Program-made: the position numbers and the translations under genes
The notes under the pieces: generated by a model
What the model saw: only the letters and a program-made list of their open reading frames with translations
Told to the model about the DNA's origin: nothing
The model's database searches: none
Assembly: GCA_035279865.1 (NCBI GenBank)
Contig: DATEGY010000316.1
Coordinates: forward strand, 1 to 49,291
Source of the DNA: Gemmatimonadales bacterium
GTDB taxonomy: Bacteria > Gemmatimonadota > Gemmatimonadetes > Gemmatimonadales > GWC2-71-9
DNA: 49,291 nt
Direction of reading: 5' to 3'
In this document: one piece after another, positions 1 through 49,291 of the stretch
Numbering within the stretch: the first letter of the stretch is position 1
Layout of the letters: the number at the start of each line of letters is the position of its first letter

Positions 1-213
1 GTCCCCATCTGCGGCGTCGATTTCGCGCAGCTCGGCAGGCAGTATCGCTGCCGCCGCGCGCAGGTTCTGGCCAACGTCCACTTTCTGGGACTGGGTTTGG
101 TAGAGCTGCTGGTTCTTCACCAGGACCCGGTAAATCCCGACCGAAATGATGCCGAGCAGGAGCAGTCCGACCATCAGCTCGACCAATGTGAACCCGCGCG
201 GTTTCACCGGCAT
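1..213 (-). CDS. prepilin-type N-terminal cleavage/methylation domain protein (minor pseudopilin, PilW/GspJ-like); 3' end lies outside the window
   Basis: Not in the ORF track because it runs off the window edge. Reverse strand from ATG 213-211 reads MPVKPRGFTLVELMVGLLLLGIISVGIYRVL... G|FTLVELMV is the prepilin class-III signal motif. The start overlaps the stop of the upstream pilin gene (204-206). Confidence 0.6.
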   Translation of the reverse strand, partial: MPVKPRGFTLVELMVGLLLLGIISVGIYRVLVKNQQLYQTQSQKVDVGQNLRAAAAILPAELREIDAADGD

Positions 214-587
214 GAGAGCCCCGTTTCCGCCACGAAAACCGTGGCCCGGAACCGCTTATTCGCTTTCCAGGAGTAGTAGGTCACCGAATCCAGAACCGTC
301 CAGGCGTCAGCGCCGAATTTGCTCACGTGAATGGCGCTGGTCGCGAGCGTCTGGTTCCCCACCTTCAGGGAATTAGTCCCGGTCTGGCTGGGTGTACCCG
401 CGCACCAGTTGAGGGACCGGAGACTATCAAGGGTCTTCTGCGTGAAATTCGCCACCAGCGAGTTGCCCTTGCCCTTGGCCAGCATCCGCGTGACGGTGGC
501 GCCCGCGCTCGCGAGCCCCAGAAGGCCCACGCACAGGATCACGACCGCGATCATGATCTCGACGATGGTAAAGCCGTGTCGGTTCAT
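204..587 (-). CDS. prepilin-type N-terminal methylation domain protein (pseudopilin, 127 aa)
   Basis: N-terminus MNRHGFTIVEIMIAVVILCVGLLGLA matches the G|FT(L/I)xE prepilin motif followed by a hydrophobic helix. Its start (585-587) overlaps the upstream stop by 1 nt (TAATG). Confidence 0.75.
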   Translation of the reverse strand: MNRHGFTIVEIMIAVVILCVGLLGLASAGATVTRMLAKGKGNSLVANFTQKTLDSLRSLNWCAGTPSQTGTNSLKVGNQTLATSAIHVSKFGADAWTVLDSVTYYSWKANKRFRATVFVAETGLSCR

Positions 588-1036
588 TAGTGGGTCACCT
601 TTCCCACGTTGTTGATGACGACCGAATCGCTGAATCCGCTGTTGCCGCCCGTCCCCGTAATGACGATCGTGCCGCCCGCGAACCCGACCAGAAAGCCCCG
701 CGGGTCAAAGCCATAATTCGTCGTAGCAGACGACAGGGTCACACCGAACCGCTTGCCGATATTGTCCACCGGGCCGACCGTATCGCGTCCCGTGCCCGAC
801 ACCTTACAGGCGGTCACCCATGCCTGCGTGCTGTTGATGTGCAGGCTGTCCACGCACCCGCGTTGAATGGCAGCCGCACGGGCCCGCGCCGTCAGGGTAG
901 AGAGCTCCAGGCGCGTCGAACGGATGTTGGCCTTCTGTGCCGCAGTCGTGAGCTTGGGCAGTGCCAGAGTCGTGAGCACCGCGATCAGGATGACCACAAC
1001 CATGAGCTCGAGCATCGTAAAGCCGGCATTTTTCAT
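587..1036 (-). CDS. GspH/FimT-like pseudopilin (149 aa)
   Basis: Internal start of track ORF 587..1270, at ATG 1036: MKNAGFTMLELMVVVILIAVLTTLALP (prepilin motif). GGGGAGG Shine-Dalgarno lies about 8 nt upstream. The longer N-terminal extension is not protein-like. Confidence 0.75.
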   Translation of the reverse strand: MKNAGFTMLELMVVVILIAVLTTLALPKLTTAAQKANIRSTRLELSTLTARARAAAIQRGCVDSLHINSTQAWVTACKVSGTGRDTVGPVDNIGKRFGVTLSSATTNYGFDPRGFLVGFAGGTIVITGTGGNSGFSDSVVINNVGKVTH

Positions 1037-1071
1037 CGGTGACGTCCTCCCCATTCCGGGGTCCCTAGTTG

Positions 1072-1087
1072 GCGATATTTGTGCCAT
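1072..1087 (-). promoter_or_regulatory. sigma54-type (-24/-12) promoter candidate for the pseudopilin operon
   Basis: Reverse strand reads TGGCAC-AAATA-TCGC, with exact GG-N10-GC spacing and one mismatch to TGGCAC-N5-TTGC. It lies about 35-50 nt upstream of ATG 1036 in an AT-rich intergenic island. Confidence 0.45.
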
Positions 1088-1227
1088 ATACCTAAAACTA
1101 TGCACTGCAACAAGATATGCATTTTCTGGACTCCGGAAAGCCACCGGGAAATCGCGGAAACAGGATATTGTAGTGCGTTTTTTTGCATAGCGGATCGCGA
1201 AGCGAACCCACGGAAACGGAGCCCTCT

Positions 1228-2115
1228 GTGAGCTGCCGCAGTCTCGCAACCGCCCTCGCCGCAGCGTCATTCCTGACCTCGGTCGCCGCCGCCCAGATCA
1301 CCTACGGTATCTCCGGCGGAGCCGCGAAGCTGAACGATCTGCAAAAGGACCAGACCTTCACCGCCACGCTTCAGTGGCAGCCCCGGTCGTGGCTCGGATT
1401 GTCGGTGGCGCCGGGGTACATCCATGCCGAAAACGACTCGGCGGGTGTGCCCTATACGAGCACCGGACTCGGCGACCTCCCCGTGGCCGCGGATCTGTCG
1501 TACAGCTTCGACGACGCGTTCTGGTCCCCCGACATCGGGACCTCCCTCACGCTCACGCTACCCACGGGTCTCCAGCGCTGCGGCCTCGGGACCGGCCAGA
1601 CCGGCGTCGGCGTCGATCTGGGTGTCGGCGTCCAGCCTATCGATCCGCTGCACGTGGCCCTGACCACCAGCCGGGATCTGACCGGCCAGGGAGCGGCGTC
1701 ACTGCTGGACCCGCCGCACGCGACGTCGCTCTCCCTCGAAGCGTCGTACGACGTCTCGCCACGGCTCTCGGCCGGACTCTCCTTCGGCGGGGACTTCGGG
1801 ACCCCTGATTCCGGCGAGACCCTGCCCCGCACGATCGGCGGCGGGACCACCATCCACCTCCCCCATAGCCCCTTTTCCTTCGCCATCAGCGGCAGTCACA
1901 GTCTCACGTCGGGACCACCGCGCTGGGCCCTCACGATCGGGTTCGGCACCGCATTCGCCGGTACCGATCCGGTGGGGCTCAACTCACCTCTGCACCTCTT
2001 GAAGAAGGCGTTGAATGGTTCGGTGGGACGGGGCAGCGGCAAAGGCAAGGTCGGTGGAAGCAACCGGGGCAAGGGCGGCGGCGGTGGCGGAGCAGTCGCC
2101 ACGTCCTGCAGCTGA
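1228..2115 (+). CDS. putative outer-membrane beta-barrel protein with Gly-rich C-terminal tail
   Basis: GTG 1228 preceded by GGAG. Signal peptide MSCRSLATALAAASFLTSVAAAQ. Alternating beta-strand-like pattern with a TGLGDL motif, as in MetA-pathway/transporter-type barrels. Tail GKGKVGGSNRGKGGGGGG. Function is inferred only. Confidence 0.5.
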   Translation: MSCRSLATALAAASFLTSVAAAQITYGISGGAAKLNDLQKDQTFTATLQWQPRSWLGLSVAPGYIHAENDSAGVPYTSTGLGDLPVAADLSYSFDDAFWSPDIGTSLTLTLPTGLQRCGLGTGQTGVGVDLGVGVQPIDPLHVALTTSRDLTGQGAASLLDPPHATSLSLEASYDVSPRLSAGLSFGGDFGTPDSGETLPRTIGGGTTIHLPHSPFSFAISGSHSLTSGPPRWALTIGFGTAFAGTDPVGLNSPLHLLKKALNGSVGRGSGKGKVGGSNRGKGGGGGGAVATSCS

Positions 2116-2116
2116 C

Positions 2117-3058
2117 CTATTTCGGAGCGCCGATCACTCGATCCACGACGTAGAGTGGCCGGCGCTTCACTTCTTCGTATACCCGTCCCATGTAGGCACC
2201 GATGACGCCCAGGAAAAAGAGATTGACGCCGGACAGAAACACGATCGCCACGATCAAGGTCGTGAAGCCCTGCGGGCTCTGCTTCAAGACGAACTTGGCG
2301 TAGATGGCCCAGGGTACGTAGAGCGTCGCCAGACCGATGGCCAGCGTTCCGAGCAGGGCCGCGGCCTTCAGGGGAACGGTGGAGAACGCGAAGATCCCGT
2401 TGGATGCCAGCCGGATCAGGGCCCAGAGACTGTACTGGCTCTTCCCGGTCACTCGCGCGGGCCGGTCCACCTCCACGCCGAGCTGCTTGAACCCTGCCCA
2501 CGCCCGCAAGCCCCGGAGATAGCGGTGGTGCTCGGGAGAGCTCTTGAGCACCTCGACCACGCGCCGTGACATGAGCGAGAAGTCTCCCGCGTCGAGGGGC
2601 AGGGGCAGCGTGGACAGCGAGGCCATCAGCCGGTAGAAGGCGTAGTAGCAGAACCGCAGCCACCACGACTCCTTCCGGCCCACGCGCATGGCATAGACGA
2701 CGTCGTACCCCTCGGCGTAGTGCTTCAGGAACCGCGCGATCTCCTCCGGCGGATCCTGGAGATCCCCGTCCATCACCACCACGACATCGCCGGTCACATG
2801 ATCGAGGGCCGCCGTGAGGGCCGTTTGATGCCCGAAGTTACGCGACAGGGCCACGACCTTGAGCCGTCGCTCCTGGCCCGCCACCTGCTCCAGCACCCGG
2901 ACCGTGCCGTCCCCGCTCCCGTCGTCGACACAGACGATTTCGTGCGGACCGCCCGGAATGCCGTCCAACGCGGCTCCCACGCGCCGGATCAACTCGGGCA
3001 CCCCCTGCTCCTCGTTGAAGAGCGGGATACCGACCGAAACCCGTGGCTGGCGCATCAC
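2117..3058 (-). CDS. family-2 glycosyltransferase, polyprenyl-phosphate sugar synthase type (GtrB/ArnC/DPM1-like)
   Basis: VSVGIPLFNEEQGVPELI...VCVDDGSGDGT...DGDLQDPPE GT2 motifs plus two C-terminal TM helices. The start overlaps the stop of the upstream methyltransferase. Confidence 0.85.
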   Translation of the reverse strand: MMRQPRVSVGIPLFNEEQGVPELIRRVGAALDGIPGGPHEIVCVDDGSGDGTVRVLEQVAGQERRLKVVALSRNFGHQTALTAALDHVTGDVVVVMDGDLQDPPEEIARFLKHYAEGYDVVYAMRVGRKESWWLRFCYYAFYRLMASLSTLPLPLDAGDFSLMSRRVVEVLKSSPEHHRYLRGLRAWAGFKQLGVEVDRPARVTGKSQYSLWALIRLASNGIFAFSTVPLKAAALLGTLAIGLATLYVPWAIYAKFVLKQSPQGFTTLIVAIVFLSGVNLFFLGVIGAYMGRVYEEVKRRPLYVVDRVIGAPK

Positions 3059-3654
3059 CGGCGTTTCCGCCCTTTGAAGTACACGAATTTCCAGAGCGCC
3101 ACGCCCGCCAGACCCACGGAGTAGGGTTCGAAGACGACTTCCTCGAAGTGCTGGTTGAAAATCCCCCGCCAGTCTTCGAGCGGTCGCGGATAGTCCCCGC
3201 GGTCCATCCTGGCCAGCAGGCGGGAGGGAGACGCGTTGGGGGGCAGTACCAGCTCGATGATGTGGACGAACCCGGTCGGGGGCAGCAGCGAAGGCAGGTG
3301 GCCCAGAATCCGGTGAGTGCTGGGCAGATCCACGTGATGGAGAAAACTGTTCACCAGGATGCAGTCGAAGGGATCACCGGTCACCTGGTATTGCGTGATA
3401 TCCGCCGCCAGGAAAGCCCTCCGGTAACGCCTGGTCGCGTCCGCCACGTACTGGGGATTGATGTCCACGCCCAGATAGTCGCAGTGCGCAAAGTGCGGCG
3501 CGTTGGTCCCGGGCCCGCACCCCACGTCCAGCACACGCTTGAGTTGTGTGAAATCCGTACGCGCCCGCATGGGCGCCAGCTTCGCCTCAGCGAAGGGCGC
3601 CATCCAGGCCCGGTAAACCCAGGGCTGCTCGAGCAGCCGGTCCGTGAGTCTCAT
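3055..3654 (-). CDS. class I SAM-dependent methyltransferase (199 aa)
   Basis: C-terminal part of track ORF 3055..4794, starting at ATG 3654 (MRLTDRLLEQPW...). Motif I is VLDVGCGPGTN. ATGA overlap with the upstream gene stop at 3651-3653. Confidence 0.8.
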   Translation of the reverse strand: MRLTDRLLEQPWVYRAWMAPFAEAKLAPMRARTDFTQLKRVLDVGCGPGTNAPHFAHCDYLGVDINPQYVADATRRYRRAFLAADITQYQVTGDPFDCILVNSFLHHVDLPSTHRILGHLPSLLPPTGFVHIIELVLPPNASPSRLLARMDRGDYPRPLEDWRGIFNQHFEEVVFEPYSVGLAGVALWKFVYFKGRKRR

Positions 3655-5468
3655 TCCCGCCACCGCACCTCGAAGCGACCGATGGTTGCCGCGTGAGGAT
3701 ACCGTACCGCAAGCGCCGCCGCGAGGTCGGTCGGGACCGGTCCCGAGAAGCCGGGACGGCTGTTCAACACCACGGCCGTCACCCCGGTGGAATCGAGCCT
3801 GGCGAGAATCCGTCCCGTCCGGCCAACTGGATCGTCGAAGAAGTCGAACAGCGTCCGCGTCGGATTCCTGGTGTGCGTGAGCACGTTTACTTCGGGGCAA
3901 TCGGGCGTCGCGTACAGATACCGTCCGTGCACATGCGCCCCCACCAGGGCAGTCATTCCCGTGTATTCGGCCGAATCGTCGGTGCTCACCAACAAGCCGG
4001 TTCCCGGGAGACGGGCAGCCATGCTGACCGGCCGGTAGCGCACTCCGTAGTCGCCGACGAACGAGGGGCGGAGCCAGCGCAGCGGAAACAGCGCGGCGAA
4101 CACGAGCAGCGCGCCGCCGAAGACGGGCCAGGATGCCGCTCCGTGGAACCGCTTTTCCAGCACCACGGCCGCCGCCACCACGGCCAAAGGCGCGATATAC
4201 AGGAAATAGACCTGGTGACTGAAGGGGAACTGCACCAGTCCCGCGACCGCGGCGACCGCAATCAAGGCGAACGTCTGCTGTCGCTCGAGGGGAGACCAGT
4301 CCCGGCCTGACCGCCGGAGAACCAGGGCCGCGGCGATGACCGTGAGTGGTACGAGCCACTGGAAGGAATTCCATGCGATCCGGTAGTAGTTCCCCTTGAA
4401 GCCCAGGACCCATACCACCCCGAGCAACGCCGCCGTCCCGGCGGCGACCCATCGCCTCCACGTGGGGCGCCACCAGAACAGCACCACCGGCACCACGAAG
4501 AGCAGCGCGTTGGGCGTCGTGTTGAGACCGGGTGCTCGCCACGCGGCGAACGTGAATCGCCGTGTCGGCGCCACGAAGACGTCGTAGGCAATCGCTCCGA
4601 GACTGTGGCTGACGATGTACGGAAGGAGAAACAAGACGACCGGCACGGCCACTCCCGCCGCGAGGACGGCGACGCTCCGCGAAAGGGCGGCAAGGCGGGT
4701 CCTGAAGACTCCGCGCCCGGGCTCCCCGCTCAGGAGCAGTGCGACGAGCACCCCGGACGGGAGGAAGAACAGCGCGAGGTCGCCACCGGTCCATCGCCCC
4801 CGCAGGAGATCGAGAATGCCCGCGAGGAACAGCAGCAGCGCGCTGCCGACCAGCACCCGGAACCAGGGGGATCCCGGCTGGGAGGACTCAGCGACCGTGG
4901 ACTGCTCCCGGTAGACCAGAAAGAGCAGGGCACCGGCGATGTAATAGAGTCCGATGATCTTGGCGAGACAGGAGAGCCCGCCGCATACGCCCGCCCAGAA
5001 GACCCAGCGCATCGCCGCTGTCTCGGTATGTCGGATCAGGCAGGCGACACCCAGGCCGGCGAAAAACAGGTTGAACCAGGACGGCATCGCCGCTGAGTAG
5101 TTCGGCATACTCCAGGCGACGGCAGCGAGCGTGACGCCTCCCGCTCCGACGGGGCCGAAGAACCGCGACGCCACGTAGAAGGTCGCCGGCACCCAGAGTG
5201 CGAACACCAGGAGCAGGACGAGACGCGGGGACACGAGATTGTCCCCGAACACCCGGAACGCCGCCGCATCCGCGAACGCCAGCCCGCCCGTGTAGATCTC
5301 GTCGTAGTCGCGGTGTGGGAGCTGGCCCGCGAGCACCCGGTCGGCGCTCTGTCCCAATGTGCCTTCGTCGTGGGGGAACCAGCCGCGGTTCAGGCCCGCG
5401 GCGGCGTAGCCGACGCTCAGGCACCAGGTGAGAGCGAGCAGGAGCCAGAACCGCCGCGCGTCGCTCAT
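3651..5468 (-). CDS. GT-C fold membrane glycosyltransferase (ArnT/PMT, GT39/83-like), 605 aa
   Basis: Multi-TM N-terminal region with a first-loop acidic motif (FPHDEGTLG) and YRD motif typical of PMT_2/ArnT-like enzymes, plus a soluble C-terminal domain. ATGA overlap with the upstream gene. Confidence 0.75.
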   Translation of the reverse strand: MSDARRFWLLLALTWCLSVGYAAAGLNRGWFPHDEGTLGQSADRVLAGQLPHRDYDEIYTGGLAFADAAAFRVFGDNLVSPRLVLLLVFALWVPATFYVASRFFGPVGAGGVTLAAVAWSMPNYSAAMPSWFNLFFAGLGVACLIRHTETAAMRWVFWAGVCGGLSCLAKIIGLYYIAGALLFLVYREQSTVAESSQPGSPWFRVLVGSALLLFLAGILDLLRGRWTGGDLALFFLPSGVLVALLLSGEPGRGVFRTRLAALSRSVAVLAAGVAVPVVLFLLPYIVSHSLGAIAYDVFVAPTRRFTFAAWRAPGLNTTPNALLFVVPVVLFWWRPTWRRWVAAGTAALLGVVWVLGFKGNYYRIAWNSFQWLVPLTVIAAALVLRRSGRDWSPLERQQTFALIAVAAVAGLVQFPFSHQVYFLYIAPLAVVAAAVVLEKRFHGAASWPVFGGALLVFAALFPLRWLRPSFVGDYGVRYRPVSMAARLPGTGLLVSTDDSAEYTGMTALVGAHVHGRYLYATPDCPEVNVLTHTRNPTRTLFDFFDDPVGRTGRILARLDSTGVTAVVLNSRPGFSGPVPTDLAAALAVRYPHAATIGRFEVRWRE

Positions 5469-7039
5469 CGCCGGTACCGGTAGAGGGCGGCGCCGGACAC
5501 CGAGTCCGCGTACACGCGGGTCATCCCCGAGTCCGCCAGCGCGTGGAGCAGACTCGACGCTTCATCGCGGTAGGTCTGCGCAAACAGCAGCCAAACATCC
5601 GGCCCGCCGGCGCCCAGTATCCGGTGTGCCTCGTGCCCTGCCCACGCAGGATCGACGCTCGGCCGCGTGGCCCCGCCGGCCGGGAACCAGTCGATCCCGG
5701 TATAGTGCCCGATGATTTCGCGGCGCCCGTTGCGCGTGACGGTGAGATCTGCCTGCGGGGTGCCGCCGACCGTCACCAGGGCGGTCATCCAGGCCGAGTC
5801 CGGGTTGGTCCAATCAGTCGTGTAGATCACCCACGCGGGTACTGATCCCTGAAAGACGTACACGGGATCCCGGGGGTTCGCCCGGCCCTTCCAGTCGGAG
5901 ATCAGGTCACGCATCGCGGGCGTCCGGTACGGGTGACTGACGTTGACGGTGAGCAGCAGCAGCGCGACCAGGGCGCCGAGGCCGGGCACGGTGCTCCTGC
6001 CTCGGGGCCACCTCTGCCATGCTTCCGACAGCCAGGCGCCCACCGCGCCGATCCAGAGCGCGACGAGCGGCATGGTGAACTGGAGGAGGCGCCAGGAAAA
6101 AGGGTAGCGCCGGAATGACGAGGCGACGACCGTCATGACGACGGGCCCCGCGATCAGCCAGGTCCGTCCCCACCCCGTTCGCCGAACCAGCCAGATGATG
6201 CCGAGCAGGGCGACGAGGCAGAAGAGCGTCGCGGCGACGGCCGGAGACGGGCGCAGCAGCAGGGCCTCGAGAAAGCTGTTCCGCAGGATACCGTACGCCC
6301 GCCCATGGAAACCGAACGCCCGCGGGACGAGAAAATCCGGCGCCCAGAACCGCTGCATGAACGGGCTGCCGGCTGCGGTACGGTACATCCCCTGGTAGAT
6401 CGCCGCAAAGAGGCCGAGCCAGCACAGCGCGGCGAGACCGAGCCATGCCCATCGGGTCCTCCACTTGGCTATGGCGAGGCAGATCCCGATGGCGGCAAGG
6501 ACGAAGAGGGCCGGCGTTGAAAGGCACGCGGCGACGGCACCCGTCCCGATGAGCCACGCCCAGGAGCGACCGTCGTCGGTCTCTCTGGCGGTGAGCGCCC
6601 TGTCGAGGAGGACCACGGTGACGAGCGCGTCGAGGGCATACGGCTTCACGATCGCGCTGTATTGCACGAGGCCCGGGGCGAGTGCCACCACCAGACTCGC
6701 GAAAAGCGCCGCCCCTTCCGGCAAGATCCGGCGGGCGAGGCGCCAGAATGCCCAGGGTAAGAGCAGTCCGCCCAACAAGGGCAGCGCGCGGAGTGCGAGC
6801 TCGTTGACGCCGGCCACAACCGTCACGGCTTTCGTCAGCCACAAGTAGAGCGGAGGCGCGGTCTGGCCGTACTCGAGGGGCCGGAGCAGTCCCCCGAACG
6901 ACCTCGAGGCGATGCTGATGGACAGCATCGCCTCATCGAACGAGAACGAGGGCCGGCGGAAATACGGAATGAGGCGGGCTGCCGCGCCGATGAGGGTCAC
7001 CGCCACGACGCCACGCGGAAGACGGCTGGCCGGATTCAC
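5465..7039 (-). CDS. GT-C fold membrane glycosyltransferase, paralog A (524 aa, GTG start)
   Basis: In frame with track ORF 5465..7825, but starting at GTG 7039 (GTGA overlap with the upstream stop at 7036-7038). VNPASRLPRGVV...PYFRRPSFSFDEAMLSI...ELALRALPLLGG aligns along its length with the next gene. Confidence 0.7.
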   Translation of the reverse strand: MNPASRLPRGVVAVTLIGAAARLIPYFRRPSFSFDEAMLSISIASRSFGGLLRPLEYGQTAPPLYLWLTKAVTVVAGVNELALRALPLLGGLLLPWAFWRLARRILPEGAALFASLVVALAPGLVQYSAIVKPYALDALVTVVLLDRALTARETDDGRSWAWLIGTGAVAACLSTPALFVLAAIGICLAIAKWRTRWAWLGLAALCWLGLFAAIYQGMYRTAAGSPFMQRFWAPDFLVPRAFGFHGRAYGILRNSFLEALLLRPSPAVAATLFCLVALLGIIWLVRRTGWGRTWLIAGPVVMTVVASSFRRYPFSWRLLQFTMPLVALWIGAVGAWLSEAWQRWPRGRSTVPGLGALVALLLLTVNVSHPYRTPAMRDLISDWKGRANPRDPVYVFQGSVPAWVIYTTDWTNPDSAWMTALVTVGGTPQADLTVTRNGRREIIGHYTGIDWFPAGGATRPSVDPAWAGHEAHRILGAGGPDVWLLFAQTYRDEASSLLHALADSGMTRVYADSVSGAALYRYRR

Positions 7040-8730
7040 GGCTTGAACTGTAACTGATACAAGGCTGCTTGATGGTCGGTCCGCACCGCGGTCGCACCGG
7101 CACCCAGACCCTTCAGGGTGTCCAACAGCTCCCGGACTACCGGGGAGTTGGTCGGCGCGACGACGATCCAGACGGCGGGGCCCGCTCCGCGAATCCGGCG
7201 GGCCTCGTGGCTCGCCCATCCCGGATCCGGAGCCGCCTGACTGAACATCGCCCCCTCCCGGTACTGAATGCCCGGGGCCAGGCCCAGGAGCTCCCGACGA
7301 CCTCCGGCATGCACCACCAGCCCGACGCCCTCGGTATCCGACAGAGCACGCCCCCGACCCAGCGCATTGTGAAATGCTTCGCCATTCGCTTCCTGGGTGG
7401 AAAGGATTTCCCTCACCCGGGCCATGTCGGGGTGCGCCCAGTCTGTCGAGTACAGGGTCCACGCGGGGATTGCCGCGGAGTAGATGTAGACGGACGGTGC
7501 GCCCAGGGCCGCGCGCGTGATGGGCCTCAGACCCGGTGCCCAGAAATCGGTTCTCACTCCGAGCCACGCCAGGCCGGCAACGAACACGACGGCCAGGGTC
7601 CAGGCGCCTGCGTTCGCGCGCCTTCCGAAGTCCTCGGTCCAATCCAGCGCGCCACCGAAGAGAAGGACCATGATGGGAGCGGCAAACAGATCGACCCGCG
7701 GGCTGATGGGATAGAGGCTGAGCGACGCCGCGACCAGTATCACTCCGATCGGGGCGACCATGAGCAAGGCCACGTCTCGCCGGTGCCGGACCAGGCGCCA
7801 CACGCCCAGCGCACCCAGGGCCCACAGGAGCAAGGTTGGTTCGCTCGTTCCCCGCGCGAGAAGGAATGCCCCGGCCGGCAGGCGCTTGACGACATTCCAG
7901 ACGGTCCCGGGGTCAGACCAGGTGGACGGAGGGATGAACCGCGCCGCCCAGAAGCTCCGCATGTAAGGGGTCGCGGACTCAGGACGCGTGATCGGAAAGT
8001 AGATCGCTGCGAAGACCGCACCCCACACACCGGCGGCCACCACGAGCCAGCCCCATCGCGGCCGGCAGAGTGCCACCGCGAAGATCGTCCCCGCGAGGAC
8101 GAAGACGGCCGGCGTGGAGAAGAGGAGAGCGCCTGCGCCCACCCCCAACAGCCTCCACCAGCCTCCGGATTCGTCCGGATGGTCCAGCACCGTCAGGGCA
8201 CACTGGAGCACGATCACCGTGGCGAGGGCGTCCACCACGTAAGGCTTTGCCGTGATGCTGTACAGGAGGATGATTGGCGAGGAGGCGGCGAGGGCCGCCG
8301 CCAGAAGTGCCCCCCCAGGAGTGGCTGACCCCGGGCCGGCGGCCCGGGGATTGGGGAGCACTCGGGTCGCCAATCGCCACACCGCATAGGGCAACACCAA
8401 CCCGGCCACCAGGGGGAGCGCCCGCAGCGCGAACTCGTTCACTCCCAACAGCAGGGTCAGGGTCTTGAGGACCCAGAGAAAGGCCGGGGGGGCGGTCTGT
8501 TCCAGGCTCAGGGGACGCAGGAGTTCGCCGAAAGACCGCGTCGCGACGTTGAGCGCCAGCATCGCGTCGTCCGCGATCAGGGAGGGATTCCGGAAGAACG
8601 GTACCAGCCGGTATAACGCGCCGAGGACCAGCACGAGCACGATCGCTCGGCTGGTCCAGGAACGCTCAGACGGAGTCGGAGGAGGAGCGCCGGTCACGCC
8701 GAAGAAGATACCGTCCGAAATGACCGGCAC
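7036..8730 (-). CDS. GT-C fold membrane glycosyltransferase, paralog B (564 aa)
   Basis: PFFRNPSLIADDAMLALNV...EFALRALPLVAGL, many TM segments, and a C-terminal soluble domain paralogous to 5465..7039. Confidence 0.75.
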   Translation of the reverse strand: MPVISDGIFFGVTGAPPPTPSERSWTSRAIVLVLVLGALYRLVPFFRNPSLIADDAMLALNVATRSFGELLRPLSLEQTAPPAFLWVLKTLTLLLGVNEFALRALPLVAGLVLPYAVWRLATRVLPNPRAAGPGSATPGGALLAAALAASSPIILLYSITAKPYVVDALATVIVLQCALTVLDHPDESGGWWRLLGVGAGALLFSTPAVFVLAGTIFAVALCRPRWGWLVVAAGVWGAVFAAIYFPITRPESATPYMRSFWAARFIPPSTWSDPGTVWNVVKRLPAGAFLLARGTSEPTLLLWALGALGVWRLVRHRRDVALLMVAPIGVILVAASLSLYPISPRVDLFAAPIMVLLFGGALDWTEDFGRRANAGAWTLAVVFVAGLAWLGVRTDFWAPGLRPITRAALGAPSVYIYSAAIPAWTLYSTDWAHPDMARVREILSTQEANGEAFHNALGRGRALSDTEGVGLVVHAGGRRELLGLAPGIQYREGAMFSQAAPDPGWASHEARRIRGAGPAVWIVVAPTNSPVVRELLDTLKGLGAGATAVRTDHQAALYQLQFKP

Positions 8731-8742
8731 CGAAAAGGTCCT

Positions 8743-9123
8743 TTAACGCGGCAACTCGGCCGTCAGCGCCAGAAGATTGCCTTCCGAGTCGTGGCAGAAG
8801 GTCATCCAGAGGTCGTTCGGCCCCAGGGGCGCGACCACATGTGGGCGGTCCTCGAACTTGACCCCCTTCCCCGTGAGCTCGGCGTGAGCGGCCCGGATGT
8901 CGGTTACTTGGTAGTAGAGGATCGACCCGGCGTGGTCAAACTCGGGTTTTTCGGCCTTCCCGAGCATGAGCCGAATCCCGCCGCAGTCGAAGAAGGCGAG
9001 GCCGGGCGCTTCGAAGAGCAGGCGGAGTCCGAGCGTGTCGCGGTAGAACGACGTCGCACGTTTCAGGTCGTGGACGTTGATCGCGATTTGGGCGATGCGG
9101 TCGAGCGTAGGCCCTCGCTTGAA
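8743..9123 (-). CDS. glyoxalase/bleomycin-resistance/dioxygenase (VOC) family protein; start codon unresolved
   Basis: The track gives only 8743..8967 (74 aa). The VOC-like sequence continues in frame 52 codons upstream (TLDRIAQIAINVHDLKRATSFYRDTLGLRLLFE...) to a TAA at 9124-9126. There is no ATG, GTG or TTG in that stretch. Confidence 0.6.
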   Translation of the reverse strand, partial: FKRGPTLDRIAQIAINVHDLKRATSFYRDTLGLRLLFEAPGLAFFDCGGIRLMLGKAEKPEFDHAGSILYYQVTDIRAAHAELTGKGVKFEDRPHVVAPLGPNDLWMTFCHDSEGNLLALTAELPR

Positions 9124-9148
9124 TTATTTAGCTATTGCTAAGTATATT
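9119..9148 (+). promoter_or_regulatory. sigma70-like promoter of the MarR gene, with a palindromic operator in the spacer
   Basis: TTGAAT (9119-9124), 18-nt spacer, TATATT (9143-9148). The spacer contains the perfect inverted repeat TTAGC-tatt-GCTAA (9128-9141). This is an AT-rich island in GC-rich DNA between divergent VOC and MarR genes. Confidence 0.5.
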
Positions 9149-9154
9149 TCAACC

Positions 9155-9601
9155 GTGGCCGATCCCGCAAGTCCCGCCCACCAGGTGGCCGACCGGCTGC
9201 ACTCGGCCGCCATCCACCTCCTCCGCCGCGTCCGGCGCCAGGATCCCGCCCTGGGGATCGGACCGGCCCAGGCCTCTGCTCTTTCCGTGCTCGTCTTCGG
9301 CGGGTCCCGTTCACTCGGGGAGCTCGCGGATGCCGAGTCCGTGCGGCCGCCGACCATGAGCCGAATCGTCGATGGATTGGTGCGGTCGGGGCTCGCCAGA
9401 CGCCGGCGTGGGGAGGCTGACGGACGGAGCGTGCGGATCGAGGCGACTGCTCGGGGAAAGCGCCTGATGCAGGCAGGGCGCAAGCGACGGGTGGCGGATC
9501 TGGCCAGGAGGCTGGAGGGGCTCGACCCCGGTTTGGCCGAGCTCCTCACGCGGGCGGCGGACGTCATCCAGTCCATGCTGGCGCCTGTGGAGTTAGTGTG
9601 A
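9155..9601 (+). CDS. MarR family transcriptional regulator
   Basis: Winged-HTH MarR pattern (LGELADAESVRPPTMSRIVDGLVRSGLARR...DGRSVRIEATARG). GTG 9155 was chosen because earlier starts (9077 and 9095) overlap the VOC gene and the promoter. The start is uncertain. Confidence 0.75.
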   Translation: MADPASPAHQVADRLHSAAIHLLRRVRRQDPALGIGPAQASALSVLVFGGSRSLGELADAESVRPPTMSRIVDGLVRSGLARRRRGEADGRSVRIEATARGKRLMQAGRKRRVADLARRLEGLDPGLAELLTRAADVIQSMLAPVELV

Positions 9602-9642
9602 ACTCCAACACCCGCTTGTCAGCAAGGCAGCCTGGGTAACGC

Positions 9643-11256
9643 TCAGCGGTAGAACACTCCCGTCCCCAACGTCACGGCCCAGTGCTGTCCGGAGTGAATG
9701 AAGGGCCCCGCCCGGTATCCGACCGCAAACTCGATCACGTCCCCGCCAATGGACCGGGTCGGCCCCACCCGAAAGGCGACCCCCATGTCGGAGGCGGTCC
9801 GCGGCCTCTGAATGCCGTACCAGGCCCCGCCCCAGTCGAAGAACGGCGCGACGCCGAGCCCGAAGAGGCTCCACACTTCGCTCGCGATCGTAATCCGGTC
9901 ATCGAGCGCCAGCCAGACCATCCGTGAGCCCGTGAATACGTGTGCGCCGTAGAGCCGCGGTCCATTGCCGTCCCGCCAGAGGTCGAACTCGCCGCCCGGG
10001 GCCGTGCCCGTCACGGCGCCGCCCTCGAGATGGAAGATCAGAGTCTGGCTGGGAATGGAGGTGGTCACGGCGGTGAGCGCGGAGGTCACCCGGCCGGAGT
10101 CGAGGCCGGAGCGCGTGTACATCCCCAGTGCCTGCGCCCGGAGAGAGACGAACCCGCCTGGCCAGGCACCCGACAGCTGGAAGTGCGCGCGCGGTGCGAC
10201 GCCGGCGTGCGGTCCGTAGCCGAGACCGTTCGGAGCCACCCACACGCCCACGCCGGCCGTTTGGGAGAGATCGAGATCCTCGTGTCGTCCGAACGAGTTG
10301 AAATGCTCGATCTGGGCGTAGCGGACGTGGCTCCGCTCGGCGGCGATCCCGAACGATCCGTAGAAGTGGCGGGGGAACAGGCTGTCCGGGATTGGGATGA
10401 ACCCGGGGTTCCCTGGTAGCGAGTCGAGTTTGTAGTCCTCCCGGCGAAAGACGCTGGAGAGCGTTAGCCGCAGGTAGTCTCGAGACGTCGCGAGGGGTGC
10501 CCAGCCGGCGGTGTTGACCGAGATGAGGGCTTTCCGGTCGTACACAGCGCTCTTGCCGTTGTCTTTGAAGACGTTCACGAAGTTATGCGCCACCTCGTCC
10601 GAATCCTGGAGTGAATAACGGGCGGCGGTCTGGTAAAAGCCCTGTCCGTAGCTCCAAACGGTGCGCCTCCCGTCGGAGAGGTCGTCGTACTCGAGGTTCA
10701 AGGCGGTCCGCCGCGACAGGAACGCGGCATTCTGGTAGAGGAACGACAGGTTGTTGCGGTCAGGGTTGTGATGAAGGGCCACGGACAACGCGGTCGCCGT
10801 CCCCAGGAGATTCCGCTCCGTCGCGGACATCAGCCAGCTGACCGACTTGTCGGTGACGGAGTAGCCCAGATTGAGCGACGTACTCCACCCGTCTCCGGTG
10901 GTGACCCGGAGCGCGAAGCGATCGCCGACCCGCAGGGTGTCGAACTTCACGTCCCGGAAGACGCCCAGGTCCCGCAGCAGCCGCTCGCTCTCCACCACCT
11001 GCGCCGAGTCGTAGTGCATGCCCGGCTCGAGGAGGATGGTGCGGCGGATGACGTTGGCGCGGGTGGTCCGGTGGAGCGCGTTGACGAGTCCGGCGAGGAA
11101 CCCGGGCGCCTGGTCGGTGCTCGCGAAGATGTTGTGATTGACGACGATGATGGTGTCGATCACCGGTCCCGTCGTTTCGTCGTCCCGCGGCGCCTGCGCG
11201 CCCAGGTGGGTGGCGGCGGCGAAGCACAGCACGGCGACAGCCAAGGCTCGATTCAC
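9643..11256 (-). CDS. Omp85/BamA-family outer-membrane protein with one POTRA-like domain (537 aa)
   Basis: Signal peptide MNRALAVAVLCFAAATHLGAQA. POTRA-like segment (RRTILLEPGMHYDSAQVVESERLLRDLGVFRDV), then a long beta-barrel ending ...GTGVFYR. GTGA overlap with the upstream lipoprotein gene. Confidence 0.75.
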   Translation of the reverse strand: MNRALAVAVLCFAAATHLGAQAPRDDETTGPVIDTIIVVNHNIFASTDQAPGFLAGLVNALHRTTRANVIRRTILLEPGMHYDSAQVVESERLLRDLGVFRDVKFDTLRVGDRFALRVTTGDGWSTSLNLGYSVTDKSVSWLMSATERNLLGTATALSVALHHNPDRNNLSFLYQNAAFLSRRTALNLEYDDLSDGRRTVWSYGQGFYQTAARYSLQDSDEVAHNFVNVFKDNGKSAVYDRKALISVNTAGWAPLATSRDYLRLTLSSVFRREDYKLDSLPGNPGFIPIPDSLFPRHFYGSFGIAAERSHVRYAQIEHFNSFGRHEDLDLSQTAGVGVWVAPNGLGYGPHAGVAPRAHFQLSGAWPGGFVSLRAQALGMYTRSGLDSGRVTSALTAVTTSIPSQTLIFHLEGGAVTGTAPGGEFDLWRDGNGPRLYGAHVFTGSRMVWLALDDRITIASEVWSLFGLGVAPFFDWGGAWYGIQRPRTASDMGVAFRVGPTRSIGGDVIEFAVGYRAGPFIHSGQHWAVTLGTGVFYR

Positions 11257-11822
11257 TTCACTCCCTCGATGCGCTGTTTCAGCCGATAGGTCTGATGCAT
11301 CCCGCGGTCGTCCCAGGCGGTGAAATACAGGGTGACGTCGATGTGCCCGGTGATCTGCGCGATCCCCAGCCGTTCGAGCTCATACGTCCCCCGCACCGAA
11401 TCGGGCCGGACGGGGTGGCACAGACACGCCACCGTCGCGACCGCCGGAATGTCGGCACGAGCCGCTCCTACCGTGTAGGCCTTCCCGAGGCTGAGCTTGC
11501 GGGTGTCCCGGAAATCCAGCCCGAGCGTAAGCTCATAACCGGAGCCATCGGCGGGACTCCCGAAGTCGAACTTGGTCAACAGGACGTCGTGGCGTCCCGT
11601 CAGGCTGGTGTCCACTCGTAAACGCACGACGGTCAGCTTGGGATCCGTGTCCACCACGAGGCGGCCAGCGCTCCGCCACTCGGCATGAACTTGCTCGCCC
11701 TGCGTGTCCCCTGGCCTGGGCAGTAGTTCACAGCCAAAAATCGTCAAGAGGCAAGGCGTCAAGAGACAAAGCGTCGAGAGACCAGACGTGAGCGACGCGT
11801 AAAATGGATGACGGTTTTTCAG
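11253..11822 (-). CDS. putative lipoprotein, translationally coupled to the Omp85 gene; start uncertain
   Basis: Frame of track ORF 11253..11894. It contains ...LSTLCLLTPCLLTIFGC (lipobox-like IFGC). The canonical starts (ATG 11876, GTG 11894) overlap the divergent four-helix-bundle gene. A CTG at 11822 would give an ideal signal peptide, (M)KNRHPFYASL... The signal region is encoded by 15-nt repeat units. Confidence 0.5.
   Translation of the reverse strand: MKNRHPFYASLTSGLSTLCLLTPCLLTIFGCELLPRPGDTQGEQVHAEWRSAGRLVVDTDPKLTVVRLRVDTSLTGRHDVLLTKFDFGSPADGSGYELTLGLDFRDTRKLSLGKAYTVGAARADIPAVATVACLCHPVRPDSVRGTYELERLGIAQITGHIDVTLYFTAWDDRGMHQTYRLKQRIEGVK
11742..11801 (-). repeat. 15-nt tandem repeat array, reverse orientation (about 4 units)
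   Basis: cgtcaagaggcaagg / cgtcaagagacaaag / cgtcgagagaccaga / cgtgagcgacgcgta. These are reverse complements of the units at 12212-12280 and 46474-46606. Confidence 0.85.
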
Positions 11823-11844
11823 GGCAGACGTCCTAAGATAGCCC

Positions 11845-12213
11845 GTGCCCCTTCGCGCCAACGCGAGCCATCTCATGGTCCACCAAGTCGCCACGCAGGT
11901 CTCGGAAGAGGTCGCCAGGCTGGCTCGATCGTTTCGGGGTCCCGGAGCCTATGCGCGCGGCGACCAAATGGTCCGAGCGGCGCTCTCGGTGACATCAAAT
12001 ATCGCTGAAGCATGTGGACGTGGTACTGTACGGGAATTTCGGCGGTTCCTGCGTTACGCCCAAGGCTCAGCGCACGAGCTCCGATCTCAGCTGCAGACGT
12101 CACGTCGCCTTGATCCGATGTCAGCGCCTCAATTCAGAACGCTCGAGAGCCGGGTAGGGTTCGTGATAAAGGCGTTGTCACGGCTGTACGACCACCCGCC
12201 ACCGCAGAGCTGA
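11845..12213 (+). CDS. four-helix-bundle protein (23S rRNA intervening-sequence protein / S23p / Avd family)
   Basis: Family signature DQMVRAALSVTSNIAEACGRGTVREFRRFLRYAQGSAHELRSQL. GTG 11845 is preferred over ATG 11875 because family N-termini align with ...SHLMVHQVATQV. Confidence 0.8.
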   Translation: MPLRANASHLMVHQVATQVSEEVARLARSFRGPGAYARGDQMVRAALSVTSNIAEACGRGTVREFRRFLRYAQGSAHELRSQLQTSRRLDPMSAPQFRTLESRVGFVIKALSRLYDHPPPQS

Positions 12214-12280
12214 CGTCTTGTTTCTCGACGGTTTGCTTCTCGACGTCTTGTTTCTTGACGCCTTGTCTCTCGACGCCTTT
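12212..12280 (+). repeat. 15-nt tandem repeat array, forward orientation (4.6 units)
   Basis: gacgtcttgtttctc / gacggtttgcttctc / gacgtcttgtttctt / gacgccttgtctctc / gacgccttt. It fills the whole convergent intergenic gap between the four-helix-bundle gene and glnA. Confidence 0.9.
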
Positions 12281-12285
12281 GGCAT

Positions 12286-13611
12286 TTAGTACTGCCCGAG
12301 ATACCTCTGCAGCTCCCAGTCCGAGACGGTACCGATGTAATCCTCCCACTCCTCCCGCTTCGCCTCCACGAACCGTTCATAGATGTGCGGTCCGAGCGCC
12401 GCCTTGACGATTTCGTCCTTTTCCAAACACTCGAGCGCCTCGTGAAGATCCCGCGGCAGCTCGTCGATCCGGTACTTCCGCCGTTCCCGGTGGCTCATCT
12501 CGAAAATGTTCTTGTTCACGGGATCGGGGGGGGTGAGCTTCCGCTCCACGCCGTCGAGCCCTGCCGCGAGCTGCACCGCCAGCGCGAGGTAGGGATTGGC
12601 GGACGGGTCGGGCATCCGGAGCTCGCACCGCGTGCCGGGGCCGCGGCGGTCGGGGATCCGGATGAGCGGGGACCGGTTGCGCATGGACCAGGCGACGTTG
12701 ACCGGTGCCTCGTATCCTGGAACCAGCCGCTTATAGCTGTTGACCAGGGGGTTGGTGATGGCGCAGAACCCCCGCGCGTGCTGGAGGAGACCCGCGATGT
12801 AGGCGAGGGCGACCGCGGACAGCTCCCACTGGGCCCTGGCATCATGAAAGGCGTTCTTGCCCCCGGCGAAGAGCGATTGATGCGTGTGCATCCCCGAGCC
12901 GTTCTGGCCGAAGATCGGCTTGGGCATGAACGTGGCGAGGAAACCGTGGCGGTAGGCGACGTTGCGGACGATGAACCGGAAGGTCGCCAGGTTGTCCGCC
13001 GTTTCGAGCGCCTCCGCGTACCGGAAGTCGATCTCGTGCTGCCCCGGCGCCACCTCGTGATGCCCGGCCTCGACCTCGAACCCCATCGACACCAGGTCCC
13101 GTACGATCAGCCGCCGGATCTCCTCGGCCTTGTCCACCGGGGTCTGGTCGAAGTACCCGCCCGCATCGTGCGTGATGGTGGTGGGCGCTTCCGAGGCGTC
13201 GAGCTGAAAGATGAAGAACTCCGCCTCCACGCCGGCCATCATGGCGTACCCGGCGTCCCTGGCCCGGGCGATCTGGCGCTTCAAGGCCAGCCGGGGACAG
13301 CCCGCGAACGCCGACCCGTCCGGGTTGTAGATGTCGCAGATGATGCGCGCGACCGTGCCCCCTTCGTCGCCGCCGGGCAGCACGCGGAAGGTCTCGAGAT
13401 CGGGTTTGAGTACCATGTCCGACTCTTCGATCCGGACGAAGCCCTCGATCGACGAGCCGTCGAACATGATGTCCCCTTCGAGGGCCTTTTCGAACTGGCT
13501 CTCGGGGACCTCGACGTTCTTGTTGACGCCCAGAATGTCGGTGAATTGCAGGCGCAGGAACGAGACACCTTGCTTTTTGGCCAGGTCCAGAACTTCGCGT
13601 TTGGTCGTCAT
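12286..13611 (-). CDS. glnA: glutamine synthetase, type I-alpha (Bacillus-like, 441 aa)
   Basis: FLRLQFTDILGVNKNVEVP...MFDGSSIEGFVRIEESDM...ARIICDIYNPDGS closely follows the GSI-alpha pattern. Confidence 0.9.
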   Translation of the reverse strand: MTTKREVLDLAKKQGVSFLRLQFTDILGVNKNVEVPESQFEKALEGDIMFDGSSIEGFVRIEESDMVLKPDLETFRVLPGGDEGGTVARIICDIYNPDGSAFAGCPRLALKRQIARARDAGYAMMAGVEAEFFIFQLDASEAPTTITHDAGGYFDQTPVDKAEEIRRLIVRDLVSMGFEVEAGHHEVAPGQHEIDFRYAEALETADNLATFRFIVRNVAYRHGFLATFMPKPIFGQNGSGMHTHQSLFAGGKNAFHDARAQWELSAVALAYIAGLLQHARGFCAITNPLVNSYKRLVPGYEAPVNVAWSMRNRSPLIRIPDRRGPGTRCELRMPDPSANPYLALAVQLAAGLDGVERKLTPPDPVNKNIFEMSHRERRKYRIDELPRDLHEALECLEKDEIVKAALGPHIYERFVEAKREEWEDYIGTVSDWELQRYLGQY

Positions 13612-13627
13612 GGGAGGCGGTTAGTTA

Positions 13628-13677
13628 TTAGGCGGTTAGTCGGTTAGCAAGACCACACTAACCGACTAACCGCCTAA
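13628..13677 (-). other. perfect 20-bp stem / 10-nt loop hairpin between the two GS genes
   Basis: ttaggcggttagtcggttag-caagaccaca-ctaaccgactaaccgcctaa. The arms are built from reiterated cggttag heptamers. There is no U-tract on either strand. Confidence 0.8.
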
Positions 13678-13688
13678 CCACTGACAAC

Positions 13689-15161
13689 TCACACGTCGTA
13701 GTACAGGAAGAACTCGTACGGATGCGGCCGCAGCGCCACCGGGTCGACCTCCTTGGCCTTCTTGTAGGCAAGCCACGTGTCGATCAGGTCCCGCGTGAAC
13801 ACGCCCCCTTCGAGCAGGAACTGGTGATCCGCCTGCAGCGCCGCCAGGGATTCCTGCAGGCTTCCGGGGGTGTTCTTCACGTGCTTCCGCTCTTCCGGCT
13901 CGAGCTCGTACAGGTCCACGTCCATCGGTTTGGGCGGCTCGATCCTGTTCTTCACGCCATCGAGGCCGGCCATGAGGAGCGCCGCGAACGTGAGGTACGG
14001 GTTCGCCGACGGGTCGGGCGCCCGGAACTCGATGCGCTTCGCCTTCGGCGACGTCGAATACATGGGGATACGGCAGATGGCCGACCGGTTCCGCTGGGAA
14101 TAGATGAGGTTGATCGGGGCTTCGTAGCCCGGCACCAGACGGCGGTAGCTGTTGGTGGTCGGGGCCGCGAAGGCCAGCACCGCGGGAGCGTGCTTGATGA
14201 GGCCGCCGATGTACCAGCGGGCGGTGTCCGAGAGCAGCGCGTAGCCCTTGGGATCGAAGAACAGATTGGTATCCTGGTTCCAGAGGCTCATGTGCACGTG
14301 CATACCGGACCCGTTGTCGCCGAACATGGGCTTGGGCATGAACGTCGCCGTATAACCGTGCTGGTCGCACACGTTCTTCACGATGTACTTGTAGATCAGT
14401 ACCTGATCCGCCATCCGGGTCAGCGTGCCGAACTTCATGTCGATTTCGGTCTGTCCCGCCGTGCCCACTTCGTGATGGTGGACTTCCACGTCGATACCCG
14501 CCTGCATGAGCGCCAGCATGATCTTCGAGCGGAGATCCTGGAGCTTGTCCACCGGCGGGACCGGGAAGTAGCCCTCCTTGTGCCGCGGCCGGTGCCCGGG
14601 ATTGGGAGTGCCGTTCCGGCCCGAGTTCCAGATGCCTTCGTCGGAGTCGATGTGGTAGTAGCCCTCGTGCGCGTTCTGGTCGAACCGCACCGAGTTGAAA
14701 ATGTAGAACTCCGCTTCCGGCCCGCAGTACACCGTCGTCGCGATCCCGCTTCGCACCAGATACTCCTCGGCCTTCTGCGCCACGTAGCGCGGGTCGCGCG
14801 AGTACCGCTCCCGGGTGATGGGGTCCACGATGTCGCACGTGAGCGAGAGGGTGGGGACCTGGAGGCAGGGGTCCACGAACGCGCTCGCGGGATCGGGGAT
14901 CAGGAGCATGTCACTCTCGTTGATCGCCTGGAATCCGCGGATCGACGACCCGTCGAACCCCAGCCCGTCTTCGAACACGTCCTCGGTGAGGTGCTTCACC
15001 GGAATCGAGAAGTGCTGCCAGGTGCCGGGCAGGTCGCAGAAACGGACGTCGACCACCTGCACCCCGGCCTCGTGGGCCCGGCGGATGACGTCTGTGGGAG
15101 ATGTACCGGCAGCGGTGCGTCCGGTGGTCGATCGGGTGATGGGCTCCATCGTCGCTGTCAT
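13689..15161 (-). CDS. glnA: glutamine synthetase, type I-beta (enterobacterial type, 490 aa)
   Basis: Start ATG 15161 with GGAGGAG 8 nt upstream, internal to track ORF 13689..15299. VDVRFCDLPGTWQHFSIP...FDGSSIRGFQAINESDM... The adenylylation-loop Tyr context is conserved (MDVDLYELEPEE). Confidence 0.9.
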   Translation of the reverse strand: MTATMEPITRSTTGRTAAGTSPTDVIRRAHEAGVQVVDVRFCDLPGTWQHFSIPVKHLTEDVFEDGLGFDGSSIRGFQAINESDMLLIPDPASAFVDPCLQVPTLSLTCDIVDPITRERYSRDPRYVAQKAEEYLVRSGIATTVYCGPEAEFYIFNSVRFDQNAHEGYYHIDSDEGIWNSGRNGTPNPGHRPRHKEGYFPVPPVDKLQDLRSKIMLALMQAGIDVEVHHHEVGTAGQTEIDMKFGTLTRMADQVLIYKYIVKNVCDQHGYTATFMPKPMFGDNGSGMHVHMSLWNQDTNLFFDPKGYALLSDTARWYIGGLIKHAPAVLAFAAPTTNSYRRLVPGYEAPINLIYSQRNRSAICRIPMYSTSPKAKRIEFRAPDPSANPYLTFAALLMAGLDGVKNRIEPPKPMDVDLYELEPEERKHVKNTPGSLQESLAALQADHQFLLEGGVFTRDLIDTWLAYKKAKEVDPVALRPHPYEFFLYYDV

Positions 15162-15298
15162 GCGGGGGTCTCCTCCGGGGTCGCAGTGGAAGCGGAAATA
15201 CGAAGGGCCCGAGCGGATGAGCGTCGGGCCCCGAAAATTCCTGTCAGGGTGTTTGCGGCAGGCATGCGGCAAGGTATGGTGGTCATGCGGTGCTGTCA

Positions 15299-15314
15299 AG
15301 CAAAATCTGCACCA
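15299..15314 (-). promoter_or_regulatory. sigma54-type promoter candidate upstream of GSI-beta glnA
   Basis: Reverse strand reads TGGTGC-AGATT-TTGCT, with exact -24 GG / -12 GC spacing, about 140 nt upstream of ATG 15161. Confidence 0.4.
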
Positions 15315-15378
15315 GATGCAATAAATCCGTCTAAATCGGCATTTCGATCTCCAAAATGTTCATTGCTGATCGACAAAC

Positions 15379-15395
15379 TGTGCACGTGATGCACA
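15379..15395. promoter_or_regulatory. perfect palindrome TGTGCA-N5-TGCACA (NtrC/enhancer-binding-protein-like site)
   Basis: tgtgcacgtgatgcaca lies about 85 bp upstream of the sigma54-like element. Its TGCA/GCAC half-sites resemble NtrC sites. A related TGCACCAGATGCA occurs at 15308-15320. Confidence 0.35.
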
Positions 15396-15419
15396 ATTTC
15401 GATGTCATACAGCTACACC

Positions 15420-15746
15420 TCACCGTGGCTCCAGCGCTTCAAGGAAATGCCACAACTCCACAGCCGAAAATTCACCGAAACGCTCCGAGATCTCCTGCGC
15501 GCCGGCTTCCAGGAAGATCCAGCCGGTGGTCCGCTGGTCGCCGGGCGCCACAAAGTGGATCCGGCCACGCACGGAGGCCCGGTCCTCCGTCGGTTCGGAT
15601 TCGAGGTAAACGTCCCAGCGGCGCTCCCCCCGGCGCAGCTCACCCATGTGACGCGAGTGATCCCGGCCGGGGAACGGATTGGTCATGCCGTACAGACTAC
15701 GCTCCCTCAGGAATTCCTGCCAGTTAGATTCTTGGCGCGATGACAT
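15420..15746 (-). CDS. hypothetical protein (108 aa)
   Basis: Balanced, protein-like composition (…WDVYLESEPTEDRASVRGRIHFVAPGDQRTTGWIFLEAG…), better than the overlapping + frame. The start may instead be the internal Met at 15686. Confidence 0.45.
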   Translation of the reverse strand: MSSRQESNWQEFLRERSLYGMTNPFPGRDHSRHMGELRRGERRWDVYLESEPTEDRASVRGRIHFVAPGDQRTTGWIFLEAGAQEISERFGEFSAVELWHFLEALEPR

Positions 15747-16438
15747 GTCATGCGTGCGGCACCACTCTCGCGCCGGGCGTCCGTTACTGCCACAAGTGCG
15801 GCGCCGCCGTCGGCGGCTCGGCCGGAGGCTGGCGCGCGGGCCTGCCCTGGGCCATCACCGGGGCCGCCGTCGGCGCCGTCATCACGATTCTGGTGATGCG
15901 CGCGACCGGGGGCACCGTAGCCGCCGCGCCGCCGCCGGCCGCTCCGGCCCTCACGGCTCCCGCGGGTGCGGCACCCGACATCAGCCGCATGTCGCCCCAG
16001 GAACGGGCGCAGCGCCTCTTCGACCGCGTCGTGGACCTGGCCCAGCGCGGCGTCCAGGATTCCGTCCAGTTCTTCATGCCCATGGCACTCGGGGCGTACG
16101 CCCAGCTCCCGTCGCTCGACCTCGATGCGCACTATGACCTCGGCGTCCTGCATCTCGCGGGGAACGATCCCGCCGGCGCCCTGGCGGAGGCGGACACCAT
16201 CCTCGCCCAGGTCCCGACCCACCTCTATGGATTGATGCTCCGGGGCCAGGGACTCACGGAGAAGGGGGACGTCGCCGGAGCCCGCAAGGCGTACCAGGCG
16301 TTCCTGGCCAATGAAGGTACGGAGCGCGCGCGCCAGCGCCCCGAATACGCGGAGCATGGCGCCGCCATCGATGCCTTCCACACCGAAGCCACTGCCGCTA
16401 CCGCCGCTGCCGCGCCTCGGCGCCGCCCCGCCCGGTAG
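15740..16438 (+). CDS. zinc-ribbon / single-TM / TPR-like protein
   Basis: MTCHACGTTLAPGVRYCHKCGA (CxxC...CxxC zinc ribbon), TM helix LPWAITGAAVGAVITILVM, Ala/Pro linker, then a helical repeat-like C-terminus. Confidence 0.65.
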   Translation: MTCHACGTTLAPGVRYCHKCGAAVGGSAGGWRAGLPWAITGAAVGAVITILVMRATGGTVAAAPPPAAPALTAPAGAAPDISRMSPQERAQRLFDRVVDLAQRGVQDSVQFFMPMALGAYAQLPSLDLDAHYDLGVLHLAGNDPAGALAEADTILAQVPTHLYGLMLRGQGLTEKGDVAGARKAYQAFLANEGTERARQRPEYAEHGAAIDAFHTEATAATAAAAPRRRPAR

Positions 16439-16464
16439 CCGTCTCCTTCTTCGACAAAGCGCCA

Positions 16465-17310
16465 ATGCCGATCATACACCTGGCCCACAGTCCCGACTCC
16501 GACGACGCCTTCATGTTCTGGGCGCTCGCGGCCGGGAAGATCGACACCGGCGACCGCCGATACATCCATGAGCTCTCGGACATCGAATCCCTGAACCGCC
16601 GCGCCCTCGCCGGCGAGCTCGAAGTCACCGCCTGCTCGATCCACGCCTATGCCTCGCTCGCGGAGCGCTACGCACTCCTGGCGCACGGCGCCAGCATCGG
16701 GGACAAATACGGGCCGCGCGTGGTGGCGAAAACGCCCCCTCCCGCCGATCCCCGAAAGGCCCTCGCGGGACGCGTGGTCGCCATCCCCGGCACCATGACC
16801 ACCGCCTGGCTCACGCTCCAGCTCTACCAGCCCGCGGTGCAGCCGGTGGTCGTGCCGTTCGACGAAATCGAGGACTATGTGGTGGCGGGTAAGGCGGAGG
16901 CGGGGCTCCTCATTCACGAAGGCCAGCTCACGTTCGCCGACCGCGGCCTCCATCTCTGGGCCGACATGGGTGAGTGGTGGCACGCGGAAACCGGTCTGCC
17001 CCTGCCCCTCGGCGGCAACGTCGTGCGCCGGGACCTGGGGCCGGAGTTGATGAACGCGATCGCGCGGGACCTGAAGGCCAGCATCCAGTACGGACTGAAG
17101 CACCGGGCGCCGGCCCTGGCGCACGCCAAGGGGTTCGGCCGAGGCCTGGATGACGAGAAGGTCGACTGCTTCGTCGCGATGTACGTCAATCACTACACCG
17201 TGGACTATGGCGCGCTGGGACGGAAAGCCGTGGCCACCCTGCTCGAACGGGCGCAGCGGGCCGGACTGATCAAAGGTCCCGTCGACCTAACGTTCGTGGC
17301 AGCCGAGTAA
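16465..17310 (+). CDS. MqnA/MqnD-family (futalosine-pathway menaquinone biosynthesis, periplasmic-binding-protein fold) protein
   Basis: N-terminus IIHLAHSPDSDDAFMFWAL and the overall length match the MqnA/MqnD/SBP family pattern. The exact step is not assignable. Confidence 0.6.
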   Translation: MPIIHLAHSPDSDDAFMFWALAAGKIDTGDRRYIHELSDIESLNRRALAGELEVTACSIHAYASLAERYALLAHGASIGDKYGPRVVAKTPPPADPRKALAGRVVAIPGTMTTAWLTLQLYQPAVQPVVVPFDEIEDYVVAGKAEAGLLIHEGQLTFADRGLHLWADMGEWWHAETGLPLPLGGNVVRRDLGPELMNAIARDLKASIQYGLKHRAPALAHAKGFGRGLDDEKVDCFVAMYVNHYTVDYGALGRKAVATLLERAQRAGLIKGPVDLTFVAAE

Positions 17311-17339
17311 TAAGTTTGGGCAGCCGCTAGGAGGGGTCC

Positions 17340-18416
17340 GTGGCTGAACTGCCCGGTACCGTGTCGGTGCTGGTGGTCGACGACGAAGAGCCCATCCGCA
17401 CCGCCTTGAAGAAGTTCCTGCAGCAGCAGCAGTTCGACGTCCTGACGGCCGCTTCCGGTGAAGAGGCCTTGGCGGCGTTGCGCCGGCACAAGCTCACCCT
17501 CATGCTGTGCGATATCCGCATGCCCGGCACGAGCGGCGTGGACCTGGTCCCCCAGGCCCTCGAGATCGAGCCCGATCTCGCCATCCTGATGCTCACCGCC
17601 GTCAACGACGCCACCAGTGCCGCCCTCTGCATGCAGCGGGGCGCCATGGACTACCTCACCAAACCCATCGAGCTCGCCGATCTGGGGCGCGCCATTCAGC
17701 GCGCGCTCAAGCGCCGCGAGACTCTGCTCGAACACCGCCACCTGAATCAGTGGTTGAAGGAAGAGGTCACGACCCGGACCGCCGAGCTGCAGCGGGAACG
17801 GCACAAGCTCGAGCGGATCTCCGTCGCGACGCTCGAAGCCCTGGTGAACGCCCTGGAAGCCAAGGATCCGTTCCTCCGCGGGCATTCGGCCCGCGTGGCG
17901 GACTTGGCCGCCACCATCGCCAACGAGATGGGCCTGTCCGACGAAGAAGTCGAAAATGTGCGGGTGGCCGGCCGGCTCCACGACATCGGGAAGATCGGCA
18001 CGCGGGAAAGCGTGATGAACAAGCAGGGACCGCTGACGCCAGAGGAATACGAGCACGTGAAGCAGCACGTGATCATCGGCTCTCAGATTCTGGCGCCTCT
18101 GACCCACCTGGGCAGCGTGATCGACATGGTCCGCAGTCACCACGAACGCTGGGACGGCACGGGTTACCCGGACGGGCTCCGGGGGGACGAGATCCCGCTG
18201 GGGGGACGCATTCTGGGCACGGCGGAGGTGTTCGACGCCCTCTCGACCGCGCGCCCCTACCAGGAAAAGCTCACTCCTGAACAGACCATCGAACGGCTCC
18301 GGGAGATGGCGGGGAGTGTCGTCGACCCGAGCGTGTTCGGCGTCCTGGCGGCGGTGGTCGGGAGACGGAAGAGCCTGGTCTTCCTGGACGACGGCGGGGT
18401 AGACCACGGACTATAA
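17340..18416 (+). CDS. response regulator receiver + HD-GYP domain protein (c-di-GMP phosphodiesterase type)
   Basis: GTG start after AGGAGG. Receiver motifs VLVVDDEE...LCDIRMPGTSG...TKP. HD-GYP motifs HSARVA...RLHDIGKIG...HHERWDGTGYPDGL. Confidence 0.9.
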   Translation: MAELPGTVSVLVVDDEEPIRTALKKFLQQQQFDVLTAASGEEALAALRRHKLTLMLCDIRMPGTSGVDLVPQALEIEPDLAILMLTAVNDATSAALCMQRGAMDYLTKPIELADLGRAIQRALKRRETLLEHRHLNQWLKEEVTTRTAELQRERHKLERISVATLEALVNALEAKDPFLRGHSARVADLAATIANEMGLSDEEVENVRVAGRLHDIGKIGTRESVMNKQGPLTPEEYEHVKQHVIIGSQILAPLTHLGSVIDMVRSHHERWDGTGYPDGLRGDEIPLGGRILGTAEVFDALSTARPYQEKLTPEQTIERLREMAGSVVDPSVFGVLAAVVGRRKSLVFLDDGGVDHGL

Positions 18417-18450
18417 AAAACCAAACCCGGGGCCGATTGCTCCCCGGGTT
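18413..18450 (-). terminator. intrinsic terminator-like hairpin (bidirectional position)
   Basis: aacccgggg-ccgattgct-ccccgggtt, a 9-bp stem. On the minus strand it is followed by tggttttttat. It sits directly after the HD-GYP stop and downstream of the minus-strand pseudopilin. Confidence 0.55.
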
Positions 18451-18620
18451 GGCGGTCGGGCGAAGTGGCCGTCACACTTCGGCCGCGACCAAGTCCGTCT
18501 TCTATGTCCTGCTGCTCCGTACGGGAGCCTTTGCGCAGGGTTTCGCGAGCCCTCACTGCATGAGATGCTCGACCTCCATATACGGTTGCACCCCCTCAAG
18601 AGTTTCACCCGCCTGCCCCA

Positions 18621-19049
18621 TCACCACCGTTTCACCCTGCCGACCCGGGACGTGGTGATCCGCTCCTGACGACCTCCCCGATTCAGCGTGACCGTGGTGT
18701 TGGAGGCCCCCCAACCCGCTCCAAGGGGTGAAAAAACGACCTCTGGATTGGACACTTCAACGCGCACACCGCGGGTGGCCGGCCCGGGAAACTGCCGCCA
18801 GCGCTTCCATACCCCGGAGTCCCGCCGGTCCACCACCAGGGAGTCCGCGGTCACCCGTACCCGGGTGGGCTGACCCGCCAGGATCGCCTCCTGGCGGGCG
18901 GTGGCGAAAGCCATGGTCACGTCATGAGCGGCTCCATCCGCGGCAATCCAGTCGAGCACATCGGTGGCGAGTGGGGTAGCCACAGCCAGGCAAATCCCCA
19001 CGATGGTGAGCACGACCAGGAGCTCCAGCAGGGTGTGGCCTTTGTGCAT
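18621..19049 (-). CDS. orphan GspH/FimT-like pseudopilin (142 aa)
   Basis: MHKGHTLLELLVVLTIVGICLAVA has the prepilin motif, with an unusual His at the +1 position after Gly. Confidence 0.7.
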   Translation of the reverse strand: MHKGHTLLELLVVLTIVGICLAVATPLATDVLDWIAADGAAHDVTMAFATARQEAILAGQPTRVRVTADSLVVDRRDSGVWKRWRQFPGPATRGVRVEVSNPEVVFSPLGAGWGASNTTVTLNRGGRQERITTSRVGRVKRW

Positions 19050-19238
19050 CAGCCAAAATCAGCAAAAGGGCTGAAAATGCGTGACCGGAAGGGTGCGAGA
19101 CGGTACGGAAAAACGCACGATTAATGAGGCTAACGGAGTGCTCTGGAATGAGCTAGGTTGCTACAGGCTATGGTCTTGCGGCCGCGGCATGAGGAGTGCA
19201 CAAAGTACCCCCAGAATTGACGCTCCGTTGACCACCAT

Positions 19239-20510
19239 TTGGGAGGTTCCCTGAACGAGGTTTCGGAAGTCCCCCACGCGCTCCGCCACGCCGTCTTCCT
19301 GACGCGGGCGACGAACGAGCCGGAGATGGGAACGCCAGCCGCCCGGCTAGGGCAGGCGGCGTTTCTGGTGCTCCGCCTGGTGGACCTCCTCTACCCCAGC
19401 CAGTCAACCGGAGCCCCGGACGTCTTCCTCTACCAGGCGAGCGCCACGGAGCGCTACACCCGCGAACTGGACGTGGACTCTCCGGAAAAGGCGCATCTCC
19501 TGGCGATCGTGAAGGGCGCTCGGGATGCGTTCGCGACCCAGAAAGTCGCCCTGCTGATTCCGTCCCTGTTCGCCTATGGGCATTTCCTGGAAGAGACCAG
19601 TCACTATCAAGAGGCGCTCGACGTCCTTCAGACGTTGTTGACACTCGGAGGTGAGGGTCTGGCGCAAGGCGACGCCATTTCGACCACGCTCCGGATCGCG
19701 CGTGTCAACCGGAAGCTGAGCAATTTCGATGTGGCCTACGAAAGCTACGAGCAGGCGGGTTCGCTCGCCCTCGTCGCCGGCGATACGCACGCAGAGCTGG
19801 CGTCGCGTCTCGGCCGGGTGAACATCGTCTGGGCCCGGGGCAACCTGGCCGAGGCCGAAGCGGGCTACCGAAGCCTGATCGCGGAGGCTCGCGCGGCTGA
19901 CCTGCAGGATCACGAAGCGTCGGCCACCCAAGGGTTGGCGGCGGCCCTGTCGATGCGCGGCCGGTCGGCGGAAGCCATCCCGCACGCCTGGCGGGCCTAC
20001 GAGCTGCACGCAGACCTCGGGAACCGGGTTCGAATGCTGATCGGTCTCGGGGTCATGTTCCGCGATGTCGGCGACTTGAGCTCCGCGGAGCAGGCGTTCC
20101 GCGCCGCGCTGGCCGCAGGGAACGGGACTGAGCACAGTGAAAACGCGGTGCTCGAGCTGATGGAGTGCGCCTCGCAGCGGGGGGATCGTTTCGGATACAC
20201 CCGCTGGCGGGAAGAGGCCCGGAGGCGGGAGAGCCGCTTTACGCCGAGCATGCGCGTGGACTTCTATCTCAAGCAGGGCGTGGCGGAGGGACGGCTGGGT
20301 CACGCGGCGAACGGCCAGGAGCTGCTCAATACCGCGCTCGAGCTGGCTCACCAGCACAAGCTGCACGAGTACGTTTTCCGGATCGAGGGGCTGAAACACG
20401 ACCTCCGCGAATCCAGCCGGTTGCAGCCGGCGGAATCCGCGGAGGTGGTGAGAAACGACTCGATCGACGCGGTGCTTGCAGGACTACGCGAGCTCGCGAC
20501 GGTCGAGTGA
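19239..20510 (+). CDS. TPR-repeat protein
   Basis: Repeated helical A-x-x-x-Y/L patterns (…EALDVLQTLL…, …AEAGYRSLIAEA…, …AEQAFRAALAAG…). The TTG start at 19239 is uncertain. Confidence 0.6.
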   Translation: MGGSLNEVSEVPHALRHAVFLTRATNEPEMGTPAARLGQAAFLVLRLVDLLYPSQSTGAPDVFLYQASATERYTRELDVDSPEKAHLLAIVKGARDAFATQKVALLIPSLFAYGHFLEETSHYQEALDVLQTLLTLGGEGLAQGDAISTTLRIARVNRKLSNFDVAYESYEQAGSLALVAGDTHAELASRLGRVNIVWARGNLAEAEAGYRSLIAEARAADLQDHEASATQGLAAALSMRGRSAEAIPHAWRAYELHADLGNRVRMLIGLGVMFRDVGDLSSAEQAFRAALAAGNGTEHSENAVLELMECASQRGDRFGYTRWREEARRRESRFTPSMRVDFYLKQGVAEGRLGHAANGQELLNTALELAHQHKLHEYVFRIEGLKHDLRESSRLQPAESAEVVRNDSIDAVLAGLRELATVE

Positions 20511-20522
20511 GCTAGTCGCCGC

Positions 20523-20666
20523 TCAGCTGCAGGCGACGTTGTTGTTGTTCGGGATTTCGCAGGGCGTCGAGCCGGGGTGCGGTCCGGTGGAATCGGCACA
20601 CGCCGACGCGACGAGAGTGAAGGCGACGAGAAGCAGGGGCAGCAGGTAGCGAATCCGGCGCGACAT
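20523..20666 (-). CDS. small secreted/lipoprotein-like Cys-containing peptide (47 aa), absent from the ORF track
   Basis: ATG 20666 with GGAGG 5 nt upstream: MSRRIRYLLPLLLVAFTLVASACADSTGPHPGSTPCEIPNNNNVACS. Classic n/h/c signal peptide with ASA|C, and high third-position GC. Confidence 0.55.
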   Translation of the reverse strand: MSRRIRYLLPLLLVAFTLVASACADSTGPHPGSTPCEIPNNNNVACS

Positions 20667-20782
20667 AGAACCTCCGACGTGGGAAGTGGGGACTGTTTGC
20701 CGACAGCCCTGACAACCTGCGTACGGGGGCGCTCCGGTTTAAGGTCGATTTTGCGGCACGATAGGACGTTTTTGCGACATTT

Positions 20783-21589
20783 ATGCTCGTCCTGGGCGCC
20801 ATACCCGACGTGCAGTACCACAAACTGCGCCGCGCCGCTGCGGGGCAGTTCACGTTCGTGCGCGCGCTGCAGTGGGGTCAGGTCTTGGAGACGATCCGCG
20901 AGCGGCCGGTTGAGCTCGCGGTCCTCGACCCGATGCTCGGCGGCGACCCCCGCAGCCAGGAAATCGAGCGGCTCCGGCAGCTCTTTCCCTCCCTGCCGCT
21001 CATCCTCTACACGACGCTCACACCCGAGCTTGCCGCCGTCCTGCTCACGCTCGGCAAGCGCGGGATCCGCGAAGTCATCTTCGCGCGGCTGGACGATCAC
21101 CCCACGCGCCTCCGGGAAGCACTCGAGCAGGAATACGCGCTGGCGTCCTCGCAGCAGTTCCTGGAGCAGATCGAAAGCCGCCTGGCGCCCCTCCCGACCG
21201 AGCTCCGGTGGGTGCTCGAAGAGGCGCTGCGCATGCCGGAAGAGGTGCAGACCGTCCAGCACCTGGCACTCCGCGCCTCCGTGGATCGCCGAACCTGCGA
21301 GCGCTGGTTTACGCGCGCGCACCTTCCCAGCCCGCGGCATTTCCTCGCCGCGGCCCGGGTGCTCTACGCGCACCGTCTCCTGCGTGACCCTGGATTCACC
21401 ATTGAAGACGTCGCCAAGCGGCTCGGCTATACGCGCGTGAAGACCTTGCAGCAGCACGCCCGCACGTACCTCGGCCTCACCGCCGGAGAGATGCGCCTGT
21501 CCCTGACCACGGATGAGGCGATGGAAACGGTGGTCCGCCGTTTCCTGGCGACCGGGCCCACGGACACCGTCGCGCAGGCTACGGGATGA
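20783..21589 (+). CDS. AraC-family transcriptional regulator with N-terminal receiver-like domain
   Basis: C-terminal HTH_18 pattern (SVDRRTCERWFTRAHLPSPRHFL...IEDVAKRLGYTRVKTLQQHARTYLG). The N-terminus looks like a degenerate receiver (ELAVLDP...). Confidence 0.75.
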   Translation: MLVLGAIPDVQYHKLRRAAAGQFTFVRALQWGQVLETIRERPVELAVLDPMLGGDPRSQEIERLRQLFPSLPLILYTTLTPELAAVLLTLGKRGIREVIFARLDDHPTRLREALEQEYALASSQQFLEQIESRLAPLPTELRWVLEEALRMPEEVQTVQHLALRASVDRRTCERWFTRAHLPSPRHFLAAARVLYAHRLLRDPGFTIEDVAKRLGYTRVKTLQQHARTYLGLTAGEMRLSLTTDEAMETVVRRFLATGPTDTVAQATG

Positions 21590-21993
21590 CCGGCGCGGAC
21601 GCGAAAGTCACGGTGCTCGTCGTGGACGACGAGGCTCCGCTCCGGCGGGTTCTCGAGCGCGCCCTCGGCCGCCTGGGATACCGGGTCATCGGCGCCGGGT
21701 CCGCGGAGAGCGCGCTCGAGCTCCTGGGGACGGAGCGTCCGCATGCGATTCTCCTCGACGTTCACCTGCCCACCATGTCCGGCCTGGCGTTTTACGTCGC
21801 TGCGATCGCCCGGTGGCCGGAGCTCGAGGGGTGTGTCGCCGTGATGACGGGAGACGGGGAGTCCACCGAGGTTCTGGAGTGGATCGCCCGGAACTCCTGT
21901 CCGCTCATCTCCAAGCCGTTCAACCTCGAGCAGATTGATGTGTGGTTGAAGCACGTCCGTGCCTGGCGTGACCGCCGGGCGGAGCAGGCCTGA
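21586..21993 (+). CDS. single-domain CheY-like response regulator
   Basis: VLVVDDEAPLRRVL...ILLDVHLPTMSG...ISKPF. ATGA overlap with the AraC-like gene. Confidence 0.85.
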   Translation: MTGADAKVTVLVVDDEAPLRRVLERALGRLGYRVIGAGSAESALELLGTERPHAILLDVHLPTMSGLAFYVAAIARWPELEGCVAVMTGDGESTEVLEWIARNSCPLISKPFNLEQIDVWLKHVRAWRDRRAEQA

Positions 21994-21994
21994 C

Positions 21995-22633
21995 ATGACC
22001 GCGCCCCAAGCCGCCGATCCCCTCCACACGCTGCGGGAGTACCGCTCCCTGGCGCCGTGGAACCTGCGCGACCTCGCCGTCCTCGTCGGCGCCGTCCTCG
22101 ACGCCTCCGCGGTGACGCCCATCAACGCGGCCGCGCGCGCCGCGCCGAGTGAGCGGACGGTGCGGTTCTACGTGACGCGGGGCCTGGTGAGCCCGCCCGA
22201 GGGCCGCGGCACGGCCGCGACCTATTCGTACCGGCATTTCCTTCAGCTGCTCTGGATCAAGCTGCGGCAGATGGAGGGCGCGACTCTCGCCGCCATCGCC
22301 CGGGACATGCAGGACCAGACCGGTGACGTGCTCGAGCGCCGCGCGGCGCAGACCCTGGGGGCGGCGCTCCCGCTCCCGGACCGCCTGGCGCTCCGGGGGG
22401 CGCCGCGGATGCCGCGGGGCCGCTCCGGCCGCGCGCTTTCCGCATGGCTGGCGCGGGACGCCGGGAAGGATCCGGAGGGAACCCGGACCTGGCGCCGCGT
22501 TCCGGTGACGCGCGGGGTGGAGCTGCACGTGGATTCCGAACATCCGCTGGCGCGCGTGGGCGCCGACGATGCCGCGCTCGCCGAGGCGATCCGCGCCGCG
22601 CTGGCGAAACTCTTGCCGCCCTCGCCGGCGTAG
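21995..22633 (+). CDS. MerR-like HTH protein
   Basis: ATG 21995, 1 nt after the CheY stop. ERTVRFYVTRGLVSPPEGRG..YSYRHFLQLLWIKLRQMEGATLAAI resembles the MerR HTH and its following helix. Confidence 0.55.
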   Translation: MTAPQAADPLHTLREYRSLAPWNLRDLAVLVGAVLDASAVTPINAAARAAPSERTVRFYVTRGLVSPPEGRGTAATYSYRHFLQLLWIKLRQMEGATLAAIARDMQDQTGDVLERRAAQTLGAALPLPDRLALRGAPRMPRGRSGRALSAWLARDAGKDPEGTRTWRRVPVTRGVELHVDSEHPLARVGADDAALAEAIRAALAKLLPPSPA

Positions 22634-22662
22634 TGCCCTCACCCGTACCGGGAGAGCCTTAG

Positions 22663-23247
22663 ATGGGTGCCTGGATTCTGCTGATCCTGCTGGTGGTCGC
22701 CGTCTTCTGGGCCATCGGCGCCTACAACGGCCTCATTTCCCTGAAGAATCAGACCGTCAACGCCTTCAAGCAGATCGACGTGCAGCTCAAGCGCCGTCAC
22801 GACCTGATTCCCAACCTGGTCAACGCGGTGAAGGGCGCCATGGATTTCGAGAAATCGACGCTCGAGGCCGTGGTGCAGGCCCGCAATCAGGCGGTGCAGG
22901 TGAACGCCGCCGGCCCTGACGCCATGAAGCAGATCAGCCAGGCGGAAAACGCCCTGTCGGGTGCCTTGTCGAAGCTCATGGTGGTGGTGGAGCGGTACCC
23001 CGACTTGAAGGCCACGGGGAACGTCGGCCAGCTGCAGGAAGAGCTGACCTCCACGGAGAACCGTATCTCCTTCGCCCGTCAGCTCTACAACGATACGGCG
23101 ACACAGTACAACACCAAGCAACAGCAGTTTCCGGCGAGCCTGATGGCGGGTCTGGCGCACGCGGCTCCGGCCCAGCTGTGGGAGATCGACGATCAGGCCG
23201 AGAAGGCCGTGCCCCAGGTCGATCTCTCGATGAAGCCGAAGGTGTGA
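22663..23247 (+). CDS. lemA: LemA family protein
   Basis: N-terminal TM, then YNGLISLKNQTVNAFKQIDVQLKRRHDLIPNLV (LemA signature). Confidence 0.9.
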   Translation: MGAWILLILLVVAVFWAIGAYNGLISLKNQTVNAFKQIDVQLKRRHDLIPNLVNAVKGAMDFEKSTLEAVVQARNQAVQVNAAGPDAMKQISQAENALSGALSKLMVVVERYPDLKATGNVGQLQEELTSTENRISFARQLYNDTATQYNTKQQQFPASLMAGLAHAAPAQLWEIDDQAEKAVPQVDLSMKPKV

Positions 23248-24287
23248 GCGCGGGAGTCGACGCCGCCCCCAATCTGTTCCAGCAGCAGGATGCCAACCGA
23301 CGCCGGACCACCCTGCTGGTGGTCGGTTTCGTGCTGTTCTTCGCGTGGCTCGGGTTCGGCGGGGACTACATCTACTACCTCGCCACCCTCCACAACCTCT
23401 CCTACCAGACGCACCACACGTTCCCGTGGCTCGGCATCGTCCTGACCGTCGTGGGCGCCGGCATCGCGTGGTATGGCTACAACACGGGGCCCGAGAAGGT
23501 GCTCTGGTCCACGGGTGCGCGGGAGATCACCGACCCGGCCACCGACCAGGAGAAGCAGCTCGTCAACGTCGTCGAAGAGATGTCCATCGCGGCCGGCATC
23601 CCCCGCCCCCGCATCTGGATCGTCGACGACCCCGCGCCGAATGCTTTCGCCACCGGTATCGATCCCCAGCACGCGCACCTCGCGGTGACCCAGGGCCTGC
23701 TCGACCTGATGTCCCGCGACGAGCTCCAGGGCGTCGTCGCGCACGAGCTCGGGCACATCAAGAATTTCGACGTCCGCTTGATGACCACCCTCGCGGCGCT
23801 GGTGGGCGTGATTCTCCTCATCCGGGACGGTACGGGACGGTTCTTCTGGAGCGGGCGCTCCGGGAGTCGCTCGCGGGGCAAGGGCTCGGACCTGGGGGCC
23901 CTGGTCGTGGTCCTCCTGGTGATCTGGATCCTGTCCTGGATCGTCGCCCCCATCGTCACGCAGATGCTGGCGATGGCGGTGAGCCGGAAGCGGGAGTACC
24001 TGGCCGACGCGATGTCGGCGCAGTTCACGCGCAATCCGACGGCCCTCGCGTCCGCCCTTGAAAAGATCGAGAACTCGGAGGCCCCTGCTACGCACCTCAA
24101 GGCTGGGGCCGCCCATCTCTGTATTTGTGATCCGCTGGACCGGAAATTGAACGACCACCCTGGCGCGCTCGGGGACGTCATGGCGTCCCACCCGCCGATC
24201 GAAATGCGGATCATCCGGCTCAAAGGCATGGGGTACGCGCAGGCCAAACAGCAGGGCACGCTTCCCCCCGATTCGCCGACGGTCTAG
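23244..24287 (+). CDS. M48-family (HtpX-like) membrane zinc metallopeptidase
   Basis: GTG 23244 in a GTGA overlap with the lemA stop. HELGHIKNFD (HExxH) and TM segments. Confidence 0.85.
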   Translation: MSAGVDAAPNLFQQQDANRRRTTLLVVGFVLFFAWLGFGGDYIYYLATLHNLSYQTHHTFPWLGIVLTVVGAGIAWYGYNTGPEKVLWSTGAREITDPATDQEKQLVNVVEEMSIAAGIPRPRIWIVDDPAPNAFATGIDPQHAHLAVTQGLLDLMSRDELQGVVAHELGHIKNFDVRLMTTLAALVGVILLIRDGTGRFFWSGRSGSRSRGKGSDLGALVVVLLVIWILSWIVAPIVTQMLAMAVSRKREYLADAMSAQFTRNPTALASALEKIENSEAPATHLKAGAAHLCICDPLDRKLNDHPGALGDVMASHPPIEMRIIRLKGMGYAQAKQQGTLPPDSPTV

Positions 24288-24299
24288 ACGCCACACGGC

Positions 24300-24500
24300 C
24301 TAGGTCAGCCGCTCCACCGCCCTCCTCGCCAGGTCCAGCTGTTCCTCCGCGGTACGCAGCAGCTCCTGCGATACCCGCGTCCTCGGCACCGCACGCGCCA
24401 GCTTCACCGCGCAGCACGCGGCTCTGACGGCGTCCTGGATCGCCCGGCAGTGCGCGAGTCGCGGACGTTCGGACGGCGTGGGTAACCGGTTCACCAGCAT
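24300..24500 (-). CDS. possible small helical protein (66 aa)
   Basis: High third-position GC in this frame. However, the ATG lies immediately after a terminator U-tract and has no SD. Confidence 0.3.
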   Translation of the reverse strand: MLVNRLPTPSERPRLAHCRAIQDAVRAACCAVKLARAVPRTRVSQELLRTAEEQLDLARRAVERLT

Positions 24501-24502
24501 GG

Positions 24503-24535
24503 GAAAAAATAGACGGCGCCTCGGAAGGCGCCGTC
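24503..24535 (-). terminator. intrinsic terminator after the flippase-like gene
   Basis: gacggcgcc-tcggaa-ggcgccgtc, a 9-bp stem, followed on the minus strand by tattttttccc. It lies 38 nt past the stop at 24574. Confidence 0.75.
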
Positions 24536-24573
24536 ATCAGCGACACGCAGGATGGTACCGAATTACCGGGCGA

Positions 24574-25488
24574 TCAGACCGGCTGCAGCGCCTCGGCTTC
24601 TTCGCGGCGCGCGGTCTCGGTGAGGCGCCAGCCCGTCAGCAGCGCGCCGAAGAAAATTACCGGCAGAACCTGCAGGGCCTGCAGCGCGAGCCCCGCCGCC
24701 ACCGAGCGGTCGGCGGGCACCCCGAACTGCAGAAGACCCACCACCATCGCCGCCTGCGTCACGCCCAGCCCCGCCGGGGTGATGCGCACGATGCCACCCA
24801 GATTGGCGGCGACCAGCGCCGTGAACGATGCCGCCGGGGTCACAGGGATGTGGGCCGCAACCAGCACCAGATGATAGGTCCCCCACTGCGTGCCCCAGTT
24901 GACGAGGCCGAGTACCGTCGGCCAGAAGAGCCGGCCCCCCGAACCCATCTCGGCGAGCACCGCCGCGCGGCGCTGTAAAGACGCGGGCAGCTGATTGAGG
25001 ATCCACGACCAGCCGCGATGCCACGTGATCAGCATGACGATCACGAGTCCGAGTCCGGCGCCCACCTGCAGGCCACGGAGCCAGTGCGGCAGGCGCAGGA
25101 GGCTGGGCGCCATAACCAGGAAGATCGCGAGCGCGATCGTCTCCGTGACGCGCGTCCAGACGACCGACGAGATGGCCGCACCCACCGGCACGCCGTCGCG
25201 TTGGGCGATGTAATGGATGCGCGCTGCTTCGCCACCGACCGCGATGGACACGTTGTTGACCGCGGCACCGACGAGGTTCGCTTCCTGTGCCGTCTTCCAG
25301 CGGTTGGGCGACACGGGATTCAGCAGGAGATGCCACGCCCAGCCCTTGGCCACGAGCGAGCCCAGGTTGATCACCAGGGCGATGCCCAGAATCCAGTAGT
25401 TGGCGTTGATGAGGGTCGCGAGGGTGTCTTCCCAGGGGAAGCCGGCGAGCGCCTTGAGCGCCACGCCCAACCCGGCGAAGCCCAGCAC
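24574..25488 (-). CDS. lysylphosphatidylglycerol-synthase-TM-region / flippase-like (UPF0104) membrane protein
   Basis: Polytopic membrane protein. The W..A..ANLVGAAVN.....GGEAAR..Y pattern is typical of this family. Confidence 0.65.
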   Translation of the reverse strand: MLGFAGLGVALKALAGFPWEDTLATLINANYWILGIALVINLGSLVAKGWAWHLLLNPVSPNRWKTAQEANLVGAAVNNVSIAVGGEAARIHYIAQRDGVPVGAAISSVVWTRVTETIALAIFLVMAPSLLRLPHWLRGLQVGAGLGLVIVMLITWHRGWSWILNQLPASLQRRAAVLAEMGSGGRLFWPTVLGLVNWGTQWGTYHLVLVAAHIPVTPAASFTALVAANLGGIVRITPAGLGVTQAAMVVGLLQFGVPADRSVAAGLALQALQVLPVIFFGALLTGWRLTETARREEAEALQPV

Positions 25489-25514
25489 CCACCAGATCCA
25501 GCGGCGGCTCTTCC

Positions 25515-26210
25515 TCAGATCAACTCCTTGAGTGGTGCGAATTCGAATCCGGCATCGCGCCCGTCGCGAATGATGCCCGGCAACGCCTCGGCGGTCTGGC
25601 GACGATCCCCGGTGAAGTCATATCCGTCCCCATCGTGCAGCAGAATCACGGCTCCCGGCACGAGGTGCGCCCTCACCCGCCGGCGAATCTCCTCCGCCCC
25701 GGGACGCGCACTGTCCCAGACCCCGAAAGTCCAGCCGAACAGGGTGTATTCCAGTCGCCGTACGGTACGGCCCACGAATGGGTTCCGGTAGCCGTGGGGG
25801 GCGCGGAAGGTCCGTGGAGGCCTCCCCACTGCTTCAGAGATAACGCCATGCGCCTCCTCGAGTTCCCGACGGATTCGCGCAGGACCTCGACGATGCAATT
25901 TGACATGGTTTTGCGTGTGATTTCCCACCTCGTGGCCCGCCTGGGCCACGGCCCGGGCCAGTGCCGGCTCACGGCGGACAAAGCCCCCGACCATGAAGAA
26001 TGCGGCGGGCACCGCCTCCCGGGCGAGGGTCTCGAGAATCGACGCGGTGGCCGAGAGTGACGGACCGTCGTCGAACGTGAGGTAGACGCGCGGGGACCCC
26101 GGCGCTCCGCGCGAGACCGACCGGCCGTACAGCCCGCTGTTCGGGGCGTAGGCGCCATATGCAGCCACGCCCGCGGCCCCGAGACCCAGCGCGGCGAGGG
26201 TCTCGATCAC
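25515..26210 (-). CDS. polysaccharide deacetylase (NodB/CE4 family)
   Basis: GTG 26210 in a GTGA overlap with the GT4 stop. YLTFDDGPS...GHEVGNHTQNH...LLHDGD (CE4 motifs). Confidence 0.85.
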   Translation of the reverse strand: MIETLAALGLGAAGVAAYGAYAPNSGLYGRSVSRGAPGSPRVYLTFDDGPSLSATASILETLAREAVPAAFFMVGGFVRREPALARAVAQAGHEVGNHTQNHVKLHRRGPARIRRELEEAHGVISEAVGRPPRTFRAPHGYRNPFVGRTVRRLEYTLFGWTFGVWDSARPGAEEIRRRVRAHLVPGAVILLHDGDGYDFTGDRRQTAEALPGIIRDGRDAGFEFAPLKELI

Positions 26211-27313
26211 TGCTTGATCCGCTGGTAGACCTCGAGCACCCGCTCGGCGATCCGCGGCCACGCGAATTGGGCGGCCTTGGCCAGGCCGGCGGCCCCCATC
26301 GCCTGGCGGCGCCCGGGGTCTTCGATGAGCGCGTTCGTGGCGCGGGCCCAGGCCAGGGGACTGTCCTTCGGCACCAGTACCGCCTCGGCACCGCCGGCGA
26401 TCAGCTCGCGGAAGCCGGTGATATCGGATACCACGAGGGGCGTCCCGCAGGCCATCGCTTCGAGCAGCGTAATGCCGAACGACGCCTTCGTGGTCGGGCA
26501 CAGGTAGAGATCGGCACCGCTGTAGTAGTCAGGGCGCTCGTCGGAGACCTGCCCCACGAACTTGACGGCCTTCCCCAGATGCGCCCCCCGGGCCTCGTAG
26601 CTCGCGCGCAGAGGGCCGTCACCCACCACGATCAACTCGGCGGTCGGATGGCGTTCGAGGATCATCGGCATGGCCTCGAGCACGGTGTCCAACCCGTTGC
26701 GGGGATCGAGCCGTCCCAGAAAGAGCAGACGGGGTCCGCGCGTCGCGGCTTCGCGCTCCCGCCGGCCGTTGGGGTGGAAGTAGCTGACGTCCACGCCGTT
26801 GGGGATGATCTCCCAATCGGCCCTGAAGTACATCGACATCGCGTGCACTACCGGGTCGGAAACCGCGATCCGCGCGGCCACGCGGTCGAGACGCGGCTGC
26901 AGCCACCACCGGAACATGCGGTAAAGCCTGGAGCTCGAGAACCAGGTATGAGACGTGGCCACCACCGGCAGGCCGAGCAGCCAGCCGGCACTCGCGGCCT
27001 TGAGACCCAGCATCGGCGCGAGGACGTCCTGGCTGTGCACGATCTCGATCCGCTCAGCCCTGAGAATGTCGGCAATCTTCCGGGTGATGGCCCAGCCGGT
27101 GGAAACCCGGGCGTACGAGCCGTTGGACAAGACCACGCGGCTCGTCCCGACGCGCCGGACCCAGTCCGGGTCGGGCCCCTGCCCGTCCATGTTGGAGGTG
27201 ATGACGATGGCGTGATGACCCCGTCGCCGGAACTCGAGCGCAAGGTTATGGACGTGCTCGGTGACGCCACCCAGGTGCGGGTAGTAGAACTCCGTGACCA
27301 GGGCGATGCGCAT
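26207..27313 (-). CDS. GT4 family glycosyltransferase (PimA/PimB-like)
   Basis: Start MRIALVTEFYYPHLGGVTEHV at ATG 27313, internal to the track ORF. C-terminal EASFGITLLEAMACGTPLV (E-x7-E region). Confidence 0.85.
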   Translation of the reverse strand: MRIALVTEFYYPHLGGVTEHVHNLALEFRRRGHHAIVITSNMDGQGPDPDWVRRVGTSRVVLSNGSYARVSTGWAITRKIADILRAERIEIVHSQDVLAPMLGLKAASAGWLLGLPVVATSHTWFSSSRLYRMFRWWLQPRLDRVAARIAVSDPVVHAMSMYFRADWEIIPNGVDVSYFHPNGRREREAATRGPRLLFLGRLDPRNGLDTVLEAMPMILERHPTAELIVVGDGPLRASYEARGAHLGKAVKFVGQVSDERPDYYSGADLYLCPTTKASFGITLLEAMACGTPLVVSDITGFRELIAGGAEAVLVPKDSPLAWARATNALIEDPGRRQAMGAAGLAKAAQFAWPRIAERVLEVYQRIKQ

Positions 27314-27442
27314 GGGGGCGGAGGACTCCGGGCGCGGCGGCAAGCCAAAAACGTAACGCGGGGGGGTAGGGTTCGCCCGTGAGATGTCAGGTGGCCGTAA
27401 GTGCGTCCCGAGCACCGCGAGGTCTGCTTTCCCCGGGAGTCT

Positions 27443-27482
27443 GGAAAAATCGAAGCCCCCGGGTGGTTACCCACCCGGGGGC
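27443..27482 (-). terminator. strong intrinsic terminator (12-bp GC stem, 4-nt loop, U-tract on the minus strand)
   Basis: gcccccgggtgg-ttac-ccacccgggggc, followed on the minus strand by ttcgatttttcc. Confidence 0.8.
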
Positions 27483-27991
27483 CCCGCGCACCGGCTACCC
27501 GGAGCCAAGGGATTTACTCCCTCGTTCTTCTTCCCGCCGCCGCCGGTTGACTGTTGCGTCATTCGGTAGGGCGAACAGGAGCTCCGGCTTCGATCCCCAA
27601 GCAGCCTGGCCAGGCCACGAGGTTCACCAGTGTGAGTGCTGCGGGTCAGATCGGGTCGCGGACCGACCTTCCGCACTGCACGCCGAGGCACTACTTCGAC
27701 GTGGATGAAGCACGCGACTGGCTCCATCTGTCCGAGCCGGAGAGAGCACTCTCCCGGATCAGCGGGCGCCTGAGCCCTTGTTTGCATCGGCGCCCTCCCC
27801 GGAATTTCCGCCCGGACCCACCTTAAAGGCGTTGTGGAAGCGCTGGGCCTCCACCCTTCCCCTCAAGGCGCGTGAGAGGCAATATAGAGGTGCCGGAAAG
27901 CGGCGCAAGTGCCGATGTTTCTTCGGGTTAGCTCACTTCGATGTGCACGGGATGTGGAACCTAAGACGCGGGCAAATCGTCTGTTCTGGGG

Positions 27992-28041
27992 TTCATCCAC
28001 ACAATGTGGAGTTGTGTATCCACAGTGTGCACGTTCCCACA
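27992..28041. promoter_or_regulatory. cluster of four DnaA-box-like 9-mers
   Basis: tcATCCACA (27993-28001), TGTGGAgtt (28005-28013, reverse), gTATCCACA (28016-28024) and gTTcCCACA (28033-28041), compared with TTATCCACA. Boxes 1 and 2 form the palindrome TCCACA-caa-TGTGGA. Confidence 0.4.
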
Positions 28042-28042
28042 T

Positions 28043-28582
28043 CTAGGGGTTGGGGTGAGGTAGTACCACCGGGCGCACCGGTAACCCAGCGGACTTCACA
28101 AACGCGGCCCGTGCACCGTCGAACCGGTGAAGGGCTTGCGTGAGCTCGGTGACGCGATAGGGGCCCCACGCCCGGAGCGTGTCGGCGCGGTCGTCCGTGC
28201 GAGGGAGTGGTTGCCAGTCGCGCACACAACGCTCCAGCGCGGCGACCGTCTCTTCCGACGCAGCGCGAAGCTTGGCCTGACTGCGAACGGCCGTCGGTAC
28301 AGTAGAAACGGTCCGCGCCGCGAGCATGCCCTGAAGCCGGCGCATGGAACTGACGCCGGAAGCGCACGCGCTCTGCACGGATGTCGCCCGGGCCAGTACC
28401 ATGGTCGGCGAGGCGGTCTGGAGATCGTTCCGGAAGGCCTGGGTGAACCCGCGCAGCATGTCCAGCGTGTCGGCGGTGGCATTCACGGCATCCCCGTAGC
28501 GGCGCAAGACCGTGCTGTCGGGGACCTGCGGGAATACGGGCGCGACGAGCGCGCCCCAGAGCGGCACCCAGAGTGGAAGCAT
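28043..28582 (-). CDS. secreted hypothetical protein (179 aa)
   Basis: Start MLPLWVPLWGALVAPVFPQ at ATG 28582 (TGATG overlap with the upstream gene). Only the C-terminal part of track ORF 28043..29080 is protein-like. Confidence 0.6.
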   Translation of the reverse strand: MLPLWVPLWGALVAPVFPQVPDSTVLRRYGDAVNATADTLDMLRGFTQAFRNDLQTASPTMVLARATSVQSACASGVSSMRRLQGMLAARTVSTVPTAVRSQAKLRAASEETVAALERCVRDWQPLPRTDDRADTLRAWGPYRVTELTQALHRFDGARAAFVKSAGLPVRPVVLPHPNP

Positions 28583-29202
28583 CAGGAGTCGATACCGACT
28601 TCGCAGTACGTGAAGGGCTCGCCCGGCTGCGGCGGCAGGAAGAGACAACCGGCCCCGCTGGTGGCGAACCAGCCCGAGAGGAGTTGCGTCGAGTGACTGC
28701 CGACCGGTTCCGCGAACAGAGCCTGGATCCACCGCCGGACGTGACGCAACTCGGGGGCCCGGCGGGACAGCATGCTGAGCACGGCGCCCAGACCCTGCGT
28801 GGCCCTGAGGAAGTGTGCGACCGCATGGACCCGCTGGGTGAAGATGTAGGCCCGGACGCCCGGCTCGTCGTACAGCAGAGTGCCCTCGTACGGGTCGGCG
28901 GGCGGAGCATCCATTTGGGGACCGAAGTAAACGTAAAGCCGGGCGTCGCCGTCCCGGCGTTCCACCACCGCGGCCGCCGCGTCCGCGCTCACCCGCGCCG
29001 CGTGCAAGAGGTCGTCCTCGGCCAGAATGCCGACCGCCGCCGTCCACTCGATGGCCGCGAGGGCCTGGTCGAGGGGACACCCCACCGTGTCGTCGAACGC
29101 CAGCAGGCGCGGTGCTTCCCCTGCCCGCTGGAAGAAGTGGGCGAGGGCGTCGGCCCGGTCGTCGAAGGTACGGACAATTCGCGAGGTTGCGGGAACCGTC
29201 AT
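28582..29202 (-). CDS. hypothetical protein (206 aa)
   Basis: Start MTVPATSRIVRTFDDRADALAHFF at ATG 29202. Protein-like composition with no recognisable motif. Confidence 0.6.
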   Translation of the reverse strand: MTVPATSRIVRTFDDRADALAHFFQRAGEAPRLLAFDDTVGCPLDQALAAIEWTAAVGILAEDDLLHAARVSADAAAAVVERRDGDARLYVYFGPQMDAPPADPYEGTLLYDEPGVRAYIFTQRVHAVAHFLRATQGLGAVLSMLSRRAPELRHVRRWIQALFAEPVGSHSTQLLSGWFATSGAGCLFLPPQPGEPFTYCEVGIDS

Positions 29203-29258
29203 TGCGTGATTATAACCCTGTGCCAGTAGCCCAGACAGACCTTGTTCAGGAGAAGCGA

Positions 29259-29804
29259 ATGCGTCGACTCGTCGTGTTGCTGAGTATGGCCGGAGCCATT
29301 GTGGCTGCGCCACTGGCCGCCCAGGACAGCACGCCCGCGCCCAAACCGGCCGACTCCACACATGCCGACTCGACGCCGCCCCCTCCCACGCCGGAACAGC
29401 AGAAGTGGATGCAGGGCCTCCGCACGGCTGCGCGCGGGATCGGGCAGATCAAGAGCGGCATCGAGAGCGTGCAGCGCGCCGGCACCAGCACCAAAGAGCT
29501 CAGGCGCGCCGGGAAACTTCTCGCAGGCTTCTGCGGCACGGGGCGCGGCTTCATGCGCACGGGCGTCGCGAAGATGCCCTCCGCGGCCTATGAGGGCGAC
29601 AACCGGAAGATCGCCCGTCAGGTCGTCATTCAGATCGACTCGGTCGCCCGCGCAACGAATACCTGCGAAGCGCAGGCGGCGCGCGATCCCAAGACGTCGG
29701 TTGAGCATCTCATGCCCTTCCTTCAAAGCTACGAGGCCGCCGTCGCCGCCTGGCGGAGCATGATCGGCCTCCCACCCCTCACGACACGAGCGACAAAGCC
29801 ATAA
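29259..29804 (+). CDS. secreted hypothetical protein (181 aa)
   Basis: ATG 29259 after AGGAGAA. Signal peptide MRRLVVLLSMAGAIVAAPLAAQ, a Pro/Thr-rich linker, and a two-Cys helical domain. Confidence 0.65.
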   Translation: MRRLVVLLSMAGAIVAAPLAAQDSTPAPKPADSTHADSTPPPPTPEQQKWMQGLRTAARGIGQIKSGIESVQRAGTSTKELRRAGKLLAGFCGTGRGFMRTGVAKMPSAAYEGDNRKIARQVVIQIDSVARATNTCEAQAARDPKTSVEHLMPFLQSYEAAVAAWRSMIGLPPLTTRATKP

Positions 29805-29923
29805 GATATTCCCCTATATCGTTTTATAGTTCCACTGAAACATTGATGTATCAATGATGTCGTGATTAAGCCAGATGATCTGAATAGTCGCGCAAACCGT
29901 TCGCGCGTGGTCGCTTACCGTTA

Positions 29924-29952
29924 TTGACACCCTCCGAAGCCACCTCTACTTT
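29924..29952 (+). promoter_or_regulatory. sigma70-like promoter for cspA
   Basis: TTGACA, 17 nt, TACTTT. It predicts a 5' UTR of about 150 nt, as is usual for cold-shock genes. Confidence 0.45.
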
Positions 29953-30108
29953 TGGCCGCGGTTCAAGCAAGACGTGGCACCGTCACCGGTTGGACTGCGC
30001 ACCGCGAGAACCACAGGTCTCGCGGTTTTTGTTTGAGCCCGACACTGATCGCGGTGGTCAGCGTCGCACCATTCCGGGGCAGTGCCCCTCAGTTCGAGGA
30101 TGCAACAG

Positions 30109-30309
30109 ATGGCCAAGGGCAAGGTGAAGTGGTTCAACGACGCGAAAGGCTTCGGCTTTATCGCGCAGGAGTCGGGACCGGACGTGTTCGTCCACTTCAC
30201 GGCGATCCAGGCGGAAGGGTTCCGCAGCCTCGCAGAGGGTGACAACGTGGAGTTCGAAGTCGCCCAGGGACCTAAGGGCCTGCAGGCGCAGAACGTCCGC
30301 AAGGTCTGA
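30109..30309 (+). CDS. cspA: cold-shock protein (CspA family)
   Basis: [33 protein letters not shown] (RNP1/RNP2 motifs). GAGGA SD 9 nt upstream. Confidence 0.95.
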
Positions 30310-30332
30310 GTCCGGCAGGGATCGCTGGAGGG

Positions 30333-30362
30333 ACGGGCCCGGTACCAACCGGGCCCGTTTTT
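30333..30362 (+). terminator. intrinsic terminator of cspA
   Basis: acgggcccgg-taccaa-ccgggcccgt, a perfect 10-bp stem, followed by ttttt. Confidence 0.85.
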
Positions 30363-30389
30363 CATTCTCAAACCCTATATTGTCATTCG

Positions 30390-30944
30390 ATGCGCACGCT
30401 GACCTTGACCCTGCTCCTGGTACCAGGTCTCCTCGCCGGCCAGGCCACCCCGGCGGCCCCTGCCGCCACCCCCGCGGCCACCGGATTGCTCCCCTACCGC
30501 GGATTCCACGCGGGCGTCTCCGCCGCCGACTTCGAGCTGCGGGCACGGAAGATTACCCGGCCCGGTGCTACTCCCATGCTCTGCAACACTTCGACCCGCA
30601 CCGCCCAGGTGATGGAATGTGGTGTGATCATCCACGATCCGGACGACGGTGCGGAGTTCTATCTGAGTGGCCATTTCATCGATGGGAAGGCGGACGTCGT
30701 GTCCTTCGGCGACTCCGGCACCACGGAGCTGGTCCTCAGGACCCAGCGGGAGCTGCGGGCCCGCTACGGTGCGCCGCATCCGGTCGGGACCGCCGCCTGG
30801 GAGTGGCGGCAGGGTCACCAGTTCGTCCGCCTCACCTGGCGGGCACGGGGCGCGCGCCGCTGGATCTTCATCCAGCTGACCGACACCGATGTGATGCGGG
30901 GTATCGGGCACTACGTACCCAAGGAAGCTCCCAAGAAGGGCTGA
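30390..30944 (+). CDS. secreted hypothetical protein (184 aa)
   Basis: Signal peptide MRTLTLTLLLVPGLLAGQA. Protein-like, with no recognisable motif. Confidence 0.6.
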   Translation: MRTLTLTLLLVPGLLAGQATPAAPAATPAATGLLPYRGFHAGVSAADFELRARKITRPGATPMLCNTSTRTAQVMECGVIIHDPDDGAEFYLSGHFIDGKADVVSFGDSGTTELVLRTQRELRARYGAPHPVGTAAWEWRQGHQFVRLTWRARGARRWIFIQLTDTDVMRGIGHYVPKEAPKKG

Positions 30945-30951
30945 CGCCGGA

Positions 30952-31794
30952 TTAGATCACCGTGACCGGCGACAGCCGGCCACGCTCCCCCTCGTACATC
31001 GCTTCCGCCGCATCCAGCGCCGAACGAACGTCGGCTGTCAATCCGTCCCGATACTTCACGCTGGGCGGCACGACGCCGGTCAGGCGGCGCACCGCCACCA
31101 GCGCCCGGATCACTTCGCACCGGTCCGCATCCGCATCGGTATGCCCGCTCACGCACAGTTCGAGGAAGAGCGGCAGGGCGTCGGGATCGCCCAGGAAGTA
31201 GAGCGACCCCAGAATTTTCGGGCCGAGGAACCGCCGGCGGAGCTGCTCGCCGCGGATCCGGTCGAAGAGTGCGAGCAGATCAGGGACGTGGTCCGGATAC
31301 CACCGGGCCGCTTCCACGGCGGCGGCGACGAACGCATGGTGCGAGGCCGGGGTGCGGAGGTACCGCTGAAACAGCGGCCCCGCCGCGGGCGGATGCCGCT
31401 CAGCCAGGGCGAGAAACGCGAAGTACCGGCGGGCGAGGGGCGCCAGGGGATCCCCGATGACCGTGCGCAGCCCGGCACTCCCCCACCGCGAGGCGACCAG
31501 CGCGGCCGCGGCGGCGTGCTGCCAGCGTTCCAACTCGGGGACCCGGAACGTGATGGTGTGGACGTCCCGGAGCGCGCGCGCACGCGCCAGCGCGGCCAGG
31601 AGCCGCCGGTCGAGTGCCGCGAGGCCGCGCTCGAACGGTTCCGCATGCGGATGACGCGCGACGGTGACCGCCTCCCACCCCACCCGCTCCAGCTCCTCCG
31701 CATCCCACACCGCCTCGAACGCCGCGGTGTCCCGCGTCGTCAGCAGGCGTTCCAGTGCCCCGGTGAATTGGAAGAGCGTGGCGACCTGATCCAC
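30952..31794 (-). CDS. hypothetical helical protein (280 aa)
   Basis: Best frame in this interval. Helical, Leu/Ala/Arg-rich, with no recognisable motif. Confidence 0.55.
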   Translation of the reverse strand: MDQVATLFQFTGALERLLTTRDTAAFEAVWDAEELERVGWEAVTVARHPHAEPFERGLAALDRRLLAALARARALRDVHTITFRVPELERWQHAAAAALVASRWGSAGLRTVIGDPLAPLARRYFAFLALAERHPPAAGPLFQRYLRTPASHHAFVAAAVEAARWYPDHVPDLLALFDRIRGEQLRRRFLGPKILGSLYFLGDPDALPLFLELCVSGHTDADADRCEVIRALVAVRRLTGVVPPSVKYRDGLTADVRSALDAAEAMYEGERGRLSPVTVI

Positions 31795-31881
31795 GGCTCC
31801 AAATTATCCCCCGGGCGGCATTGCGGAACCCCATACGTGGCTTTAACCTTGCCGCGGTTCGCCTCTCTCCCCACCTGGAGG

Positions 31882-33009
31882 ATGTCCCTGCGGAAACCTG
31901 CCCTCCCCCTCCCGCTCCTCCTGGCCCTCGGGTCGGCCGCGTGCGGCGCGTCCGGTGGCACAGTCACCATCGCCGTCTCGGGCGACGTGAAGGAGGCCAG
32001 CGGAGTGAGCATGCGCCAGGCCGCGGACCTTGCCGTCAGCGAAATCAACGCGCGCGGGGGCATCGGGGGCCGCCACCTGGAAGTGCGTTTCCTGCCCGAC
32101 TCCGGAGACCCCAACGTGGCCGTGCGGATTGCGCGCCGGCTGGTGGATGACGGCTCCGTGGTCGCCGTGGTGGGTCACGTGACGTCCGGGATCACTCAGG
32201 CCGCGATGGGCGTCTACGGCAGTGGCCGGAGCCCTCTCCCGGTGGTCTCGCCCACCGCCTCGAGCCCCGACCTGTCCGGCGTGTCGCCGTACTTCTTCCG
32301 CACCTGCCCCACGGACCTGGCCCATGGGCCGGCTCTGGCGCGCTTCGCCCGCAACACCCTGCATGCCTCCCGGGTGGCCATCCTCTTCGAGGACGACGAC
32401 TACGGGCGGGGCATGAAGCGGGCCTTTTCGCGGGAATTCCGCCAGCTGGGAGGGACGGTGGTCTCCGAAGATCCGTTCTTCGCGACCACCCCGTCCCTCG
32501 AGCCATACCTGGCCCGCATCCAGCGGCTGGGCGGGGCGGACGTCGTGGTGGTGGGCGCCGATCCGGAGGGCGGCACGCTGGCGCTCCGCGACCTGCGCCG
32601 GCTGGGCAGCCGGGTCCCCGTGATCGGGGGCGACGGCCTGGCGGGGATCGAGGCCGACACCGCGCTGGCCGAGGGGACCCGGATCTCGCTCTCCTACCTG
32701 GCCGACCGGCCTGGCGCCGCGAACGCCAACTTCGTGGCCGCCTACGCCCGCGCGAATCATGGCGACCGCCCCAACGACACGGGCGCGGAAACCTATGACG
32801 CCGTGAACCTGCTGGCGAAGGCCATCGAGCAGGTCGGGCCGGACCGGCGAGCCATCCGGGACTACCTGGCCCAGGTGGGTACCGGTCGTCCGGCGTTCGA
32901 GGGCGTCACGGGCAGCGTCGCGTTCGACTCTCTCGGAGATGTCCCGGCGAAAGCGGTGGTGATCGGCGTCGTCCGGGCCGGGCACCTCGAGCTCGACCGC
33001 ACGCGATGA
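31882..33009 (+). CDS. LivK-type (Peripla_BP_6) periplasmic amino-acid-binding lipoprotein
   Basis: [22 protein letters not shown] (lipobox). TIAVSGDV...[18 protein letters not shown]...[11 protein letters not shown] is typical of branched-chain amino acid binding proteins. Confidence 0.8.
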
Positions 33010-34703
33010 TCGGCCGGTTCGACACTCTCCGTTGGCGGATCGTCGCCGGGTTCGCCTCCCTCGCTCTGCTCCTCCTCATCGGCGCGGGTGCCGGGATCTA
33101 TTCTCTCTGGAAGATGCGGGACGCGGTTTCCCAGGAGCTGGGCCGTCTCCAGACGTCCAACCAGATCACGACCGCGGTGATGGCGTCGACCTTCGCCGAG
33201 ATCCGCGCCGCCGAGCAGTACTTGAACGAGCCGTCCGCCACCGCTGCCGCCGATTTCCACCAGAACGCGGACTCCTCCTACGCGGACGCGAAGAGTCTGA
33301 GCGGTCTCGATGGGCTCACCGTCGAAGACCGGCTGTCGGTGAACCGGGTCCAGCAGATCCAGGGACAGATCGAGGTGACCTATTCCCTCGCGCACGCGCT
33401 CGCCGACATCGGGCGTGCGCCGCAGGCCCAGCAGGAAGCGCAGGCGGCCCGCGGTCCCGCCCGCGAGCTCACGACCATCCTGCTCTCGCTGGGCGCCCGG
33501 CAGGCGGACCGCTCCCGCCAGGCCACCGACCGGCTCTCGGGACTGGCGCGGCGGATGACCTTCCTGCTCTCCGGCGTGCTCGTCCTCGCGGTGGTCGGCG
33601 GCACGCTCGTGGGCTGGGGCACGCTGACCATGGTCGAAGCCCCCCTCCGCCGGCTGGCCACCGCGGCCGAGCGCTTCGGCGCTGGAGACCTCCGGCCGCT
33701 CAGTACGGGGAAGATGCCCTCGGAGTTCGAGGTCCTGGCGGCCGCCATCCGGGACATGGGCGAGCGGCTCCGCGGCGTTGTCACCGAGGTGATCACCGAG
33801 GCGGACCGCATCGCGACCTCGGCGGGAGACCTGTCCGCCGTGAGCGAAGAGCTGGCCGCGTCGAGTGCGGAAGTCTCGACGGCCATGGTGGACATTTCGT
33901 CGGGCGCCGAGAAGCAAAGAAACGAGCTGAACGACATGGGGGCCGGACTGGCCCAGCTCAAGGCGGCCGCCAGTGAGATCACGGAGTCGGCCGAGCGCGT
34001 CACGAAGCTGGGGGAGGAGATCCGCAACGTGGCCGACCGGCACCGCCACGATGTGATGGCCGCCTCCACCGCCCTCCTCGAAGTGCGGGAGGTGGTGCAG
34101 ACCACTTCGGGTCAGGTGACCGCCCTGGCCCAGCAGAGTGCGTCGATCGACGACTTCGTGGAGCTGATCAAGCGGATTTCGTCCCAGACCAACCTCCTGG
34201 CGCTGAACGCCGCCATTGAGGCGGCGCGGGCCGGCGAGCATGGCCGGGGCTTCGCCGTGGTGGCCCAGGAGGTCCGGCAGCTCGCGGACGAGTCGGCGCG
34301 CGCCGCCGAGGACGTGGCGAAGACCACGACCGCGATCCGGAAGCGCGTGGACGAAGTGACCGTCACCATGGGAACCGGCCAGACCAAGGTCCACGGCATC
34401 GAGACCACGGCGCGGGGAGCCGCCACCGGCTTGGCGGAGATCGTGGCGGCGGTGGAGGAGGTCGAGCGGGCGGCGGCGCGGGTCCGCCATGCCGCAGGCG
34501 TCAACCGCGAGGTCACGGATCACATCGGGGAGCGGGCCCAGCAGGTCGCCTCCCGCTCGGTCAATCACGCTGCGGGAGCCCAGGAAGTCTCGGCCGCCGC
34601 CGAGGAGCAGGGCGCGTCCACGGAGGAGATGGCGGCATCCTCGGGCGGCCTGCTGCAGGCCGCCGAGAAGCTGCGCTCCCTGATGAAAGGCTTCCGGGTC
34701 TAG
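33006..34703 (+). CDS. methyl-accepting chemotaxis protein
   Basis: TM, four-helix sensor, TM, HAMP, then the signalling domain ([47 protein letters not shown]). ATGA overlap with the binding-protein gene. Confidence 0.9.
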
Positions 34704-34709
34704 TCCCGC

Positions 34710-37052
34710 CTACCGCCGCGGCGGGGCCGGCTTGGCCCGGACCCGTGGGCTCACCTTCCGCCGCAACGAATCGGGATACATCGGGACCACATTGATGCGC
34801 ATCGGTGCGATCGTCGTCCGGGCCGCCTGGACGCCCACGGGTGGCGCAGCTGCATTGGTGGTCGTCGCTCCCCCGAGGTACCCGGGCGCCGTCGCCGTCA
34901 CGGTGAAGGTCCCGGTGCTGTTGAAGGTCACCCCGACGGAGTCGTAGTACGAGCCTGCCGGGATCGTCAAATGCGTCGAGTCCCACACCGCATTCGGATC
35001 CGTCGTGGACACGGTCACGGTGACGGGCGACGACACCACGCCGTACCGGACTCCGAGCGTGTCTTCTGTGTAGACATACACCTGGGTTTTCACACCGCGA
35101 GAGACGCAGCACGACACCACCGGCTGAACTACTGGAGTGTTGACGGTCAGTGTCTGCACCGAGTCGAACAGGGCCACGCCGGGAGCACGAGCCGTCAAGG
35201 TGGCCGATCCCAAGCCCGTTCCCGTGATCGGGAATTGGATAAAGTCTGAGTCCTTCAGAATGGTCACGGTGGCCGGGACTGTGAAGACCGTGGGGTCGGA
35301 GCTCACCAAGCTGACCACCAGCGGGGCCCGAAGGGGCCCTGCCACCGAAAGGTAGTTGTCGGTGGTGGTCTGCCCGAGGCCGGCGGCGAAGCTGCCTCCC
35401 GCATAGACGAACAGGAAGTTCGAGTCCACCGTCACCTGGGTGACCGCGGGCGGGTAGTTCGGGGCCTTGAACGTGATGGTCGCGTTCCCCGGCCTCACGC
35501 CGGCGATGGGAGCCAGCGCGTAGAAGTTGCCGGCCGGAATGGTAATGGTCGCCGAGTCCGGCAAGGCGATGCTCGAGTCCGAGGATGAATCCCGGATCAC
35601 CAGATCACTGGCCGTGTAATGGCCCGCCCCTGTGGAGTCCGCTGCGAACACAAGCGTGGGCACCGAAGCGACGCCGTTGTACGTGGACAAGGACGAGTCC
35701 ACTACCAGCATCGGAGTCGTGATAATGACGTTCGACAAGGCATTCTGGTAACCGGCGGCATGAGCGATCAAGTTCGCCGAACCCACGTTGCTTCCGGTGA
35801 TCTGTACACAACAGCCCAGCTGGCTGCCTGCGGGAACGAGGACGCTGGTACCCGCGAGCCCGAACTTCTGCGACGCCGCGGGAGCAGCACTGTCACTCCG
35901 GCCGATCTGGACGGTCAGGTCCTTGCTCACCGGGATTCGCGTCTTCACGAAGATGCTGTAGGACACCTGCGACTTGCCCAGCAGGTACGTCGTCGTGTCG
36001 AACGAGAGCGTGAACCCGGTATCTGCGGTCGCCGTGAACGTCACCGACGGAGGCGGCCCGGCGAAAACGCCCACGATCGACGCCGTGATCGTGTCGGTCC
36101 CGATCCCCGTGCCGAGCTGGTAGGTCGCCTTCGCGAACCCGAACGAGTCGGCGACGGTCGTATCCGGGGTGACCAGGGAGCCCTGGCCGGTCTTGGCCCA
36201 CGCGACCTTCGCCTGGCCGACGGGAATCCCGTTCACGTCGGTCACCAGGGTCTGGAGCGGGAAGGGGAGAACGGCCTTGGGCGTATCGACCTGCGCGTCC
36301 CCGCCGGCGACGTAGATGAACGTCGGAGCCCCGCCACCCGTCTTCGGCACGATGTAGATCTGCGTTGAATCCAGGATGTGATTGGGCGTCTCGCCGATCA
36401 GCCACGTGGTATCCACTTTCGTGCCCGGATTGATCGGCACGAGTGTGGGCGTCAGATAGGTCTTGTAGGTGATGACACCGAGGGCGGGGTTCTGAAGCCG
36501 GAACCCCACCGGCACGCCGGTGAGCGAGCCTTCGGACGAATCACTCACGGACGCATAGAGGGCCACCGGAAGTCCGGGGACCACCGTCGAATCCTGCGGG
36601 CCGATGAAGAGCAAGCCGGCGTTGCTGCCCGGACCCACCAGCCGGGCCAGGAGGTTGGGACTCGAGTTCTTCCCCGCCGCGACCGTGATCGTGTCGGATG
36701 CGATGTACCACGTGTAACCCTGCCCCTTCACGGTGACACCCATGGCGAACAGCTGGCTCGAATGCTTGAGCGGGACCGCGAGCGTGACCACGACGGCGCC
36801 GCCGGTGTACGGCCCTCCCCCGAATGCGAAGGCGGTGTCGTAGTCCGACGCGCCGTCCAGGCTCGTCAGCGCAACGGACACGGAATCGATGGGGATCGGC
36901 GGTTGGCCCGAGGTGGTCGTCGGGTTCCGGAAGGCGCTGAGGTCGAGCCCAAGCCGGCCCTGATAACGAGGGCCGTTCAGGCTCTGGTCCGTGCACGTGA
37001 TGACCAGCAACGCGAGCGCGACGCCCGAAACGATCCTGATTGGTCGATTCAT
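34710..37052 (-). CDS. Ig-like-repeat cell-surface protein, Cys-anchored (780 aa), paralog of the giant upstream gene
   Basis: Start MNRPIRIVSGVALALLVITCTDQSLNGPRY at ATG 37052. The N-terminus parallels the 1,889-aa protein (…LNVTCTDKSVVGPQRY). Repeated modules of the type LVVSLVSSDPTVFTVPATVTI...GLGSATLTARAPG. Confidence 0.8.
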   Translation of the reverse strand: MNRPIRIVSGVALALLVITCTDQSLNGPRYQGRLGLDLSAFRNPTTTSGQPPIPIDSVSVALTSLDGASDYDTAFAFGGGPYTGGAVVVTLAVPLKHSSQLFAMGVTVKGQGYTWYIASDTITVAAGKNSSPNLLARLVGPGSNAGLLFIGPQDSTVVPGLPVALYASVSDSSEGSLTGVPVGFRLQNPALGVITYKTYLTPTLVPINPGTKVDTTWLIGETPNHILDSTQIYIVPKTGGGAPTFIYVAGGDAQVDTPKAVLPFPLQTLVTDVNGIPVGQAKVAWAKTGQGSLVTPDTTVADSFGFAKATYQLGTGIGTDTITASIVGVFAGPPPSVTFTATADTGFTLSFDTTTYLLGKSQVSYSIFVKTRIPVSKDLTVQIGRSDSAAPAASQKFGLAGTSVLVPAGSQLGCCVQITGSNVGSANLIAHAAGYQNALSNVIITTPMLVVDSSLSTYNGVASVPTLVFAADSTGAGHYTASDLVIRDSSSDSSIALPDSATITIPAGNFYALAPIAGVRPGNATITFKAPNYPPAVTQVTVDSNFLFVYAGGSFAAGLGQTTTDNYLSVAGPLRAPLVVSLVSSDPTVFTVPATVTILKDSDFIQFPITGTGLGSATLTARAPGVALFDSVQTLTVNTPVVQPVVSCCVSRGVKTQVYVYTEDTLGVRYGVVSSPVTVTVSTTDPNAVWDSTHLTIPAGSYYDSVGVTFNSTGTFTVTATAPGYLGGATTTNAAAPPVGVQAARTTIAPMRINVVPMYPDSLRRKVSPRVRAKPAPPRR

Positions 37053-37069
37053 CTTGAGCTCGATTCTTT

Positions 37070-40000
37070 CTATTGAACCACGATCGTCCCGGACATCGAC
37101 GGGCCATGCACACTGCACTGGTACGTGTATATCCCCGGCGTCGTGAAGTAGACGCCGTAGTATCCACTCGACTGCTGTGGCGAATCGCCGGGCAAAGACC
37201 CGGGTCCGCTCACCCAGTGGACCCCGTGCAGATTGAGATTAGTCGCGTCCCAGACCCAGGTCGCGTAGTGATTCACGGCCACCGTGTCGGTCCCTGGGGT
37301 GAAGCTGTTCACGTTCCCCACGCCGACCTTGATCTCCACCCCGGTGACCGTGATGCCGGGGCTCGCACCCGACTCGAATCCCGTCGCCGCGGCCGTCACG
37401 GTGAAGACTCCGGCCGTGTCGAAGGTGACCGAGGTCGTGACCTGATAGTTGCCCGCCGGGAAGGGCAGCGGGTTGGTCAGGAACGTCGCGTGCGCTCCCG
37501 CGCTGGACCCGAGGGTCACCGACGCGGGATTGATGGCCGGATGGTAGTAGCCCAGCGTGTCTTCGGACAAGATTTGCACGTTCATCGGTTGGCCCGCCAC
37601 GGCGGAGCCGAACGGCTGAATCACCCAGCGAGCCGGGGTGACCACCACACCGACCGGGGCAGCGTTCTTGAAGCCGGTCGCGACGGCGGTGATCTGGGCC
37701 GTCCCGACCCCCACTCCCTGCATGTTGAAGACGGCACTGTAGCTGTTCACTGGGATGACCACCTGCGGCGGCACCGTCAACGCGCTCGGGTTCGTCGACG
37801 ACAAGGTGACCGTCACCGGAGACTGCGCGGCGAACGGCAGGTTGACGCTCCCGGTTTCCTGCAGCCCCACGGCCACCGACGTCGGTGAGCTGGTAGTCAT
37901 CGTCGCGGTATCCACCGTGATCAACATGGTATCGGACTTGTAGCCCGGCGCGGTGAAGAACGCCTGGACCGGGCCGGAGCCCTTCTTGAGCCCGCTGAAC
38001 TTGAAGGCGCTCGCAAGGGTGTACGTGCCGGCATTGATCTGCCGGGAGGCGGAGTCCACCGTCGCCACGGTCGGGTCGGAGACCGTCGCAGTGACTGTCA
38101 CGGGCGCGCTGACGTACCGCGTGCTGTTGCTCTGGTCCGCCGCATTGACACCCACACCCGTCGGTGCTGCCCCCACCGAGAGGAACAGACTCGGCGTCGC
38201 GATCAGCTGCGGCTTGCCCACCTGCACCGTGGCCGTCGCCTGCCCATAGTTTGTCGCCCGGGCAATGAGCTGGGCGGTGCCGATCGTGTCGCCGACGATG
38301 GTGTCGACGTTCGAAATGGTCGACCCGACCGGAATAGTCAGCGTGACCGGGCTGAAGTTGAAGACGTTCGACGCACCCCCGATCGGCTGGCTGTCGGAGC
38401 GCTGGAGCGTGATCAGGAGCGGTGACCCGGTGACCGGGTTCTGGACCGTCACCTGCTCGAACGTCATCTGCCCGACGCCCGTGGTGTTCGACGTCTGGGT
38501 GAAGTTCAGGGAGGGTCCCGTCACGCTCACCTGGAACGAGTCCGCGCCGAAGCCCGGCGCAGTCGCCTTGAGATACGCGGTGCCCGGTCCGACGAAGTTG
38601 ATCCGTACGACTCCGCCGAAGTGTTGGCTGTCCACCACGGCGGTCACGGTGTCCTCAGCCGCGTTGACATGCGCCCCGCTGTCGATCGCCACCACGAGAG
38701 GATTGCTCGACGTCACCGTGTAGACCAGCGAATCCGAAGGCGACTGGTTGTAGCCCACCTTGTTGTAAACGCCCGTGAACAGGCGGTAGGGGGGCGCGGT
38801 CGTCAGCTGGCTCGCGCTCGGCTTCGCGATCTCCAGAGTGTCTCGATAGAGGTACACCGGGACCCGGCCGGACACGAACCCAGTCGCCGACGCGATCAGC
38901 GTGTCGTTGCCGATAGAGTCGACTCCGCGCAAATCGAAGTACGTCGAGTACGAAGCGCCCTTCGGAATCGTCAGTATCGCCGGGACCACCGAGTCCTTGC
39001 CCGGCACGGCGTGCGACAGCACCACCGTCAACGTGTTCGGGGCGGCGGCAGGGATGGTGACCGTGTTGGACGCGCCGGTATGGAGCCCGCGTCCGATCAG
39101 ACCACTGTAGCCGATTTGGATGCTCAACGGCGTGGGGGTCACCCGGATCACGTTGCCAGAGTCCGGTGTCGAACCGGGCGCCGTGGTGAGGATCCTCGTC
39201 GAATCAGGCGCGTTGACCCCCACCGCCACCCGCATGGTGTCGTAGTTCGAGTAGGCGGAGCCCACCGGAATGATCACCGTGCTCGAATCGAGGGTGACCA
39301 CGTTCGGCCGGGAGAGGGCCAACGTGACCGTCAGGGGAGCATTGAGGGGACGCGGGTACTGGTTCACCGAATCATAGGCCACCATCTGGACCACCGACGG
39401 GGCGCTGATGTTCACCAGCGACGTCGCGTAGCTGTACGGCCGCACATGAAGCGGATCCACCCGGAGCACCCACACCACACCGGCTGGGAGGACGTATCCC
39501 GGTTTCGTGGCTACCGTGTCGATCGTCACTGTGTCGACCCCGACGCTCACGCCCGTGATGCTCGCCAGATACCCGATGATCTGGCCCTTGGGAATGAAGA
39601 TCGTGTCAGGCGCTTGCGGTCCGGACTTGTTCGTGTGGTGCAGGACCACGGCAAACGTGTCGGTCCGGGCGTACGGGATCTGGACGTAGACCGGTTGCGG
39701 GAACGTGGTGTTCAGCGCCACGCGGCCGTCGTAAGTCGGATAGTTGTACGCGGCGGTCATGGTCGGCTTGGTGACGTGGATGATCTGGCTGTCGGGCTTG
39801 TAACCCGGCGCAGAGACCACCAGCCACGTGGAGTCCCCTCCGGCGTTCGGCTGCGCGTAGACCGAGCTCCCGATGCTGTTGGAAGACGCCCCGGCCAGGA
39901 TGGGCCCGCTGTCCACCAGGACCTTTACCACCGACGTATCGCGCGACACGATGTGCGTCATCAGGGTCGCGCTCACCGCATGCCCGTACCGCAGCGAGTC

Positions 40001-42739
40001 GGAGGCCACCGCGTACCAGTAGCCGAGCGTCGGGGTCCCAGCCACCATGCTCGTGGTCCCACCGATGACGAGCTGGGGCGTCGTCACAATGAACGGCACG
40101 GTGGTCGAGAGCCACTTGCTGGCGCTCACCGTGAGCGTCGCCGTGCCGAGTGAGGTCCCCGTGACCGTGAAGTACTGGCTGGCCTGATTCACCGGGATCG
40201 TATCGGGGTTCGGGGCGACGGTCCCGATGGCCGGCGTCACCGCGATGCTGAACGGCAGGATGTGATCCATCCCGTACGAGATCTGCGCGTAGGGCTGCTC
40301 GGTCTGGCCCAGGCCCACCATGCCCGTGTAGGGATAGGGCTGGCCGATCTGGAACGTGTCTTTCGCCACGTGCAGATACGAGAACTTCCCGACGAAGGCA
40401 CCCGAGCTCGGGACCACGGAATCAGTCCCCGTTCCGGTCCCCACGAACTGGATCGGAGCGGCCAGCTGCCCACCCGGGATGACTACCGTGGTCGGATTCG
40501 TGGTCGAGAGGCCCTTGCCGAACACGAAGGTGACGCCCAGCCCGCCCGCCGGCGCCGGGTCGGACAGGAACACCTGGCCGTTCAGGGTCTCGGCCTGGTT
40601 GAGGTAGAAGTCCTGGGTCCACGTGGTCTGGTTCACCTGCGCAAAGAAGATCGTGGACACCACGATCACGCGGAGGGTGTCGGGCTTGTAAATCCCCGCG
40701 GAATCCTGAGCGATCACGTCCACCGGGGTCAGCGTCGCCGCCTTGCCCTGCAGCGTCACAGATGCGCCCGCCCCGCCGGACCCGATGACAATCCTGGTCT
40801 GCGTGGGCAGGACCTTCGTGGTGTCCGCCGAGACGATCTGCAGCACCGTACCGGCCGCGCTGGGCACGTTCAGCGAAACCGCCACCGTCGTGTTGCCGCC
40901 GTTGCCGATCGCGAGCGTGTCGAAAGCCCAGCGCAACACCGGTGGCGGGGACGGCACGACCGAAACCAGCGTGGAATCCCGGAAGACCGTGATCGAGTCG
41001 ACCAGTGTGTCCACGGCGTAGGTGGGCCCGGCGCCGATCGCCACGCCCGTCACGACACCCGACTGGTTCACCGTCGCGACGCTCGGATTCCGGGTCAGCC
41101 AGCCGAAGACTCGGCCTGGAATCGCGTGGCCATTCTTGTCCTTCGCCGTGGCGAGAATCTGCGCCTGTCCGCCCACCCCGACCTGAATCGAGTCGGGCGG
41201 CGTGTTGACGATGCTGAACACCTTCTGGTTCACGCGGAGGGTGGCGGTGCCCGAGACCTTGTTGACGGTATCCGTCGCCTGCACCACGCCGTTCCCCGCC
41301 CCGACCAGCGTCGCCTCACCCGTCACCGCGTTCACCGTCACCACGCTGGGCACCGTGGAGGCGAACCGGATCACGGTCCCGGTCTTCAGGGTGTCCCCGA
41401 AGTTGGTGAGCACCACCCCGGTCAGATGCACGGAGTCGCCGATGGAGGTGATCACCGTGTCCGACGGCGAAAGCGCGACCTTGGCCGGCGCGCGGACGAA
41501 CAACCGCGCCGTATCGGCGTAGCCTCCCGCCGTCGCGACGATGAGCGCCGAGTCGCCCGCCAGCCCCGTGGCGAGACCCGTCGAGTCCACCGTGGCCACC
41601 GCCGTGTTGGTCGACGTCCAGACCGGTTTGACCGATGAGATGACGTTGCCGAGCGAATCCTTCAGGGTCGCCGTGAACTGGACGGTCGCGCCCTTGGCCA
41701 GGGTGTCGAGCTTCGGCGTCACGATGACCTGATGGACGAGCCCCGCCAGCACGTTCACGGTGAACGTGATCGGCGATCCGGTGAGACCGCCGGCGGCCGC
41801 CTGCACCTTCACGATGCCGAGCGACGACGGCGTGACCGTCACGCTCGAGTTGCCACCCGTATCGGAGATGACCGGCGACGGCGGCGTCAGTGTCGCCGTA
41901 CCCTGTGTCACGGTCCAGGTCACCGGCACGCCCGGCGAGCCGCCATTCAGCGCGTCCTCCACCCGCACCGTGAGCGGAGCGGCGGACGGACCGTTCACGA
42001 GCACGCTCTGGCTGTCCCCCGAGATCTTCTTCAACTGGGAGGGCGGCGGCACGATGTGGATGCGGGTGGAATCACGGAGATGCGTGGGCGTTTCGACATA
42101 AATCCACACGCTGTCGCGGATCCCCGTCGCCCCGGTGAACGTGCCGGTCGTCGACGTGGGCTGCGAAATCTTGCCCTTGGTCGTGTCTCCCGAGAGCAGG
42201 CCCACCGGAACGTTGGCGACGGCCGAGCCCCCGGAATCCACGCTGATCCGGAGGGTCACGGCCTGCCCACCCACGACCGTCGTGTCGCGCGGGGCGAGGG
42301 TCACGGTGGTGGCCCCGGCGCCCGGGCCGACGTACCGGGCCGCGAGAACGGGCGTCGCCGGAGTGGTGCTCGAGAGTTGTGTGGTGTCGGTCGCCACGTA
42401 CCAGATCGCGTTTCCGCCGTAGGCCGAGACCGTGAGCACGAAGGTCTCGGGATCCTTGTCGAGGGAGACCGTCAGATCGACCTGGAGCGAATCGGCGCGG
42501 GGCGTGGTCAGCGAGAAGATCTTGTTCAACGCGGTGGCGAGACCGGGGAGGCGCTGGAGCACCACGCGCACGCTGTCGAGCGGGATGTTGGGCATCCCGG
42601 GCTGCGCCGGGGAGGCGAAGGCGCGCAGGTTCAGCGCCGTCGTCCCGTACCGTTGCGGGCCGACGACGCTCTTGTCCGTGCACGTGACGTTCAGGAGGGC
42701 GAGGAGAACCCCGACCCCGATGCGCGATCTAAGGCGCAC
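37070..42739 (-). CDS. giant (1,889 aa) cell-surface protein: signal/Cys anchor, Big_2 Ig-like domains, many Ig-like modules, C-terminal cupredoxin domain
   Basis: At least three Big_2-type domains (e.g. GATVQFTATLKDSLGNVISSVKPVWTSTNTAVATVDSTGLATGLAGDSALIVATAGG). More than 10 modules of about 100 aa (…VTVTLSSTNPSALTVPPQVVIP…GVGTAQITAVATGF). The C-terminus ...HGVHW...PGIYTYQCSVHGPSMSGTIVVQ is a type-1 copper-site pattern. Confidence 0.9.
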   Translation of the reverse strand: MRLRSRIGVGVLLALLNVTCTDKSVVGPQRYGTTALNLRAFASPAQPGMPNIPLDSVRVVLQRLPGLATALNKIFSLTTPRADSLQVDLTVSLDKDPETFVLTVSAYGGNAIWYVATDTTQLSSTTPATPVLAARYVGPGAGATTVTLAPRDTTVVGGQAVTLRISVDSGGSAVANVPVGLLSGDTTKGKISQPTSTTGTFTGATGIRDSVWIYVETPTHLRDSTRIHIVPPPSQLKKISGDSQSVLVNGPSAAPLTVRVEDALNGGSPGVPVTWTVTQGTATLTPPSPVISDTGGNSSVTVTPSSLGIVKVQAAAGGLTGSPITFTVNVLAGLVHQVIVTPKLDTLAKGATVQFTATLKDSLGNVISSVKPVWTSTNTAVATVDSTGLATGLAGDSALIVATAGGYADTARLFVRAPAKVALSPSDTVITSIGDSVHLTGVVLTNFGDTLKTGTVIRFASTVPSVVTVNAVTGEATLVGAGNGVVQATDTVNKVSGTATLRVNQKVFSIVNTPPDSIQVGVGGQAQILATAKDKNGHAIPGRVFGWLTRNPSVATVNQSGVVTGVAIGAGPTYAVDTLVDSITVFRDSTLVSVVPSPPPVLRWAFDTLAIGNGGNTTVAVSLNVPSAAGTVLQIVSADTTKVLPTQTRIVIGSGGAGASVTLQGKAATLTPVDVIAQDSAGIYKPDTLRVIVVSTIFFAQVNQTTWTQDFYLNQAETLNGQVFLSDPAPAGGLGVTFVFGKGLSTTNPTTVVIPGGQLAAPIQFVGTGTGTDSVVPSSGAFVGKFSYLHVAKDTFQIGQPYPYTGMVGLGQTEQPYAQISYGMDHILPFSIAVTPAIGTVAPNPDTIPVNQASQYFTVTGTSLGTATLTVSASKWLSTTVPFIVTTPQLVIGGTTSMVAGTPTLGYWYAVASDSLRYGHAVSATLMTHIVSRDTSVVKVLVDSGPILAGASSNSIGSSVYAQPNAGGDSTWLVVSAPGYKPDSQIIHVTKPTMTAAYNYPTYDGRVALNTTFPQPVYVQIPYARTDTFAVVLHHTNKSGPQAPDTIFIPKGQIIGYLASITGVSVGVDTVTIDTVATKPGYVLPAGVVWVLRVDPLHVRPYSYATSLVNISAPSVVQMVAYDSVNQYPRPLNAPLTVTLALSRPNVVTLDSSTVIIPVGSAYSNYDTMRVAVGVNAPDSTRILTTAPGSTPDSGNVIRVTPTPLSIQIGYSGLIGRGLHTGASNTVTIPAAAPNTLTVVLSHAVPGKDSVVPAILTIPKGASYSTYFDLRGVDSIGNDTLIASATGFVSGRVPVYLYRDTLEIAKPSASQLTTAPPYRLFTGVYNKVGYNQSPSDSLVYTVTSSNPLVVAIDSGAHVNAAEDTVTAVVDSQHFGGVVRINFVGPGTAYLKATAPGFGADSFQVSVTGPSLNFTQTSNTTGVGQMTFEQVTVQNPVTGSPLLITLQRSDSQPIGGASNVFNFSPVTLTIPVGSTISNVDTIVGDTIGTAQLIARATNYGQATATVQVGKPQLIATPSLFLSVGAAPTGVGVNAADQSNSTRYVSAPVTVTATVSDPTVATVDSASRQINAGTYTLASAFKFSGLKKGSGPVQAFFTAPGYKSDTMLITVDTATMTTSSPTSVAVGLQETGSVNLPFAAQSPVTVTLSSTNPSALTVPPQVVIPVNSYSAVFNMQGVGVGTAQITAVATGFKNAAPVGVVVTPARWVIQPFGSAVAGQPMNVQILSEDTLGYYHPAINPASVTLGSSAGAHATFLTNPLPFPAGNYQVTTSVTFDTAGVFTVTAAATGFESGASPGITVTGVEIKVGVGNVNSFTPGTDTVAVNHYATWVWDATNLNLHGVHWVSGPGSLPGDSPQQSSGYYGVYFTTPGIYTYQCSVHGPSMSGTIVVQ

Positions 42740-42749
42740 GGTCCCCGGT

Positions 42750-43076
42750 TTAGCGGCGGGCTTTTTTCGGAGCCTTCTTGTCGGGCTTCTTTGCGGGGGG
42801 TTTCGCCTTGGGCGCGCGCGCCGCTTTACGCGTCACCTTCGACGACCCCTGCACGTCGTTCAGGACACGGTCGCCCTCTTCGGCGCCGATGAGGCCGCGC
42901 CGGACGGCGTACCGGATCAGCTCTTCCGCATCCTCGAAGGTGAACTCACCGATTCCAGCGGCGGCCCGGATGGCCCGCACCAGGGAGTCCGCAACCGGAC
43001 TCCGGAGCACACTGGCGATCCCGGGCAGGGCTTCGAGCAGCGAAGAGATTTGCGATCCGCCCAGCTCAGCGGTCAT
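42750..43076 (-). CDS. small protein with histone-H1-like Lys/Ala/Pro-rich C-terminal tail (108 aa)
   Basis: Helical N-terminal domain, then KVTRKAARAPKAKPPAKKPDKKAPKKARR. GGGAG SD. The stop lies 10 nt before the giant gene's GTG. Confidence 0.65.
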   Translation of the reverse strand: MTAELGGSQISSLLEALPGIASVLRSPVADSLVRAIRAAAGIGEFTFEDAEELIRYAVRRGLIGAEEGDRVLNDVQGSSKVTRKAARAPKAKPPAKKPDKKAPKKARR

Positions 43077-43105
43077 CGCGCTGCTCCCAGGTTGAAGGTG
43101 GCGCC

Positions 43106-43134
43106 AACCTACCGCCCGCCCCGGACACCGTCAA
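43106..43134 (-). promoter_or_regulatory. sigma70-like internal promoter candidate
   Basis: Reverse strand reads TTGACG, 17 nt, TAGGTT, about 30 nt upstream of ATG 43076, within the 91-bp gap after the OM barrel gene. Confidence 0.35.
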
Positions 43135-43167
43135 GAATTCGGTCGCCTGCCTCCCGAATGCCTGTAT

Positions 43168-44310
43168 CTAGTGCTGATACCGGAGCGTCAATTGCACCGA
43201 CGCGCCCGTAAAATTGACGATCTGACCGGCGAGCTGCTCCAGCGCCTTCCCCGTGGTGTACCGCCCCTCGACCGCGGCCGTGAACTGGTCCGACAGGCCG
43301 AACCGCGCCGCCAAGCCGCCGGTCACGTAGGTGCCGCCCTTCTGGCCGGGAGACCACGTACGGACGCCCACCACGGGCTGGATGGAGACCTGCGGGGACG
43401 CCGGAATCGCGAACCGGGCTTCGGCATTGAGGACGTTCTCGGAGTTCGTTCTGATCGTGAGCGTGTCCTGCTGGAAAGTCCCCTTGGCGCGATAATAGTC
43501 CCAGACCGCGATCGACAGCGTGTTGCTGCCCATGGCACTGGTCCAACCCGCATCCCCGATGATTCGGAGTCCCGGCGCCAACTGCCCCGTTCGAGGACCC
43601 CCAGAACCCGAGAGCTGTTCATTCGAGAAGGTCGACGCCGTCAGCCCCGCCAGAAAGCGGGAGGACTGCCCCACCAGCCGATCAGCGCCCACTCGACCGC
43701 GGAACTCGACGCCCGGTTTGTAGTTCGTCGACCCCGAGGGATCCGAAAGGAGCGTGTAGGACCCGGTGTACCGGACCGCGCCGGAGACGCCGACGTTCCA
43801 GGCACCGGCCGGCGTCGCGAACGCCAGACCGCCCGTCGCGCCGAACGCAGTTCCGAAATCCGAAACCGGGAACGACAGGTAGTTCGATCCCACGGCTTCG
43901 TACACGGTGAATTGGTTTGTCGTCAGCGCGCGCTGCCCCGTCGGAAGGTTGACGGACAGCGAGGCGACGAGGCGGTCCCGGTTTAGCGTATAGAGGAGGC
44001 GCAGCTGGGTGTCCGTCAGACCGCTGAGGGTCTGGTCGGACCCTCCGCCACCGCCGTTGGTCTTGGCGCTCGCGTAGTGCGCCGTCAGATCCACGGACAT
44101 GCTGCTGCCCAGGGGTGCCACAAGCACCACCGGAATCGCGAACTCGGACGACTTGGCGCCCGATGGGGTCGAGAACGAATACGACTGGAACTGGAAACCG
44201 GTGTATCCGGCCCAGCGGGTGTAGAGCGCGTCGGACGCCTGGCCCTGGAGCGTACCCGCTCCGGCACAAACGAGCAGGAGGGCGACGGCGCTGCGGTGCA
44301 TCGGGCGCAT
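43168..44310 (-). CDS. outer-membrane beta-barrel protein (380 aa)
   Basis: Signal peptide MRPMHRSAVALLLVCAGAGTLQGQA. Alternating beta-strand pattern throughout, SGLTD motif, terminal strand ...VQLTLRYQH. GGGAGG SD. Confidence 0.7.
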   Translation of the reverse strand: MRPMHRSAVALLLVCAGAGTLQGQASDALYTRWAGYTGFQFQSYSFSTPSGAKSSEFAIPVVLVAPLGSSMSVDLTAHYASAKTNGGGGGSDQTLSGLTDTQLRLLYTLNRDRLVASLSVNLPTGQRALTTNQFTVYEAVGSNYLSFPVSDFGTAFGATGGLAFATPAGAWNVGVSGAVRYTGSYTLLSDPSGSTNYKPGVEFRGRVGADRLVGQSSRFLAGLTASTFSNEQLSGSGGPRTGQLAPGLRIIGDAGWTSAMGSNTLSIAVWDYYRAKGTFQQDTLTIRTNSENVLNAEARFAIPASPQVSIQPVVGVRTWSPGQKGGTYVTGGLAARFGLSDQFTAAVEGRYTTGKALEQLAGQIVNFTGASVQLTLRYQH

Positions 44311-44320
44311 CGTGCCTCCC

Positions 44321-45721
44321 TTAGGGGCGGGTGATGATGATGATGATCGTGCCGACCAGACCGATGTTCTGCGGACCGCAGATCACCGGGCCGCAGATGC
44401 CCTGTTTGGTCGGCGGACCGACGCTCGGGTTGCCATTGCTCCCCGTATTGCCACTCCCCACGGGCAGGTCGCCGGCGCCGCTGGGAACCGCGCCATTCAT
44501 CGCGCCACCGAGGGTGACGGTGATGTCGGCATTGGTCTGCCCTCCTCCCCCGCCGCCGCCCGTGCCTCCGCCCAGATCGGACGCCATGTCACTCGCGGAC
44601 GCCGTCGATGCCGACTGGGCCTGCTGGCTCGACGCGGCCGCCGACCCGGCCGCACTGAATCCGGGGTCACGCTGTGCCGCCGCCTGAAAGGCCTGCGCCG
44701 CCGCACCGAAGTTCCCCTGGTCCTGCGCGGCGAGGCCGCGGCTGTACAGCAGAAACGCTTCGAGATCCCGCGTGGGCCGTTCGCTGATGGCGGTCTGCTC
44801 CGACGGCGTCAGCGTGACGCCCATCTTCCCGAGCAGCTGAAACACGACCTGCTTCTCGACGTCGAAGAGCGCCTGGAGCCGGTCCGATCCGGTGCCCGTC
44901 GCGGCCACGCCGGCGTCCTGGGTCCGGACCACGGTCGCGTTGACGCGAACCTGGTTGGGCTGGACGTCGAACTGTCCCTGGACCACCTGGGACGCACCGA
45001 TCAGGTGGCCCGACCGCGCGCCGGTGGTGGGATCCACCCGCCCCGACTCGGTCAGCTTCATTTCGTCGAGCAGCGCCTGCATCCGCTCGCGCTCGAGCAG
45101 CCGGAGGCTGTGCACGCGCGACAGATCCGTGACGACGAGGGACGCGAGGCCGCGGGAGAGCGGCGCGTACGTCGAATCCGTTCCGGTGTAGCGGAACGGC
45201 ATGACCGCCACCGTATTGGGGGGAGGCGGCGTCTTGGACAACGTCGCTTCCTGGGACAGCGCCTGGCGGGCTTCGAAGACCAGCTGGTGTTGCGCCACCA
45301 GGGCGAGGCGGCCGTCGAGGAGCTTCTTCACCGCGCCCGAGGGCTTGGACGCCGCGAGCCTGGTGTAGACGGTGCGCGCCGAGTCGAACTGCCCGAGACC
45401 CTCGTAGGTGTACCCGAGATAGACCTGCGCCTCGGCGTTGTCGGGCTGGTGGAGGAGGGTGCGGCCGAGGGCGGCCCGGGCATCGTCGTATCGCTTGGCC
45501 GAATAGTACGCCTCACCCAGCCGCAAATTCGCCGCCGGATCGTCCGGTGCCTGCGCCCGGCGCGCCTCGAGGGCCGGGATGTCGGCGGGCGCGGGTGGCG
45601 GCGCCGCGGGGGCTCCGGCACAGGCACCCGCGAGCGCGAACGCCGCCAAGCCGAAGACACGCCGGCGCCGGCGCGAGGTCAGGGTGGGCATGGGCGTGGG
45701 CATCGCGGGAGTGGGGGACAT
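44321..45721 (-). CDS. TPR + CsgG/LpoB-like lipoprotein with Gly-rich and Cys/Ile-rich C-terminal tail (466 aa)
   Basis: RRRRRVFGLAAFALAGAC signal/lipobox-like. TPR (LRLGEAYYSAKRYDDARAAL...). CsgG-like core (VAVMPFRYTG...LSRGLASLVVTDLSRV..LRLLERERMQALLDEMKL). Tail ...GGGTGGGGGGGQ...GICGPVICGPQNIGLVGTIIIIITRP. Confidence 0.65.
   Translation of the reverse strand: MSPTPAMPTPMPTLTSRRRRRVFGLAAFALAGACAGAPAAPPPAPADIPALEARRAQAPDDPAANLRLGEAYYSAKRYDDARAALGRTLLHQPDNAEAQVYLGYTYEGLGQFDSARTVYTRLAASKPSGAVKKLLDGRLALVAQHQLVFEARQALSQEATLSKTPPPPNTVAVMPFRYTGTDSTYAPLSRGLASLVVTDLSRVHSLRLLERERMQALLDEMKLTESGRVDPTTGARSGHLIGASQVVQGQFDVQPNQVRVNATVVRTQDAGVAATGTGSDRLQALFDVEKQVVFQLLGKMGVTLTPSEQTAISERPTRDLEAFLLYSRGLAAQDQGNFGAAAQAFQAAAQRDPGFSAAGSAAASSQQAQSASTASASDMASDLGGGTGGGGGGGQTNADITVTLGGAMNGAVPSGAGDLPVGSGNTGSNGNPSVGPPTKQGICGPVICGPQNIGLVGTIIIIITRP
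44333..44347 (-). repeat. (ATC)5 trinucleotide microsatellite encoding Ile5 at the 3' end of the CsgG-like gene
   Basis: gatgatgatgatgat on the + strand. It is conspicuous in GC-rich coding DNA. Confidence 0.9.
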
Positions 45722-45904
45722 TTCGACTCGTTTGCGTGAAGGTAAGACCAGGGTATGAGTGGGTCGGTGACCCCCCCTCGTCAGGTCCGGTGAGGGCGGT
45801 CACGGTCCGCTATCCTCCGGCCTCTCAGAGAGATACCCGTCCCCGAAGGGCTGTCAAGGAGACTTGGCCTCCCCTAGATTTCGCTTCGGAGGTCTTGTCG
45901 ATCA

Positions 45905-46216
45905 GTGGGGCGACGGGGAGTAAAGGAGTACCGGGCGTCTGAAGCCCTGGGCTTGATTGCAGCCGATCGCGAGCACCAGCCGCTGGTTTGTCCCTCGTGC
46001 GGGGCTCGGGCCATTCAGCGGGTGCCGCGAAGGCGCCCCGCGCGCCCGGAGGACGCCCCCCGCATCGGTGAGCGGATCAGTCTGACGTGCGGTAAATGCG
46101 GAAGACATGCGTCCTACATCGAAGGCGGCACCTTGCCGCCCCGGGACGCGACCATGGACCCCCAGAATTCCCCGGCCGATGATGAAGGGGAGCGAGGCAA
46201 TCGACGTGGCGGGTGA
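45905..46216 (+). CDS. possible small zinc-ribbon protein (103 aa)
   Basis: CPSCG...(38 aa)...CGKCG four-Cys pattern and moderately high third-position GC. The 3' end overlaps the infA start by 11 nt. Confidence 0.4.
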
Positions 46217-46421
46217 CGCGATCCAGATGATGGGAACGGTAACCGAGGTGTTGCCCAACACCACGTTCCGCGTGAAGCTCGAAAACGGCCACGACGTCCT
46301 GGCGTACGTCTCTGGAAAAATGCGGAAGAACTACATCCGCATCCTCCAGGGGGACCGCGTCGCCGTCGATCTCTCACCGTACGATCTCACCCGCGGAAGA
46401 ATCACGTACCGCTACAAGTAA
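46206..46421 (+). CDS. infA: translation initiation factor IF-1
   Basis: GTG 46206 gives (M)[70 protein letters not shown], 71 aa. This is colinear with canonical IF-1. A GAGG SD lies upstream. Confidence 0.9.
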
Positions 46422-46433
46422 CAGAACAAAATG

Positions 46434-46606
46434 CGTCGAGAAACACAACGTCGAGAAACAATGCGTGTAGTTCCACGCCCTGCTTCTCGACGTTTTGTCT
46501 CTTGACGCCTTGTCTCTTGACGTCTTGCTTCTCGACGTTTTGTCTCTTGACGCCTTGTCTCTTGACGCCTTGTCTCTTGACGCCTTGCTTCTCGACGCCT
46601 TTTCTA
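46434..46606 (+). repeat. 15-nt tandem repeat array: 2 reverse units, 10-nt centre, 9 forward units
   Basis: cgtcgagaaacacaa/cgtcgagaaacaatg – cgtgtagttc – cacgccctgcttctc/gacgttttgtctctt/gacgccttgtctctt/gacgtcttgcttctc/gacgttttgtctctt/gacgccttgtctctt/gacgccttgtctctt/gacgccttgcttctc/gacgccttttcta. It fills the convergent infA / TonB-receptor gap exactly. Confidence 0.9.
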
Positions 46607-48697
46607 GTGGAGCTCGACACCTAAGTAGAAGTTTCTGCCCGGCGCCGGCTCATAGTACCGTCCCGCCGTCGCGTTGACGGTCACCGATCCGACGTAATGG
46701 TGGTTGAACAGATTCTGTACGGCCACGAACGGATCGAGCCGGATGCCGCCCACCGCGCCTCCCCACCCCACCCGCAGGTCGCTCCGCCAATAGCCTTCCG
46801 CCCTGGTGCTCAGCGTGTCGTTCACGAGCTGGCTCGAGGCATGAACCGTCTCAAGCTCCAGCCACGCACCGCTCACGCCCCAGGGATGCACCCCCACCAG
46901 TGCTCGCAGCCAGTGCTCGGGAATCCCCGCCAGAGGCCGGCCATCGAGCACGTAAGCCGTGGTATCCACGGCGTACCGGTAGTTCGTGTAACGGAAGTGG
47001 GAGTACGTATACGTCACCGACAGCCGCAGGCCGGACACCGGGGTCGCATCGGCGCCGAGCTCCACGCCCCGGTGGCGTGCGCTGCCGGCATTCCGGTAGA
47101 AGGTCCGCTGCGGCGACGAGGGCTCCTGAAACGGAATCAGCTCGTCATGCACGTCCGTCTGAAACACGGCGGCGCTCCAGCGGATTCCTCCGCTCGACTC
47201 ACCCCGGGCGCCCACTTCGGTGTTCCACGCGCGCTGCGGCTGGAGGAGCGGATTGAATCCGCCCACGGTGTCGGGCCGGTTCGCGAGCTCGGTGGTGGTC
47301 GGCGTCTCGAACGACGAACCCGTATTCGCATAAACCGTGAGCCTCTCCGTCGCGGCAAACGCGGCGCCCAGTGAGGCCGAGAAGGCCCGCATCAGCCGGC
47401 GGCCCGAGTCGTTCAGGTAGCTCGGGTTCGTGAGCGCCTTCACCGGGTCCACCAGACGATCGTCCACCTGGAAACTCACCCAGTCGTACCGCAGTCCCGC
47501 CGTCGCCGTGAGCCGCGTCGTGAGGGTGACCGCGCTCTGCACGAACGGCCCCACTTCGGTCACATGCTCGAGCTGGTCGAGCTGGCGCGACGTATCCGCC
47601 GTCGCGGTCGCGCCGACGTAGTTGAAATTCACGCGATCGTCCCGGGTGCGCTGCACGTCGAAGCCCGTGGTGAGCACTTGGGGGAACGACCCGATCGCAA
47701 ACGGTTGCGCCAGCGTGAAGCGCGCCCCGTAGTCGAGCCGCCGGAGACGGATGAACGCAAAGGTCTGGGGGTTGTCGAGGTCCCGCGTGAAGCCGAAGAG
47801 CGTCGCGTCCGCCTCGCCGCCGTTGTCGAAGGCCCGCCGCAACGTCATCCCACCCTGCCCCTGCGTCACCGCCTTCCCCGCGTTCCGGCTCAGGTTCACC
47901 GGCGCCGCCGCATCCGCGTTCGCGTGCAGCTCGGCATTGGTCAGGGCGCCGGGGTTATCGGCCCGGGGATCGTCGCCGTAATCCGCTACCGCTGCGAGTG
48001 ACCAGTGGGCGGAGAGCGGGAGCTGCAGGCGTGAGTTCACGTCCCGCTGATCGGCGGCGCTGTGGTTCCGTTCCCCCTGATAGGAGAGGCGCGCGGCGGT
48101 CAGCATCAGGCTCCCCTCGCCCACGCGCGCCCGGGTGGTGGAGGACCATTTGCTCCAGGTGCGCCCACCATCGAACTGCCCCGCCACCACGCGCGCGTCT
48201 TCCGACAGCGGGGAGGAGGCGGTCGGGTCGGTCCAGACGCTGATCACGCCGCCGGTGGCGTTCCCGAACAGCGCCGACGCCGACCCCCGTTCGACTTCGA
48301 TGTGGTCGACTTCGCTCAAATCCAGGTTCGTGAGCTGCCCCTGGCCGTCCGGAAGCGTCTGCGGAATCCCGTCGACCAGCACCTTGACGCCCCGGATCGC
48401 GAAGGCCGCGCGGGCCCCCGCCCCCCGGATCGAGAGTTTCTGATCGAGCGAGAAGTTGTAGCGGTTTTGCATGACGACGCCGGGAATTCCGCCGAGCGCC
48501 TCGTCGAGACCCAGGGTGGGTCGGGCGGTGCTGATGTCGGCTCGTCCGACGGTCGAGACCGCCGCGGCGGTGCGCGACAGGGGGCGGTCGGCGCGAGTGG
48601 CGGAAACGACGATCGCGGGCAGGGTGTCCCGCGGCACGCTGTCAGATTGCTGCGCAGCCAGACACGCTGGAACCAGCAACAGCCAAACCCACCGCAT
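46604..48697 (-). CDS. TonB-dependent outer-membrane receptor
   Basis: Signal peptide. Plug domain (AIVVSATRADRPLSRTAAAVSTV...GVVMQNRYNFSLDQKLSIRG...VLVDGIPQT...IEVERGSASALFGNATGGVI). Long barrel. Confidence 0.9.
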   Translation of the reverse strand: MRWVWLLLVPACLAAQQSDSVPRDTLPAIVVSATRADRPLSRTAAAVSTVGRADISTARPTLGLDEALGGIPGVVMQNRYNFSLDQKLSIRGAGARAAFAIRGVKVLVDGIPQTLPDGQGQLTNLDLSEVDHIEVERGSASALFGNATGGVISVWTDPTASSPLSEDARVVAGQFDGGRTWSKWSSTTRARVGEGSLMLTAARLSYQGERNHSAADQRDVNSRLQLPLSAHWSLAAVADYGDDPRADNPGALTNAELHANADAAAPVNLSRNAGKAVTQGQGGMTLRRAFDNGGEADATLFGFTRDLDNPQTFAFIRLRRLDYGARFTLAQPFAIGSFPQVLTTGFDVQRTRDDRVNFNYVGATATADTSRQLDQLEHVTEVGPFVQSAVTLTTRLTATAGLRYDWVSFQVDDRLVDPVKALTNPSYLNDSGRRLMRAFSASLGAAFAATERLTVYANTGSSFETPTTTELANRPDTVGGFNPLLQPQRAWNTEVGARGESSGGIRWSAAVFQTDVHDELIPFQEPSSPQRTFYRNAGSARHRGVELGADATPVSGLRLSVTYTYSHFRYTNYRYAVDTTAYVLDGRPLAGIPEHWLRALVGVHPWGVSGAWLELETVHASSQLVNDTLSTRAEGYWRSDLRVGWGGAVGGIRLDPFVAVQNLFNHHYVGSVTVNATAGRYYEPAPGRNFYLGVELH

Positions 48698-48712
48698 GGC
48701 GAACCGGTGAGC

Positions 48713-49291
48713 CTACGCGGGATGCCGGAAGAAGCGGTTCCAGCGGAGTCGGAGAGGTGAGAACCCGATGCTGAAGTAGATCAACTCGGGCTTCCCTTCG
48801 ATGTGCGACCGGGGGAGAAAGCCCCAGAACCGGGAATCGTAGCTGTCGTCCCGGTTGTCCCCCATCACCCAGAAGCTGTCGGCCGGGACCACCACCGGCC
48901 CCCAATCGTGCGACGTCGGGTTGTATTTCTCGGGGTTCTTCCCGATGTAGTGCGGGAGCTCGTTCCGCCGCATCTGCAGACGGTAGATGTCGGCGTCGGC
49001 CCCGGGGTGGAGATGCAGGGCGTAAGGCTCGGACAGCACCTTGCCGTTCCGGTAGACGGTGTCGTGCACCATCTGCAGCGTGTCCCCTGCTTCGCCGATC
49101 ACGCGCTTTACGATCACGAGGTTCGGGGTGGAGTCCTCCACCGACCGGAAGATGATCAGCCCGTCCCGGTGCGGCTGCGCATACCCTTTGACCTTCAAGA
49201 GCCGGATGCCCGTCAGGGGGATCTCGAGCTCGCCGCCGTAGATCATCTTGTTCACGAACAGCCAGTCGCCCACCAGCAGGGTGTTCTCCAT
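48713..49291 (-). CDS. lepB: signal peptidase I (S26), N-terminus outside the window
   Basis: (S)MENTLLVGDWLFVNK, VKRVIGEAGD and VMGDNRDDSYDSRFWGF are S26 boxes. The catalytic Ser codon lies just beyond the window edge. Confidence 0.85.
   Translation of the reverse strand: MENTLLVGDWLFVNKMIYGGELEIPLTGIRLLKVKGYAQPHRDGLIIFRSVEDSTPNLVIVKRVIGEAGDTLQMVHDTVYRNGKVLSEPYALHLHPGADADIYRLQMRRNELPHYIGKNPEKYNPTSHDWGPVVVPADSFWVMGDNRDDSYDSRFWGFLPRSHIEGKPELIYFSIGFSPLRLRWNRFFRHPA

Follow-up and report, generated by a model that had tools for sequence, protein, structure and literature searches.

A four-helix-bundle gene between inverted arrays of a dispersed 15-nt repeat in a Gemmatimonadales genome, and its possible partnership with that repeat

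A gene for a four-helix-bundle (4HB) protein of the 23S rRNA intervening sequence (IVS) family lies between inverted tandem arrays of a short repeat on a Gemmatimonadales chromosome, and this arrangement of a gene between inverted arrays is a family-wide layout that recurs in four phyla. The evidence is that 4HB genes and repeat arrays are physically coupled across phyla; in Gemmatimonadales and Xanthomonas the repeat at the flanks is moreover the genome's own dispersed repeat. The reading preferred here, which is given an even chance of being right, is that of an IVS-type cassette outside rRNA in which a basic protein that forms rings and the repeat hairpins cognate to it would act as partners, in the manner of RAYTs and REPINs. 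The window, i.e. the whole stretch of DNA analysed (49,291 nt), was found to contain no rRNA or other Rfam family at either the gathering or a permissive threshold, and no reverse transcriptase, transposase or integrase was present among its called genes. The features discussed are the following.

11253-11894, minus strand: lipoprotein ORF, start codon uncertain
11734-11801, no strand assigned: left (upstream) array, pairing with the right array in the MFE fold
11802-11844, plus strand: conserved spacer from the left array to the start codon
11845-12213, plus strand: 4HB gene, 122 aa, PF05635/TIGR02436 (23S rRNA IVS protein, S23p; related to DGR Avd)
12212-12282, plus strand: right (downstream) array, four 15-nt GACG-first units and a partial unit, GACGCCTTTGG
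12286-13611, minus strand: glnA, downstream neighbour of the right array
46434-46606, no strand assigned: ORF-less hairpin of the same 15-nt repeat family, bounded by AAAA and TTTT

The building block of both arrays (11742-11801 and 12212-12282) is the 15-nt unit GACGYCTTGYYTCTY, the two arrays being reverse complements of each other. The left array is bordered by an A-run (CCAAAAAT, 11734-11741) and reads on the plus strand as CGTC-first units at 11742-11756, 11757-11771 and 11772-11786, followed by a degenerate fourth unit at 11787-11801. The right array consists of four full units (12212-12271) plus an incomplete one (12272-12282); it shares bases with the stop codon of the 4HB gene, and its far end is 3 nt short of the stop of glnA. 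TRF reported 3.0 copies with 83% matches for the left array and 4.5 copies with 81% matches for the right. Allowing up to two mismatches, 17 matches to the unit were counted in the window (0.58 expected; 0 of 100 shuffles reached 17), and all except three single ones fall within the cassette and the 46434-46606 locus. Sequence, TRF and consensus scan thus agree on the inverted 15-nt arrays that the initial annotation had placed around the 369-bp gene, and its unit-by-unit match counts (13/15, 12/15 and 9/15) were obtained again on recomputation.

The 4HB protein matches PF05635 (E 1.7e-23, 83.3 bits, cutoff 33.8) and TIGR02436 (83.3 bits, cutoff 24). Both scores exceed the curated cut-offs, which bears out the earlier assignment of the enclosed gene to the 23S-IVS/Avd four-helix-bundle family. 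The protein is strongly basic (pI 11.4) and matches PDB 2GSC (E 1.4e-9). The AF2 monomer model (pLDDT 94) is a four-helix up-down bundle resembling XCC0516 and BT_0352, with helices predicted at 11-27, 35-57, 62-89 and 91-116 and TM values of 0.86 to 2GSC and 0.77 to 2RLD. The conserved family motif GxxRxxxSxxxNxxE (PMC3936711) is present as R44-x3-S48-x3-N52-x2-E55; in an alignment of 42 sequences S48, N52 and E55 are invariant and R44 is nearly so. More than 160 homologues were found in Gemmatimonadales. RNase activity through a HEPN-like Rx4-6H motif was considered for the stretch RYAQGSAH of the window protein; this motif is not conserved in L030, L040, L032 or XCC0516, and no RNase activity is therefore claimed.

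In the RNAfold structure of positions 11730-12290 both arrays pair, imperfectly and over about 50 bp, into a long stem that closes the ORF (-246 kcal/mol; z = -7.2 against 100 dinucleotide shuffles). The cassette accordingly has the terminal inverted repeats and enclosing stem of an IVS, and the long stem that had been envisaged around the ORF is stable on folding. Which transcripts would carry it depends on the start region. The spacer at 11802-11844 holds a GCGTAAAATGGATGACGG block common to the window and the SMAG_U11872 orthologue, and a -10-like TAAGAT lies at 11834-11839, 5 nt ahead of the GTG start; TANNNT-like boxes occur 5-6 nt before the start, at the same distance, in five aligned orthologous upstream regions. 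This box may act as promoter, in which case the 4HB mRNA would be leaderless. The mRNA may then begin downstream of the left array and lack it, so that the stem would form only in read-through or antisense transcripts. A consensus sigma-70 scan gave no match at the cassette, and a terminator consensus scan flagged no site there. Among the arm mismatches G:U is not in excess over A:C (28 G:U, 34 A:C, 62 other); a strand-specific RNA pairing signature was rejected on this count, and nothing shows selection for pairing within one particular transcript.

The same repeat forms a hairpin between the convergent infA (stop at 46421) and a TonB-dependent receptor gene (stop at 46604). Its left arm (46434-46467) comprises two and a half CGTC-first units, its loop spans 46468-46473, and 46474-46606 holds the right arm together with an unpaired tandem extension of about 6 units, giving about 8.5 GACG-first units altogether. 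As had been described, this hairpin encloses no ORF; its fold has a z of -5.8. Positional counterparts, likewise beside infA, were found in L014, L056 and L055. At gene 3' ends some 20 more hairpins of the window's unit, again without an ORF, were located, which fits the earlier suggestion of filled and empty versions of one element. The ORF-less hairpins have GGCGTC...GACGCC bases, A/T runs and TTTT borders, and none was found between divergent genes. A simple terminator scan flagged two minus-strand sites in 46434-46478; the stems are far longer than those of canonical intrinsic (rho-independent) terminators. The similarity between flank and dispersed arrays of one genome is 0.91 for the window, 0.94 in SMAG_U11872 (L005 against L002) and 0.90 for L037 (10366-10409 against 755-800), the last compared with 0.66-0.85 to other lineages. 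The comparison of the L029 flank with the L055 array, on one contig, gave a similarity of 0.74 that was not the best match and is ambiguous.

The 4HB gene at the glnA site is old, vertically inherited across Gemmatimonadales and under purifying selection. In six other lineages the cassette stands in the same place (lipoprotein, 4HB, glnA-glnA), and the order Omp85-like, lipoprotein, 4HB, glnA, glnA is kept in L027/28, L029, L030/31, L037-39 and L040/41. For the 4HB gene, dN/dS values of 0.06-0.23 were obtained at saturated dS. The idea that the cassette had recently entered an existing hairpin was rejected because cassette and arrays are syntenic in lineages at only 61-67% protein identity. 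Unit and period of the flank arrays turn over between lineages (13 nt in L027, L029 and L037; 14 nt in L040; 15 nt in the window, L005 and L030), and the arrays are inverted, tandem and CGTC/GACG-cored throughout. Despite the saturated dS, the window and SMAG_U11872 retain one 15-nt unit. The best relative of the window genome in the genome collection has 76-83% DNA identity; among relatives, array copy number and unit differ, so that the lack of polymorphism which the initial annotation had named as refuting is not observed.

The layout was then compared across the family in 38 4HB genes sampled from Gemmatimonadales, Xanthomonadales, cyanobacteria, Azospirillum and IMG/VR contigs. Flank complementarity was scored by Watson-Crick local alignment against a null of 1500 gene-sized pseudo-gene placements. 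This replaced RNAduplex with mononucleotide shuffles, under which purine-rich and pyrimidine-rich arms go on pairing, so that it served poorly as a control. The window cassette scored 54 (null maximum 30), and 26 of the 38 genes (16/24 and 10/14) exceeded all 1500 placements; clear inverted flanks are missing in 8-12 of the 38. The association of inverted tandem arrays with 4HB genes elsewhere extends to Gemmatimonadales orthologues and paralogues and to distant 4HB genes of the other sampled groups, against the refuting condition that the initial annotation had set. The arrays mostly have about four heptamers. A universal rule of purine-rich upstream arms was rejected, since it is true of most loci and fails in several IMG/VR loci. 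In Xanthomonas (L048), GGGAATC occurs at both 4HB flanks and at four further sites within 20 kb, and the gene of the crystallised X. campestris protein XCC0516 is flanked by this published dispersed repeat, being adjoined by repeat #15 of the PMC4692102 supplement. The Xanthomonas arrays lie on average 28 nt past the ORF upstream of them, the majority comprising 4 units.

The closest known system is the 23S rRNA IVS of Leptospira and Coxiella burnetii (Ralph & McClelland 1993; PMC4990558), which shares the PF05635 protein and the inverted-repeat stem enclosing the ORF. The likeness drawn earlier to this architecture holds: in Coxiella, tandem GACAGAT heptamers of strain-variable copy number stand directly upstream of the S23p ORF, and a 28-bp terminal stem is cut by RNase III (PMC4990558). 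The window cassette differs in lying outside rRNA, whereas IVSs are inserted in helix 9, 25 or 45 of 23S rRNA; it stands antisense between protein-coding genes (lipoprotein and glnA), and its arms are arrays of about 60 nt of 15-nt units instead of a 28-bp stem. Its ORF is under strong purifying selection, whereas that of Coxiella is decaying and apparently untranslated, and its repeat is dispersed also as ORF-less hairpins.

Related to this family is Avd of diversity-generating retroelements (DGRs; PDB 4DWL, 8UB7), a barrel of five subunits that is positively charged and binds a structured RNA, the Avd-binding element; XCC0516 is likewise a pentamer. The window protein has the homologous fold (TM about 0.63 to Avd), but the window has neither the reverse transcriptase nor the TR/VR pair of DGRs. 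A DGR reading was rejected on these grounds, the repeats being short tandem units and the genuine DGR avd on pANA02 having no flanking inverted arrays.

In its genomic logic the cassette resembles REPIN/RAYT systems, whose proteins are reportedly REP-associated tyrosine transposases. Both have one vertically inherited gene with a palindromic repeat on its flanks that is also dispersed in the same genome, intergenic hairpin repeats, and a repeat sequence that shifts between lineages along with the gene flanks. Membership of REP/REPIN-RAYT was rejected, because the flanked gene encodes a 122-aa four-helix bundle without an HUH/Y1 nuclease domain and not a Y1 (IS200-like) transposase; the repeats, furthermore, are inverted tandem arrays and not a single REP doublet.

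Dispersed tandem arrays form another class for comparison, to which the cyanobacterial STRR repeats belong. Heptamer SSR arrays (GGGAATC in Xanthomonas, GGGGA(C/T)T in Nostoc) were read as G-quadruplex elements and were not tied to a 4HB gene (PMC4692102). Like the window arrays they are intergenic, usually of about 4 units, and often convergent inverted pairs close behind the 3' end of an upstream ORF; units of the window type are 13-15 nt and not 7 nt, and are not G4-prone.

In the preferred reading, the cassette is a 4HB gene within inverted, lineage-specific tandem arrays and belongs to a genome-wide family of hairpins of the same repeat. The basic 4HB protein would be expected to form a pentameric ring, as do XCC0516 and Avd, and this ring would act in trans on its cognate arrays. 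The likeliest mode would be binding of the tandem units as RNA (or DNA), with roughly one unit per protomer. TRAP and HutP are ring proteins that read tandem RNA repeats. They have no homology to the 4HB protein; the proposed principle, a homo-oligomeric ring on evenly spaced repeats controlling an alternative hairpin, is alike. The usual copy number of about four, and not five, equals the stem length of 28 bp for RNase III and so gives no specific support for one unit per protomer. In cis, the paired arrays would form long stems looping the ORF out of read-through or antisense transcripts, and such stems could be substrates of the RNase III type, as in 23S IVSs. At other genes the array hairpins may serve as bidirectional terminators or 3'-end hairpins, and the arrays beside the protein's own gene may provide feedback control. 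Slippage would alter array copy number, and fit to the protein, or copying from the cassette, would keep the units uniform within a genome.

An alternative, considered unlikely, is a selfish mobile element, of which the 4HB cassette would be the autonomous IVS/MITE-like form and the ORF-less hairpins non-autonomous derivatives. It would have spread by a DNA- or RNA-mediated route into hairpin loops, intergenic spacers and rRNA helices with the arrays as termini, its insertions being harmless because the array stem is excised or tolerated. Cassettes are indeed wedged in unrelated sites across taxa (between cas6 and cas4, nrdB and nrdA, parA and parB, accB and accC, and in 23S helices), and ORF-less copies of the window's unit are many. 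The accB-accC site is nevertheless shared across families (Xanthomonas and Dyella), the cassette occupies a single fixed syntenic site throughout the order Gemmatimonadales under strong purifying selection, and the arrays of Xcc and Xac are 90% positionally conserved. Some genomes have several cassette copies (L032, L034), but these belong to larger duplicated modules. The GC3 of the 4HB gene is low (0.64 versus 0.78-0.88 in its neighbours), and in a relative one end of a 3.1-kb deletion coincides with the array, both in favour of mobility. In comparison with MITEs and IS elements, inverted termini are present. Target-site or direct duplications were not seen at the hairpin borders, because the flanks there continue the palindrome (A-run/T-run), and transposase, integrase and RT are absent from the window, both of which speak against mobility.

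A purely cis-acting RNA is less probable still. The arrays would then matter only as a double-stranded stem, which as an RNase III site or a terminator would insulate an antisense or intra-operon gene; the protein would have some other role in the cell and make no contact with the repeats, and the dispersed hairpins would be terminator-type repeats of the clade. The stable stem on folding agrees with this, as do RNase III cleavage of the equivalent 28-bp Coxiella stem, the typical arm of 4 x 7 = 28 bp, which suits an RNase III substrate, and the position of hairpins with T-runs at gene 3' ends. It leaves unexplained why one gene family is enclosed by the genome's own dispersed repeat in four phyla, and why the arms are tandem arrays instead of any inverted repeat; the lack of a G:U bias and the possible absence of the stem from the 4HB gene's own mRNA in the window also speak against it. 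Coincidence, in which a 4HB gene would lie by chance between two of the slippage-prone intergenic repeats common in the genome, could appeal to the other arrays of the window's genome and to the partial constraint of the left array by an overlapping signal-peptide coding region, but is effectively refuted by the flank tests, as 0 of 1500 random gene-sized placements match the complementarity of the 26 genes, which come from independent lineages, and the arrays persist at the orthologous gene though their sequence changes.

A wider form of the partnership is proposed tentatively, with somewhat less confidence than the preferred reading of the window. Free-standing TIGR02436 4HB proteins would be dedicated partners of the dispersed short-tandem-repeat arrays of many bacteria (Xanthomonas GGGAATC, cyanobacterial STRR-type heptamers, Gemmatimonadales 13-15-mers), with each ring specific for the repeat beside its own gene. 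Across the genome the arrays would act as a network of cis elements, or as a sequence population, which the protein reads, maintains or spreads, and 23S IVSs would be this system within rRNA. Two puzzles of about 30 years, the role of the 23S IVS ORF (S23p, a 4HB family with thousands of members) and the purpose of dispersed heptamer and tandem arrays in Xanthomonas, cyanobacteria and other bacteria, are merged by the coupling into one testable hypothesis. Were the partner reading true, the S23p family and the heptamer arrays would each gain a function. The coupling also explains how small 4HB genes can stand harmlessly within essential operons (accBC, nrd, cas, par) and within rRNA. No paper linking 4HB genes to arrays was found in the open full-text literature (subscription-only papers were outside the scope). 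A test can already draw on the crystal structure of XCC0516 and on the GGGAATC arrays that have been catalogued.

Caution is advised in annotation, as arrays are open to being mis-called as CDS. Gene callers carry lipoprotein orthologues on through the array, and in the window the overlap with signal-peptide coding is real. The left array is traversed by the predicted signal-peptide coding region of the lipoprotein ORF, whose lipobox Cys codon corresponds to the reverse complement of 11730-11732, and the sequence directly past the array (G-C followed by (E/D)L(L/F)PRPGDT) is conserved in five lineages. The left array is thereby under an extra constraint outside the model, from the signal peptide encoded on the opposite strand.

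A four-helix-bundle (4HB) gene lies between two inverted arrays of a 15-nt repeat, and the same repeat forms an ORF-less hairpin elsewhere in the window. The initial annotation, which described both, was borne out in every detail.

Cassette and hairpin in the window
11742-11801, CGTC-first on the + strand: left array, three good 15-nt units and a fourth that is degenerate
11845-12213, + strand: 4HB ORF, 122 aa, between the two arrays
12212-12282, GACG-first: right array, four full units and a partial fifth
46434-46606: ORF-less hairpin between the stops of the convergent infA and TonB-dependent receptor genes, about six extra unpaired units on the right side

The two arrays are reverse complements of each other. 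The consensus GACGYCTTGTYTCTY (≤2 mismatches) has 17 matches in the window against 0.58 expected, nearly all at the cassette and at 46434-46606. When 11730-12290 is folded as RNA, the arrays pair into a long imperfect stem round the ORF (z = -7.2). The ORF scores far over the cut-offs of PF05635 (23S_rRNA_IVP; E 1.7e-23) and TIGR02436 ('four helix bundle protein'). Its product is very basic (pI 11.4) and matches Xanthomonas campestris XCC0516 (PDB 2GSC) with E 1.4e-9. AlphaFold predicts a four-helix bundle (pLDDT 94), whose TM scores are 0.86 against 2GSC, 0.77 against BT_0352 (2RLD) and ~0.63 against Avd of diversity-generating retroelements (DGRs). The gene is thus a member of the PF05635/TIGR02436 family, and all family features testable here are present.

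The setting is ordinary and chromosomal, with a G+C content of 66.7% and genes for two glutamine synthetases, an Omp85-like protein, glycosyltransferases, response regulators, an MCP, a signal peptidase and others. Neither rRNA nor any other Rfam family was found in the window, nor any reverse transcriptase, transposase, integrase or phage gene. The nearest genomes are Gemmatimonadales MAGs, the best relative having 76-83% DNA identity. No confident gene was called from GC3 at 5561-7036 and 27466-30049; between 27.5 and 30 kb the listing has nothing but overlapping ORFs, 150-345 aa long. The 4HB gene is antisense between glnA and a lipoprotein gene, and the glnA stop lies 3 nt past the right array. 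On the minus strand the left array is read as part of the predicted hydrophobic signal-peptide region (…LSTLCLLTPCLLTIFG-C; 11733-~11876) of the lipoprotein gene, the lipobox Cys codon being the reverse complement of 11730-11732. In five lineages this Cys and (E/D)L(L/F)PRPGDT directly follow the array, although the array units differ (ELLPRPGDT in the window). Upstream of the second glnA, a palindrome (TGTGCACGTGATGCACA, 15378-15396) in an AT-rich stretch resembles an NtrC-type enhancer site.

Exact two-unit patterns of the 15-nt repeat were scanned in 185,579 species genomes and the JGI metagenomes. This yielded 26 loci, all within a narrow Gemmatimonadales clade. Three are the orthologous 4HB cassette (window, SMAG_U11872 and L025; 85% protein identity). 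The remainder are mainly hairpins without an ORF, arranged head to head and always ordered as reverse-complement units and then units; each arm has 2-9 units and the loops are short. A minority are one-sided arrays without an inverted partner (e.g. L008, L016, L021/L024 and L022). By a rough GC3-based gene call the hairpins lie between convergent genes or, in tandem pairs, just past the 3' end of the first gene; divergent genes have none between them. The hairpin bases have the sequence AAAA-GGCGTC ... GACGCC-TTTT, and a simple scan flagged terminator-like motifs within 46434-46478. The "empty" versions of the element that had been proposed were found, as hairpins of the same 15-nt unit at gene 3' ends. 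In L010 (1493-1560) and L012 (598-700) the unit lies in an apparent ORF and reads as a pentapeptide repeat, (EKQDV)n.

Within one genome, the 4HB flanks and the ORF-less hairpins carry the same unit, with similarity 0.91 in the window and 0.94 in SMAG_U11872. In L037, another Gemmatimonadales locus, a solo array 9 kb away is built of the 13-nt flank unit GACGCCTCTCCTC (similarity 0.90, against 0.66-0.85 to other lineages). The infA-adjacent hairpin or array is also present in relatives with TonB receptors of 81%, 73% and 57% identity, with units of 15 nt (L014), 13 nt (L056) or mixed 13/15 nt (L055). The L055 array, on the contig of the L029 cassette, has an ambiguous similarity of 0.74 to the L029 flanks.

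More than 160 4HB homologues of 55-79% identity occur in Gemmatimonadales. All five of the lineages P0012, P0017, P0033, P0026 and P0039 (61-67% identity) have the gene at the same site, in the order Omp85-like, lipoprotein, 4HB, glnA, glnA. Judged from these sequence comparisons, the cassette is old and not a recent insertion. A selfish mobile element of IVS or MITE type is an unlikely reading, if the foremost alternative. With synonymous sites saturated, the 4HB gene has a dN/dS of 0.06-0.23; its protein is thus functional and under selection.

Inverted tandem arrays bracket every one of the inspected orthologues, and their units have turned over between lineages. The unit is 13 nt long in L027, L029 and L037; in L040 it has 14 nt and a TACG core, and in L030 15 nt and a different spacer. 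Left and right copy numbers are ~4 and 4.5 in the window and ~5 and 3 in SMAG_U11872. These two are separated by a dS of ~1.9 yet share one 15-nt unit, which implies constraint or homogenisation. The 4HB gene has a GC3 of 0.64, compared with 0.78-0.88 for adjoining genes; values for orthologues (0.63-0.76) and for Xanthomonas (0.65) are low as well, although the gene has long been inherited vertically. SMAG_U11872 (L005, 5414/5423) and L025 lack both glutamine synthetase genes here (window 12265-15423). The 3.1-kb difference from SMAG_U11872 stops precisely where the right array ends on its outer side, and the small gene found from window 15424 onwards there abuts the cassette. In other Gemmatimonadales, at L032 (1600-6900) and L034 (8400-13800), ~780-bp 4HB cassettes with 13-nt CGTCGAACAACAC arrays occur in 2-3 copies, 78-87% identical, inside an RHS-repeat/DUF7003 locus with repeated rhs core-end fragments in the style of orphan toxin modules, beside a sigma-54 activator.

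The layout extends across the family. Searches of plasmids by tblastn gave 4HB genes of 30-40% identity in Azospirillum and on ten cyanobacterial plasmids, wedged into pairs such as cas6|cas4 (L043, L045), nrdB|nrdA (L044) and parA|parB (L046) and flanked by inverted arrays of 6-7-nt units (e.g. AGGTGAC, TAGGGAG, AAGGGA, AGGGTGT). X. campestris and Dyella share an accB-4HB-accC arrangement (L048, L049), with flanks of GGGAATC x4.4 and reverse complement x4.3 in the former and AGGGAAT x4.0 and reverse complement x3.9 in the latter. GGGAATC occurs at four further sites within the 20-kb Xanthomonas locus. As a dispersed repeat it has been described before, with 186 arrays in Xcc, 70 of them convergent inverted pairs; the arrays mostly have four units and lie on average 28 nt behind the upstream ORF (PMC4692102). 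Repeat #15 of the supplementary table there sits, without comment, at the XCC0516 start codon (PMC4692102).

The 130-nt upstream flank was scored by local Watson-Crick alignment against the downstream flank in reverse complement. At 1500 gene-sized placements chosen at random the score averaged 16.8 and peaked at 30. Scores were 33-68 for 16 of 24 4HB genes and above 30 for 10 of 14 in an independent IMG/VR sample, where heptamers in ~4 copies were again seen. Coincidence is effectively excluded by these scores over the null maximum. A true DGR avd gene scored 17. Plasmid pANA02 of Anabaena sp. 90 (L047; 10109-10176 and 43494-45003) carries both a DGR (avd and RT) and a free 4HB cassette. No inverted arrays flank its avd; the only repeat there is a short tandem one of 9 nt, between this gene and the RT gene. 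The array upstream of the cassette is ~300 bp, and another AGGTGAC array lies between cas1 and cas4.

The cassette is of IVS type and lies outside rRNA; its arms are arrays of a 15-nt unit, and ORF-less copies are dispersed. It has the same gene and stem-around-ORF design as a 23S rRNA intervening sequence, and is not one because the defining location in rRNA is lacking. It is not a DGR, there being no reverse transcriptase in the window, and it is not a REP-associated transposase (RAYT). In the Coxiella IVS, three tandem GACAGAT heptamers, variable in copy number, precede the S23p ORF, and RNase III cuts the 28-bp terminal stem (PMC4990558). Zhang et al. reported 4HB genes within cas loci and took the position as functional association (PMC3936711); the flanking arrays suggest instead that these are cassettes lodged in operons.

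The 4HB protein and its arrays may form a partnership like that of RAYTs and their REPIN repeats. The relatives XCC0516 and Avd are pentameric rings, and Avd binds a defined RNA element; by analogy, a 4HB ring is proposed to bind the cognate tandem units. On this model dsRNA stems would arise from paired arrays, with the ORF looped out of read-through or antisense transcripts in the manner of IVS and RNase III, and at other genes the paired arrays would serve as bidirectional terminators or 3'-end hairpins. A ring on one arm could modulate these structures and feed back on the 4HB gene itself. We give even odds to action of the protein on the arrays; any specific outcome (antitermination, protection, spreading) is far more doubtful. 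Against the model, no G:U bias is seen in the array arms, the 4HB mRNA may lack a leader and with it the left array, and the typical four units correspond to an RNase III-sized stem and not to five protomers. As a rival, a stem that acts purely in cis, with a protein unrelated to it, is rather improbable. A family-wide partnership of 4HB protein and repeat, more novel than the classification of the cassette, is put at somewhat under an even chance; no paper linking the family to tandem-repeat arrays was found in the open full-text literature.

Follow-up and report, generated by a model that had tools for sequence, protein, structure and literature searches.

The question raised by this locus, from an uncultured soil bacterium of the Gemmatimonadales, is whether five consecutive genes (g1 to g5) form one dedicated system for a cell surface structure. 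The original prediction, made on the window (the whole stretch of DNA analyzed here, 49,291 nucleotides), took them for a single operon in which a CsgG-like lipoprotein and an outer membrane barrel could export two giant immunoglobulin (Ig)-repeat proteins. Its gene-level observation is confirmed, and its interpretation overall is partly supported: the five genes are a composite of three things (the g1-g2 pair, g3, and g4 with g5) and not one fixed system.

All five open reading frames are present on the minus strand as described (Table 1), and each has conserved homologues. The g3 gene, predicted to encode a lysine-tailed protein, ends 10 nt before the 1889-residue g4, and g4 ends 17 nt before the 780-residue g5, as had been stated. 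The general claim of tight spacing extends to the 10 nt between g1 and g2, but fails for the 91 nt between g2 and g3, the only loose gap of the four. The g1 stop codon had been placed inside the Shine-Dalgarno (SD) sequence of g2; its TAA in fact lies outside, directly abutting the GGGAGG. With the g2 ATG 10 nt past the g1 stop and the SD immediately after it, the junction is consistent with translational coupling. A sequence scan of the g1-g5 string found no internal promoter- or terminator-like sites, in keeping with the predicted co-directional, closely spaced string. The block is bounded upstream by the divergent infA and downstream by a convergent chemoreceptor gene, whose stop is 6 nt from that of g5. 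Upstream of g1 is a promoter-like element that a consensus promoter scan did not flag; the string TCCTTGACAGCCC..GTATCTC is retained in 16 related loci. A small open reading frame, g0 (84-96 aa), follows this element in relatives and is deleted in the window.

Table 1. Genes and sequence features of the g1-g5 locus (positions in the window)
Feature	Position	Strand	Description
Promoter-like element TTGACA-N16-TATCTC	45830..45857	minus	Upstream of g1, conserved in relatives
g1	44321-45721	minus	466 aa lipoprotein: TPR, TolB-N/LpoB/CsgG-N-like domain, TPR, Gly/Ser/Pro linker, conserved C-terminal tail
g1 middle alpha/beta domain	44822..45235	minus	~Residues 163-300; Pfam CsgG N-terminal half
g1 C-terminal motif P..C(E)...C.GP......GTIIIII-x-RP	44324..44416	minus	Extreme C-terminus, nearly invariant in family
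g2	43168-44310	minus	380 aa; signal peptide and outer membrane beta-barrel (AlphaFold)
g2 conserved loop with short helix	43843..43944	minus	Connects strands 5 and 6 (residues 123-156)
g3	42750-43076	minus	108 aa; helical N-domain and histone-H1-like tail
g4	37070-42739	minus	1889 aa, GTG start; N-terminal module, then Big_1 and Big_2-like domains, 11 repeats of a novel type, cupredoxin
g4 signal peptide, ..TC(T)(D/E) and N-terminal module	42044..42739	minus	Residues 1-232, family-defining
g4 repeat array	37367..40540	minus	~11 divergent repeats of ~100 aa, residues 734-1791; iterated HMM self-search
g4 type-1 copper (cupredoxin) domain	37073..37342	minus	C-terminal; ligands H...C-x2-H-x4-M
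g5	34710-37052	minus	780 aa, counted from the ATG favored by homologues; g4 paralogue

When the quintet was sought in related genomes, it proved not to be syntenic past near relatives. Among 39 informative species-level loci, 23 have a g4-type gene, and in the other 16 the g1-g2-g3 series runs straight into the chemoreceptor gene; 14 of these 16 species belong to a single clade whose diversification postdates the loss. Only two of the 39 have g5, and complete loci containing it are confined to close relatives of the window (L001/L002, L008, L010, L053, L056-L058 and L108-L112). The g1 and g2 genes are adjacent wherever both are seen, the stop-SD-start junction between them is kept throughout the order, and they constitute a conserved outer membrane pair specific to Gemmatimonadales. 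The predicted tie between this pair and the cargo-like family is borne out: in 64 of 64 metagenome contigs encoding the g4 N-terminal module, the gene is placed directly after g3 or g2, or as a g5 copy after g4, and a 38%-identical relative (P0418) is found in the same setting. In some loci (L044, L077, L083, L091, L095 and L110) g3 is upstream of g1, giving the order g3-g1-g2-g4, so that g1, g2 and g4 remain contiguous.

The inclusion of g3 in a surface operon did not hold up, as the protein lacks a signal peptide and the same neighborhood occurs elsewhere without g1, g2 and g4; in more distant relatives (L117-L119), g3 sits between infA and a chemoreceptor gene. The protein is cytoplasmic and unrelated, its gene is the older occupant of the infA-to-chemoreceptor neighborhood, and it is 73-100% identical across loci where g2 is only 42-74% identical. 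Homologues are few (178 clusters in a search of 1.84 billion proteins), with tails of variable length. No Pfam or NCBIfam family, phasin included, matches g3, one homologue has a weak HC2 match, and JGI labels a distant homologue (E 7e-6) "PHA synthesis regulator phasin". The layout is like that of Pseudomonas PhaF, in that a short helical N-domain (80 aa in g3) precedes a Lys/Ala/Pro-rich, H1-like tail; the g3 locus differs in having no nearby PHA genes, and the kinship is putative.

The position of g3 also bears on a skeptical account, in which there is no functional unit and the five genes are neighbors by descent in a very stable region, with tight spacing reflecting a compact genome. The infA, chemoreceptor and binding-protein genes are collinear across the order, and the succession infA, g0, g3, chemoreceptor gene, binding-protein gene is kept even in relatives without g1, g2 and g4. 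This account would also accommodate the clear functional unrelatedness of g3 and the occurrence of an Ig-like lipoprotein (27% identical) at a different locus, and the linkage of g4 to g1-g2 may partly reflect vertical inheritance. It is nonetheless improbable: the g1-g2 junction is conserved order-wide, g1, g2 and g4 stay together even where g3 lies upstream of g1, none of the 64 contigs has g4 at another place, and the string has no detectable internal promoter- or terminator-like sites.

The g1 product has a canonical lipobox (..FALAGAC..) with Ala at -1 and a Cys that is invariant across the family. Pfam matches include TPR families and CsgG, the latter above threshold (E 5e-10), and the more than 1000 homologues are labelled "TolB-like", "TPR" or "CsgG/HfaB family"; weak matches include the pilotin-type TPR lipoproteins PilW and Tgl. 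Only the TPR parts are confidently predicted in the AlphaFold model. The CsgG channel is nonameric and 36-stranded, built from two membrane hairpins per full CsgG domain. The CsgG-like designation stands insofar as the Pfam match is real, but that match spans only profile positions 4-97 of 210. The same is true throughout the family, in which 13 of 13 members match the N-terminal half alone, with weak matches of the same domain to LpoB (11/13), TolB_N (3/13) and FlgO (3/13); against solved-structure sequences, CsgG included, this domain has no match. At ~140 residues it would be too small for the two hairpins. A CsgG-type channel was rejected for g1 on the grounds of this half-profile coverage and these weak matches. 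The C-terminal tail of g1 stays conserved in species without g4, and, given the 16 of 39 species with g1-g2-g3 alone, this indicates a core function independent of g4.

The prediction that g2 is a beta-barrel was upheld by a confident AlphaFold model (pLDDT 81, pTM 0.76) with ~18 strands, as counted from the model's strand string, and only a signal peptide and ~10 residues before the first. Homology to any translocon family was not found by Foldseek, Pfam or PDB profiles. Foldseek returned generic barrel matches (FadL, porins, BcsC, PelB and FapF) at TM-scores of 0.35-0.50, the best being to BcsC (0.49-0.50); porins scored 0.45 and PelB 0.42. The 48 members comprising g2 and 47 relatives have no Pfam match at E values up to 1, DUF560 included, and PDB profiles gave none for g2. 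There are 434 homologues, and all those with a source name are called hypothetical protein. In the family alignment, conservation is highest over a stretch that includes the strand 5-6 loop; in the model its helix comprises residues 131-140, and the loop may fold inward as a constriction, by analogy with porin loop L3.

The g4 and g5 proteins are paralogues, with a likeness extending far beyond the predicted shared motif (BLASTP, 36% identity over residues 1-310 and 31% between g4 1396-1793 and g5 316-730). The motif itself is exact in g5, but g4 has GPQRY and not GP.Y. Within the family alignment, T4, C5, G12 and P13 are among the invariant positions, and the Cys follows a hydrophobic region with Thr at -1 throughout (..VTC or ..ITC). 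A lipobox follows the pattern [LVI][ASTVI][GAS]C where the signal peptide ends, with G, A or S as the canonical -1 residue. Judging from the sequence, both proteins are probably lipid-anchored despite the noncanonical Thr. Members range from ~410 to 2100 aa among g4 orthologues, and the N-terminal module is the sole part common to all of them, long or short. In g4 itself it is followed by Big_1, Big_2, repeats that match no Pfam family (residues 734-1791) and the C-terminal cupredoxin; the only two Cys residues are those of the lipobox and the copper site. The cupredoxin assignment is based on matches below curated cut-offs (NCBIfam amicyanin, E 1.5e-4; PDB amicyanin, 1e-3; Pfam Copper-bind, 0.08) and on a ligand set, HGVHW ... 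YQCSVHGPSM, that fits His ... Cys-x2-His-x(2-10)-Met. Orthologues with the domain conserve these ligands, which are missing from g5, L025, L029 and L043; copper redox activity may be expected of this putative domain. An Ig-like lipoprotein with 27% identity sits at another locus.

The smallest family members (421-428 aa) have precomputed Pfam matches to Copper-bind (PF00127) and/or Cupredoxin_1 (PF13473), and JGI names these minimal forms plastocyanin. The ancestral form is a ~425-residue, plastocyanin-like blue-copper protein whose spacer grew in this lineage. The g4 protein is such a protein enlarged by ~15 Ig-like domains, and g5 is a truncated, copper-less copy, retaining the g4-like first 310 aa, the last repeats (4-5 copies of the ~100-aa unit) and a conserved basic C-terminal tail. 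The phrase "redox-active fibre" was therefore an overstatement: g4 has a single copper site, at its C-terminal tip, and g5 lacks one. A fixed five-gene pathway, with a CsgG-like channel and dedicated barrel exporting two giants that assemble into a redox-active fibre or sheath, would draw on the above-threshold CsgG match, the copper domain of g4 and the presence of a barrel gene in the same string as the genes for two large Ig-repeat proteins. It is very improbable and already partly refuted by the synteny and domain-coverage results: the CsgG match covers half the profile and would leave no space for channel hairpins, the quintet exists only in close relatives, and g3 is cytoplasmic and predates the cassette. 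One copper site per 1889 residues in g4, zero in g5 and family members as short as ~410 aa also count against it.

The reading we favor, with a probability of about 0.4, is that g1-g2 is an outer membrane complex that docks or exports an optional stalked cupredoxin, with a layout like that of Slam or PelBC and membership in neither. The two proteins may physically form a complex, in which g1 would probably serve g2 from the periplasm, as its pilotin or as a scaffold for docking, by analogy with AlgK and AlgE, with PelC and the PelB TPRs at the PelB barrel, and with the Slam TPR domain. This complex would bind or translocate the g4 N-terminal module, after which the stalk and copper domain could project, surface-exposed, from the outer membrane; it would have an additional role for which g4 is not needed. 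The constancy of the N-terminal module while family length varies counts in favor of this reading, as does the ~19-domain stalk of g4, which, if extended, would exceed the width of the periplasm. The species lacking g4, the collinearity of the whole neighborhood, the absence of homology between g2 and translocon families and the Thr at -1 weigh on the other side. Also against it are the inward g2 loop of the model, which would resemble that of a solute porin, and the example of Laz, the lipid-modified azurin of Neisseria and the closest tethered cupredoxin, which is reported to be periplasmic and not surface exposed (PMC6277709).

The loop and the Laz example suit a different model, in which g1-g2 conducts a substrate other than protein, either a solute or a polymer being exported or imported, and g4 and g5 are membrane-tethered cupredoxin electron carriers that stay in the periplasm and are not translocated, sharing no more than a transcript with the pair or working at a later step, for example on the substrate passing through g2. 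The 16 of 39 species that retain g1-g2 but not g4, the TM-scores to BcsC, porins and PelB and the ordinary size of the minimal "plastocyanins" fit this model as well. It is possible but doubtful, as the unit has no synthase, glycosyltransferase or transporter genes, the g4 family is restricted to this locus, and stalks of up to ~2000 aa would be hard to square with a periplasmic shuttle. A bolder form of the docking or export reading, in which g1-g2 is an undescribed two-component machine for surface-lipoprotein display outside the Proteobacteria, its TPR/TolB-like lipoprotein and 18-stranded barrel of no known family presenting a blue-copper electron-transfer domain on an Ig stalk, is unlikely. 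If true, it would mean that evolution has tuned stalk length from ~0 to 15 domains, and that Gemmatimonadales cells bear an extracellular redox "antenna" on their surface.

Among known systems, Slam (type 11 secretion; Neisseria Slam1/2 with TbpB, HpuA and fHbp) is similar in combining TPRs and an outer membrane barrel beside genes for the lipoproteins that Slam delivers to the cell surface. Only ~52% of Slam genes lie next to a lipoprotein gene (PMC5449769), so cargo-less g1-g2 loci do not exclude a translocon, and this proportion is comparable to the 23 of 39 loci here. However, Slam is one polypeptide with N-terminally fused TPRs, whereas here the TPRs are on a separate lipoprotein; its DUF560 barrel has 14 strands, compared to ~18 and no DUF560 signal in g2; g4 lacks the C-terminal barrel of TbpB-like cargo; and the phyla differ. 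The exopolysaccharide exporters PelBC, AlgK/AlgE, BcsC and PgaA also pair a 16-18-stranded barrel with periplasmic TPRs, and in PelBC a ring of small lipoproteins is mounted beneath the barrel (PMC12141448). The similarity of g2 to BcsC and PelB (TM 0.42-0.50) does not surpass its similarity to porins, FadL or FapF; synthase or modification genes were not found in the g1-g5 unit or its flanks; the TPRs and a small alpha/beta domain are on one lipoprotein; and the likely partner of g1-g2 is a protein. With CsgG and HfaB, g1 shares lipoprotein character and the N-terminal alpha/beta sub-fold (PF03783, above threshold). It differs in lacking the hairpin half that forms the channel and in having extra TPRs and a tail, and no csgE/F/A/B or hfaA/D partners were found among its neighbors in the window or relatives. 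Lipid-anchored cupredoxins, including Neisseria Laz, Chloroflexus auracyanin and archaeal halocyanins, consist of a type-1 copper domain, an N-terminal lipid and a spacer. The g4 protein would likewise carry a membrane-tethered type-1 copper domain on a spacer, but that spacer is a folded Ig stalk that follows a conserved two-domain module and varies by 0 to ~15 additional domains, and the gene is locked to an outer membrane barrel/lipoprotein pair.

All five minus-strand open reading frames of the original prediction are present where it placed them, and the spacings that it gave for the g3-g4 and g4-g5 gaps were the same on direct reading of the junctions, which confirms the observation itself. 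The genes encode a TPR lipoprotein (g1), a barrel (g2), a protein with a histone-H1-like tail (g3), a stalked cupredoxin of 1889 residues (g4) and its 780-residue paralogue (g5). The upstream boundary of the block is a divergent infA gene. At the other end, the stop of g5 and that of a convergent chemoreceptor gene are 6 nt apart, and no terminator-like hairpin was found between these two stops. A promoter scan of the g1-g5 region found no sigma-70-like promoter, and terminator-like sites there are in no excess over shuffles. For the 5' leader, which carries a GTGACC...GGTCAC repeat, predicted folding is no stronger than for shuffles (z -0.28), and Rfam and tRNA scans of the whole window (63-71% G+C) were empty. 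By the names of homologues, the window belongs to an uncultured Gemmatimonadales bacterium.

Genes, junctions, domains of g4 and other features of the window
Feature	Position	Strand	Details
g1	44321-45721	-	TPR lipoprotein
g1 C-terminal motif	44324-44416		
g1/g2 junction		-	g1 TAA, then GGGAGG; g2 ATG 10 nt past g1 stop
g2	43168-44310	-	barrel
g2/g3 gap		-	91 nt
g3	42750-43076	-	H1-like tail
g3/g4 gap		-	10 nt to g4 GTG start
g4	37070-42739	-	stalked cupredoxin
g4 signal peptide			ends in invariant ..TC(T)(D/E)
g4 conserved N-terminal module	residues 21-232		
g4 Big_1 domain, Big_2-like domains	after N-terminal module		
g4 repeats	after Big domains		about 11, divergent, roughly 100 residues each; no Pfam family
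g4 cupredoxin	C-terminal		ligand pattern H...C-x2-H-x4-M
g4/g5 gap		-	17 nt to g5 ATG
g5	34710-37052	-	g4 paralogue
g5 C-terminal basic tail	34713-34800		
g5 and chemoreceptor stops	34703-34712		convergent
g0 deletion site	45722-45830		L001 8283-8650; comparison with relatives
Small ORF upstream of infA	45905-46216	+	two CxxC pairs (CPSC...CGKC)
Tandem array	46475-46605		
Two PMT_2-type (GT-C) glycosyltransferase-like proteins, glutamine synthetase, response regulator with HD-GYP-type domain, M48 peptidase	5465-8730, 12286-13611, 17340-18416, 23178-24287 (jointly)		

Each GTDB species, represented by one genome, was searched by pattern scan, which gave 47 loci. All are in metagenome-assembled genomes and all, except for two short contigs, are labelled Gemmatimonadales, Gemmatimonadaceae or Gemmatimonadota. 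The order infA(-), g1, g2, g3, chemoreceptor(-) is kept throughout them. Thirty-nine of these loci are informative, in that they show what comes after g3 or g2: a g4-type gene occurs in 23, while in 16 g3 leads straight into the chemoreceptor gene (gap <=104 nt) and g4 is lacking. Only two have g5 in addition to g4. The quintet is thus not a unit beyond close relatives, and a fixed five-gene fibre pathway, as first proposed, is very improbable. In the g2 tree, 14 g4-less species form one clade, and L027 represents a separate loss. Given the 16 loci without g4, and a C-terminal motif of g1 that is unchanged in g4-less species, the g1-g2 pair therefore has a function that does not require g4. 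The main rival explanation, possible if rather doubtful, is that g1-g2 is a solute or polymer channel, and that a periplasmic cupredoxin is merely co-transcribed with it.

The linkage was also followed from the other side: metagenomes were scanned with an alignment of the one constant part of the g4/g5 family, its N-terminal module, and 64 loci were returned. Wherever upstream sequence is available, the g4-type gene lies directly after g3 or g2, or is a g5 copy after g4; in the two loci without upstream sequence, the chemoreceptor gene comes next. In six loci, of which the species scan gave one and the metagenome scan five, the order is g3-g1-g2-g4, and in these g1-g2-g4 stay contiguous. A 38%-identical relative was found in the same locus, and a 27%-identical Ig-like protein at another locus. 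That this synteny is purely historical is unlikely. The reading favoured here, at a probability of about 0.4, is that g1 and g2 form a putative outer-membrane complex that would dock or export an optional stalked cupredoxin. The sub-lineage of L083, L088 and L095, which has the g3-g1-g2-g4 order, encodes a g2 that is 28% and a g1 that is about 41% identical to those of the window, and is a possible outgroup for the cassette (g1, g2 and the g4/g5-type genes).

Members of the g4 family differ widely in gene length, between about 410 and 2100 residues. In the smallest forms that are complete (421-428 residues), a proline linker joins the N-terminal module and Big_1 to the cupredoxin; these forms match Pfam Copper-bind and/or Cupredoxin_1 and carry the JGI name plastocyanin. 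Since these forms are plastocyanin-like, the giant protein of the window is, judging from sequence, probably an expanded tethered plastocyanin and no distinct fibre protein, contrary to the earlier suggestion of a fibre. An S-layer or adhesin reading is conceivable though not favoured, as minimal family members are 425-residue plastocyanin-like proteins. There are only two cysteines in g4, that of the putative lipobox, which has Thr at -1, and the copper ligand. The common N-terminus originally noted for the two large proteins holds, in that g5 corresponds to the first 310 residues of g4 plus the last repeats, without the copper domain. Copies of g5 share a conserved basic tail, ..PMYPDSLRRKVSPRVRAKPAPPRR, that is absent from g4.

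The g1 protein has a canonical lipobox and TPRs at residues 49-135 and 320-385. Its description as CsgG-like stands in part: Pfam CsgG does match residues 163-250 (E 5e-10), but only the N-terminal half of the profile is covered (positions 4-97 of 210), and the same half-match recurs in all 13 relatives tested, along with weak matches to LpoB, TolB_N and FlgO. The AlphaFold model (mean pLDDT 62) is good in the TPR parts only, with the middle domain and tail below 50, and was too poor for a fold search, so that the domain was judged by profile coverage instead. A profile of the middle domain matched no solved structure, CsgG included, and a sequence search of solved structures with g1 matched TPR proteins only. 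At about 140 residues, the middle domain would by its length be too short for the two membrane hairpins of CsgG at the positions they occupy there. Twin-arginine export (SRRRRRVFGL) was rejected because the motif is not conserved among relatives. A variable Gly/Ser/Pro linker leads into the C-terminal end of the family, the nearly invariant P..C(E)...C.GP......GTIIIII-x-RP. This end, with two cysteines and then G-T-I-I-I-I-I-x-R-P as the final residues, is unlike the sorting signals known to us; its hydrophobic stretch, not long enough for a helix, could form one membrane or interface strand.

The g2 protein carries a signal peptide and is modelled as a beta-barrel (pLDDT 81, pTM 0.76) of about 18 strands by our count, with a conserved loop containing a short helix between strands 5 and 6. 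Foldseek returned generic barrels only (TM 0.35-0.50), with BcsC at the top TM-score, and neither the sequence nor the family profile matched a solved structure in the PDB. No Pfam family was found in 48 members, and DUF560/Slam, CopB, OprP and similar families are therefore not supported.

The inclusion of g3 in a surface operon was not upheld. It has no signal peptide, and its identity across loci is 73-100%, against no more than 42-74% for g2 at the same loci. Out of 1.84 billion representatives, a full HMMER search retrieved just 178 clusters; all share an N-domain of 80 residues, and the Lys/Ala/Pro-rich tail behind it varies greatly in length. Pfam does not match the N-domain, and weakly matches one tail in the family as HC2 (histone-H1-like); a sequence search of solved structures with g3 gave no match. 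Among its homologues, the most distant carries the JGI label 'PHA synthesis regulator phasin'. In L117/L118 and L119, g3 (206-248 residues) directly precedes the convergent chemoreceptor gene, with none of g1, g2, g4 or g5 within 8 kb; L119 keeps infA and the small ORF g0 upstream. The gene is older than the cassette and is best treated as a bystander.

In most relatives, g0 (84-96 residues, no family) lies between a conserved TTGACA element and g1. The window and a few close relatives have lost it by deletion but keep its Shine-Dalgarno sequence and 3' end; in L119, which lacks g1 and g2, it accompanies g3. With its cysteine pairs, the small ORF immediately upstream of infA resembles a zinc ribbon; the DNA shows good conservation in L001, and at the corresponding place in L003 an 88-residue gene is called. 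The tandem array, between the stop of a TonB-dependent receptor gene and the 3' end of infA, has 7.4 copies of the 15-bp unit TTGTCTCTTGACGCC, and can also be read as 2.9 copies of a 45-bp unit. Of the other ORFs in the window, the ten longest were scanned and showed no copper enzymes or nos/nir genes.

To our knowledge, surface delivery of lipoproteins is known in few lineages only, by Slam in Proteobacteria, by an export signal in Bacteroidota, and partly in spirochaetes. If g1 and g2 do dock or export the cupredoxin, a barrel and a TPR lipoprotein, tied as a pair to a single lipoprotein family, would have solved the problem independently, in an order that is abundant in soil and barely cultured. 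The family is also a natural experiment on how far such a protein reaches, as the spacer between the same N-terminal module and copper domain varies from a proline linker to about 15 Ig domains. Should the rivals hold, the analysis would still improve annotation by defining an outer-membrane pair conserved in Gemmatimonadales, an H1-tailed protein specific to the lineage and a family of tethered plastocyanins, in place of proteins that, a few generic domain-level labels excepted, are currently named 'hypothetical'.

Literature searches found no paper on this gene set, and g1-g2 lacks features that define Slam, PelBC and CsgG. The original prediction did not recognise the combination as any described secretion, curli, S-layer or adhesin system. 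There are partial likenesses. The likeness to PelBC lies in a barrel, TPRs and a ring of small lipoproteins, the ring being that of PelBC (PMC12141448). That to Slam lies in TPR repeats, a barrel and an adjacent lipoprotein gene, which neighbors Slam in about 52% of cases (PMC5449769).
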